From: Raja brachyura
Lineage: Eukaryota
Reading direction: 5' to 3'
DNA: 64,000 nucleotides
Assembly: GCA_963514005.1 (NCBI GenBank)
Contig: OY740797.1
Location: 24,676,001-24,740,000, forward strand
The position numbers were made by a program, and so were the translations under genes. Shown here piece by piece: positions 1 through 64,000 of this stretch. The notes beneath the pieces were generated by a model, which was given only the letters and a program-made list of their open reading frames with translations, did no database searches and had not been told where the DNA came from. Within the stretch, counting starts at the first letter, position 1. Each line of letters begins with the position of its first letter.

Positions 1-182
1 CATGGTCACCTATTGCTATTCTCAAGGACTCCCATCATCTTCTTTACCTCATCAACCCTATTAACTCCAGAGACCTCTCGATTTCCATACCGACCATCAA
101 CCCTATTTACACTCATCTTAGAATAACCTTTTCATTCCTTGCCACATTCATATACACTCACCGAATTTCTACCACACATCTA

Positions 183-351
183 TACACTGGGGATCAATTT
201 AAGTGGACAATTAACCTATCAACCCGCATGTCCTTGAGACGTGGTAGAAAACCACAGTGCCCAGTGCACACACCGCACAGTCAGCGCCCGAGGTCGGTAT
301 TGAACCCAGGTCCCTGGCGCTGTGAGCGAGGGTCTATACCAGCAACACTAC
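183..351 (-). mobile_element. Degenerate tRNA-derived V-SINE-like fragment
   Basis: The reverse complement resembles the other SINE copies in the window (B-box-like ggttcaatacc, taggttaattg tail region). Boundaries are approximate. Confidence 0.55.
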
Positions 352-984
352 TCATTGTGCAAATGGCAGAGACCTTGTGTTTTTCCTTTAGTCGCAAATA
401 TAACCTATTTACATAGGTTTTCAAACCTTAATTTTTGTCTGCGCTTGGATTGAGGAAATTTGCCAAATAAATACTTTGTCTGGAAGTCTGCCAACCTACC
501 TTTCTCTCCTCAGTCCTTTGTTAATAATATTTTTATTAGATGTAGTAATTTCCAAGTAGTAAAACAAATTTACATATACCAACGTAATTCAGTAAATGTA
601 CAACTATCATATTCGCTATTATTATCTTCTGTTTTTTAGAAATAAAGAAAGAATAGGAAAAAAGGAATAGACTTTAAATCGAAAAAAAAAAGAAAGAAAA
701 TGATTGTGTTTGAATAATAAAAAAAGATAAAAAGTCAAAGAAAAAAAAAAAAAAAGAAAAAGAAAACAAACACTACTTAGTATATATCTATTCAGTATAT
801 ATATATAATTCCCCTTTATGAACAATATATGGTATAATATGAATATTTAAGATAGAAACAACAAAATGTATTGTAATTATAACGTCGTATTGCGGAGACG
901 TGTACACAAAACCCAATTAGAAAATCCATATTTTTTTTCGTCAAATCCTGTCTAGTACCCATTGAGTAGTAATGCCAAGAACAG

Positions 985-3900
985 CTAGCCCTTCAAATAT
1001 TGTATATATGGAGACCATATTTGTTCAAAGATTTCACATTTGTCCATTAGGACAAATCTGATTCTTTCCAAATACAAAGTCTCCAACATCTCTGCTGTCC
1101 ACATTTTAATTATGGGGGTTAATGTTCCCTTCCAAAATTTCAATATTATTTTTTTCCCTATTATCAAACAGTAATCTAAGAAAATTCTTTGATTTACTGT
1201 TAATACGCTTTGTGTAGTAAACGGAATTCCTAATATTATTAACTTTGGTTCTGGATCCAGTTTAACTCTAAGAACTTCAGATATAACTCTAAAGATTTCT
1301 GTCCAATAATAACTAAGTTTTGAACACGTTACAAAACTATGTATTAAATTAGCCTCTAAATTCTGACATTTATCACAAATAGGAGAGACATTAGGAAAAA
1401 TTCTATTTAATTTGGTTTTTGAATAATGTAACCTATATAAAACTTTAAATTGTATCAATGTATGCCTCGCGTTTAATGAACAGCGATGTATGCGTTGTAA
1501 ACTTTCTTCCCAAGATTCTTTTGTTATAGATAAACCAATTTCATTTTCCCATGCTTGACGGTATATTTCTGTTGTTGGATTCTCCCTATCCAAAATAAGA
1601 TTATATATATAAGCTATAAATTTTTCTGAATTTGGATGTTTATTAAATACTTCATCTAATAATCCTGGTTCTTTAATTTTATAATCTTGTGTGTTAGACT
1701 TAATATAATCTCTAATTTGTAGATACCTAAACAAATTATGTGGTGGTAACCCATAAATTTCTTGTAACTCATGAAATAAAAGAAATTTTCCCTTTCTATA
1801 CAGATGTTCAATCCTATAAATTCCTAAATCCTCCCATTGTCTAAACCCCCTATCTAATATAGAGGGTTTAAATAAAGGGTTATTCATAATTGGTAGTTTA
1901 AGTGACAAATTATCCAAACATAAAGTCTTGACTATTTGTTTCCAAATACGTCTATTGCTATGAATTATAGGGTTGTTCCTATAAATTTTATTTTGTAATT
2001 CTCTTGGCGCAAAAAGAATTGAACTTACATTAAAAGGTAAACAATCTTCCTTTTCCATCTTTAACCACGTTGGTTCGTAATCCAAATTTACCCACCAAAA
2101 ATTCATATTCTTAATCTGGACTGCCCAAAAATAGTACAAAAAATTTGGAAGTGCTAATCCTCCATTTATTTTTGATTTACATAAATGTTTTTTACTTATT
2201 CTATGATTTTTATAATCCCAAATAAAACTATTGACAATGTTATCTATTTTTTTTTAAAAACTCTTTGGGAGATAGAAAGGAATAGCTTGAAACAAGTATA
2301 GCAGTTGTGGTAAAAAGATCATTTTTATAGCATTTATTCTACCAATCATAGATATAGGAAGTGTTTTCCAGTATAAAATATTTTTTCTAAGTTTATCTAA
2401 TAATAGGGGATAATTAGATTTAATTAATGAGTTATAGGATTTAGATACATTAATACCTAAATATTTAAATTTATCCGTAACTATTTTTAGTGGATATTGT
2501 TGCAATATATTTGATCTTATTCCGGTTATAGGCATAATCTCACTTTTATTCCAGTTAATTCTATATCCAGAAAATCTGCCAAATTTAGTTATAACATTAA
2601 ATAGCTTGGGTATACTGATCTCTGGTTTTGTAATATAAATTAATACATCATCTGCATATAAAGATATTTTATTAGTTGTAGTATCAGTATTATATCCATA
2701 TATTTCTGGTTCAGATCTAATCCTTTCAGCTAAAGGCTCTATCACCATAGCGAATAACAAAGGCGATAGCGGACATCCTTGTCTACAACCCCTATGAAGC
2801 TTAAATTTAGCTGACAATATTTGGTTAGTTAATATTCTTGCAGTGGGATTCGAATATAGAATTCTTATCCATTTACAAAATCTATCCCCCAATTGGAATT
2901 TCTCCATTATTCTAAATAAATATGGCCATTCAACCTGATCGAATGCTTTTTCTGCATCTAAGGACATAACAGCTAAATCCCTATCCCCAACTCTTTTTGA
3001 ATATATGATATTAAATAATCGTCTCAAATTATAAGATGAGTAACGCTTTGGGATAAAACCTGTTTGATCATGGTGTATTATTTTAGTAATCACCAAACTT
3101 AATCTTCGTGATAAAACTTTAGCTAAAATTTTTTGATCTGTATTTAAAAGAGCAATTGCTCTATATGATCCTGGGTCTTCCAAGTCCTTGTCAACCTTAG
3201 GAATTAGTGTAATTGTAGATTCATTTAGGGATTCCGGCAATTTTCCTTGTTCATATGTATATTTATACACTGCATGTAATCTTGGGGAGATCAGATCTTG
3301 AAATTTCTTATAAAATTCTGTACTCAGGCCATCCGGGCCCGCTGCTTTTCCATTATTTAATGATCCGATTGACTCCTCAATATCTTTTATTGATATATCC
3401 GCATTTAACAAGTCTCTACCTCCCTGATCTAAGCTGTTAATATTACATTTTTGTAGAAATGTATCCATTTCATCCATTTGTCCTGTTATTTTTGATGAAT
3501 AAAGACTTTGATAATATTGTAAAAATATATCATTGATATCTTTTGGTAAGGTCGATATATTGCCATTCTCAGATCTAATTCTATGTATCATTTTTTCGTC
3601 CTCTCGCTTTCTAAGTTGTCGAGCCAACAATTTTTGCGGTTTATCTCCAAATTCAAAGTGCACTTGTTTAGTTTGTTGATAAAGTTTAATTACTTGATTG
3701 GAATATATTTTATTTAGTTTATATTTTAATATTGCAATTTTATTACTTAACAATTTAGAGGGCTGTTTTGTATTCTCCATATCTAATTGTTTTATCTCTT
3801 TTTCCAAGTTTTGTTCCGTCTTTCTATTTTCTTTATTAAAGTATGCTTGTGCCGATATTATAGCTCCGCGCATAAATGCTTTAAATGTATCCCAAAGTAA

Positions 3901-4776
3901 TGATGGTGAAACTTCAGGTTTGTCATTAGTTTCAAAGAATAATTTAATCTGTTTTACCAGATAATCATAACAAGCCTTATCCTTTAATATTTCGGGATTA
4001 AACCTCCAATTATTAGATTTTATAATTATATCTTTTAATTTTATCTTAAAAGTTAATGGAGCGTGATCTGAAATAATAATATTATGATATTTTGAATCAT
4101 ATGTAAATGGAAGTAATTTTGAATCTATTAAAAAATAGTCTATCCTCGAGTAAGTTCCAAATACAGGTGAGAAAAATGAATATTCTCGTCCTATTGGATT
4201 ATCTATTCTCCAGATGTCCTTAACGTTTGCTGTACTAATAAAGGAATTTATAAGTATGCTTGACTTAGAAATAGATTTACTTTTTGTTGACGATCTATCT
4301 AAATAATTATCCAAAGTACAATTAAAATCTCCTCCAATTATTAAGTTATGTTCTGCAGCTATAGGGATATTATTAAATATTTTCTTAAAAAATAATGGGT
4401 TATCAAAGTTAGGGGCATATATATTCATTAGAGTTACTTTTTTAGAATATAATTCCCCTGTAATTATTACATACCGACCTTCTGTATCCTCTATTATAGA
4501 ACTTAATTTAAAAGGTATACCTTTACGGATGATTATTGCAACCCCTCTAGATTTATGTATAAATGAGGAGTGATACACTTTCGAAATCCATTTAGCTGTT
4601 AGTCTGTGTCGAGCATCTTTTTTAAGGTGGGTCTCTTGAAGAAAAGAGACGTCAGACTTCAATCTGTTTAATTGAGCTAACACCTTACCTCTTTTAATTG
4701 GCTCATTAACTCCCTTAACATTCCAACTACAGAAGGTGATTCCATTACCCCCAATCTTCCCATTAGTATCTTGCAT
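985..4776 (-). pseudogene. L1 ORF2p (APE endonuclease, reverse transcriptase, C-terminal CCHC), ~1263 codons, interrupted by one in-frame TAA at 2254-2256
   Basis: EN motifs SWNVKG, LQETH, GGDFN, RIDYFL and SDH. RT motifs GPDG, QTGF, LDAEKAFD, QGCPLSP, YADD and KYLG. Cys knuckle CDKC-x8-H-x4-C. The ORFs 2254-4833 and 985-2139 are in the same frame and read through as PKSF*KKIDNIVNSFIWDYKNHRISKKHLCKSKINGGLALPNFLYYFWA. Confidence 0.93.
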
Positions 4777-5418
4777 TTTACTATTAAGGTGGTTTATATT
4801 GGAATAACCGTCCCGGCCCGTACAACTCAACATTGTAACCAGACCTTGGGTTGACGAAAATTAGTGTACGTCTTTCTATTTCATATACACGTCTCTTTGA
4901 ACTGACTATATAATACCAATCGTAAATATTTTCATATACTGTATAATATAAAATCAAATATCTAATATACCTAAAATAATAAAAAGTGTGAGTGAAAGTG
5001 AGTTGAAAAGTGTTAGTAAAGTGCTCAGAAAAAAAAATAACTACACCTATATAGAGTGTAGTGTGTGTTAGTGCAAGCCACACTAACGTGGCTACTAATC
5101 TACTGACTTCCGTAAAAAAAAAAAGATGTTAATAATTCCAGCTCCAATCTTAAATGCTATATATTTTGGGGTAGGGTACTAAATTTGTATACTTAGTAAT
5201 AATTCATATTATTAGTGACTATTATAATTACTATTCTAATTAGTAATACTATGTTAGGGGGGGGTAGATAATACTATGTTAGGTGAATAATTGCCATTTT
5301 ATATGGGTAGATAACACAGTAATCTATCCATCTCTCTTTAAACCAAAATTTAAGTCCATGTCCAATATTCATCCTCCTTCTCCATGATGATTCATAACCG
5401 CGGATGGGTCATAAAAGT

Positions 5419-6504
5419 TCAGCCATCATCTTCTTGGTCTTGATCCACTTGTTCTTCTTCCTCTTCTGTTTCATTCTGTATTTTTCGGGCGAATTCCAGT
5501 GCTACAGTATGCTTAACGAAACGGAACTCTTTGTTGTTGTAGGTTACTCTTAATGTTGCTGGGTACATCAAGCCATATCTCAGATCCTTCGTATGCTTCA
5601 GATTCCTCAGAACACCTCTTGTTTCTGTGAATAAGGATCTTCTCTTGGCCACTTCCGCCGGATAATCTCTGAAGATACTGATATTATCTCCTTCATACTT
5701 AAAATTTTTCTTGCGTATTATTATCTTCATCATTTCTTCAAAAGCATGATCGTAAACCACCTTTACAATCATTTGTCTTGGGGGTGCATCCCTCCTGGGA
5801 GCCCGCCTTAATGCCCTGTGTGCACGGCCCAACAGGGGTTCTTGATCCAGATTCAAAATATCCTTCAGTAGTTTTGCAGCAAATTTTCGAGGGTCTTGAT
5901 TTCCCTCGCGACCCTCGCTCAAACCAACTATACGCAAATTCTTACGCCGTTGACGTCCCTCCAGATCGATACATTTCTCATTTATTTTGCGTAATAATTC
6001 TGATAGACGTTTGTTCTCGGAGTGGAGTTTCTCTCTCTCCTTGGTGTTTAATACAGCCATCTCCGTTAGCTCTTTAATTGTCTCTTTTTGTTGGTCGAGC
6101 GTAATTATAATAGGATCAATCTTATCATCCAGCATTCTTTCCATACCAGCAGCTGCGTCTTTTATCTCCACCATTTGTTTTTGTAACTCAGCATCAGCCT
6201 TTTCTTTCCACTCGTTCATCATAATTTTTACCGTTTCTATAACTTCATTTTTTAAATCTTCTTTAATTCTTTCATGAAACACTAGAATATCAGCCCTTAA
6301 ATTTTTAATATCCTCTTTATAATCCTTCTTATTATCTTTAAGTAATTTCTTCATCTCACCTAGGATATTAACTTTGAGGTCCTCCAGTTCAGCTTTCCTC
6401 TGTGAAATCTCTTCTTGGGAAGCAGCCAGACTCGAGCCCAGGGCACCAGTCGGGCCTATTTCCCTTTTTCCAGGTTTTTTTCCGGGGGGGGAGCGAGACA
6501 TCAT
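5419..6504 (-). CDS. L1 ORF1p (coiled coil, RRM, CTD)
   Basis: Open 361-aa ORF with a heptad-rich N-terminal half, LEGRQRRKNLRIVGL, AHRAL, ISIFRDYPAEV and YGLMYPATLRV, typical of L1 ORF1p. Confidence 0.93.
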   Translation of the reverse strand: MMSRSPPGKKPGKREIGPTGALGSSLAASQEEISQRKAELEDLKVNILGEMKKLLKDNKKDYKEDIKNLRADILVFHERIKEDLKNEVIETVKIMMNEWKEKADAELQKQMVEIKDAAAGMERMLDDKIDPIIITLDQQKETIKELTEMAVLNTKEREKLHSENKRLSELLRKINEKCIDLEGRQRRKNLRIVGLSEGREGNQDPRKFAAKLLKDILNLDQEPLLGRAHRALRRAPRRDAPPRQMIVKVVYDHAFEEMMKIIIRKKNFKYEGDNISIFRDYPAEVAKRRSLFTETRGVLRNLKHTKDLRYGLMYPATLRVTYNNKEFRFVKHTVALEFARKIQNETEEEEEQVDQDQEDDG

Positions 6505-6687
6505 TTTCTTGAAAAAGTCGCGCGCCTGATGACGTCACGGACCTTTTAAACGCTACCGGAGCCGTTCCCAGTCGTTCTCCCGCGGTGAGTACGGTTGACT
6601 GACCCCTAGACCCCCGTTTTTTATACAATTTTTAGTGGAGCTGTAATGGCGCGACTCCACTCACACCATGGCGCCAACCGGAAGTCC
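6505..6687 (-). promoter_or_regulatory. L1 5'UTR internal promoter candidate
   Basis: A CpG-containing segment at the 5' end of an otherwise AT-rich element. It has an ETS-like CCGGAAGT at 6678-6685, an adjacent YY1-like GCCAT core and a CRE palindrome TGACGTCA at 6530-6537. Function is inferred from the internal-promoter biology of L1. Confidence 0.5.
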
Positions 6688-6751
6688 CTCCTCAGTCCTT
6701 TGTATTGAACACCTAAAGGCATTCCTTTCTCGGCCCAGCCCGGCTGCTCAG

Positions 6752-7037
6752 TAGTTTAGTTAAGAGATACAGAGATCCTTCGGCCCTTCAAGTCTACATC
6801 GACCAGCGATTCTCGTACACTAACACCATCCCACACATTAGCGACAATTTACAATTTCTACTGAAGCTAATTAACCTACAAACCTGTACATCTTTGGAGT
6901 GAGAAACCAGAGTACCTGGAGAAAACTCATGCGGTCACATGGAGCATGTACAAACTCCGTACAGGCAGTACCCGTAGTCAGGATCGAACCTGGGTCACTG
7001 ATGCTGTAAGGCAGCAATGCTACTGCTGTGCCACCAC
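6752..7037 (-). mobile_element. V-SINE-like tRNA-derived SINE
   Basis: The minus strand shows a tRNA-like head (gtggcacagcagtag...ggttcgatcc), a central V-domain-like block and a (ctaaa)-type tail. Confidence 0.75.
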
Positions 7038-9867
7038 GTCGTAACTGCACTCCACACTGAACAAGTCCCTCTCTCGCATCTCCCTGACTACTGTCTAAGG
7101 GAAACAACCCCATTACTTTACTGCTACAGAGATGGGAATACCTGCTCAGACGATTCCTTGATTTCATACACTGAACTGTTTGGTGGTTTTAATTTACTCC
7201 CCGTTCAGTTTCTTGCCTTCGAAATGGAGGCTGCACCCACAGACCAGTGTCCACTCCCTCACCCCCTCCAACAACTCTCGAATTCCCCCTCTTTCAACTG
7301 CTTCCCCACCTCCTACATCCCCTTGATTCTTCACATTCCTTTCTTTGTGCTCTATTGTAACACAGTTTCTCTGATCCTCCGCAGCCTAACTTCTTCTGAG
7401 TTATGCGCTGTTCCTTCTGCGCAGCTGTTTGCTCCCATCCCTCAGTGTCAGAACTCTACCCTGAAAGCCATTTTAAACATGTCCAGTGATTTGTTTCATA
7501 ACCAAAGAATTAGCACGCATTGCATTACAATGTCCCCTCTGCACTGTCAACCGTGTGTGCTTTCAATTCCCATACAGACCAGTATCCTTTCTGGCACTAG
7601 CCAGACTGCAATAAGGAAGTGCTGCTCTAATGGAAACAGTGCAGTTTGGACAGTACTTTAAATTTACCCTCTCGGGAGTGCACAAAGGCTTCTGTAATAC
7701 AACGTCAAGTAAACTGTGGGGATTGTCCCTAGGAGCAGGTATCAGGTAACGTATCACATTATCCTTTACAAATAGATTGCTATGATTATGATACAAAATT
7801 GTCATGTCTTCAATAGGCAGTATTAATTCAAAAGTATTATTTGTAGCACTGTTTATGTGTTCATTGGCAATATTCATTGCAATGCTAGTTGCCGTATTAA
7901 TCTTAATCTTCACTGTCGTACCTACTTTTATCACCATATCTATGCTATGGCAATGCATTCCAGATAAACACCATTATCTGTGTAAAGGAGAAGAAAGGGG
8001 AAGAGCTGGTTGGGGAGGAGGAGGAAGAGGAGAGGGAGTGCAGAGATCATAAGTGCAGAAAATTGTGGAAATTGTCAGGTTATATCTTCTTGAATTGGAA
8101 CAAATTATAATGGCATCAATCAAATGAGGACCAGGATGACAGAGAGAGGTGTTAGACAGCGGAAAACCCTTCTGTTTATGGAATTCCATAGACACGGGAC
8201 ATTGTTCACTGCCTGCTTTTGTCCATCTCACGTTAATAGATCTTTTCTCCTCTATTTAATTCCACCATGATTGTGTGAATAATGATTATCTTTAGAATCA
8301 GATGTTCAAACACTGACCTTAGTGGGGACAAAAATTTCCAATGACGAAATTCAGAAACTGAAGATGTTGTTTTGCTCATTCAGTGAGATGCATTGCAAAA
8401 CCTGACCATTAACTGAGGGAAGGTAATGGAAACTTATTTAATTAGAAATGACAGCTTTTTTTAATCTAACAGATCTAGATGCAATTACTCATTGGCACCA
8501 AGCACCTTTTGGAGCCGCAAAGATGCGGTTGCACAGACAGGTTTGGCCATTTCTTAAAAATACTGTTTTGCAACTGCTTTCTGCAGAAATGGGGCTAGAT
8601 AACAAAGTGTGAGGGTGTATTGCAAGTCTCAGGCCAGAGTCTAGTCCAATAAGTGCCTGTTCCAAAGGAAACATTTGTGGTTTGCAGGCCAGACTGATAT
8701 CGTGCATTTATCTTTCAAATGAATGCAGGTTGATGTGTGGTTAATTAGTTCATAGTTTAGCACATTGTTCTGCAATTTGTGCGAGTAAACAACATGACCC
8801 CAAGCACCTTCTATTTTTGGAAAGAACAGAAAATATTATGTGAAATGGAGAAAAGCAATATTTCTGAGCCATTCTCCTTCATTTAATAAAAAATACCCCA
8901 CAAGCACTGGAGTAAGTGATACAGCTCCTACTGATTGAGATAGGTAAAATTAGATGGTCCATGCTAAAAAATATTATGTCCTCAGTTAGTGTTCTCTGTA
9001 TATATATTTATTTTGCCTTAGTTACCGTCTTTATTTAATTGGATAACACATTTCCAAGAATGAGACAAAAGCTGGGATATGCCTGAAGGATTCTATGGGT
9101 TATTTATAATACAACACATTGCCAGAAAAATATGGAGCAGAAATCAGATGGTTTGCATGTGAAAGAACCAGCTGATTGACATGTGGTAACATTGGCGCTG
9201 AAGCAAGTTGTTAAAATGGAAGTTTCTCTGTCTTTGCCTCCTGCTCTGTCACACATTAGGGGTGAAAGGGGATTGCATTTTCCTTGGAATTTGGCCCCAG
9301 GAGAAATCAGTGACTTGAAAAGATGCCAAGAACAAGCTTGTTGAGAATGCAGTGTTGGACCTTGCAAACATTTGAGACATAGTCCCAGTTTGATCTCATT
9401 GATTATAACTCCCTGGCCTTTTGGCCAATTCAAGGCAGCTGTTCAAACAAATGGTCATCACTCCACAGGCCACGTAGAAGATCAGCAGTAGGAAGTGCAA
9501 GACAGCAGCAGCCATTCCCTTTTGAAATATAATCTCTCTGTCTGTCTGTCAATAACTCAACCTGCACAAAGGAAGTTTTGGCATATTTACCTGATTGTTG
9601 TTGTGCAAGTTTGCATCAATTTACTAACATGTTTCTTCGTGGTAATAGTAAAGATTCTTCACAAATACTCATTTTATCTTGGGCAAATATGCAAACAACA
9701 TAGAGTCATAGAGTAATACAACATGGAATCATGCCCTTCACTCAAATTGCATATGCAAACCAAGATGCCCCATCTATGCTAGTCCCACCTGCACGCATTT
9801 GGCCCATATCTTTCTAAACCTTTCCTAACTATATATCTGTCCAAATGACTTTTAAAATGTTTTGGGT

Positions 9868-10160
9868 GCAGCACAGTGATGCAGTGGTAGAGCTGCTGCC
9901 TGAAAGTGCCAGAAACACAGGCCCGATCCTGACTCAGTGCGGGGTTTGTACTTCCACCCTGTACCTGCGTGGGTTTTCTCCGGGTGCTCCGGTTTCCTCC
10001 CACATTCCCAAGATGTGCAGGCTTGTAGGTTATTTGCTCCAGAGTAAATAGTAAATTATCCCAAGTTTGCAAGATAGTGCTTGTGTGATCGCTGGTCAGT
10101 GCGGACTAGGTGCTCTGAAGGGCCTGTTTCCGTGGTGTATGTCCAAACCAAAGTAAACTA
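9868..10160 (+). mobile_element. V-SINE-like SINE inserted in a CR1 3' fragment
   Basis: Head gcagcacagtgatgcagtggtagag, core tgggttttctccgggtgctccggtttcctcccaca and tail aaaccaaagtaaacta. CR1 3'-UTR-like sequence resumes on both sides. Confidence 0.75.
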
Positions 10161-11182
10161 TAGTAAAATGCCAAAACTACCTTCTCTGGCAGCTTCTGCC
10201 ATTTACCCATCACTCTGTGTGTGAGGAAGTTGCCCATGAGGTTCCCATTACATCTATCCCCCTCACCTTAATCATGTCTTTCATACTTCAACTTCTTCAT
10301 CAAAAAAATGTTAAACTGTGACTCAATATTGCATCAAAGCGCTGAAGATGGGTCATAAAATCCTCGGATTGAAATGAGCAGGAGGAAGTAGGGATACCAG
10401 CTGGGGATAGTTGGGTCACCAGAACATTGTTTTACAGAACATTGAACAGTACAGCAGAGGTACAGGCCCTTCAACCTACAATATCGGTGCCGAACATGAT
10501 GCCAGGTTAAACTAAACCACTTAGCCTGCATGCGATTCAAATCCATTCCATGCATATCCATGTGCTTATCTAAAAGCCTCTTAAATGCCACTATCATATC
10601 TGCTTCCACTACCATCTCAGGTAGTTTGTTCCATATACTCATCACTCTCTGTGCAAAATACTTGCCCCACACATCCCTTTTAAACATTATACCATCATAT
10701 TAAAGCCATGTCATCTAGTCTTTGATATTTCCATCCCGAGAAAAAGGTTCTGACTGCCTATCCGGGGTGGAAGATTGCAACCTTCATGTGGTCCGCCCTG
10801 TTTCGACTAATACAATCAACACGGCGTGTGGCGTGCATTGCCTATCCTATCTGTGCTATCATAATTTTATATACCTTTATCAGGTCTCCCCATTCTTTCC
10901 AAAGCTTCAAAGAAAACAATATAAATGTATTCCTCTGTTTATAACTAATAAATACCTTCTAATCCAGGCAATATTCTGATAAACGTCTTCTGCACCTTCT
11001 AAAAGGCTCCTGCTTTGAACAGAACTTCAGTGCTGGAATGCCATTTGCCCCGCCAGTCTTGGGTGCACCTGTATCAATGCTGGCAGCTGTAATATTGGTC
11101 TTCCTGAGAGTGAATCCGCAGAAATTAACTGGTCGGGACGGAATCGCTGTCAATCACCAGCTTTGCCTTCCCCACCGGCGAA

Positions 11183-11560
11183 GAGATGTATCACAGTCAT
11201 TGCCTCAAAAAGGCAGCCAAAGTCATCAAAGACCCACACCATTCAGGCCACACACTTGTTTCATCATTGCCATCAGGAAGAAGATACAGGAGCCTGAGAA
11301 CTGTAACATCCAGGTTCAGGAACAACTTCTTCCCTACAGCCATCAGGCTATTAAACACAACAGCGAATAAGATCTGAGCTCTGAACTGCAAAAGACTATA
11401 TTATTATTACAGTACATTTGTTATTTATTGAACTTTATTTTTTTTCTCTCCCCCGTTATGTACTATGTTTACATATTCACATTTTCTGTTGTGCTGCAGC
11501 AAGTAAGAATTTCATTGTCCCATCTGGGACATATGACAATAAAACACTCTTGAATCTTGA
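11183..11560 (+). mobile_element. Rex1/Babar-like LINE 3' fragment
   Basis: Translates to DPHHSGHTLVSSLPSGRRYRSLRTVTSRFRNNFFPTAIRLLN, a typical Rex1-type RT C-terminus. The tail is aataaaacactcttgaatcttgaa. Confidence 0.7.
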
Positions 11561-13062
11561 ATATCCTGCTGTCTACTTCATTTGGTGCTCTCAGTGTCAC
11601 TTCCTTTCCATTGGCAAGACCAAACATAAACTAGTCAACAGTTTCACTGAATACTTGCACTGAGGCCTGCTGGATCTCCTTGTTCCCAATCATTTTAGCT
11701 CTCCTTCCCATGCACATACATACCTTTTTGAACTTGGTTTCTTACATTGGCTCCATTTGTGGTGATATTTCTCCAGCTCTTGTGTTTTGTACACAAACTG
11801 AAGAAATACCACCACAAATTCCACGGGTAGCTTACAATCAAATGGTATGAACTGAGTTTTCTAACTTCCAGTAATAACTGCCTTTTAGATTCTTTTTCAT
11901 TCCTTGTTTCTCACCGCCATTGTACTGCACTCCCAATTCTCCCACTGTATCCCACCTCCCCCAAGTTACCTTGCTCCTTTCCCCTCTGTATACGCATCTC
12001 CCATCCCCGAGTCATCACTCTTGTACTCTGCATATAGGCAAATTCTCTGTGAGAATCATTCTCGCAGAGAATAATTGATGTGAATTTCTGACAAGCAACA
12101 TTTAGCATCAGAATGTAATGTTTGGATCACATTTTACATTCACTCTTGTAGAGGGATGGAGTTATCTATTAATCAATAACTCAGCAGTCTATGGCCTGTA
12201 CCTACACACAGCTCAGGCCTCCCTGAACCTTCACTCCCTGGGTGCGCGCACGGTCATGATGCCATATGCTCTGCACAGGGTGAAGCTACTTCCATCATCG
12301 TGCCAGAATAATTTGGTGTAACTTGTGATCTGCAGTGATGTCAGTAAAGCCTCCCTATGATGCTAAGCATGTCAGTGTCTGTGTGACCTCCGTTGCATGG
12401 CCAAAACAACCTGGACAGAGTCCATGGTCAGAGCTCTGCCCATGGCAGGTGGCCTTTCCAGGTGCTTGGAAACTCAGCCCCAGGTACATTGTTTCTCGGA
12501 GACATGGAGTTCGGTCTGCTACTTCTGGGGGGGATGGGAAGCCCTCCTCACCAGAGGTTGTCTTTGCCTCTATCCAGCATCTCCCTATATGGAAGCCTGT
12601 CCTCAGAGTCTCTCCTGAACTCAGTGAAGATAAAACTACTAAATACATCAAGCTGTGCCTCAGTGACAAATCCCAATGTCTGTGCTAGGAAGAGGAAATG
12701 CTGCATCCACTCAGCAAGCCTGAGGAGGGCCAGTGGGTCATGTTACATGATAAAGCATCTTTCAGTTCTGATGAAAGGCCACTTTAACTTTTAATGCTTG
12801 CATGGCAAGAGGGACATAATTGAGGGTGGAACTTGTGTTGCTCTGCTAGAGAGTTGGTCTGGACATGATGGGCCAAATGCCCCCCTCTGCTGTAATCAAC
12901 CACAATTGTCATGTGGCCTGCCCAACACCGGCAACATTTCCTGTGTTTATTTCAGATTCCAGCACCCCTCTATATTTCACTTCAGTCTTACAATCTGACT
13001 TTAGTCTGCCTAAAGATAACAATTAAATATGCCAGTGAAATTGGTCACCGTGATGTATCTGG

Positions 13063-25955: not shown

Positions 25956-27686
25956 CCTCTCTCTCTCTGCCTATCCATACATAATCTATCTATACATAAC
26001 TAAAACTCTGATCTTGTGCTCTTCCGGTTTGCACATTTTTTTTCTATTTGTGCATAAACGGTACTCAATAGCGCTACGATTTTTGCCACCTCACTCACCG
26101 TTCTCCTGTGTTGCGAGTGCAACAGGTTTCGTTCCGATTGGTGGTTTACTGTAAAAGTAAGCGAGGTTTAAAATCTTAAAATTCGTCTCTTCTCCTGTAA
26201 CTCTCCGGGACGGTCCACCCCTTCCTGTGCCATCACGTCTTTACTGGAGCTGAGGGACGCTGTGGGTGACCGGCGGAAGTCTCGAACCAGACATAATTTT
26301 CGGAGGGACCGGAAGCGGCCCGTCCTGCCCCGGGAGATGTCGCCAAACGGAAAGTGGAGAATCTAATCCCGGTGGAGGATAACGTCCAGTGCGCGCTGTG
26401 AGTCCCAAATGCACCGCCATCATAATGCCCGCCATCAAGCCCTGCAGCTCCAGCCCCTTCCCCTCTGGTCCCCCTCGCTGACTCCAGCCCCACTCCCCCG
26501 TGATACTCCCCTCTCCCCCATGGCTCTTCCCATGTCTTTTCTCCGAGCTCTCCACCCTCCCCTCCCCAGCCCCCCCCCCCCCCCCCCACCCCGGCCACAC
26601 GCTGGCGTGGCCGTAGCTGCTGGTGCTTCCGGGCCAAGCCGAGGGTCCACACCAACGGCTGATGCTCCTCCGGGGCATGCAAAAAGTGAGAGGAGCGACA
26701 ACCTCAAGATCCTGGGGAGGGAGAGTGGGGGAGGAGATGGGATAGAGGGAGAGAAGGGAAGTAGGGATGGGGAGGAGTTATCGAGGGACTGAGGATAGGG
26801 GAAAGGAGAGGTGAGGGAGGAATTGGGGAGGGTAGGAATAGACCATTTGGCACTTCGAGCCAGCACTGTCATTCAATGTGATCATGGATGATCATCCCCA
26901 ATCAAACCCCGTTCCTGCCTTCTCCCCATATCCCCTGACTGCTATTTTTAAGAGCCCTATCTAGCTCTCTCTTGAAAGCATCCAGAGAACCTGCCTCCAC
27001 CCCGCTCTGAGGGAGAGAATTCCACAGACTCACCGCTCTCTGTGAGAAAAAGTGTATCCTCGTCTCCATACTAAATGGCTTACTTCTTATTCTTAAACTG
27101 TGGCCCCTGGTTCTGGACTCTCCCAACATCGGGAGCATGTTTCCTGCCTCTAGCGTATCAAACCCTTAACAATCTTAAATGTTTCAATAAGATATCCTCA
27201 CAACCTTCTAAACGCCAGAGTGTACAAGCCCAGCCGCTCCATTCTCTTGGCATATGACAGTCCCGGGAATTAACCTTGTAAACCTACACTGCACTACCTC
27301 AATAGCAAGAATGTCCTTCCACAAATTAGTGGACCAAAACTGCACACAATACTCCAGGTGTGGTCTCACTGGGCCCCTGTACTACTGCAGAAGGACCTCT
27401 TTGCTCCTATACTCGACTCCTCTTGTTTTAAAGGCCAACATGCCATTCGCTTTCTTCACTGCCTGCTGTACCTGCATGCTTACTTTCATAGACTGATGAA
27501 TAAGGACCCCCAGATCCCATTGTACTTCCCCTTTTCCCAAATTGACGCCATTTAGATAGTAATCGTTTGGTAGTTTTTGATACCAAAGTGGCTAACCTCA
27601 CATTTTTCAACATTAAACTTCATTTGCCATGCATCTGCCCACTCCCCCAACCTGTCCAAGTCAACCTGCATTCTCAAAGCATCCTC

Positions 27687-29513
27687 ATAGAAACATAGAA
27701 ACATAGAAATTAGGTGCAGGAATAGGCCATTCGGCCCTTCGAGCCTGCACCGCCATTCAATATGATCATGGCTGATCATCCAACTCAGTATCCCGTACCT
27801 GCCTTCTGTCCATACCCTCTAATCCCCTTAGCCACAAGGGCCACATCTAACTCCCTCTTAAATATATCCAATGAACTGGCCTCAACTACCCTCTGTGGCA
27901 GAGAGTTCCAGAGACCCACCACTCTCTGTGTGAAAAAATTCCTTCTCATCTCGGTCCTAAAGGATTTCCCCCTTATCCTTAAGCTGTGACCCCTTGTCCT
28001 GGACCTCCCCAACATCGGGAACAATCTTCCTGCATCTAGCCTGTCCAACCCCTTAAGAATCTTGTAAGTTTCTATAAGATCCCCTCTCAATCTCCTAAAT
28101 TCTAGAGAGTATAAACCGAGTCTATGCAGTCTTTGTTCATAAGACAGTCCTGACATCCCAGGAATCAGTCTGGTGAACCTTCGCTGCACTCCCTCTATGG
28201 CAATAATGTCCTTCCTCAGATTTGGAGACCAGAACTGTACGCAATACACCAGGTGCGGCCTCACCATGACCCTATACAACTGAAGTAGAACCTCCCTGCT
28301 CCTACACTCAAATCCTTTTGCTATGAAAGCTAACATACCATTGGCTTTCTTCACTGCCTGCTGTACCTGCATGCCTACTTTCAATGACTGGTGTACCATG
28401 ACACCCAGGTCGCGCTGCATCTCCCCTTTTCCTAATCGGCCACCATGTAGATAGTAGTCGGTTTTCCTATTTTTGCCACCAAAGTGGATAACCTCACATT
28501 TATCCACATTATACTGCATCTGCCAAACATTTGCCCACTCACCCAGCCTATCCAAGTCACCTTGCATTCTCCTAGCATCCTCCTCACAGCTAACACTGCC
28601 ACCCAGCTTAGTGTCATCCGCAAACTTGGAGATATTGCCTTCAATTCCCTCATCCAGATCATTTATGTATATTGTAAATAGCTGGGGTCCCAGCACTGAG
28701 CCTTGCGGTACCCCACTAGTCACTGCCTGCCATTGTGAAAACGACCCGTTAACTCCTACTCTTTGCTTCCTGTTTGCCAGCCAGTTCTCTATCCACATCA
28801 ATACTGAACCCCCAATGCCATATGCTTTAAGTTTATATACTAATCGCTTATGTGGGACCTTGTCGAAAGCCTTCTGGAAGTCCAGATACAGCACATCCAC
28901 TGGTTCTCCCCCATCCACGCTACTAGTTACATCCTCGAAAAATTCCACAAGATTCGTCAGACATGATTTACCTTTCGTAAATCCATGCTGACTTTGTCCA
29001 ATGATTTTACCTCTTTCCAAATGTGCTGCTATCCCATCTTTAATAACTGACTCTAGCAGTTTCCCCACTACCGATGTTAGACTAACTGGTCTGTAATTCC
29101 CCGTTTTCTCTCTCCCCCCCTTCTTAAAAAGAGGGGTTACGTTTGCTACCCTCCAATCCTCAGGAACTACTCCAGAATCTAAAGAGTTTTGAAAGATTAT
29201 CACTAATGCATCCACTATTTCCGGAGCTACTTCCTTAAGTACTCTGGGATGCAGCCTATCTGGCCCTGGGGATTTATCGGCCTTTAATCCATTCAATTTA
29301 CCCAACACCACTTCCCGACTGACCTGGATTTCACTCAAGTACTCCTTTGACCTGCGGTCCCCTGCTATTTCCGGCAGATTATTTATGTCTTCCTTAGTGA
29401 AGACGGAACCAAAGTAGTTATTCAATTGGTCCGCCATATCCTTGTTCCCCATGATCAACTCACCTGTTTCTGACTGCAAGGGACCTACATTTGTTTTAAC
29501 TAATCTCTTCCTC
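27687..29513 (-). mobile_element. Young 5'-truncated CR1 LINE nested in the older CR1
   Basis: A (catagaaa)n tail starts at ~27687. The host CR1 sequence gcatcctc|ctcacagttcacact is split around it. Confidence 0.9.
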
Positions 29514-29518
29514 CTCAC
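27785..29518 (-). CDS. CR1 ORF2 reverse-transcriptase fragment (577 aa, uninterrupted, N-terminally truncated)
   Basis: Motifs KSPGPD, NYRPVSLTS, QHGF, YLDFQKAFDKV, GVPQGSVLGP, KFADDTK and RDLGV. There are no stops, but the true start and the endonuclease are absent. Confidence 0.85.
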   Translation of the reverse strand: MRRKRLVKTNVGPLQSETGELIMGNKDMADQLNNYFGSVFTKEDINNLPEIAGDRRSKEYLSEIQVSREVVLGKLNGLKADKSPGPDRLHPRVLKEVAPEIVDALVIIFQNSLDSGVVPEDWRVANVTPLFKKGGREKTGNYRPVSLTSVVGKLLESVIKDGIAAHLERGKIIGQSQHGFTKGKSCLTNLVEFFEDVTSSVDGGEPVDVLYLDFQKAFDKVPHKRLVYKLKAYGIGGSVLMWIENWLANRKQRVGVNGSFSQWQAVTSGVPQGSVLGPQLFTIYINDLDEGIEGNISKFADDTKLGGSVSCEEDARRMQGDLDRLGEWANVWQMQYNVDKCEVIHFGGKNRKTDYYLHGGRLGKGEMQRDLGVMVHQSLKVGMQVQQAVKKANGMLAFIAKGFECRSREVLLQLYRVMVRPHLVYCVQFWSPNLRKDIIAIEGVQRRFTRLIPGMSGLSYEQRLHRLGLYSLEFRRLRGDLIETYKILKGLDRLDAGRLFPMLGRSRTRGHSLRIRGKSFRTEMRRNFFTQRVVGLWNSLPQRVVEASSLDIFKRELDVALVAKGIRGYGQKAGTGY

Positions 29519-32500
29519 AGTTCACACTGCCACCCAGTTTTGTGTAATCTGCAAATTTGCTAATGTTACTTTGAATCTCTTCATCCAAATCATTGATGTT
29601 TATTGTAAATAGCTGCGGTCCCAGCACCGAGCTTTGTGGTACCCAACTAGACACTGCCTGCCATTCTGAAAGGGACCTGTTAATCCTTACTCTTTGTTTC
29701 CTGTCTGCCAACCAATGTTCTATCCATGTCAGCACTGTACCCCCTATACCATGTGTCCTATTTTTGCCCACTAATCTCCTATGTGGGACCTTATCAAATG
29801 CTTTCTGAACGTCCAGCTACACTACATCCACTGGTCCTCCCTTGTCCATTTTCCTAGTTACATCCTCAAAATATTCCAGAAGATTAGTCAAGCATGATTT
29901 CCCCTTCGTAAATCCATGCTGACTCGGACCGATCCTGTTACTGCTATCCAAATGTGCGGCTATCTCATCTTTTATAATTGACTCCAGCATCTTCCCCAGC
30001 ACCGATGTCAGGCTAACTGGTCTATAATTCCCTGTTTTCTCTCTCCCGCCTTTCTTAAAAAGTCAGATAACATTAGCTACCCTCCAATCCACAGGAACTG
30101 ATCCTTAGTCTATAGAACATTGGAAAATTATCACCAATGCATCCATGATTTCTAGAGCCACTTCCTTAAGTACCCTGGGATGCACACCATCAGGCCCAGG
30201 GGATTTATCAGCCTTCAGTCCCATCAGTCTACCCAACACCATTTCCTTCAGTTCCTCCGTCACCCCAGATCCTCTGGGCACTACTATATCAGGAAGATTG
30301 TTTGTGTCCTCCCTAGTGAAGACAGATCCAATGTACCTGTTCAACTCCTTTTCCTTGTTCCCCATAATAAATTCACCATTTTGGTCTTCAAGGGTCCAAC
30401 TTTGGTCTTAACTAATACATTCCTCTTCACATACCTAAAGAAGCTTTTACTATCCTCCTTTATATTCTTGGCTAGCTTACCTTCATACCACATCTTTTCT
30501 CCCCGTCTTATCTTTTTAGTTATCTTCTGTTGCTCTTTAAACATTACCTAATCCTCTTGCTTCCCGCTCATCTATGCTACGTTGTACTTCACTTTAATTT
30601 TTATACTGTCCCTGACGTCCCTTGTCTGCCATGGTCGTCCCTTTCTCCCCTTGGAATCTTTCTTCCTCCTAGGAATTAACTGATCCTGAACCTTCTGTAT
30701 TATTCCTAGAAATACCTGTCATTTTTGTTCCACTGTCATCTCTGTTTGTGTATTTTTTCAATCAACTTTGGCCAGCTCCTCCCTCATGGCCCCATAGTCC
30801 CCTTTATCCAACTGCAACACTGACACCTCCGATTTACTCTTCTCCCTCTCCAATTGTAGATTAAACCTGACCATGTTATGGTCACGACCTCCTAATGCCT
30901 TATTAACCTCAAGGTCCTTTATCAAATCCAGAATTGCCTTCTCCCTGGTAGGCTCCAACACAAGCTGCTCTAAGAATCGATGTGAAGGCACTCAACAAAG
31001 TCTCTTTCTTGGGGTCCAGTACCAACCTGATTTTTTCAGTCTATCTGCATGTTGAAATCTCCCATAACAACACAGCATTACCTTTGCTACATGCCAATTT
31101 TAACTCCTGATTCAACTTGCACCCTATGTCCAGGCTCCCGTTTGGGGGCCTGTAGATAATTCCCATCAGGGTCTTTTTACCCTTACATTTCCTTAGTTCT
31201 ATCCATACTGACTCCACATCTCCTGTTCCAATGTCACCCCTTGCAAGGGACTGAATTTCATTCCTTACCAACAGAGCTACGCCACCCCCTCTGCCCACCC
31301 GTCTGTCTTTTCGATAGGAGGTATACCCTTGGATATTCAGTTCCCAGCCCTGGCCCTCTTGCAGTCATGTCTCTGTAATTCCCACAACATCATACTTGCC
31401 AATTTATAACTGAATAGAGGGAGAGGAGGGCAGTGGGGGACGTGAGGAGGGATAGTGTGGGGGATTGGGCAGGTGAGGAGTGAGGGAGGTGTAGGATAGA
31501 GGGATAAGAGGGGGTAGGGAGGGGAGAGGTTATGGAGGAAGGGGGAGTGACTGAGGGTAGGGGAAAGGAGAGGGAGAGATAGGTGAGGGGGGGATTGGTG
31601 GAGGGTAGGAGGAGAGGGGAAAGAAGAGGGATGGGGAGAGAGTGCTAGGGTTGAGGGGAAATGAACTGCGCCTGTGCAGTTGGGGGTTATGGGTGAGTGG
31701 TGGAATATTGTGTTGGGGGACCAAGCCACCTGTATGAAAGGGACCCATCGGGTCCCACTTAGTCTAGTTTTATTTAAAGGCAGACCTGGTTCAAGAAGTG
31801 AATTGGTCTTCACCTCCTATTTCTTATGTTATGTTGCCAGGATTTGAGGACCTGAGCTTTAAGAAGGTATAAGGAGAGGTTGGACACGGTAGTTTTGGAA
31901 TCCTCTGAGCATAGGATGATGAAAGGTGTATAAGATCATGAAGGGAACAGGATTGATGCACATAGTCTTTTACTCAGAGCAGAGGACAGACAACTTTTTC
32001 ACACTGAGAGTGTTGGATATATAGAATGAGCTGCGGAGGAGGCAGTGGAATCAGAAAATATAACAACATTTAAGAGACTTTTGGATAAGCACATGGATTG
32101 GAATGGTTAGGAGGGATATGGGTCAAAGATAGGTGGGACTAGTGCAGGTGGGGTACATTGGTTGGCAGGGACAAGCTGGGTCAAAGGACCGCTTTCCATC
32201 CTGTATGACACTATATATTCCTGAGACACAATCTCCCTTGTACAAAACCAATCTTTAATCAGCCCATCTTTCTAAATGCATGTATATCTTATCTCTCAGA
32301 ATTCTCTCCTGCAAATTTCCTGCCAAGAATGTTACACTTAACATGTCTGTAGCTGAACAATATATTGAACAATTCAATAAAAAGGATCGGGAATATTTAC
32401 AAGCAGGAAATCCTGTATGAAAGAAGCAAAGGATCACCAAGGACTGAGTGGAAGTCAGCACTGCAGATCGGAAGTTCTACAATAAGTGTGCTCTTGCATG

Positions 32501-32599
32501 TGTGTATTTTTATCTGTGTTGGGAAAGGCGGGAACTTGAACTACAAAAGCGCTCTGGTTGACTACTCCAAAGTGGAGATAAGCTACAAAAAGATAGGAA

Positions 32600-35500
32600 T
32601 TTTACTTCGGAGTCACGTGAGTGACTACGTGAAGAAGCCCCGCCTGGCGCTGGATCGGCATTACGTCGACGCTATCGGCAGAGAAAGAGCTGCAGAGCGC
32701 AGCTCCAACACAGCGGTAAGGAAACAGCCCGCAGGTAAGTAAAATTATTTTACTTCCAGGGCGTTTTCTAAAAACTCCGTAGGCTGGTAGGTAAACCAGG
32801 AGGAGTTAAAATAAAAATAAAAATGTTTTAAATAATCGCGGGTAAAACGTGCGTCCCGGGGTGTAGAAAAGTCGGGACAGCAGATTATTGCGGAGCCGGT
32901 TCCGATACTGGTGGCCGATTGAAATACCCGTTAGTGAGCCTTTGGTTGCTCCACAAACAAAACTTGAAAACCCAGTGCCTAAAAAGTAAAAGAAAGAAGC
33001 TTGAAAGGCCTGAGGTTCTGAAAGATCCTGAAAGGAAAGGCTTTGGCTAAAGTATGGATCTAATGGAGAAAATACTCCAAACAATATCAACCAAGGGTCT
33101 AAGTACCCAGAATATTCCCAGGCAGCCCCTGAGGGGGTTCCATATACATGAATATGGTGCCAGTTTGAATTGGGAATTAAAACTCCAGTGCCTGGGATTG
33201 GGCTGGAGGAAGTCTCCTTGAACAAGTTTCAGGAGTACCAGGGCTGTATGAGACTGACCCTGAAAGTGGTGTTTGTGGTCAGAAGTACCCACCACAATAC
33301 AAATCCAGGTGTGTCTGATGCGGCACAAAGTTTACTATACCTGGAGGAGGCGGTGAGGCCATGGAAGGAAACCTGGCGGCCAATGTTAATTATATGGCCT
33401 CTCACCTGCCTCAAAAAAGCTGTTATGGTTGAGACAGCAAATTTGGATTTAAACACCTATTTATTGTGGTCAGAAGTACCCACCACAATACAAATCCAGG
33501 TGTGTCTGATGGGGCACAAAGTTACTATACCTGGAGGAGGCGGTGAGGCCATGGAATGAAACCTGGCGGCCAATGTTAATTATATGGTCTCTCACCTGCC
33601 TCAAAAAAGCTGTTATGATTAAGACAGCAGATCGGATTAAAACACCTATTATTGTACCTCAAAGAAGGTACCTATGGTGAATCCGGCTTTTTTGGGCGCC
33701 AATGTCAGCAATAATGCGGGCGCAGGAATTACGATTCAAAGAATCCTCAAGCTAATTTTGGCATCACTGTCTTTTGGAAGACAAGCTGGAAGGTTGTGGA
33801 ATGACCAAAGTTCAGAATAAAAAGCATATGTTGGGCTTATTCTGCAACTCATTTTGAGATAAAATATATCAAATGGAAGATTGCCATTCGGCCTCTTTTA
33901 CATCCAAGTTTTCAGAGTTGTGCAGGGCAAGCAATGTTGAAGCTCTTGGTTATTTGTTCAGAGGAAGTCTAAACAAATTAAAGAAATGGATGAAAAGGCA
34001 AAAACTGTTGGCCTTGTGAAACCCTTCAGTTTGGCCAGAAAGGCTGGTCATATGAGAAGGGGATTTGATTTTGGAGCTTGAACGAGCCGAGGAGAGTATG
34101 ATAAGGAAGAATTACCAGCCAGCACAGCCGAATGTACACCCATTTATTGGGAAAGGAGATCATTTTGTCACAGTTGGAGAGGTACAAAAAACGTTATCCT
34201 ATTAAAGAAGGATGATTGGATGAACCTCAGATTGGTGGTAGACTCCGAATGTTTATAATGAAAGCGAGGTATGGATCCATTGGGACACAATAAGCCTAAT
34301 CATTCTTTGATGTTCAGTCTTGAAAGTATTAAAATTGACAAAAGAGGTTAAGTATTTATGTGAGAAAGGAGTTATTGAGAAAACAGGAGAGGATCCACAA
34401 CAATTGTATCAAATTTCCCCAGACCGAAGAAAGATGGGGGTTGTAGAATCAATTTAGATCTCACACAATTGAATACATTTGTCCAGTATAAACATTTTAA
34501 AATGGACACATTCAACACTGCAATGCAGCTGGTATCAACAGGTTGTTATATGGCTACAATAGATTGAAGGATGCATATTTTCGGTCCCAATTCACCATAG
34601 TTTCGCAGGTAATTAAAGTTTATGGATGGGACAGCTGTGGCAATATAAAGCTTTGCCTAATGGATTAAGCCAGCACTTGCACTGCTAAGGGCACAAAAAA
34701 AAAATAAACACATCGTTATGGCTTATCTAGATGACATGTTAATTGTCAATGCTAATCAGGAGTCAGCTGGAAAATCAGTCTCAGCAACTACAAGTTTGTT
34801 TGAGAAGTTGGGTTCCTGATCCATCCAACAAATCTAAGTTACAGCCATCCCAAACCATTGAATATCTGGGGTTGTGATTAACTCAGTTACCATGTTGGTA
34901 ACTTTACCAATGGATAAGGTGTTGGATTTGACAAATGATGTGTCAGAACCTGATTAACAAACCTTATCCCTCCATCCGAGAGATTGCCAAGGTTATTGGT
35001 AAATTGGTAGCCGCATTCCAGCAGTAGAGTTGGTCGTCTACATTACCAAAATCTTCAAAGGGCAAAATTCAAGTGCTTATTCAGCGAGCAGGCCATTTTG
35101 ATAGGCCAATGCAATTGCCTAAGGAAGCTTATCAGAATTACATTGGTGGATTGAGTATGTTCCATAAGCTGCTAAGAACATTTAGTTCATCAACCAGCAG
35201 TGTTTTTGCAAACTAAAAAAGACGCAAGTTCTCCCGGATGGGAGGCTACGGATAATGAGACCAGCTGTGGAGGCAGATGGGCTGTCCAAGAGGATTTTTG
35301 CTCCAAACATATGGTATTAAATATTGGAGCTACTGGGAGCATTTATGGATTAAAAGCTTATTGCTCTTCATTAAAGATTTGCATGTCCAAGTACAAATAG
35401 ATAATACCACAGCTGTGGTATATATCAATCACATGGGTGGTGTCAGATCAATATCATGTGATCATCTGGTAAACCAGATGTGGCAATGGTGTATGGCAGA

Positions 35501-37560
35501 AAATAAAAATAAATAAAATATTGGATTTCAGCTATTTATCTCTTGGGGAGAGACAATGTTGTGGCAGACAAAAGATCACGAATATTTAAAGACAATACAG
35601 AATCGATGTTAAATCCACAAATTTCAAAAATATTGTCAGCCGGTATGGAGTACCGGACATTGATCTGTTTGCATCTAGATTGAATCACCAATTGCCCAAA
35701 TACGTGTCTTGGGAACACGATCCAGGGGCAGTAGCGGTGGATGCTTTCTCGCTACACTGGGGGAATATGTTCTTTTATGCTTTTCCCCATTCTGTCTCAT
35801 TGGGCTATGTCTCAAGAAAATAGCGCAAGACGCTGCCAAAGGCATTTTGGTGGTGCCAAATTGGCCCACGCAGTCATGGTTCCCATTGATGCTAAAATGA
35901 TTTTGAACCATGTATGACAATTCCCAGTTGCGACAAACTGTTGACACAACCAGTAACAAAAGAAATTCATCCACTGCATGATCATATGAATTTGTAAATC
36001 TGCAGGTTCTGACCAGACCGTTGCAAGAGTTTGAACTGTCGGACAGGACCATGGATGTTATAGATGCAGCTTGGAGGAATAGCACTAAAAAATGTCACAT
36101 ATAAGAAAATGGGAAGTTTTTGTACACTGTCAAAGATATCTTATCATACTGCAAACATTCAAATGTATTGGAGTTCCTTGCTGGGTTACACTTTGATGAG
36201 CATTTGAGTTATAGTGCCATTAATTGCGCTCGTAGTGCATTGTCATCCTATTTAGGACAAATTTCGGATCGGGATTCAGTTGGGTCTCACCCATTAGTAA
36301 CCCGATTCATGAAAGGAATTTTCAATAAAAATCCTCCCAAGCCCAGATATACAGAAATTTGGGACGTTAGCATTGTTCTCACTTTGCTTAAACGATGGAC
36401 TCCAATTAATTCAATGTTTTGCAGAAATTAACATTCAAGGTGGTAATGTTAATGGCATTGGTATCAGCTCAAAGAGTACAAACTTTGCAATTGTTACGTT
36501 TGAATTGCATGCATATGACTACAGATAACATTGTGTTTTATGTTTATGACTTGATCAAACAAAGCAGACCAGGAAGAACTGGAATGAAGGTAATGTTTAA
36601 AGCATATCCTATTGATGGAACATTGTGTGTAGTTAAGCATTTAACTCAATACATTGAGGTAACCAAAAATCTCAGAGGTTCTGAGAAAGCGTTATTGATA
36701 ACACACAAAAAGCCACATACAAAAGTTTCAGTTCAAACCATTTCTAGATGGTTAAAACAGGTTTTGGGTCTAGCAGGAATAGACACTGATGTGTTTAAAT
36801 CTCACCCCACTAGGGCGGCAGCTACGTCCATGGCAAAGGTAAAGGACGTACCAATCGATCAAATTTTAAAGGCCGCAGGGTGGTCTAGAGAAGAGATTTT
36901 TCAAAGTTCTACAATAACCTGTTGTCACGGTGCCAGGATTTGGACACGCAGTACTGGGTTCTCTCTAAATGCTTGCTTTGTTTTATATTATCGATTTATA
37001 TTATCGATTTATGTTACCATTGACATCATTTATCAATTTATTTTGTAATTTTCCCCTGCGATAGAGGGGTTATTATTAAAAAGTTGTTCTTTTTATGATT
37101 AAAAGATTTATTACATAAATTGTAACAATGTCTTAAAATACTATTTACTCACTACTGTTTTGACTAAACAGAGAGTCGTATGAAATGAATTTACGACATA
37201 AAAAACACAGAGCTTTAAAATCTTCACGTAGTCACTCACGTGACTCCGAAGTAAAATAGTGAGATTAAATGAGAACTTACCTGTTCGAAGTTTGATCTTT
37301 ATTTTATGAGGAGTTACGATGAGGGATTACGTGCCCTCCACTCCCAACCCTCATAATGTAAATGATCATCTGGTAGTTCTAGTCTATTTTGAGCCTTACT
37401 ATTTTACTTCGGCTATTGGTTCTGTGTTTTTCATGCCGCTGCTTTGAAGTATGCCGATCCAGCACCAGGCGGGGCTTCTTCACGTAATCCCTCATCGTAA
37501 CTCTTCATAAAATAAAGATCAAACTTCGAACAGGTAAGTTCTCGTTTAATCTCACTATTT
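32600..37560 (+). mobile_element. Full-length but decayed DIRS1-like tyrosine-recombinase retrotransposon
   Basis: The left ITR (32600-32660) is inverted relative to 37452-37486. The ICR (37221-37333) is complementary to both termini. Remnants include RT YLDD (34724-34735), RNase H (DASSPGW; VQIDNTTAVVYINHMGG), an MT-like domain (PDIDLFASRLN...DAFSLHW...YAFP) and YR (SAQRVQTL, KQSR, SHPTRAAATS, AGWS). Confidence 0.93.
36120..36920 (+). pseudogene. DIRS tyrosine recombinase remnant (frameshifted)
   Basis: ORFs 36120-36431 and 36419-37048 contain LSYSAINCARSALS, HPLVTRFMKG, PRYTEIWDV and the catalytic R...K...HxxR...W residues. The terminal Tyr is lost to a frameshift. Confidence 0.85.
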
Positions 37561-37899
37561 CATGTCACAACCACTCTCACCTTGCAAGCTTAAGGATCAT
37601 TCCAGGTTGTTGCTCTTGATCTCTGCCGCTGCTCATAATTTGGTACTCGCTGCTGCATTACTGAGGTTGCCTAACCCAGGCTCAAAGAAAGGAGACAACA
37701 GGCTTCGCCATCAGCCCACAGAGGCAGGGAAATTTACATGCCTGCATCGCAGGCATCCTAAAGGCAACATTCAGAGTTAACAATTTTGCTCTCACTGAAA
37801 ACTTCCTGAGAGCATCCCACTGTGGGCAACACCACCACAGTCGGCCACATATCAAATAATGACAATAAAAAAGAGATAGTGAACAACCAGAGGAAGTGA

Positions 37900-38190
37900 A
37901 GTGGTATACACTGATGGTGCCAAAGTAGAGATGGTTGAAAGCTTCAGGTTTCTAGGAGTAAATATCATTAGCAACTTGTCCTGGACTAGCCATATCAAAG
38001 CCACGGGCAAGAAAGCACACCAAAGCCTCTACTTCCTCAAAAGGCTTAGGAAGTTCAGCACATCCTCAACAATTCTCACCAACCTCAACAGATGTGCCGT
38101 AGAAAGCATATTATCGGGATATATTACAGCATTGTTTGGGAACAGCTCCTCCAAGCTCCTCCCAAAAATTGCAGAGAAATGTAGATGCAG
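37900..38190 (+). mobile_element. Rex1/Babar-like LINE RT fragment
   Basis: Translates to VESFRFLGVNIISNLSWTSHI...KKAHQSLYFLKRLRKF...AVESILS. Confidence 0.7.
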
Positions 38191-40411
38191 CCATTTGGCC
38201 TATCTAGCCTGGACTGGACTATTGCCCCTCTAAAATGTATCTTTCCTCGCTCCTTTGCTTGTCCTCGATATGACATCTCCTCAATCTCCCCATCCTACTT
38301 CGAATCTTGAATTGGTCAATTCTACTACCTTTACAGATAACGTGAAAGATTATAGCCAACTCATTGCTTTTGTCCTTTAAGATAACCTTGAATAGACACT
38401 TGCGAGAAAATAAGGTTCAAGGCTTTCAGATAGCAACAAAGGGTGGAATTAAAGGCATTACATTATTGGAACTGACTTAGATTTGGTAGGATTCCATTTT
38501 CCTTGTGACCAGAAATTTGGGACAATTAATTTTACTCATTGATTTTATATGTTGTTGATTCACTGCAAGGCCCATTTCATTGCCCATCCCTAACCATCAA
38601 GATCAGCTGCAGGAAGCGCCCACTGGTTGGGCAAAGGGAGGGACGTCGGTTGAAGACCAAACCCATCAAGGGCAATGGGCACTGCAACAGATTTGGGCTC
38701 ACTTAGCTTTATCTGGATTGGGTGCGCTCCTGTGCATCCAGCATGTGGACTTCGTTTTTTTCTTTTTGTAAGAGGCGCCAAAACATGGTGACTGTGTGTG
38801 TGTGTGAGTTGTGCAAAAATAATTTCACTGTGCAATGCATACGTGAAAATAAAGAACAATTGAATCATTGAAACACAAATCACAACTGTCCTGTTAACAC
38901 CGCCGGCAGTGTTCCGGCGTTCCTGTGACGGCGGCCCTGTTTCGGAGGCTCGGCCGCGGGCCTGGTGAACGGCAGCATCAGAGGCCTGGATCTCCTCAGC
39001 GCAGAGGGAGAACAAGGAGGGAAGAAGGCAGAAACTCTAAGACTTTTGCCTTCCACCACAGTGAGGAGGTGTTTGGTGAACTCACTGTGGTGGATGTTAA
39101 ATTTGTGTTTATTGTGTGGTTTTGTTATTTTTTTATATATGTATGACTGCAGGCAATAAAGGTAATTCACATTCACTAGATTCACTAATAGTGTTGTCAT
39201 GGTGTTATTGGGTGCTCCAGCAATTAGATATAACGACAATGGGTTAATCTTAATCTACTTCCAAGTTAACTATTCTGTGGCTTGCAGAGGTGGATGTGAC
39301 ATAGTCAGCCCAGCGAAGGCAAGTAACGTTATGTTCGTTATAGATGGTATACGCTGTTTGGGAAACGGCATTGAAAATCGATCAATGAGCAGAATGGATT
39401 TGTTTCCCAATTGGAAGGTAAATGCCAGAACTTGGCTGCACAGATGCAATTTAATTCAAAAGGTAATTAGTTCCAGATTACAAATCTTTGGACTGCAGAC
39501 TGGATGTTTTCTGGTTCCTCATTCTTTGCTCTATCGTGTGCACCAAACTTTTTCTTTATATCACGCAGAATGATTGGAATAGTCAGGTTGTCGAGGATTT
39601 CAGGAAGGAAATTAAGGCGGACCGTGCGCTGGCACCACTGACAAAGCTTGGTTGTAGATTCTTTAACATTCAATTCTGCATTCACCTCCTTGCTTAAGCC
39701 ATCCTTGTTATTGGTTCTGTTCTTGAACTCTTCTTCACCATTAACTGGTCACCACCAGTCATCACCAGAAGAACGTGGAACTGATCCCGGAACCCACCAC
39801 ATCAATGACTCACGACCTAAAACAACGCACTGGGAACTTTGCTTTTAAATTGGCTGACTACCCCTCCAGGTTCAAAGAAGCATAGGACATAGAAACATAG
39901 AAAATAGTAGCAGGAGTAGGCCATTCGGCCCTTTGAGCCAGCACCGTCATTCAACATGATCATGGCTGATCATCCAAAATCAGTACCTCGTTCCGACTTT
40001 TTCCCCATATCCCTTGATTCCCTTAGCCCTAACAGCTAAATCTAACTCACTCTTGAAAATGAGAAAAGAAGAAGCAAAAGTCTGCGAGGGAATATATGAC
40101 CATTGTTGGTGGAAGATAGTTGTGAGGGCAGAAGGCACCAGATATATTGCAAACTAATACTGGCGCCGTTTTCAACAGTTCCCTTATTTTCTTGAGAAAT
40201 TCCGGTGTCTGGCACGAATTGGAATGTAATCCAGTGGTGACATCCTAAATTCCAACCCTTGCAATTTACAATTTCACTACGCTGCATCATTCAATTTAAC
40301 CGGTTAGCATGAACGATCAAAGGTTCTACATCTCTGAAGATGAAGACTCACAATAATTACACCGAACATAATGCCATGGTTGATCACCACCTGTCATCAC
40401 GAGAAGAACGT

Positions 40412-43400
40412 AGAATTTACCAGTTTGAAGTTTGATCTTTATTTTATGAGGAGTTACGTTGGTGATTACGTGAAGAGCCCCGCCAGTTCGCATGCGCGTC
40501 AATCTTCAAAGCAGCAGTATGAAATCACAGATAACAATAATCGAAGTTAATATAGTAAGATCAGCAACTTGAGAACTACCAGACGACCTTTGTGACAGAG
40601 AGTTGGGCGTGGAGGGCACGCAATCACTAATGTAACTCCTCATAAAATAAAGATCAAACTTCAAACTGGTAAGTTCTCGTTTAATCTTACTATTTTACTT
40701 CGGAGTCACATGAGTGATTCCGTGAAGGGTGCAAAGCTCTGTGATTTCATGCCATAGATTCAAATCCCGGCGTCTCACTGCATCGATTGACTCAGGATGA
40801 GTGAATAATCAATAATGCACTAACCATGACATTGATTCAAATGTATTAATGGTTTATGTTAATAAATAAATCAATAGCAACCCCTCCATCTCAGGGGAGG
40901 CTAAAGTGGACGCAAAACAGAATGGGCAAATAGCCCCGGTCAGTAACCGGCCCATGGTAAAAAAAATTAAAAAATAATTCAGTGGACCATCCTGCGGTCG
41001 CGAGGATATGGTCGATGGGAACATCCATTGCCCTGGCCGCTGACGTTGATGCCGCCCTAGTGGAATGAGATGTAAAATTGTCAGTGTTAATACCTACATA
41101 AACCAGAACCTGCTGCAGCCACCTTGAAATAGTCTGACCCGACCTTTCCTTGTGTGGTTGTTTGTCACTTAATAGGCAATGCTGATTCCACACTTTTTAG
41201 GATTCTGGTGGCCTTGATATAATATAGCAAGCCTGCCCTCACACATAGACGTGAGTCCGTGGGGTATGCCAAAATATGATCTTAAATCCTGCCACCCCTG
41301 GTCTGCTCTGCTTGTGTAGACCAGAAATGTAAATGTAATGGCCCCTGCAGCCAATTCCATCCTATCTAGCTGCAGCATTTGCAATGTTTGCCCTTGTTGT
41401 GCTGATACTAGTATCACAACTAAGGATGTAGCTGGAACCCCCTGGGGAAGTATTGTTAACACATTTTCAATATCCAAACTGCATATACTTGCAGTGGGAG
41501 AACTTGTGTCAAGATCTCTTTTACAACTCGATACCCGGGGTTGACCCGACAGAGTGGTTTCCATTTGCTGCAGCTGTAGTGGCTCTATAACTGAATTATT
41601 GTCAAAGACTATGTAAGAAAGAACTGGAAGACGTCAGTAGTCTGTACCATATTAAATGTAACATTAACATTCAACAAACTGCTTCCGATCCCCTCAATAG
41701 GAATGTACTTCTTTTTTGGTGCTATCCCTGCACTCTGTAGTGAGCACATCCATGGATTAATGTGACAACCTGAGCCGTAAGGCAGTCCATTGAGAATGTG
41801 TAAGTTAATAACTGTTTTATTATGCAGAGGCCGGTTTCCTGAACCAGCAAAGTTTTTTTGCTTTTTAGAATAACCGTATATGGTTGTATTATTATGCCTG
41901 GTGAAAGCAGGCAACATGGCTGCTTAGCCAGTCAGACAGTACAAAAACCTAAAGCGAGGTCTTGCTGACTGTTGCAAGACTCGATTAATGAGGCAAAATG
42001 GAGGAAGACATAAAATAAACATTCCTCCTTTTTGTAGCGAGAATGTATTCTCCCCACTGTTCTCCCACATATTTTTGCAATCAGTGAATAAACATGAAAC
42101 CAACATCTCGATATTCGATGTACCATTGAACCATACTTTCATAATACTTTGAGATCCAATACCTATTCTGTGTTGTCTTCGATCTGAACTTGATGATACA
42201 TCAGTGGCAGAGGAGATTAGGTAAATTATTACAGGATACTTTTACTTGATTGCCATGTGACTAACATATCCCACCACCGTAGTGTAGCAACTTGAAGTTG
42301 AGCATGTCGATTATGTATATTTGCTCAATAGCCCTTTACCCATCGGGTGCATCTAGTGTAAATTTTTAGTTGATACCAACAACTGAAGAATTGGCAACTC
42401 ATGCAATCCTCCTCCAACTCCAACTAGAGATGATATTCGCAACTTCCCACCTTAGAGCTCTTAGCATCAGTTTGTAATAACAGAAATTCGACTGACGAAA
42501 CTACTGGAGCAATGCTGAATACTGTTTATTCTTACCATTGTAACTTAGGTAGCTTCAGCTGACAATAGCATAAGGTTGTTAACAATGATCTACATGTCCT
42601 TTGAGAGGTCGCTACTTTGCATGATGTCAGTTCCCCGACTTGTAAGGCTGAACCACAGCTACTATATTGCCAATTAGTCTTGATGAATAGAAGTCAGTTT
42701 TTGTAACAGGTTGCTATTTCTCCAATCTTTTAAACACAGGGCGGATTCATAGGCTAATTAATAGTTAAAAGTAAATCCCAATGACCAACAAATAGTTTCC
42801 CATTTAGCAATGTTTTACTGTTATTAGTACAGTTATCATTGCCTTTGATAACCTCTGTAATGGGAACAGCACAGAATGGATCTTTGAGACCCTTATGAAT
42901 CCGTTGTTAGTCAGTAAAGAAGTTTTCCTATTCAGAAACTTTGTATGCAAGTTACCCGACACTCCCCATTTTTCATAATGAACAGGCCACTCCTGCCATT
43001 ATTCCATGGGTGCTTTGCACGATAACTCTGGCCTGATTTCTGAGCCTGTCTTAAAAGACAACCCTGGCCATGATCCCAAAACTTGCTTGGAATGTGAGTA
43101 CTGTGCCTCTAAGCAGATGCTTTTATCCTTTGCGTGTTGTACAAACAAGTGTAAATATTACAACTTGTGAGTGGTCCACTTACCCATGTTTCAGAAGTCC
43201 CAGACCTACCTTGTTGAGTAGGGCTGGTAGGGTGCATGGAACTTCTGCCCAGCTGTCATGCTGCCCCCAGCTTCAGTGAACCGCTTACTACCGATGAGCG
43301 CCTGGGATGCGTTCTGAAACGATGAACCTTTGCCCACCGTTGGCCTTAATTGAACATCTGCCAGATTTTTTCCCTTTTAAATGACCTTACCTGAATAAAA

Positions 43401-44576
43401 GATTTGGCGGCTGGCTCTCATATCCCCCTGTTGGTGCTGTTCACTGCCGGCACACATGTGCTCCAGTATGTTCCATCAACATCTTTAGAGCCTGGAATCT
43501 GTTACATCTGACCTTTCGCACTCCCCTCCCCAGATAGGGTAATTCGTAGGCAGCCCTAAACAGGCACTGCCGCAGGCCCCAGGATACCTGCACTGATACG
43601 GCCCCATTGGACCTGTACCAGGATGTAACATTCTGCTGGGATGGCAACTTTGTTGTCAGGAACGGGTACCTCTGACACGTGCCCTTCATCCCTTGGGGTA
43701 TGCCCCGTGGTCATCCCCGAGACACTGACCCGGCATGCTCTCCTCCTCCAAGAGGGAGACATGAAGCAGCTCTGTCAACAGGTGGTGCTGGAGCGGCTTC
43801 TCCGTAGGCCAGCGCTTTGAGAAATTCGGTGCAAGCATTTCACTGACCCATCCTGGTCTCCCCCTCCAGCAGGGAGACCTTGAGCAACCCTGTCCCAGAC
43901 GTTGTCGGTGCCGCCTCTTCTGGAGGCTGGCGCTTTCACACATGTAGCAGACCAGTCCCAGGCGCTGCTGGCGCGGCCTGTCCCATACGCCCAGAGTAGT
44001 CTCATTAATTTAATTTTGTAGTGTGGAGCTTCACCTGTGAAGCGTTAAAAATACAACTGCATGCATGCCAAAAATACCCTTATTATCAGAGAGGAACCCT
44101 TGCAGTCCGACTCACCCGAGTCCAATAGGGCTGAACGAGTCCGCTCCTCCTCCAATTTTACTCCATGCCTGGGGGCCAATGTGTCTGTGAGCCGCTAACC
44201 GCACTGCAGGCGACCCTGGCATTACTCGCTTGCCACTCCACGGAATCCCCGCAGGCTGGAAGCCACTGACTGCCTTGTCAGCGGCTGCTTATCACGAAAC
44301 CCGATTTTTTACTGGTTATCCGCTTCGGTGGCCTGACCAGGTTTCCCCACAGCCCGTAGCCGGCTCACTCGTCGGGCTCTGCAATAAATCTGGCTGGAAA
44401 CCTCTGTGAAGAGAAGCTCCTCCTTGAACAAGAAACCTTGGTAAGTAAAAGAAACGTACCGCCTAGGTTTAAGCTTACCGCCGGCAGGAGCGCTGCCCTG
44501 TGCCAATGCGGCTGACGTAATGATGCGCATGCAAACTGGCGGGGTTCTTCACGGCTCACGTGGCTCCAAAGTAAAA
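40412..44576 (-). mobile_element. Second, more decayed DIRS1-like retrotransposon
   Basis: Its termini and ICR (40617-40727) are homologous to the first DIRS. YR remnant QTISRWLQQVL...FTSHSTRAASTS...AGWS and MT-like remnant CLPPFCLINRVL. The left terminus ends gctccaaagtaaaa at 44576. Confidence 0.85.
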
Positions 44577-45805
44577 TTGAGCTCTGAACCAGTCACAATA
44601 GTGACTCAGGATCCAAAGCAAAGGTAAACTTCCCTGCTATGGTGTCTGCCTCTACCACCTCACTCAGCGTATTCCAGGCATACACAACTCTGTAAACAAT
44701 TTGCCCCGCACATCTTTAAACTTTGTCCCTCACTTTAAAGCTTAGAACCCCTTAGAATGTCTGTACCACCCTGGTTAAAAGGCACTTAATGACTACCCTA
44801 TCTAGACCGCTCATAGTTTTGTATACTTCTGTCAGGACTCCACTTAATTTCTGACATTCTAGAGAAAACAATCCAAGTTTGCCCCATCTGTCCTTCTGGC
44901 TGATGCCCTCAACTCCTGGCGGTATTCGGGTAAAACTCTTCTGCACCGTCCACAACATCCACACATTTAAACAACCGGAACATTCGGCATTCAATATTCG
45001 CAGCGTAAGTGGAGAGAAAACAAGAAAAAAACGCTTTCGGTCTCAATGGCATTCTCAATGGCAAAATGACAAAGAGGGAAAGGTATTTAGTTTCCAGTTG
45101 CAGAAAATTTAGGACGGCCAGAAAGGCAAAGGAGACATTTCGAATAGGACTGGAACGTATAAATGCTGGAAAACGTGCGACCGAAATGCAGGAAATGTTC
45201 AGTAAATTTGCCAGTGTGATTTGAGAACTAACATTACAGAGCTGACCTGTTCTGCTGTGGGCAAGGAAGGGGAAGATTACAGTGTAGTCTTGGAAGATGG
45301 AAGAAGACGTATCATTTCAAATCTCAGTAGAGTCGGAAGTCGCCGCAGAATGACAAGCTCGGTCGGATTTCATTGGACAAGAAAGAAGTCTAAACTAAAC
45401 TTGAACTGTTCTGCTTTCTCCAGTTCGCAAATTGCCGTCCCAGTTCGGACCAAAGGCTTCGACGTGAAATATGAACATCTCACAGGTTCGATGTCTGCTC
45501 TGCTCAATCGAAGATCCTAATCTCAAGAAAATGGGACAGCTGTTTAAAAACGAGTCGCATAGGAAGTGCTTTTCACGGAAGGGGCTGAATCTCCTTTCCC
45601 CGTGGAGTTATGAAGGTAGATCATTGAAAGTACTTAATGGGATGACCGATATTTGGTTTGAAATATCAGGGGATGGAAGTATATGGGGACATGACACAGA
45701 AGGTGAATTGGAGGCAAGGGTGGATTAAGCACTTGCTGAAAGGTGGGGCATCCTTGAGTGTTCAGGTGACACATTTCCTGTTCCCAACGTTTTGATTTTG
45801 CGGAA

Positions 45806-46143
45806 GATAGACACGAAAAGCTGGGGTAAATCAGCGGGACAAGCAGCCTCTCTGGAGAGAAGGGATGGGTGACGTTTCGGGTCGAGACCCTTCTTCAGAC
45901 AGTTTTATTTCTTGAAAGTAGACATACCTTGAGGAGATTTCGCAGTGGAGCGGACAAAATGTGTCAAAAAGAACTGCAGATGCTGGTTTAAATCGAAGGT
46001 AGACACAAAATGGTGGAGCAACTCAGCGGGCTAGGCAGCATCTCTGGAGAGAAGAAATGGGTGACGTTTCGGGTGGAGATCCTTCTTCTCCCTGGAGATG
46101 CTGCCTGGCCCGCTGAGTTACTCCAGCATTTCGTATCCATCTT
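45806..46143. mobile_element. Composite Penelope-terminus-like retroposon copies
   Basis: Arms gatagacac...gacgtttcgggtcgagacccttcttcag. A 15-bp direct repeat cagttttatttcttg lies at 45900-45914 and 46144-46158. Confidence 0.7.
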
Positions 46144-47008
46144 CAGTTTTATTTCTTGTTCTTTTGACTCCTGCCGTTGTTCACGAATCGAAAGCGATTT
46201 TAAAAAAAAATCAGTGACAACGGAGAACTCGGGATGGCGTTAAATTGGTCCCATCATCCAGGCGAATTTTGTTCGACACCCCACTCCTGCCTCAGCTCGG
46301 ATGGACGGCGACGATCGCAGAGCTGTAAATCTTGCTGATCGGAGGTCTGTTTGGATGACAGAGAAATACTCTCTTATGTACATCCTCGATTATTTGCCAG
46401 TTTTGACCATGATGTGAGCAGCTCGCAAATCACGAATGACCCTTTCAATTCGCCAATGAACTCAGCAGTGTGACCCTCTGGCGCATTGCGTGTCAAACGG
46501 CAGTAAACTGTAGCGAAGGCTGGGCATGGGGTGGAGGAGGAGGGGACTGAACTGTTTCGGGCTCCGTGTACTTGCAGATGACTTAGCTTGCTTCGCATCA
46601 TGGCGTGTTGAATGGAAAGTATTGGCGCAATCAAAGCAGGGAGCATCTGCGAAACGTCACTGTATTTTCACATAGGTCGAGCGTGGACAGCATATTCGCG
46701 ACGATCAGTACGAGGACATTGCTCAATAGATTGCATGGGCAAAAGCGCAATGGCAGCAATTTCTAGCTGCATTGAATTTCTGTAGTTGTTCAGCAAATGC
46801 TTTGTGAAGTTTTCGGCAATGTGTGAGCAGCCACTAACTTAACCTTTGATCCGCGTCAATGCGCAGAGAGGCATCTCATGCATGAGATGAGCATGAGCAG
46901 ACTCACTTTCCGGCACACCCACTGAACCCAAGCATACTCGCGGTATTCCTCTCTCAGTATTTATTCGACACTTGTTTCAGTCGACTGTTCTCTGCAGTTT
47001 TGCCGTGC

Positions 47009-47060
47009 ATGATGACACGTGTCTTACTGCAATTGATTGTTCTTCACGTCAGCTGCGCCG
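47009..47060 (+). CDS. Exon 1: signal peptide MMTRVLLQLIVLHVSCA
   Basis: ATG, hydrophobic core and small residues at the cleavage site. The phase-1 donor G|gtatat is the classic IgSF leader exon boundary. Confidence 0.85.
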
Positions 47061-50000
47061 GTATATTTTACTCTTATAGTCAAACCAGACAGTCAAACCG
47101 AGACTTAGTTATCAATTTATAAGCTTGCTGACCCCTTATCTTTATTTATTTTTCTCGTTACGTACAATTTTCTATTAATTTGGTCATTACCTCAGTTTAA
47201 TCCTAAGCCTTATAGTTTGATTTTTCGTTTCCCGACAGCTGGTGACAATGGTCTGTTCAACGTAACACAAGTTCCAGAAGCTGTTTTGATGCGGGGTGAC
47301 TCGGCAGTGCTTTACTGCATTTATCCAATCTTCTCAGACAACAGGCCGTTCAAAGTGCATTGGTGGAGAGATGGAGATAATAAATTCCTGGATGAAAGTG
47401 CAGACAAAAGAATCCAGTTTTATTTCCTGAGACGGGGAAGCGCTGTCTTACGGCTGGGGGACGTGACAGCGAAGGACGCCGGGCTCTATTTTTGCAGCTT
47501 GACGCGTACCAACGTTTTTAACGGGACTGGCACAAAGCTGGTAGTTTACGGTGAGTTTTGGGGAGAGGAGTAAGCCAGATCGGTCAACTTCACCAAGTCA
47601 AAGCGATAAGCTCAATCACGTTGAAGAAATTGCGCTTTCTTCATCATCTGTGTCCTTTGAAATAATATGATTTATGTGATGGGTTGGATAGTGTTTTTGA
47701 CGCAATTACCAAATAATCCGAATAGACTGATTGAGAGAGTAAATGACGCCTTCCACATCTTCTGCTTGACAGAATTATAAAACCTTTCGCGTATATTTTA
47801 GATTTGCTTCAACGCAGAGGGAATGGTGTTACTGAAACCAACGACACACGGCACAGGTAGTAGAGATTGAAAATATGTAGGGTTCCGAATGTGGTACTGA
47901 TCAAGGAGATTATTTTTTTTATTGATTTATTTGCAGCTGTTATATTTTTTATCTAAAGTGTAAGGAATTGCAAGTATAAGGAATTGCAAGTGTCAGGAAC
48001 CTTTCGCGTATATTTTAGAATTGCTTCAACGCAGAGTGAATGTTATTACTGAAACCAACGACACATGGCACAGGTAGTTGAGATTGAAAATATGTACGGT
48101 TCCGAATGTGGTACTGATCAAGGAGATTACTTAATTGATTTCGTTGGACCTGTCATCTTTGTAATCAAAATTGTAAGGAATTACAGAATCATAGAATCAT
48201 ACAACACAACAACTGGCCCGTTCTGCCCACGTCGTCTCTGCCGACGGTACTAATTGTATATGTTGATGCTGTTTGCCTGCATTAGGCCCATATCCCTCTA
48301 TAACTCTTCTGCGTAATTACCGGTCCAACGCAATTTAAATGTTATTATTGTACTGCACCCTCTCCGGTGGCAGATGTTCCAGGTGTGCAAACCTTCCTCT
48401 TTTACATTTTCCACTTTTACCTAAAAACCGTGCCTCATAGTGCGTGATTCCACCATTCTGGGAAAGAAAACTCCGCCTGTGTGGCCTCGATATTAAAAAA
48501 ATAACATTTACAAGATTACTCTTCTGCCTCCTATATTCTACTGAGAATAAACCAAGTTTACCAAATGCCTCGTTTTTTACTCATCATCTGTGTCTCGTTA
48601 TAACCAGGCCCCTCTATTTCAGTCAACATTCTGGTGAACGTCTTGTGTACTTGCTCAATTGGTACCATGTTAATCCGTATTATAGGTTTGGTCACATTTC
48701 TGGTTGTCCCGGATGCTGCTTGAAATTATATAGGAGCCGTGAAGCGAATCAATCATTGAGGGATAAAGATCGGTATTGTTACATTTAGTCTGAAGAAGGG
48801 TCTCGACCCGAAACGTCAACTTATCATTTTATCCAGAGATGCTGTCTGACCCGCTTTTTATGAGTTTTATGTCTACCTTCGGCTTAAACCAGCACCTCTA
48901 GTTCCTTCCTATGCATTGTTACATTAACATATATTTTCCGTTAACTTTCCACTTATGGTTGTAGCGATAGCAGCAATGGAAATAGAATTAAGATCATATA
49001 GATATTGAAGACGGTTTGTTTTTAAATGGAGCAAATGTACTTGTAGTTTGAATCTCAAGCCTATATTTTGTGTGGCTTACGCAGACGCTGATCACTGTGT
49101 GAGCGATGGAACGGGGAAGTGCCATTTTCATGTATGAATGTCATTGATATCGTCTCAGAGGCCTTTGCATACCATCCACAATTGCTGGGATAATTGTTCT
49201 CGAAGTAATGCAATACTTTCTTCTGTGCTTAATGGAACTAGCGAACTGTTCCCCTGGCCCAGGTGTACAATATGTTTTCACACAAGAACACACATTCTTC
49301 TGACCTTGTAAATTAATGATTATTTTTAACCTCAATTTACTTCTGAATAAATCTTCTGCCCGAGTTAGTTATTTTAACAACGAGAAAGAATATATTTGTA
49401 AAATGTTGATAGTCGAGCTGTTATTATGGATTACATTTTGTACAATTAAATCACCAAATTATAATTGAAATCGCGAAGACAATTAAACAAAATCAAGTTA
49501 ATGTTTTGGCTCCTAATGTCTCTGCACTGAGCGGAACGCATCATTTACATGCGCTGCGAGTAGAAACGGAAACGATATATTTATGAAGTAAGGTAACTGT
49601 TGTACAATAGACCGCAATTGTAAAATCAAGACATACGACGATGAGGTTTAAAAGGAAGGAAATTAGTCGTTAGATTATACCACACCAAGGAAAATACTTA
49701 ACAGTTTGAAATCACTGTAAGTGCATTGGTTATAAAACTAGGCTGAAAACACATATGGTTCAATTAAGTTTTTTTCGAGGTTGCAATGACATTTGATTCG
49801 TCACGAAAATTACGGGACTGGTGAAATAAAAAAAATCGTTTTATTTTCCAGACACCCCAACTCCTCTGAGCCTGACTACCATGCTGCCGGAGAACACATC
49901 GGTTACTCTGATTCTTGTTTGCAAAACAGCAACTTTTTTTCCTCTTGATCTGAATATTACTTGGTACAAAAATGGGTCAGATATTATACAGAACTTTGAG

Positions 50001-53000
50001 CCAAACAAAACGCAGACAACAGCAGGACTGTACGAAGCTTGGAGCTCCCTGACCGAGACAGACCATGTGGAGAGCGGGACAGTTTATACCTGCCAGGTGT
50101 CTCATATTTCTCTTCCGCATCCAACGAATATCAGTTATACTTTCTACAGTCGAGGTAAGAATAATGATACATTTTCGATGCAATTTGGCCACATACCCAA
50201 GATTACCTCAGGAAATGGTGTGGTTAATACACTATATTGTCCGTTTAGCACATGTATAAACGTTGGGATGTTGGATTAAGCACTTGCTGAAAGGTGGGGC
50301 ATTCTTGAGTGTTCAGGTGGCATATTTCCTGTTCCCAACGTTTTGACTTTGCGGAAGATGTTGGGACAAACGTCCATGCTTGTGTGTGTCTCATGAACGT
50401 TATTACAATCTGTTCCATCATGCATTATGGTCCGGGTTAAACCATAAATGAAGCACCAGATCATCACGAACGAAACAAACTAATGCCTAAAATATACTGC
50501 GAAGATGTTCGCTGGCAATCGCTTGATTATGAAAGTATATTTTGGTGCCAAAACTCCACGCTATGGCAAGATCTGGAATAATTGGACTTACATGTTCTGA
50601 GAGACAGGTCCTGCATGCATTTGGGGAGGCGTGGAGAAAGGAATTGCACATGCTGGTTTACACCGAAGAGAGACACAAAATGCTGGAGTAACTCAGCTGG
50701 ACAGGCAGCATCTCTAGATAGAAGGAATGCGTGACGTTTCGGGTCGAGACCATTCTTCAGTCCGGAAAAGGATCTCGACCCGAAACGTCACACATTCCTT
50801 CGATCCAGAGATGCTGCCTATCCCGCTGAGTTGCTCCAGCATTTTGTAGCTATCTATGCATTTGGGGAGGCGTGGACTGTTCGGGGATAGTCAGATTTTC
50901 TTCGTGCGTGGGAATTCGCGTTTTACGACTCTGAATACGGGGTTTGAAACGGTGACCATGAACATTGACGAGGACAGTGCGGTGTATTGCCTACTTAGAC
51001 TTTAGAATGGCATTTGATAAGGGTCTGGTTGACTAGTCTGACAGGTAAGTTCGTATTGGATCCAGGGCGAGCTTGTCAATTGGATACGGAATTCCCTTGA
51101 AAATGGGAAATTGCCTTAAAGATAGTGATGGTAGAGGCTTGATTTTATGACTAAATGTCTCTGACGAGTGCTATGCCACAGGGATCGGTGGTGGATCCAC
51201 TGTCTGTTTTCTTTCATATTAACGATTTGGATGTGCGTGCAAGGGTAGTTTGTGGATAGCACAAACAATTGTGGTTTAGTGGACTGTGAAGAGATTTATC
51301 AAAAATTACAACGTGATCTTAGTCAAGCGGGCGAATGGTCTGACAAATGACAAATGTCGTTTAAGACAAAATAGGACAGATATGCAGGTAGACTGGGAAA
51401 ATCAGATTGGTACTGGACCCAAAGAAAGGGACTTTGTAGAGTATTCTTTGAACACCTTGTATTGGAGCCTACCAGGGAGAATGCAATTCTGGATTTAGTG
51501 TAATGAAATGAACTGGATTTGATAATGGACCTCGAGGTTAATGGGCCATTAGGAGGCAGTGACCATAACATGGTCAGGTTTAATCTACAATTGGAGAGGG
51601 AGAAGAGTAGATCGGAGGTGTCAGTGTTGCAGTTGAATAAAGGGGACTATGGTGCCATGAGGGGGTAGCTGGCCAAAGTTGATTGGAAAGATACGCCAGC
51701 AGGGATGACAGTGGAACAAAAATGGCAGATGTTTCTATGAATAATACAGATGGTTCAGGATCAGTTAATTCCTAGGAGGAAGAAAGATTCCAAGGGGAGA
51801 AATGGCGGACAAGGCGGACAAGGGACGTCAGGCACAGTATAAATATTAAAGTGAAGAAGTACAACGTAGCAAAGATGAGCGGGAAACAAGAGGATTGGGT
51901 AATATTTCAAGAGCAACAGAAGATATCCAAAAAGACAATCCGGGGAGAAAAGATGAGGCACGAAGGTAAGCTAGCCAAGAACATAAAGGAGGATAGTAAA
52001 AGCTTCTTTAGGTATGTGAAGAGGAATGTATTTGTTAAGACCAAAGTTGGACCCTTGAAGACCGAAAAAGGTGAATTTATTATGGGGAACAAGGAAATGG
52101 CAGATTAGTTGAACAGGAACTTAGGATCTGTCTTCACTAAGGAGGACACGTTGGCATGTTGGCCTTTATAACAAGAGGAATCGAATATAGGAGCAAAGAT
52201 GTCCTTCTGCAGTTGTACAGAGCCCTAGTGAGACCACACCTGGGGTATTGTGTGCACTTTTGGTCCCTTAATTTGAGGAAGGACATTCTTGCGATTGAGG
52301 GAGTGCAGCGTAGGTATACAAGGTTAATTCCCGGGATGGCGGGACTGTCATATGCTGAGAGAATGGAGTAACTGGGCTTGTACACTCTGGAGTTTAGAAG
52401 GATGAGAGGGGTTCTCATTGAAACATATAAGATTGTTAAGGGCTTGGACACGTTAGAGGCAGGAAACATGTTCCCGATGTTGGGGGAGTCATAGAACCAG
52501 GGGACACAGTTTAAGAATAAGGAGTAAGCCATTTAGAACGAAGACGAGGAAACACTTTTTCTCACAGAGAGTGGTGAGTCTGGAATTCTCTGCCTCGGAG
52601 GGCGGTGGAGGCAGGTTCTCTGGATGCTTTCAAGAGAGAGCTAGATAGGGCTTTTAAAAATAGATGAGTCAGGGGATTTGGGGAGAAGGCAGGAACGGGG
52701 TACTGATTGGGGATGATCAGCCATGATCACATTGAATGGCAGTGCTGGCTCGAAGGGCCAAATGGCCTACTCCTGCACCTATTGTCTATTGTCTGTTGTC
52801 TATAAAAAAGATGGCAGAGCGATGGCGGATGTTGTGTGTCAGAGAGGCCTGGGCGCACAAGTACATGGTTTCATGGAAGTCTCTGGGGTGGATAGGGCGA
52901 CGAAGAAGTCATACAGCACATTTGTTTGAATCAGTCAGTGTATTGAGTGCATGAAGAATGCCACCGGTATAATAAATGTAAATAATGCACATTTGTGTAT

Positions 53001-56000
53001 ACTTCTTGTCGCCTTGCTGTTCGAAAGATGTCACCAAACTGTAAACAATGCAAAGGCGATTTACGAGGATGTGATTAGGTCAGATAGGTTTCAGTTATAA
53101 AGTAAGGTGGGGGTGGGGGGATGGGGGGGGGGAGGTTGTTGGCTTGGCCTTCCCCCCCCCCCCCCCCCCTAGTGTACAGGAGGCTGAACGTAAAACATAC
53201 AAGAGCACCGCACAGGAAAGGTCCCTTCATCCTACAATGATTGCACACAACATGATGCCAAGTTAAACTGGTCTCATCTGCCTGTACATAATCCATATCC
53301 CTCAATTCCCTGTACTTCCATGTGCCGGAAAGAACTGCAGATGCTGGTTTACACAAAGATAGACACAAAATGCTGGAATAACTCAGCGTGACAGACAGCA
53401 TCTCCGGATAGAAGGAATGGGTGACGTTTTGAGTCACGATCCTTCCTCGTGAGCCTCCTAAACGCCACTACCGTATCTGTCTCCACCACCCACCCCCCCC
53501 CCCCCCCCCCCCCTCGCAATCCGTCCCAGGATCTCGATACTCTTAGTAAAAATCGTGCCCCGCATATCTCCAAGAAACCTTCCCCATCTCAGCTTATAGC
53601 TATGCAGTCTAAGAATGACAATGTCAACCCCTGGAGAATGATCCTGGTGGTCTACCATATCCACGCCTCAAACAATTATTCAGGCCGACCTTTTGCATTC
53701 CCCAAAAGCCTCTTAAATGTCATTATTGTCCCTTTTTATCTTTGTATCTTTCTCCACTACCACGGATGGCAGCACATTACAGGCAGCAACCATGCTCTGT
53801 GTATAGCACTTGCCCGGCATATCTTCTTTAAACTTTGCCCATCCAACGTAAACATACGCCCTCTAGTCGTTGACTTTACACCAATAAAAAGGGCTCTACG
53901 ATTTGTGCCACATCTACGATTTATATACTTCCATCCATAATCCTTTCAGCCTGCACCGCTCTGGAAAAGACTATCAAATCTGTTCTAACCTCTCCTTATA
54001 AGCAATACCCTCTAATCTAGACAGCATCCTGGTTAAAGGCAGCACTGTGGCGCTGCTGGTGGAGGTACGGCATCATAGCGCTGGAAACCTGGGTTCAATC
54101 CTGATCTCGGGTGCCGTCTGTATGGAGGTTGCACGTTTTCGCTTTGACCACGTGGGGTTCGTGCCAGTGCTGCGGTTTCATCCCACATCCCAAATGATTT
54201 CGCACCATTGGATGTATAGATTAATTGGTCTCTGTAAAGTTGCCCACAATGTGTAGAGTATGGATGAGAAAATGCGATAATATAGAACAAGTGTGAATAA
54301 GTGATCAATGGTCAGCCTTGACTGTTTGGTCGGAATAGGCCTGTTTCAATGTTAACTGGCTTAAACTAAACCTCTTACCTCTTCACTAACCTCACCAAAG
54401 CTTCGACATGGATCCTCTAATGGGGCGATTAGAACTGCACACAATAGTCCAATTGTGGACACACTACACCCTATAAATCTGCAACATGATATATTGACTC
54501 TTATCCTCTATTCACCAATCAATGTAGGTAACAATACCACCCGTCTTCTTCACCACTCTATCTAATTGTGTTGCCCTTTCAGGGAGCTGTCGGCGGAGCC
54601 AAGACCTTTGCGACCAATCCGCTCAGCACCCAGCGAGATTCTTTTAACTTTACAAGTGATTCACTCATGCATGTTGAAGGATTTCTAAACTTGTTGAGGT
54701 ATAGGGGACGGTGGAAGACACCATTCCACAAAGTACTGCTGTGTGTCCTTCACTTAATTGCCATTATTCTTGATCCTTTATCCTCTCCATATTTTACTTT
54801 TTACATCGAGCCTAAATCCCAAGATTGCAGATTTCGCACCATTGGTTATAATTGACATTGTTCAAATGAATCACGGTACGCAATTCCAAGATCACTGACA
54901 CTATTTGTTAGAATCCAATTTGCAATGAATTCCAATGAAAAAGGAGGCAGGTTCCGCCCACGCGTAAACGAATCTATCAAATGATTTCAATTTAATTGAA
55001 TCACTGAGGCATTTGAACATTTTGTCATGTTTACCTGATCTGCCATTGTCATAATTGAAGAAAAATAACTGCTTTAGAAAACCATTGCCAGAATTTTTGC
55101 CAATGTTTTGAGGACACGCCGTTTCATGCCCGAATAATGAACATTGCTTGTACATTGGAAACACTTGCACATAATGGAGAATATCTAACAACCAAGTTAT
55201 AAAATAAAGATAGACACAGAAAGCTGGAGTAACTCAGCGGGACAGGCAGCATCTCTGGAGCGAAGGAATGGGTGACGTTTCGGGTCGAGACCCTTCTTCA
55301 GACCCGACCGAAACGTCACCCATTCCTTCTCTCCAGAGACGCTGCCTGTTCCGCTGAGTTACTACAGTTTTTTTGTGTCTATCTTCGGTTTTATGCAGCA
55401 TCTGTACTTCCTTCTTATAAAAGTTATAACATTAATTCGCGTTTGTCTAAATATTGGATAGATTTCTTTTGTAAAGAGGTAACAAGAAATTTTGAGGAAT
55501 GATTGCTGTAGCTGACGTCAATGAAGAATATTTGATAAAAAAAGATTCGACAAAGCTTCAATCAACATGTTGGTTATTAATGCTGTCGCTCATAGAATGA
55601 AACCAGTCAAGTAATCAATAAACCAGCTTTCAAGAAGGCATACGAAGGAAAGTAATGGAGAGAGTTACAGAGAAAAAAGCTGGATATAGAATGTTGCTCT
55701 TCAAGAATAAGACCCAGTGTAGTAATCAGTTTATGGTTCTTACAAAACTTGTAACCAAACATAAAAGCTGACCCATGTAAGTTGTCATTTGATGAATTTG
55801 ACGTAATATCACGAGACAAGCCAAACATTGATATGTGCGCGTCCTTTCACTAAAGCTGCGTGTCGTTCCGTTGCAAACCATTGCATATTTAATGTGTTAA
55901 TAGGAATCTTGACAAATTTAATCGATTCGTTACCTCAAATCAATAAAATAATTCATGGAATGCGTCTTGTGTGTGAGGGAGAGAGCGTGAATCTCCTGCC

Positions 56001-59000
56001 ATGCCTACCCCCCCCCCCCCCCCCCCCCCAGGTAGCTCATTGATATTCAACAAGAAAGGAACATTTTCGTCCATGTTCTGTATGGATTTTCGATGGTCGC
56101 CGTGCTACCCTGAATACAGCAGACGTCAATTCGCATTTAGAAGTAGACTACGAGGTCATGCACATCATTAGAATGAACGGTTCCAAAAAATCGGGTTTCC
56201 ATCGATATTCTGGATTAAAAAAACAAAGGATTACGTGTTTCTGTGAAGTACAGCACCTCATTTGTCACTAATGGTATTTCCACTGTTCTGTCACAGCGAG
56301 CGAAATCTACCTTCGTTTTTCCTACCACTCTCTTGAATTAATTTAAAAGCCTCTATTCGATTTGAGATCGGATTTCACAGCAAAATTCAACTTCCTTAAT
56401 ATTCCACGAATAATGCATCGTCTGTAATTCTGTCTCGAGCACACCAGGGTCGCCAAAAGGTAGAGATGTTTTCCAGCCACACTGTTGAATTACAAGGTGA
56501 AGAGTATATAACTTTTTATCCCTGCGCATTCGTGAACATTCCACAAAATGTCTTGTTGTACCGACACAGCTATAAACCACTACTTGTTATGATCTGCGAC
56601 ATATCCAAGCTGCATTCTTATATACCGTTTCGAATTGGTTGCAGGCAAATATTTGGTTCTTCTGCACCTTAACGATTCTTTGACTATATGTTATTTACAC
56701 ACAACTAGCATGCGACAACAATGATAAAACAGCAACTGCGTTCATGGGCAATGTTCCTGCATGTTTATTCCCCGTCGACGTTAACTCGATATAAACAAAG
56801 ACTGAATTATGCTTTTGAAGTAATAGCCTGTCCTATTATATAACACTCTAAATATATTACAACTGACCATTATTTTATTGTTTACAGTTTCATTACCCGA
56901 TAATCCATTTCATAACTGGATTTTTGGTTGCGCAGGAGCAGGATTGATACCTCTCATAATCATTATTTTCATTGTGAAACGAAAAGGTAAGACTCCGAAA
57001 CTTTTTGATCTCGGGATTGTTATGAAATTCAGCAATATTTTAGTTAGAAATACAGCTCGGAAACATGTGATTCAGCCCACCGAGTCGGCGCCGAGCAGCG
57101 ACCCTAGTATAATCACACTATCGTACACACACTAGGGAGAATTTACAATTATACCAAGCCATTTAATCTACACATCTGTACGTCTTTGGAGAGTGGGAGG
57201 ACACCGCAGATCCCGGAGAACATAATATTGGAGAGTTATATTGGATCGGACTGCATGCGGTTAGCTGGTCTGTGGTACATACGCCCCATCTCACTGAGTG
57301 TATCGTTTTTCGGAAGCTAACGTTTGAGTTAGTCACCGATTTGTTCATGAAGGATAGATGCTTGGTGTTTTGGGGCAGGTTGTAGGATAAGGGGTTGAGT
57401 CTGAGAAAATGGGTCGGTGATGCAGAAACTCATTCTGTGATTGAATGTGCTCCGACAACTCGAAGTGGACCAATATCCTGTAGGTTTTTAACAATTGGTA
57501 TCGTGAAATTAGTTTTGCAACATACATGTATACAAACTCAAAAGTTTAAAAAAATGTATATGCTGCTATATTTACTGTTTTCTACGATTCTTTGTATGGA
57601 CCAAGAGTTTTTTATTCTAAATTACCTCACTGTAGGGACGTGCAGAACATCGAAAGGACGTGCAGAGCATACAACGAAGGTAAGATATGTATAATACTGC
57701 ATATAGGTTCAAACAGCACTCGGACATCCTCCCAATTATTACCTTCGTTTGGATAATTACAAGATTCTACAAGTCAACTTGCGTGATGAAATTGGAGCAA
57801 AATGAAATTCCTCAGTAATGCCTTCAAATTCAAACACAGCTACTGTAGGCCCATTTGTGTACTTGATGTTTTTTAATGGAAGCATGGCGATAGAAATGTA
57901 AACTTAGGAGAAGGAATAAGCGATATGGTCCTTCGACCTTCCTTGGTCGTTCAATACGTTCATGGCTCATCCTGCCAATTTAGTGTCCCGCTCCTGCTTT
58001 CTCCCAATGTCGCTTGATCCCTGAGACTTGTTTTGCGCTGTAGTTCTCTATCAAGTTATAACAATGTTCACATCATTTTGAATATATTTCATAATTTTGA
58101 TTCGAGTGATTTGTGAAATAGATGTTCTTCTCTCCTGGAGAAGAAATCTGTCCCCATTACAGTTTGAAATAGCTTATCCCGTATTATTTTACAATGATTC
58201 CTGGTACTGGTTGTCCCATCAATGGGAACAACATAACTCCATTATATCTTTCATATACCGTGGATTTGTAAACAATTGTCTGGGCTGCCTTCTCATGCTT
58301 CCAATTTTTTGCGAAATTACATCAATGTAACCCAATGCATACGTTAGTCTTGAAACAGGCTATCAGGCTGTTGAAATCTCATTGTAACACCATCTTCACG
58401 GTCAAATAGACCAAATGTGCGCACACCTCTCCAGGAGAGCAGTCATCAAGGTCTATGCAAGTCGAGACAATCCTTTTCCGATAGCTTTTTTAATCGGAAT
58501 TTGGCATGCTGCTGGAATGTACGATGTTTAATTATGTCTATTGTAGTAACTTTATTGAAAATATCTTGATTCGTAGGAAAGAATTTTAACAAAATACTTT
58601 TTTTTAGACTAAGCATTGGGAACCCAATGAAGGAATTGTTTACAGTACTTTCCTTATCGCTGATGCAAAGCGATCTGCCGAAGATAAATATGCAGAACCG
58701 AGCACAATATATGCCCAGGTATGAGCAACATGCGCCATTTCATTGAGCAGCGATTGAATCACAGTTGAATGTAATTGAAACATTTATCTGAGTGCTTCGT
58801 TCGTAGCTTTGTCTAATTACGATTAACAAATTTCAGTCTCAAAAGGGGGGAAATCTCATCGGCAGAATTAATAGCCTTTGCTTTAATTAAAAAACAATTA
58901 TTTTTTCGTGAATAAGAAAGGTTATAATCCAAAATGCACCTGTAACTGAAATTCAGGTGGTGATAAGAGGGCACAATCTTGAATCTCTCCCGTGCTTCAG

Positions 59001-62000
59001 GTAAAAGTGCTGTCAAATTGTTTCGTGTAAACGTTTTGGGGAATTTAGACCCAACGACGAGGGAGGGCTGCCAACCAATTTTAAGTCAGGAACGAGTATG
59101 ACTCGGAAAGGAACCCACACGTGGCAGTGATCCCATTCAAACTTTGTTCTCTAGGCATGGAGATCAAAGATTGCTATGCGCTTATGTAATGGATGGGATG
59201 AATAGCTGCAGTTTACGTAGTAAATAGTGCACTGGTGAAGGAAATAACGGCTTACGGTTGGCAAGCAAATGCACTGATTTGACCTGAATGGTGTCAGGTG
59301 TCTGGAATTGGAACATTTGCTGGAACTGCACTCAGCTTGCCACATGAACGTCATTCTATCACATGCCCAAGTTATGCTTTGACGATGAGAAAATGTTTCG
59401 GAGTCAGTAGTTAGATAGCCTTTCGCAGAATACGCAGCCTACTCTTGTAGCTCTACTATTTATGTGGCTAATCCTCGTGCATTTGTGATCTACGATGAGT
59501 ACTAAAGAGGTGATGTTGGAGGATGCAGTGATCGCAATGCCACTGAATTTCAGGGTCATCGGTTGGACTCCATTTTTTGTGGTGTGACCCAACACCTTTA
59601 GTCTATCAGGTTGTGAAATTGCCAACAGGGATGGACTATTTGAATTTCTGAGAATTTGCAAGTGGAACGGAATATGGTGCAAACATTCAGTGAACACTCC
59701 AGTTTTGATTTAAGACGGACAGAAGGTAATTTATGATCAATTTAACATGGTTGCGCCTACGATACACCCCAGAATATTGCCCGTGGTGATGGTAACGCTC
59801 TCGGATAGTTCATCTGGAGCAATAACAACCAGTGCACCACGTGACTCCAATTATAAAGAACCCAATGATACTGTAATTGGAATATACCCATGATAGAGAT
59901 AGTGGAGGGAACATTCACCTGATTGATCTTTGCGGAGACTGGTTTTGCTACACGGGGAGATGTTATGAACATATATTGGAGTAGAGAGAATAAAGGTTGT
60001 TCACAAAAACCTGCAATATTTTACAGGCCGATAAATAGATGTTGATATTTATCCCGATTTCGTTGCTTAGAATCAGGCTTTGTAATCTCATAATGAGGAT
60101 ATAGCATTATTGCAGAGATAGCATTATTAACCAAGACTGATCGCTATAACATGATGTGGCAATTGACAATTCAGACACAATGAACAATCTGACAAGATAT
60201 GATGTCATTATTATATTAGGGAAGCAATGCATTTGAGGTTACTGCATGGTAAATTTCTTTTATATACAGTATAGTGTGTTTGATATCTGTAATTCGCTGT
60301 CGGGGGATGTGCTTGAATCAGATACAATAAGCGAGTTTGGTATTCCGACTGCGTATGCCTAGGTCATAGGTCACTAGCTATAAATCAGTCTTGGCAACCG
60401 TGTTGCTGCAATATGTGCCGGCTTGCATCTCATCCGTAGTCGGGTCGGGGTCGGCTCTCTGTCTGCTGTTGAGTTGTTGTTGGGGCATCCCCGTCCCCTC
60501 CCCGGTGTCCTGTCCCTGTCCGGAGGTGTCCAGGTGGCCCTGGGCTGGTGGGGCGGCCCCGGACTTGCCCCAGACAGAGCCGGATTGGTCCCAGCAGCCC
60601 TCCACCTCCACCCCCTCCCCTCAGTCCAACACCGAGATCCTGCTGAACATGGGCAGCTGTCGGCCCTGCTTGAATCCAGGTGACTCAGAGCTGCTGCTGC
60701 TGGAGTCGGCCTGGTTAGTGTCCCGTCGGTCCAGACATCTCGAGTGGTGGGGGGGGGGGGGGGGGGGAGAGAAAGTCCTAGGACTGCCCAGTCTCAACCC
60801 CTCCCCAGGCCCACCTGGTCTCCACCCCCCACCACCTGGTCTCCAACCCCCCCCCCCCCCCCACCCCGTCTCCCACTGAAAAATGACAGAAAATTGGACC
60901 AAACGTATACTCACTGTATCTATAGCGCAGAGATCTGTTTACTGTTATAGCTTACGACCTTTGACAAATCCCATCATTCCCTGCGTTTTTCGGAATACCG
61001 AACTCACTTATTTGCAATGTTTTAATGGCTTTTATACAGATACATCCACGGGCAAGCCATATGTTCCGAAACTGGCCATAAGTATAGATGGGCAAAAGGT
61101 CGGTATTATCACCGACTCTCTGACTGCAAAGCAACATGAGATAAAGATTAGTGGTAATATTTTAACACTACATTAGAGACACTAAAAGGCACTCCTGAGG
61201 CTATTGTTTATATTTTTACGTTTGGGGCGTTAGCCTGAGTGCCGACGCTGATATTGCTTTGCTCACACTGACTGGGGGGTTAGATGATTTCATGGAGATT
61301 TAATTGATAGCATACTTCTCCACACGTGCGCATTGCCTCGTGTAGGTCGATCATTTCACAAATTACGGCTGTTTGAAGTTTCGGGGGGAAAAAAGCCTGG
61401 TTCAGGGCCTAGAGGGTCAAACAGTCTTTACTTCAGTCTTTACTTGTGCTGTCACACCTAAAATGAATCTAAATATCACCGTTAATATTTGACTTCATTC
61501 AGAAATAACATCAGGTATCGAGTTGGGTTCCGTTTACTGCAGAATTCTCAAGACCCCTCAGTGAGAGTGGTCGGATGTTTTGCAAAGCCCGGGCATCCCA
61601 GCTGAAGGGGGCTTGTGGGAGGTGATGTGCAGCACGGTGACTGAAAAGATTGAGAAAGTTGCTGTGGTTACCATGCAGTCTTTCTGGGTTTGGTAGTCTT
61701 ATGAATGTTAGAATCGTGGGTTTCATTTTGTAGGCAATGTAAACTGTGGACCGTTTGCGAGGTAGTTAAATCTGAAAATAACCTTTCATACGCCAACCTC
61801 GCTAATAGTTGTAGTGTAGCTCTTTAAGCGGAAGTGTTTGAGGACTGGTCTCGTGATTTTCTCTTGCGGCATGTAATAGGGAGCCCCGCGTATTTGTTTA
61901 ATACAGAGTTCCCTTATATGAAGGGGATGGTCCCAATTACTACATCTGTAATGTCCCTTCTCTTCCTGGCTAGGGGGTGTGAGCCTGTAATTTTGTCCAG

Positions 62001-63031
62001 ATGCATCCACTAATAATTAAAATCTATCATAGCAGTTAGATCTATCTGGCAGTTTAATTTCGTTCATTGAGTTTCATTGTGTTTCACATGAAATGAAAGT
62101 CAGCAGGAAAATCTGTTATGTTGGCTAAGTCGACAGTGGTGCAATACAAAGGAAAGTCAAATTTAGAATGGAAATTAGTGTTTCAATGGGCCACTCCGTG
62201 ACAGTAAGAACAAAATATTGTGACCAGGTTACCATGCGCCACAGTTTGATGCATTAAACGGTGAATCAACAAGTAAGGATATTCGGTATTGGAAAATGTT
62301 TGAACTGATAAATTAGAGAAACATCAGAAAATGGTAAATAGAAAATGTTTTTCACTCGCTTGCATTTTTCGATGACACAGCAGAGAAGCTTAAAGAACGG
62401 AAAACATCCCAAGTGAGCATTTAATAAAATGCAGACAGAAGGCTTGCAAACGAGTCAGTGGCCAAATGAATAAAATATAACACATAACGGGGACCAGTAG
62501 AAGAAGCTGCCCCGTTCAATTGAACCGTAGGTAGTTGAATAATAGACACAAGAGACAACATTTACTTTCAATCCGATCAACTTTGGGAGATTATGCAGAT
62601 GAGGCCTTCAGCAACTATTTCCACGCAGGAACATTAAAAACAAATTGAATTGCCCTCGTTAGCAGTATATTTGATTTGGCTAGTCGCTAATGCATAGTCT
62701 TGTGTTTAGCCAATGATCACTGCACAACGCAGAGCAGCGAAAAATGAATCAATTTGTTCTTTCCCAGAAGGAAATATATTAATATAATAACATTTTTCAT
62801 ATTAGTAAAGGCATTTGGTATTTTGCTAACATTTACAATGTCCGTTACTGGCGGCAGTGGTGTATTTTTGGAAATATGTTGATGGTGTAATAATTATAAT
62901 AACTTGCTGATAACTTTCAGACAATGCAATCCGAATGTGATCCAAAGTTAACATATACTACTCTAAACATCGCTCGTCTAGAGACATCTATTAAATCCAG
63001 ATACGTTGAAGAAGACATGATATATGCCCAG
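47009..63031 (+). CDS. IgSF receptor gene: leader, VJ-type V domain, C1 domain, TM and ITIM-type tail (NCR3/SIRP-like architecture); 7 coding exons, 344 codons in the window, 3' end probably outside it
   Basis: Exons 47009-47060, 47239-47550, 49852-50154, 56888-56986, 57636-57679, 58608-58718 and 62921-63031 all have GT-AG boundaries. They join in one frame (intron phases 1,1,1,1,0,0) with no stop. Confidence 0.88.
47239..47550 (+). CDS. Exon 2: VJ-type Ig V-set domain
   Basis: Acceptor tttcccgacag and donor G|gtgagt. The protein has VTQ, B-strand LYC, C-strand VHWWR, F-strand DAGLYFC and a J-like G-strand FNGTGTKLVV. Confidence 0.95.
47781..48183. repeat. Tandem duplication (period 217 bp) in intron 2
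   Basis: The block aacctttcgcgtatattttaga...gtactgatcaaggagatta starts at both 47781 and 47998. Confidence 0.9.
48786..48914 (+). mobile_element. Short Penelope-terminus-like retroposon with hammerhead-like core
   Basis: ctgaagaagggtctcgacccgaaacgtc at 48790-48817, with an 11-bp TSD attgttacatt at 48775-48785 and 48915-48925. Confidence 0.75.
49852..50154 (+). CDS. Exon 3: Ig C1-set domain
   Basis: Acceptor ttattttccag and donor G|gtaaga. The C1 signatures are LVCKTATFFPLDLNITWYKNG and YTCQVSHISL. Confidence 0.95.
50636..50855. mobile_element. Palindromic Penelope-terminus-like retroposon
   Basis: Inverted arms of ~90 bp, with a 21-bp TSD atgcatttggggaggcgtgga at 50615-50635 and 50856-50876. 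Confidence 0.8.
51378..52800 (+). mobile_element. Internally deleted CR1 LINE in intron 3
   Basis: Same family as 26843-31411 (EGKLAKNIKEDSKSFFRYVKR). Near 52148 it jumps from the FTKEDT region straight to MLAFITRG, so the RT core is missing. The tail is ctattgtctattgtct. Confidence 0.88.
54037..54370 (+). mobile_element. V-SINE-like SINE
   Basis: Head ggcagcactgtggcgctgctggtggagg...gggttcaatcc and tail aaactaaac. Confidence 0.65.
55208..55418. mobile_element. Palindromic Penelope-terminus-like retroposon
   Basis: Near-perfect inverted arms agatagacac...gacgtttcgg and ccgaaacgtc...gtgtctatct. Confidence 0.8.
56888..56986 (+). CDS. Exon 4: stalk and transmembrane segment
   Basis: Acceptor ttgtttacag and donor G|gtaaga. 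It encodes (V)SLPDNPFHNWIFGCAGAGLIPLIIIIFIVKRK, a hydrophobic helix followed by a basic stop-transfer. Confidence 0.88.
57043..57225 (-). mobile_element. V-SINE-like SINE 3' fragment in intron 4
   Basis: Matches the 3' half of the copies at 6752 and 22855. Confidence 0.65.
57636..57679 (+). CDS. Exon 5: juxtamembrane cytoplasmic exon (G)TCRTSKGRAEHTTK
   Basis: Acceptor cctcactgtag and donor AAG|gtaaga. The 44-nt length converts phase 1 to phase 0, as exon 6 requires. Confidence 0.72.
58608..58718 (+). CDS. Exon 6: cytoplasmic tyrosine-motif exon TKHWEPNEGIVYSTFLIADAKRSAEDKYAEPSTIYAQ
   Basis: Acceptor ctttttttttag and donor CAG|gtatga. It is 111 nt, phase 0-0, and carries an ITIM-like IVYSTF and a terminal TIYAQ. 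Confidence 0.82.
62921..63031 (+). CDS. Exon 7: cytoplasmic ITIM exon TMQSECDPKLTYTTLNIARLETSIKSRYVEEDMIYAQ
   Basis: Acceptor taactttcag and donor CAG|gtaagt. It is 111 nt, phase 0-0, carries the canonical ITIM LTYTTL and is paralogous to exon 6. Confidence 0.82.
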
Positions 63032-63120
63032 GTAAGTGTAATAAGAGCCAATTAATGGAACAACTATGAATCAAAGATGAATGCATGTTAACCAATTATC
63101 TTTGTAAGATGTTTGTCGTT

Positions 63121-64000
63121 ACATAGATACATAGATACATAGACAATAGGTGCAGGAGTAGGCCATTTGGTCCTTCGAGCCAGCACCACCATTCAATGTG
63201 ATCATGGCTGATCATCTACAATCAGTACCCCGTTCCTGCCTTCTCCCCATATCCCTTGATTCCGCTAGTCCAAGAGGTCTATCTAACTCTTTTTTGAATG
63301 CATCCAGTGAATCGGCCTCCATTACCTTCTGAGTCAGAAAATTCCACATATTCACAGCCCTTTGGGTGAAAAAGTTTTCTTCATCTCAGTTCTAAATGGT
63401 CTACCCCTTATTCCTAAACTGTGGCCTCTGGTTCTGGACTCTCCCAAAATCGGGAACATGTTTCCAGCATCTAGCATGTCAAATACCTTAATAATTTTGC
63501 ATGTTTCTATAAGATCCCCTCTCATCCTTCTAAATTCAAATGAGTACAAGCCCAGTCGCTCCAGTCCCTCCATCCCGGGAATTAACCTCGTGAACCGAAG
63601 CTGCACTCCCTCAATAGCAAGAATGTCCTTCATCAAATTAGGTGACCAAAACTGCACACAATACTCCAGGTGTGGTCTCACCAGGGCCCTATACAACTGC
63701 CTATTTGCTCCTATACTCAACTCCTCTCGTTATGAAGGCCAACATGCCATTAACTTTCTTCGCTGCTTGCTGTACTTGCATGCTTCAGTGACTGATGTGC
63801 AAGGACACCCAGGTCTCGGTGTACTGCCCCTTTTCCTAACCTGACAGGTTTCAGATAATAATCTGCCATCCTGTTCTTGCCACCAGTGGATAACCTCATA
63901 TTTATCCACATTATGCTGCATTGCCATGCATCTGCCCACTCACCCAACCTGTCCAAGTCACTCTGCAAACTCTTCACAGTTCACACTGCAACCGAGATGT
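63121..64000 (-). mobile_element. CR1 LINE 3' part (runs off the window)
   Basis: A (catagata)n tail and RT sequence QLYRALVRPHLEYCVQFWSPNLMKDILAIEGVQ. Confidence 0.9.

What the first reader, a model, noticed from the sequence alone, without database searches (positions are those of the whole stretch)
47009..63031. Germline-joined VJ + C1 receptor: an antigen-receptor-shaped, non-rearranging inhibitory receptor
Seen: an intact spliced ORF encodes leader, V, C1, TM and a Tyr-motif tail. The V exon contains its own J-like strand (YFC-SLTRTNVF-NGTGTKLVV, the G-x-G-T-x-L-x-V pattern) with no RSS or intervening DNA. A true C1-set exon follows, and there are 7 N-glycosylation sequons. The TM has no charged residue. 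Established: C1-set domains are largely restricted to Ig, TCR, MHC/B2M, tapasin, SIRP and B7H6-type proteins. Single-exon VJ domains occur in NKp30, the CD28/CTLA4 family, SIRP and NITR. A V(J)-C1-TM chain is the layout expected of the pre-RAG-insertion ancestor of Ig/TCR. Inference: this belongs to a poorly characterised cartilaginous-fish VJ-C1 receptor family that signals by phosphatase recruitment rather than CD3/ITAM adaptors. Automated annotation would probably label it only SIRP-like or NCR3-like.
Basis: partly seen in the sequence, partly recalled or inferred. Interest (0 to 1): 0.85.

Follow-up and report, generated by a model that had tools for sequence, protein, structure and literature searches.

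The report
Skate VJ-C1 inhibitory immune receptor gene
This is a real, apparently intact skate gene for a cell-surface immune receptor with an antibody-like V domain (J strand built in), one C1 domain and an inhibitory-type tail; it belongs to a large shark, ray and chimaera gene family that databases hold only under misleading automatic names.

Summary
On the + strand I find seven exons with canonical splice sites and matching phases: leader, V, C1, TM, a 44-nt linker and two 111-nt tyrosine-motif exons. The V exon carries its own J-like strand. No RSS-like site lies nearby, and genomic contigs of four runs show V and J contiguous in DNA. Pfam calls V-set and C1-set. There are 7 sequons, the TM is uncharged, and the tail has one canonical ITIM (LTYTTL).

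Three things do not hold or stay open. I count six junctions, not seven. The 3' end is undefined inside the window. No RNA run was available.

The gene falls in a conserved lineage with predicted proteins of two other skates (87-93% identical), rays, sharks and a chimaera. That lineage sits inside a family of at least 78 stored proteins with inhibitory, charged-TM and other forms.

The V domain is nearest NKp30 by Foldseek (3Di plus sequence) and by identity. The C1 resembles MHC and Ig C1 domains.

Phosphatase recruitment is inferred only. The scan already found this family several times elsewhere in this genome. Eight literature searches found no description. Verdict: new member of a known kind.

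The parts
47009..47060 (+). Leader exon (coding part): MMTRVLLQLIVLHVSCA plus the first base of a split codon; donor G|gtatat
47239..47550 (+). V(J) exon, phase 1-1, 103 whole codons; canonical Cys26, Trp41 and Cys85; 2 N-glycosylation sequons
   Evidence: Pfam V-set E 1.4e-8. AlphaFold2 pLDDT 91. 76 of 87 residues identical to Leucoraja P0158.
47517..47546 (+). Germline J-like G strand FNGTGTKLVV inside the V exon (GxGTxLxV, with one extra residue between F and the first G; carries an NGT sequon)
   Evidence: The motif is present in 64 of 73 family V domains, and the N-G-T/S-G sequon in 58 of 73.
49852..50154 (+). C1-set exon, phase 1-1; Cys23, Trp37 and Cys80; YTCQVSH motif; 5 sequons
   Evidence: Pfam C1-set E 1.8e-12. 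PDB best matches are IgM constant domains and MHC class I alpha3. Foldseek top matches are MHC class II beta2. 92 of 99 identical to P0158 and 85 of 91 to P0200.
56888..56986 (+). Stalk and transmembrane exon, phase 1-1; the hydrophobic core at about 56917-56976 has no charged residue; followed by KRK
   Evidence: 30 of 32 identical to Amblyraja P0200, whose model splices C1 to this exon in the same way.
57636..57679 (+). 44-nt cytoplasmic linker exon (TCRTSKGRAEHTTK); changes phase 1 to 0; acceptor ctgtag|GG, donor AAG|gtaaga
   Evidence: 8 of 14 identical to the same position in P0200.
58608..58718 (+). 111-nt tyrosine-motif exon A, phase 0-0 (..IVYSTF.. ..STIYAQ); both motifs depart from the ITIM/ITSM consensus
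   Evidence: 13 of 37 identical to exon B, E 0.001.
62921..63031 (+). 111-nt tyrosine-motif exon B, phase 0-0; canonical ITIM LTYTTL at 62948-62965, then ..MIYAQ; donor CAG|gtaagt
   Evidence: 22 of 37 identical to Mobula P0157 and 21 of 37 to Hypanus P0199.
63032..63055 (+). Possible read-through end (VSVIRAN, stop TAA 63053-63055) if the donor at 63032 is not used; otherwise the last exon lies beyond the window
   Evidence: no AATAAA or ATTAAA signal and no convincing terminal exon in 63001-64000

Best explanation
A functional, non-rearranging type I membrane receptor gene of a skate.

Anatomy: signal peptide, one V domain whose G strand is a germline J-like sequence, one C1-set domain, a short stalk, an uncharged transmembrane helix, and a cytoplasmic tail built from repeated 37-residue tyrosine-motif exons.

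Origin: it is the skate representative of one conserved lineage (chimaera, sharks, rays, skates) inside a multigene chondrichthyan VJ-C1 family. That family also has charged-TM (activating-type) members and other forms.

Proposed mode of action:
- the V domain binds a still unknown ligand;
- a Src-family kinase phosphorylates the ITIM tyrosine (LTYTTL) and possibly the neighbouring TxYAQ-type tyrosines;
- SH2-domain phosphatases of the SHP-1/SHP-2 type are recruited and damp activation of the cell that carries the receptor, as in SIRP-alpha.

Shown: the gene anatomy, the domain types, the germline VJ, and the family and its distribution. Inferred: expression, ligand binding, phosphorylation and phosphatase recruitment.
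For: Gene anatomy:
- Exon borders, phases and open frames.
- V-set and C1-set by Pfam.
- Confident single-domain models: pLDDT 91 and 88.5.

Splice junctions in relatives:
- The V-to-C1 junction is the same in the predicted Leucoraja protein P0158.
- The C1-to-TM-to-linker junctions are the same in the predicted Amblyraja protein P0200.

Germline state of the V exon:
- It is contiguous with both introns in genomic contigs of 4 of 4 runs.
- It stays open in all of them: of 11 listed variants, 7 are non-synonymous, 4 synonymous, none a stop.

Place in the family:
- C1 tree: window + Leucoraja + Amblyraja, SH-aLRT 97; with Mobula and Hypanus, 99.
- V tree: window + Leucoraja, 99. A 7-row clade with Mobula, Heterodontus, Heptranchias and Callorhinchus has 97 and follows the species order.
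- Census of 78 stored proteins that carry the family C1 domain: 25 with ITIM/ITSM-type tails, 13 with a charged residue in the TM, 19 with a TM but no such motif, 21 without a TM or partial.

Likeness to SIRP-alpha:
- The nearest full-length relative, P0001, lies next to SIRP-alpha clusters in the ESM Atlas (0.96; 204 and 202 of 256 features).
- SIRP-alpha 2wng matches the family profile across V plus C1 in one stretch (E 6.2e-31).
- SIRP-alpha's ITIM/SHP mechanism is taken from PMC12975943 (passages).
Against: - No RNA run holds the stretch. All 6 listed holders carry 0.71-0.88 of the words of a mostly intronic stretch, so they are DNA. Expression and all junctions therefore remain predictions.
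- The 3' end is not defined in the window.
- Only 1 of the 4 positioned tyrosine motifs fits the ITIM consensus. Exon A's motifs are degenerate.
- The Amblyraja model P0200 ends after the linker exon in a short exon (ARRMNE) with no tyrosine motif. I did not find that exon in the window.
- The window's C1 branch (0.065) is longer than those of the two annotated skates (0.012 and 0.017). It may be a diverging paralogue.
- A tail-only search with P0115 residues 262-406 found only 2 in-family proteins among 221 candidates. Homology of the tail to SIRP-alpha is not shown.
Confidence: 0.7

Rival explanations
1. It is the skate orthologue of SIRP-alpha itself: a member of the SIRP family, not merely SIRP-like.
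For: - NCBI names many family members PTPNS1-like.
- ESM Atlas nearest named clusters for P0001 are SIRP-alpha (0.96).
- SIRP-alpha 2wng aligns over V plus C1 with the family profile.
- The tail uses paired tyrosine motifs. The likeness to SIRP-alpha's motif pairs is recalled, not tested.
Against: - SIRPs have one V-set and two C1-set domains (PMC12975943). Here one C1 exon is found, and tblastn finds no second one in the 6.7-kb intron before the TM exon.
- In the PDB profile search, IgA heavy chain and UrIg2 score above SIRP-alpha.
- The V domain's best sequence-aware structural matches are NKp30, not SIRP.
- The tail-only search reached no SIRP.
Confidence: 0.1
2. It is an unexpressed or decaying paralogue (pseudogene in the making) beside functional family members.
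For: - No RNA holder.
- Not present as an identical protein in the searched collections; the nearest are 87-93% identical proteins of other skates.
- Longer terminal C1 branch than the two annotated skate proteins.
- Degenerate motifs in exon A, and no defined terminal exon or poly(A) signal.
Against: - All seven exons are open, with canonical AG/GT borders and compatible phases.
- All structural residues of V and C1 are kept.
- The V exon is open in four runs.
- C1 variants are mostly synonymous: 3 of 4 listed.
Confidence: 0.12
3. It is a ligand or adhesion molecule of the B7-H6 (NCR3LG1) kind, not a signalling receptor.
For: - The V-C1-TM layout is shared with B7-H6.
- NCBI names several family members 'NCR3 ligand 1-like' or 'CD276 homolog'.
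- A conserved subclade of 19 proteins has TM tails without tyrosine motifs.
Against: - This gene and its nearest full-length relatives (P0001, P0156, P0157, P0199) carry LxYxxL motifs.
- The V domain has a J-like strand and matches NKp30, the receptor, not its ligand chain, in PDB sequence and Foldseek searches.
- The family shows the inhibitory versus charged-TM split typical of paired receptors.
Confidence: 0.06
4. It is a germline-joined copy of a rearranging Ig light chain or TCR gene, of the kind cartilaginous fish are known to carry.
For: - The joined VJ exon is followed by a C1 exon.
- Some family members are auto-named 'immunoglobulin lambda-1 light chain-like'.
- By geometry alone, antibody V domains fit the V model best (Z 13.8-15.0, rmsd 1.5-2.0 A).
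Against: - Sequence likeness to antibody and TCR V domains is weak: single-domain E values around 1e-3.
- It has a TM without the charged residues of antigen-receptor chains, and an ITIM tail.
- The J-like strand is germline in 64 of 73 family V domains across many species.
- No RSS-like site lies nearby.
Confidence: 0.02

Closest known systems
SIRP-alpha (PTPNS1/SHPS-1) and the SIRP paired-receptor family
   Same: - Non-rearranging V domain with a J-like strand, followed by C1-set domain(s), an uncharged TM and a tail with ITIM-type tyrosines.
- The family contains inhibitory and charged-TM forms.
- ESM Atlas features of P0001 are nearest SIRP-alpha clusters.
- 2wng matches the family profile over V plus C1.
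   Different: - One C1 domain instead of two.
- The V domain is nearer NKp30 than SIRP in sequence-aware comparison.
- Tail homology is not demonstrable.
- The ligand is unknown.
- All family members that I looked up are chondrichthyan.
NKp30 (NCR3)
   Same: - Single-exon VJ-type V domain.
- NKp30 structures are Foldseek ranks 1-3 for the V model (E 2.6e-8 to 5.9e-8, 27-31% identity).
- NKp30 aligns over residues 4-102 in the sequence search (E 1.4e-3).
- Xenopus 'NCR3' proteins are among the nearest V hits outside cartilaginous fish (P0099, E 6.6e-9).
   Different: - NKp30 has no C domain.
- From recall, NKp30 has a charged TM residue and signals through ITAM adaptors. This gene has a C1 domain, an uncharged TM and an ITIM.
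- In the V tree the family forms its own clade (SH-aLRT 96), apart from the Xenopus NCR3-like rows.
- By geometry alone NKp30 is not among the 50 best rows.
PRARP (non-rearranging VJ-C1 genes of chicken and other non-mammalian vertebrates; Fu et al. 2019)
   Same: VJ plus C1 plus TM layout without rearrangement. The layout is recalled.
   Different: No PRARP sequence was available to me, so the relationship is untested. An earlier scan note (s1-881054) reports a separate PRARP-like cluster on another piece of this genome. If that is right, the present family is a different one.
UrIg / UrIg2 (elasmobranch non-rearranging antibody-like genes)
   Same: - Single-exon VJ domain followed by C1-type domains, in cartilaginous fish.
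- UrIg2 (9dmx) is the second-best PDB match of the family profile (E 5.1e-36).
- UrIg2 also matches the C1 exon alone (E 3.9e-9).
   Different: - UrIg has three C domains and is secreted. UrIg2 has nine or more C domains and forms disulfide-linked dimers. No ITIM is mentioned: 0 occurrences in PMC12227049.
- This gene has one C1, no stalk cysteine and an inhibitory-type tail.
Ig light chains / TCR chains
   Same: V(J)-C1 ectodomain. The V model superposes on antibody V domains at rmsd 1.5-2.0 A over 94-99 residues. The C1 domain is a true C1-set domain.
   Different: No V/J split and no RSS. No charged TM residues. An ITIM tail. Low sequence similarity.

Membership tests
Chondrichthyan VJ-C1 receptor family (unnamed; RefSeq predictions only) | V domain with WW(K/R)xG in strand C, DxGxYxC, and an NGTG(S/T)xLxV germline J strand | tested here: met
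   The window V exon aligns throughout and keeps all nearly invariant columns. It lies inside the family V clade (SH-aLRT 96).
Chondrichthyan VJ-C1 receptor family (unnamed; RefSeq predictions only) | One C1-set domain starting PPTPL-like, with CxTAxFxP, TWYKNG, GLYE and YTCxVSH | tested here: met
   The window C1 exon scores 133.9 bits against the family C1 profile, within the range of members. Alignments.
Chondrichthyan VJ-C1 receptor family (unnamed; RefSeq predictions only) | Tail made of about 37-residue exons carrying LxYxxL ... TxY(A/S)(Q/E) | tested here: met
   Exon B is 22 of 37 identical to Mobula P0157. Exon A is a weaker copy.
SIRP family | Ectodomain of one V-set and two C1-set domains | tested here: not met
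   tblastn with the window's own exons and with 25 family proteins finds only one C1 exon in the window. The feature itself is from PMC12975943.
SIRP family | ITIM-bearing tail (alpha form) that recruits SHP-1/SHP-2 | tested here: inconclusive
   One canonical ITIM, LTYTTL, is present. Recruitment cannot be tested here. The tail-only homology search found no SIRP.
SIRP family | Groups with SIRPs in sequence comparison | tested here: inconclusive
   ESM Atlas puts P0001 next to SIRP-alpha clusters. In the PDB profile search, Ig heavy chains and UrIg2 score higher than SIRP-alpha. No tree with SIRP sequences could be built.
NKp30 (NCR3) | Single VJ-type V domain as the whole ectodomain | tested here: not met
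   A C1-set exon follows the V exon.
NKp30 (NCR3) | V domain of NKp30 type | tested here: inconclusive
   Foldseek ranks 1-3 are NKp30. The VIA-align second look ranks antibody V domains first, and NKp30 is not among the 50 rows shown. The family V clade is separate from the Xenopus NCR3-like rows.
NKp30 (NCR3) | Charged TM residue for ITAM adaptors (recalled feature) | tested here: not met
   No K, R, D or E in the TM core.
Rearranging antigen receptors (Ig/TCR) | Separate V and J segments flanked by RSS | tested here: not met
   V and J lie in one exon. There are 0 RSS-like sites in 46500-50400. V and J are contiguous in genomic contigs of 4 runs.
PRARP | Sequence relationship to chicken PRARP genes | not testable with these tools
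   No PRARP sequence or paper was held. Only citations were seen.
UrIg/UrIg2 | VJ followed by three or more C1-type domains; dimer; no inhibitory tail | tested here: not met
   One C1 exon and an ITIM tail here. The UrIg features are from PMC12227049 passages.
MHC-linked or MHC-paralogon VJ genes | Linkage to the MHC or a paralogous region | not tested
   The other 47 kb of the window hold only repeats. The scan's own notes on MHC genes are all on other pieces.

The most novel reading that the evidence does not exclude
The family, and this conserved lineage in particular, descends directly from the non-rearranging VJ-C1 receptor stock of the proto-MHC era. On this reading it is an 'NKp30 that kept its C1 domain': sister to NKp30 and close to the stock from which UrIg and the rearranging antigen receptors arose. 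It would also have been working as a SIRP-like inhibitory self-recognition checkpoint since before chimaeras and elasmobranchs split.
Probability: 0.15. Interest if true: 0.8.

Novelty: new member of a known kind. Interest (0 to 1): 0.45.

Why it matters
Non-rearranging VJ-C1 genes are the material from which the origin of antibodies and T-cell receptors is reconstructed. The published candidates are UrIg/UrIg2, NKp30 and PRARP.

Cartilaginous fish carry a second, large set of such genes. These join an NKp30-like V domain to a true C1 domain and, in many members, to SIRP-like inhibitory tails or charged transmembrane anchors. Databases scatter them under five or more wrong names. The two closest skate models are truncated: one lacks the leader and runs into an intron, and the other starts inside C1.

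A correct gene model for one conserved lineage gives three things:
- a clean entry point for expression work;
- a starting point for ligand hunting with V-C1-Fc proteins;
- material for domain trees that would show where the family sits relative to NKp30, SIRP, PRARP and UrIg.

For this single gene the gain is mainly annotation.

Tried and rejected
1. RNA evidence. The look-up of sequencing runs (kind rna) listed 6 runs of 2 studies, none on record as RNA. All hold 0.71-0.88 of the words of a mostly intronic stretch. Read laying on 4 of them therefore showed only genomic contigs. That is useful for germline contiguity and variants, and useless for splicing.

2. The eighth exon and seventh junction.
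- A scan for phase-compatible exons between the tail exons gave nothing credible.
- A stretch at 61762-61815 (..ENNLSYANL.., then a stop) looks like a family motif. It does not align with exons A or B and was not found by tblastn. I set it aside as a possible relic or chance.

3. Terminal exon.
- No match to the ray terminal peptide and no AATAAA/ATTAAA in 63001-64000.
- The Amblyraja end ARRMNE was not found, even allowing up to 2 mismatches.

4. Tail homology to SIRP-alpha. The region search with P0115 residues 262-406 gave 2 of 221 candidates, both in-family. The likeness of the motif pairs to SIRP-alpha's remains recall.

5. Range outside cartilaginous fish.
- Searches (15 of 15; 37 of 38 from named chondrichthyan species, 1 unnamed) are word-prefiltered, so they cannot show absence elsewhere.
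- The exhaustive V search lists only 150 of 288 hits.

6. 'NKp30-like V'. This is supported by Foldseek, but not by the geometry-only second look.

7. Synteny with the MHC. Not testable from the window. The scan's notes gave no linked MHC gene.

8. Literature. Eight searches found no description of this family.
- Not held: Ohta 2019 (PMC6761025), UrIg 2023 (PMC10530332) and Flajnik 2012 (PMC3709836).
- Fu 2019 was seen only as a reference entry.
- Supplements are closed. Those of PMC12227049 and PMC10751288 may list further VJ-C1 genes.

9. Joined model. Each exon went in alone. Full-length comparisons used natural database proteins.

Full report
**What is there.** The window is vertebrate-like DNA: 64,000 bases, no N, CpG observed/expected 0.50. 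Reading the + strand from 46900 on, I find the following exons.

| Exon | Coordinates | Phase | Notes |
|---|---|---|---|
| Leader | 47009-47060 | ends in phase 1 | ATGATG..., donor G\|gtatat |
| V | 47239-47550 | 1-1 | acceptor cccgacag\|CT, donor TAC G\|gtgagt |
| C1 | 49852-50154 | 1-1 | acceptor ttattttccag\|AC, donor CGA G\|gtaaga |
| Stalk/TM | 56888-56986 | 1-1 | acceptor gtttacag\|TT, donor AAA G\|gtaaga |
| Linker | 57636-57679 | 1 to 0 | 44 nt; acceptor ctgtag\|GG, donor AAG\|gtaaga |
| Tyrosine exon A | 58608-58718 | 0-0 | 111 nt |
| Tyrosine exon B | 62921-63031 | 0-0 | 111 nt |

That makes seven exons and six junctions. 63031 is a donor site (CAG|gtaagt), not a stop. If the donor is not used, the frame runs seven more codons to TAA at 63053-63055. 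Otherwise the last exon lies beyond the window. There is no AATAAA or ATTAAA and no convincing terminal exon in 63001-64000.

**Domains.**
- Pfam gives V-set (E 1.4e-8, 35.3 bits, cut-off 26) for the V exon and C1-set (E 1.8e-12, 47.9 bits, cut-off 21) for the next exon. It gives nothing for the TM exon or exon B.
- The V exon reads ...DAGLYFC SLTRTNV FNGTGTKLVV Y. This is the GxGTxLxV pattern of a J segment, with one extra residue between the F and the first G, inside the same exon.
- A loose RSS scan (heptamer with at most 1 mismatch, 12 or 23 +/-1 spacer, nonamer with at most 3 mismatches) found 0 sites in 46500-50400 on either strand, against 12 in the whole window.
- There are 7 sequons, 2 in V and 5 in C1.
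- The TM core WIFGCAGAGLIPLIIIIFIV has no charged residue.
- Exon B carries one canonical ITIM (LTYTTL) and a distal MIYAQ.
- Exon A carries IVYSTF and TIYAQ, which depart from the ITIM and ITSM consensus. A and B are 13 of 37 identical (E 0.001).

**Folds.** Each exon was folded alone, with a family alignment. The V model has mean pLDDT 91.0 and the C1 model 88.5.
- Foldseek against the PDB puts NKp30 at ranks 1-3 for V (E 2.6e-8 to 5.9e-8, 27-31% identity). Shark VNAR, antibody V domains and CD79b follow.
- The geometry-only second look ties antibody VH/VL, PD-1 and VNAR at Z 13.8-15.0 (rmsd 1.5-2.1 A over 94-99 residues) and does not show NKp30 among its 50 rows. The fold is therefore a standard antigen-receptor-type V domain. 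The NKp30 lead comes from the sequence-aware score.
- For C1 the top matches are MHC class II beta2 domains (E from 1.9e-6).
- By sequence the C1 exon matches IgM constant domains (3.8e-15), MHC class I alpha3, IgA, SIRP-gamma (1.4e-10), SIRP-alpha (8.2e-10) and UrIg2 (3.9e-9).

**Germline state.** No RNA run was on offer. The 6 listed runs (2 studies) hold 0.71-0.88 of the words of a 3.1-kb stretch that is four fifths intron, so I take them for DNA. Laid on 46950-50250, 4 of 4 runs gave contigs that carry the V exon, J strand included, in one piece with its flanking introns: 47205-47573 in three runs and 46950-47892 in the fourth.
- None of the 15 joints shown lies at an exon border. They sit in repeats at about 47836-48794 and in the intron at 49636-49831. 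A further 25 joints were not shown.
- Of 11 listed variants in the V exon, 7 change the residue, 4 are silent and none is a stop.
- Of 4 listed variants in the C1 exon, 1 changes the residue.
- 26 further variants were not shown. Contigs at 90% likeness may include close paralogues. I read these counts only as 'open in other individuals, V more variable than C1'.

**Relatives.**
- An exhaustive HMMER search of 1.84 billion representatives with the V exon found 288 proteins at E <= 0.001, of which 150 were listed. The best are P0001 (Heptranchias, 59% identity in V) and P0002 (Mobula, 55%).
- Word-indexed searches with P0001, and with a 32-row family alignment, returned 15 of 15 and 37 of 38 proteins from named chondrichthyan species; the remaining one has no species name. 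These two searches are prefiltered and cannot show absence elsewhere.
- Of 30 proteins looked up by exact sequence, the 25 with the family's V domain (23 with the family C1 as well, 2 V-only) are all from sharks, rays, skates or Callorhinchus. The other five are a three-V protein of Heterodontus, two turtle multi-VJ 'pIgR-like' proteins, a Xenopus 'NCR3' and a Bombina protein. The last four are the nearest V hits outside cartilaginous fish.
- NCBI's names for family members are PTPNS1-like, tapasin-related-like, tapasin-like, Ig lambda-1-like, NCR3 ligand 1-like, CD276 homolog, H-2 class I-like, HLA-DO beta-like and uncharacterized.

Two skate models are closest.

| Model | Species and name | Length | Identity to the window | What it confirms | How it is incomplete |
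|---|---|---|---|---|---|
| P0158 | Leucoraja erinacea, 'tapasin-related protein-like' | 223 aa | V 76 of 87; C1 92 of 99 | splices V to C1 as I do | starts at an internal Met and runs through the C1 donor into the intron |
| P0200 | Amblyraja radiata, 'H-2 class I alpha chain-like' | 145 aa | C1 85 of 91; TM 30 of 32; linker 8 of 14 | splices C1 to TM to linker as I do | ends in a short exon (ARRMNE) that I did not find here |

. No identical protein turned up, so this copy is either unannotated or from a species without annotation in these collections.

**Place in the family.** I built profiles of the family V and C1 domains. 78 of 202 stored proteins carry the family C1 (65-142 bits), and the other 124 have no match at E <= 1e-5. 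Both trees were quick IQ-TREE runs with SH-aLRT only and few columns.
- C1 tree, 77 rows: window + Leucoraja + Amblyraja 97; with Mobula and Hypanus 99; with three shark rows, Callorhinchus P0008 and a six-row sister subclade only 82.
- V tree, 125 rows: window + Leucoraja 99. A seven-row clade with Mobula, Heterodontus, Heptranchias and Callorhinchus has 97, in species order. All family V domains together have 96, apart from the Xenopus NCR3-like, turtle and Heterodontus three-V rows. The tool warned that long branches meet at that split.
- The gene therefore belongs to one lineage kept since chimaeras and elasmobranchs parted.
- A rough census of the 78 proteins gives 25 with ITIM/ITSM-type tails, 13 with a charged residue in the TM, 19 with a TM but no such motif and 21 without a TM or partial. 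The 19 are mostly one conserved subclade with a Cys- and Lys-rich tail.
- The J motif is present in 64 of 73 complete V domains, and the N-G-T/S-G sequon in 58 of 73.
- In each species the looked-up members sit on one large contig.
- The scan's earlier notes place further members from 4.5 Mb before to 0.13 Mb after this window.

**How it probably works.** The layout is that of an inhibitory member of a paired-receptor family: ligand-binding V on a C1 pedestal, an uncharged TM, and an ITIM.
- The family profile matches SIRP-alpha (2wng) over V plus C1 in one stretch (E 6.2e-31). IgA1 heavy chain (6.3e-38) and UrIg2 (5.1e-36) score higher.
- The ESM Atlas puts the nearest full-length relative, P0001, beside SIRP-alpha clusters (0.96).
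- SIRP-alpha's mechanism is ITIM phosphorylation by Src-family kinases followed by recruitment of SHP-1/SHP-2 (PMC12975943, passages). It is the best model.
- None of this is shown for the skate protein. A tail-only search found no relative outside the family.

**Compared with what is known.**
- Single-exon VJ domains are listed for CD79, NITR, SIRP, CD8, NKp30 and PRARP (PMC11599192, passage).
- VJ-C1 genes are discussed as remnants of the antigen-receptor precursor, with UrIg and UrIg2 as the leading candidates (PMC10751288 and PMC12227049, passages).
- UrIg and UrIg2 differ from this gene: they have three or more C domains, are secreted or form dimers, and no ITIM is mentioned.
- SIRPs have two C1 domains. 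NKp30 has none.
- PRARP could not be compared, because neither its papers nor its sequences were held. An earlier scan note reports a separate PRARP-like cluster elsewhere in this genome (untested).
- Eight literature searches found no paper on this family. Supplements were closed, and three key papers were not held.

**Verdict.** The gene is a correct and useful annotation of one conserved member of a large family. That family is uncharacterised but already predicted, and the scan has met it several times in this genome. Its architecture is a variation on SIRP, NKp30 and PRARP themes, not a new kind. Expression, the 3' end, the ligand and the signalling remain open.

Noticed in passing
window 985-6504 (- strand): Apparently full-length LINE. 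An 859-aa ORF carries endonuclease (E 5.4e-14) and reverse transcriptase (E 7.3e-39) domains. It is followed in frame context by a 384-aa ORF and preceded by a 361-aa coiled-coil-like ORF1 candidate.
   Followed up: partly
window 27785-29518 (- strand) and 36419-37048 (+ strand): A 577-aa reverse-transcriptase ORF (RVT_1, E 6.8e-33) and a 209-aa tyrosine-recombinase fragment (Phage_integrase, E 5.6e-9; Crypton- or DIRS-like by recall). Related RT tails recur at 14510-14962, 21759-22355, 52156-52371 and 63352-63720. I saw no other host gene in the 47 kb upstream of the receptor.
   Followed up: partly
window 48171-48392 and 48726-48947 (intron between V and C1): Two short stretches with contig word depth of thousands to over a million in all four runs, with many joints and loose ends at 48784-48820. 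They look like very high-copy interspersed repeats.
   Followed up: no
window 49636-49831: In three runs of one study, one contig each skips 194 bases of the intron and ends 20 bases before the C1 acceptor. The same contig carries three silent C1 variants (49872, 49877, 49889). This is a second haplotype or a close paralogue.
   Followed up: no
window 61762-61815: An open stretch ..VVKSENNLSYANLANSCS.., followed by a stop, resembles the family's '..ENNLTYAAL..' tail motif. It may be the relic of a third tyrosine-motif exon, or chance. It does not align with exons A or B.
   Followed up: partly
window 60378-60950 and 26233-26872: GC-rich low-complexity stretches that give long Pro/Gly-rich ORFs on both strands. 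They look like simple-repeat artefacts, not genes.
   Followed up: no
proteins P0158 (Leucoraja erinacea) and P0200 (Amblyraja radiata): The public models of the two closest skate relatives are truncated and misnamed ('tapasin-related protein-like', 'H-2 class I alpha chain-like'). One lacks the leader and runs into the intron after C1. The other starts inside C1.
   Followed up: yes

Follow-up and report, generated by a model that had tools for sequence, protein, structure and literature searches.

The question raised by this locus is whether two tyrosine-rich exons of a skate (Raja brachyura) receptor gene are copies of one another, and what the second copy would add to the encoded tail. Translation and Pfam searches of the window (the whole stretch of DNA analyzed, 64,000 nt) predict a gene for a non-rearranging V(J)-C1-TM receptor, with the following exons and neighboring repeats:

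47009..47060, + strand: exon 1, leader peptide (ATG, hydrophobic stretch, GT donor in phase 1; predicted boundaries)
47239..47550, + strand: exon 2, V-set domain and joined J-like G strand (GTGTKLVV) in one exon; Pfam V-set, 35.3 bits (cut-off 26)
49852..50154, + strand: exon 3, single C1-set domain; Pfam C1-set, 47.9 bits (cut-off 21)
56888..56986, + strand: exon 4, transmembrane (TM) segment with no charged residue (from translation); 84% to Amblyraja P0021 over 38 aa
57636..57679, + strand: exon 5, juxtamembrane, 44 nt, phase 1-0; matches P0021
60320..61020, strand not given: interspersed repeat within intron 6, in two pieces and with many copies in the genome
63130..64000, − strand: LINE-type repeat, covered by as many as 94 BLAST hits per base within the retrieved DNA

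The V-set exon (87% to Leucoraja P0001, 54–59% to the manta and shark orthologues) is followed by one C1-set exon and the TM; a second C1 exon was sought ahead of the TM and none was found. The last exon, exon 8, is a tyrosine-free terminal exon at contig position 24743338, 3.3 kb past the window, and is homologous to that of the manta gene. The manta order of exon 5, module and terminal exon (starting TIHG) is matched here by exon 7 and exon 8. Pfam searches identified no family for exon 6 or exon 7, and the four ORFs of intron 6 gave no match beyond one sub-threshold. The LINE-type repeat at 63130 starts just past the end of the flank homology described below and belongs to the same family as the element at 27788–29521, which has a Pfam RVT_1 match.

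The two exons in question, and the homologous blocks that contain them, are located as follows:

~58497–58790, + strand: duplicated block, copy 1 (~110 nt of intron, exon 6 and ~70 nt of intron)
58608–58718, + strand: exon 6, 111 nt, phase 0-0, 37 aa, with IVYSTF, KYAE and TIYAQ; putative extra, faster-diverged copy of the module
~62811–63102, + strand: duplicated block, copy 2 (exon 7 plus flanks of both introns)
62921–63031, + strand: exon 7, 111 nt, phase 0-0, with LTYTTL (one canonical ITIM), RYVE and MIYAQ; putative ancestral module exon

A preliminary description of this DNA had stated that both exons are exactly 111 nt long in phase 0-0, with three shared tyrosine positions, matching 3′ ends and homologous downstream introns that indicate duplication and not convergence. 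Each of these statements was confirmed. Exon 6 is bordered by ttttag/...CAG/gtatga and exon 7 by tttcag/...CAG/gtaagt; since exon 5 ends in phase 0, both open in frame 0, and both are stop-free. In an ungapped alignment they are identical at 60/111 nt and 13/37 aa, with tyrosines at positions 12, 28 and 35 in each and the final 12 nt identical. The downstream flanks (+7 to +106) gave a local score of 35, compared to 15.7±2.7 for dinucleotide shuffles (0/2000 reached it), while against seven further module exons from the cluster the same test scored only 11–17. The upstream flank was weaker when local alignment was scored strictly (82 and 107 of 2000 shuffles reached the score); its global alignment contains 84/122 identities, a value attained by 0/1000 mononucleotide shuffles with end points picked post hoc. 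A dot-plot, as suggested in the preliminary description, revealed a single block of ~295 nt (190 identities, 92 mismatches, 22 gaps) with a score of 113.5 compared to 25.6±3.4 in shuffles (0/500 reach it). Further homology was sought on either side of this block in introns 5, 6 and 7, and none was found. The objection that the flanks might align no better than chance is thus answered by the downstream (0/2000) and block (0/500) tests.

The homologous block takes in both intron flanks. The two exons derive from a single ancestral tail exon, their likeness being due to genomic duplication and not to convergence. Equal length, equal phases, homologous intron flanks and location in one gene together make this a symmetric tandem duplication.

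In a tree of V domains, P0001 (Leucoraja), P0004 (Mobula), P0002 (Heptranchias) and P0003 (Heterodontus) form a group with this gene (100/99), and a quick C1 tree agrees, showing that the gene has orthologues in skates, a manta ray and two sharks. A tree of the modules, which comprises 37 columns only and whose bootstrap was not settled, placed exons 6 and 7 together with module 1 of these orthologues (clade support 97/93), not with module 2. Exon 7 is sister to the module of manta P0004 (97/80; 22/37 residues identical), and exon 6 lies on a long branch whose place inside the module-1 clade is weakly supported (93/29). Since exon 7 has the manta module as its nearest relative and is then followed by the homologous terminal exon, it appears to be the ancestral copy, exon 6 being the extra, faster-diverged one. 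The sharks' second, terminal module would have decayed in the batoid line to give exon 8, and the two-module tail of the skate would have been rebuilt from module 1; it would not correspond to module 1 plus module 2 of sharks. The nucleotide homology of exon 8 to exons 6 and 7 was not significant (26 and 321 of 500 shuffles reached the score), so that its reading as a decayed module 2 depends on position and a short N-terminal likeness.

The duplication may alternatively be older than the skate–manta split, the manta having lost, or skipping, its copy of exon 6. This earlier timing, which we regard as possible though tentative, is consistent with the exclusion of exon 6 by exon 7 and the manta module (97/80) and with the distribution of informative sites, 11 of which unite exon 7 with manta, four exon 6 with manta and only two exons 6 and 7 against manta. 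However, faster evolution of exon 6 yields the same pattern; moreover, Tyr28 and Ile17 are common to exons 6 and 7 but lacking in the orthologues of manta and sharks, and the intron flanks of the two exons are still ~70% alike.

The preliminary description had also raised the possibility of further copies beyond the window. This was not borne out: the next exon is the tyrosine-free terminal one, and when the window and 200 kb more were scanned, no third module copy for this gene came to light, only an orphan copy of exon 7 (B′) ~147 kb downstream. Genome searches gave at least one match for exon 6 and at least two for exon 7 (lower bounds; 1 and 2 candidates scored), and the sequencing contigs matched with exon 7 covered only B′, also in the run that nearly matches the window, and so bear on that copy alone. 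The match of 36 nt (31/36) between another contig and the flank downstream of exon 6 showed no more homology and no related frame, and was deemed due to chance.

B′ is 91% identical to exon 7, including the flanks, and sits behind an unrelated V-C1 gene, which could suggest that exon 7 itself is a relic of another gene brought in by segmental duplication. This origin is highly improbable and largely refuted: the best match of exon 7 is the module of the manta orthologue and a homologous terminal exon comes next, which argues that exon 7 belongs to this gene. B′, on the other hand, lacks a copy of exon 8, has a 1-nt frameshift in this organism and adjoins a duplicated tail of the neighboring minus-strand gene type, and thus looks like a passenger. 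The V-C1 gene upstream of B′ might have captured it as a tail exon; this idea was set aside, as the TM and module of that gene look degenerate and B′ is frameshifted.

The 37-aa two-tyrosine exon is the standard, ancestral tail module of a chondrichthyan receptor family, from chimaera to rays. Besides the V-set, C1-set and TM order, the gene shares with this family a phase 0-0 tail exon, a tyrosine pair 23 residues apart and YxQ/E/K before the GT. A single contig contains 32 V-exon matches. Family tails carry 0–3 copies of the module, and a tyrosine spacing of 23-14-23 (e.g. P0002, P0006, P0053, P0104, P0151, P0156) corresponds to two 37-aa units. The internal module exons delimited in skate clusters are in phase 0-0 in 12/12 cases and 111 nt long in 5/12, and a second skate paralogue has duplicated its module independently. 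In horn shark, RefSeq isoform X3 (P0179) misses exactly one 37-aa module of X1 (P0178), in frame. The pair P0008 and P0018 was not counted as module skipping, as their ectodomains differ and a merged gene model is probable. The duplication is therefore real and lineage-level, of a known kind of module, and fairly ordinary. No description of the family was found in the literature searched, from which subscription journals were mostly out of reach; these non-rearranging VJ-C1 receptors of cartilaginous fish are apparently a large, little-described family.

The module alignment also bears on the earlier statement that exon 6 has drifted to YxxF while exon 7 keeps a canonical ITIM. At pY+3, Leu is present in 26/31 database modules and Phe in 0/31, in agreement with Phe being derived in exon 6, which has lost this family-conserved residue. 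The middle tyrosine (position 28) was found in just 1/31 modules and is not a family feature.

Comparison of exons 6 and 7 shows little amino-acid constraint: dN is 0.65 and dS 0.96 (dN/dS about 0.7), identity is flat over codon positions (20, 19 and 21 of 37), and the coding identity of 54% is no higher than that of the flanks (~70%, gapped). These values, together with the long branch and the lost pY+3 Leu, are what would be expected if exon 6 were an unused, decaying pseudo-exon and the mRNA ran from exon 5 to exons 7 and 8, as in manta. A near-identical paralogue 85 kb downstream lacks exon 6, and a weak search found neither exon 6 nor exon 7 in database proteins (36 candidates); two skate RefSeq proteins of this orthologue end early, P0001 after C1 and P0021 after exon 5. 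Even so, we consider disuse of exon 6 rather unlikely, since after a large divergence it still has exactly the same length, the frame, its two splice sites and its three tyrosines. In a neutral simulation (0.2–0.3 substitutions/site) the AG/GT, length and frame were retained in 22–12% of runs, and with an assumed indel rate in 3.5–0.8%, figures subject to ascertainment as exon 6 was selected for being intact. Its donor matches the consensus at 7/9 positions, equal to those of exons 3–5. Exon 6 is also intact in the contigs of a second organism, with no differences listed, although zero differences are not significant (P ~0.24).

Under the ITIM definition (S/I/V/L)xYxx(I/V/L) (PMC12151841), LTYTTL of exon 7 qualifies and IVYSTF of exon 6 does not. 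The intron splits the last motif of each module, whose pY+3 residue thus comes from the following exon and is Thr for both copies (TIYAQ/T, MIYAQ/T), so that the spliced forms contain no second ITIM or ITSM ~23–27 residues downstream. The predicted tail thus keeps one canonical ITIM even with exon 6 spliced in. Of the proposal that ITIM dosage is modular in this tail, one half holds, namely that modules are gained and skipped in frame within the family (0–3 copies; horn-shark X3), but canonical dosage is not raised, because neither a canonical ITIM nor a canonical ITSM comes with exon 6 once it is spliced.

Only if the donor of exon 6 is read through does a canonical TxYxxV appear, the translation then being TIYAQV and a stop. 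Exon 6 could accordingly be an alternative last exon, yielding two tails, one ended by an ITSM (exon 6) and one bearing the ITIM (exons 7–8). An ATTAAA at 58886 is the sole ATTAAA/AATAAA in the 1.2 kb past this stop, the pY-2 residue of exon 6 is still Thr, compared to Met in exon 7, and orthologue P0017 is annotated with an alternative ending past module 1. Nevertheless, every phase-0 GT donor gives Val on read-through, which makes the TIYAQV match partly automatic, and a lone hexamer in AT-rich intron DNA is the chance expectation; this use of exon 6 seems quite improbable.

The reading that we favor is that exon 6 is likely spliced in ahead of exon 7. The mRNA would run through exons 1–8, giving a six-tyrosine tail in which the phosphorylated ITIM LTYTTL of exon 7 would be the main SH2 docking site. 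SHP is described in PMC8631942 as binding bivalently to tyrosine pairs ~25 residues apart; here, the tyrosine 23 residues on (YAQ/T) may provide the tandem SH2 domains with a second, weak site, and exon 6 a weaker, non-canonical, skippable extra unit. The TM segment is uncharged, as in ITIM-bearing inhibitory receptors, and the receptor likely inhibits immune cells via SHP-1/SHP-2 recruitment. To this explanation as a whole (ancestral exon 7, extra exon 6 spliced in, SHP-recruiting inhibitory receptor) we assign a probability of about 0.62.

Neither duplicated exons in receptor tails nor inhibitory tails with several tyrosines are new in kind. The value of the locus lies in a clean example of tail building, in which one symmetric exon would equal one tandem-SH2 docking unit, a unit that the oldest lineage of jawed vertebrates has gained and skipped more than once. 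A more far-reaching joint reading, which is unlikely to hold in full, is that a large VJ-C1 family tunes signaling strength by adding, skipping or losing the 37-aa exon; that the skate gene lost its terminal module and re-duplicated module 1; that splicing switches an ITSM; and that a tail-less receptor with Arg in the TM and a near-identical V domain is its partner. As pY+2 and pY+3 of the last motif lie on opposite sides of the intron, the choice of the SH2-specificity residue would fall to splicing. If true, this would constitute a splice-controlled ITSM switch (Thr when spliced, Val and a stop when exon 6 is last). The wider family, with its candidate inhibitory/activating pair, may outweigh the exon pair in importance for the origin of VJ-C1 receptors and of NK/myeloid checkpoints.

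Among known systems, the closest are the chondrichthyan V-C1 RefSeq proteins (e.g. XP_067853506.1, XP_067906069.1, XP_072135200.1 and XP_007902824.2), labeled [quoted passage not shown], “tapasin-related-like” or “NCR3 ligand 1-like”, which are automatic names and not functions that have been tested. The V(J)-C1-TM layout, the 37-aa two-tyrosine modules and orthology by the V tree are shared with them; unlike shark members, in which a second module with YxxL/I/V usually comes last, the skate gene seems to have both modules from module 1 and has a Tyr-free terminal exon. With SIRPα (PTPNS1) the receptor shares a joined VJ-type V domain plus C1-set, as described in PMC11599192, an uncharged TM and a multi-tyrosine tail, that of SIRPα containing four tyrosines and recruiting SHP-1/2 according to PMC11924727. 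SIRPγ is the top PDB sequence match for the shark orthologue (E 2.4e-13), but among PDB matches the similarity to SIRP is no greater than that to Ig mu or B7-H6. SIRP has a V and two C1-set domains in the account of PMC12975943, compared to one C1 exon here, and the skate tail differs from that of SIRPα in its single canonical ITIM. The tyrosine pair resembles the tandem ITIM-ITSM of PD-1 and BTLA (spacing of 23 here and 25 there, as given in PMC8631942), whereas the spliced second motif, YxxT, falls outside the ITIM/ITSM definitions (PMC12151841) and the ectodomain is different. Finally, as in the paired receptor families (LILR, PILR, KIR, SIRP), the genes are clustered, and a neighboring gene that may be a decaying copy, with 98% identity in the V exon, a TM containing Arg and a missing tyrosine tail, fits the definition of paired receptors stated in PMC3533184 as a candidate partner.

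The 111-nt tail exons 6 and 7 of the studied gene, a predicted V(J)-C1-TM receptor, represent a lineage-level re-duplication of a signalling exon that is standard in this chondrichthyan family. The exons present in the window and the other elements identified there are as follows.

47009-47060, + strand: leader (predicted from sequence and homology)
47239-47550, + strand: V exon (Pfam V-set; boundaries predicted from sequence and homology)
49852-50154, + strand: C1 exon (Pfam C1-set; boundaries predicted from sequence and homology)
56888-56986, + strand: TM exon (predicted from sequence and homology)
57636-57679, + strand: exon 5 (predicted from sequence and homology)
58608-58718, + strand: exon 6 (111 nt between AG and GT, frame 0 open)
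62921-63031, + strand: exon 7 (111 nt between AG and GT, frame 0 open)
985-6534, - strand: LINE ORFs (endonuclease and RVT_1 in 2257-4860; ORF1-like frame 5419-6534)
35259-37048 and 40891-41633: tyrosine-recombinase ORF pieces (Pfam Phage_integrase)

Joined at the predicted boundaries, the leader, V, C1, TM, exon 5 and exons 6 and 7 form a single open frame. The V-C1 intron contains a direct repeat at 217-nt spacing (47781-48140; 143 nt, 92%). We take the Phage_integrase ORF pieces to be, probably, a DIRS-type retroelement; a 190-nt tandem pair (33273-33655) lies near them.

The nearest proteins were skate ones, P0001 of Leucoraja (87% in V) and P0021 of Amblyraja (93% in C1), followed by P0004 of manta, P0002 of sevengill shark and P0003 of horn shark. 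In the V tree (27 rows), the studied gene and its Leucoraja, manta, sevengill and horn shark relatives form a single clade (100/99). Of 40 candidates scored for the V exon, 32 matched, all on the same contig and most in two clusters; they are located at 19.69-20.28 Mb, 24.72-25.11 Mb and 16.79 Mb, in repeated multi-gene units.

Ungapped comparison of exons 6 and 7 revealed 60/111 identical bases and 13/37 identical residues, with Tyr 12, Tyr 28, Tyr 35 and the final four residues (IYAQ) common to both. The genomic duplication proposed in the preliminary description is real: exons and flanks form one continuous homologous block (approximately 58497-58790 versus 62811-63102), whose alignment scores 113.5 against 25.6±3.4 for shuffles (0/500) and comprises 190 identities, 92 mismatches and 22 gaps. 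The downstream flanks align better than chance (score 35 versus 15.7±2.7 for dinucleotide shuffles, reached by 0/2000); the scores of 7 further module exons from the cluster in this test were 11-17. The upstream flanks, part of the same block, are borderline when taken alone and scored strictly and locally (reached by 82 and 107 of 2000 shuffles). No homology was found further out on either side of the block. A LINE-type repeat starts directly past its end in copy 2, and intron 6 contains an interspersed repeat. Intron 5 homology with the near-identical paralogue 85 kb downstream ends some 14 nt short of the start of the exon 6 block (interval 58483-58497), possibly at a shared breakpoint. A 36-nt stretch on another contig (G000:C11:62232085), which shares 31/36 bases with the donor of exon 6 and its flank, showed no homology beyond this and was taken as a chance match.

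Residues identical to the manta module number 22/37 in exon 7 and 15/37 in exon 6. In the module tree (37 columns, bootstrap not settled), both exons group with the orthologues' module 1 (97/93). The manta module is the sister of exon 7 (97/80), and exon 6 lies on a long branch with a weakly supported placement (93/29). The manta protein has a final short exon starting with TIHG, and its homologue, exon 8, was identified at position 67338 in window numbering continued along the contig, 3.3 kb beyond the window; it encodes 26 tyrosine-free residues followed by a stop. A distant copy, B' (position 209706; G000:C17:24885706-24885817), is 91% identical to exon 7, but has no copy of exon 8 and adjoins a duplicated tail of a neighbouring minus-strand gene type. 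It carries a 1-nt insertion in the Raja brachyura assembly and in run X1, absent from organism B, in which it is in frame and ends with STIYAQ. B' is read as a passenger of segmental duplication. Because of the manta match, the exon 8 downstream and the lack of exon 8 at B', exon 7 is the gene's own exon, not a separate relic, and exon 6 the extra copy. The STIYAQ ending of B' in organism B suggests that MIYAQ of exon 7 is derived from TIYAQ. The further copies suggested beyond the window did not materialize: the next exon is exon 8, and scans of the window, the downstream region and the genome found no third module in this gene. Position and a likeness over four residues suggest that the terminal module seen in sharks has decayed in batoids; at the nucleotide level, exon 8 had no significant homology to exon 6 or 7.

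By sequence comparison, the module is the standard tail unit of the family. The tails of relatives (chimaera, sharks, rays) show Tyr spacings of 23-14-23, i.e. two 37-residue units, and database relatives contain from none to three. From 24 proteins, 31 modules were cut, with a Tyr pair 23 residues apart as the selection criterion, so the invariance of both tyrosines in this set follows from its definition; position 28 is Tyr in 1/31. A profile built from these modules alone detected module exons in many skate paralogues. The 12 internal ones delimited by AG and GT (terminal modules, partial hits and B' excluded) are all phase 0-0 and 87-117 nt long, 5 of them being 111 nt. The suggestion that modules can be gained and skipped in frame holds at the family level, since one paralogue (G000:C17:25082452-25087685; V at position 397.7k) has its own 3.1-kb tandem duplication of exon 5 and a 108-nt module, younger and independent (copies 82-84% identical), and horn shark RefSeq isoform X3 (XP_067905924.1) equals X1 minus exactly the 37-residue module (automatic annotations).

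Under the ITIM/ITSM definitions in the relevant passages of PMC12151841, the only canonical ITIM is LTYTTL of exon 7, so one copy has indeed kept such a motif. At pY+3 of the first Tyr, exon 6 has Phe, found in 0/31 database modules (Leu in 26/31). The intron cuts the last motif between pY+2 and pY+3 and, as exons 7 and 8 both start with Thr, the predicted spliced motifs are TIYAQ/T and MIYAQ/T (slash, intron). Thr occupies this position in 9/31 database modules, all internal, and I/L/V in 20/31. In these predicted spliced forms, exon 6 thus adds three tyrosines and no canonical motif; the number of canonical ITIMs is unchanged. Read-through of its donor would yield TIYAQV and a stop, formally an ITSM; since any phase-0 GT yields Val, this is no more than a lead.

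Exon 6 may be used, i.e. spliced into mRNA. In favour, its length, frame, splice sites and tyrosines are intact; at such divergence this held for 12-22% of simulated neutral copies, and for 0.8-3.5% once indels at an assumed rate were included (ascertainment applies to both). Its donor equals those of exons 3-5 in quality. In organism B it has no listed difference, versus 15-16 substitutions in 1,246 intron bases (P ~0.24). Against its use, dN between exons 6 and 7 is 0.65 versus dS 0.96, with identity flat over codon positions, and both skate RefSeq models (Leucoraja, Amblyraja) end before the modules. The exon 5 donor (57680) is GT in the studied gene and GC with 24 extra bases in the paralogue 85 kb downstream; the Amblyraja model reads through this point into a stop, similarly to the paralogue. 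Other skates may have an isoform that lacks modules.

The uncharged TM and the ITIM in the tail suggest that the receptor is inhibitory. According to the part of PMC8631942 concerned, binding of SHP-1 and SHP-2 to PD-1 and BTLA is bivalent, via Tyr pairs 25 residues apart; in exons 6 and 7, each pair has a spacing of 23. The working SHP-1/SHP-2 site would be that of exon 7, and exon 6 would offer a weaker one that could be skipped. The paralogue lying 85 kb downstream (G000:C17:24808271-24818000) is identical to the studied gene at 52/52 leader, 307/312 V, 259/303 C1 and 76/99 TM positions. Its TM contains an Arg, its TM donor is changed from GT to AT, which leaves a short tail poor in tyrosine, and no module exon was found in it. 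This neighbour fits the paired-receptor definition as worded in PMC3533184, and may be an activating partner with its V homogenised, presumably by gene conversion, or a decaying copy.

No paper describing this non-rearranging V(J)-C1 family was found in a full-text literature search (main texts, mostly outside subscription journals). Joined-VJ receptors named in the PMC11599192 text include CD79, NITR, SIRP, CD8, NKp30 and PRARP. Shark non-rearranging VJ-C1 genes (UrIg), treated in sections of PMC12227049 and PMC10751288, have a multi-C architecture there, unlike the studied gene. The latter, with its single C1, also departs from the V-C1-C1 criterion for SIRP stated in PMC12975943, and PDB matches were no better for SIRP than for Ig or B7-H6. 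The SIRPalpha tail, described in a portion of PMC11924727, has four tyrosines recruiting SHP-1/2, and the likeness to SIRPalpha would lie in the proposed working of the tail.
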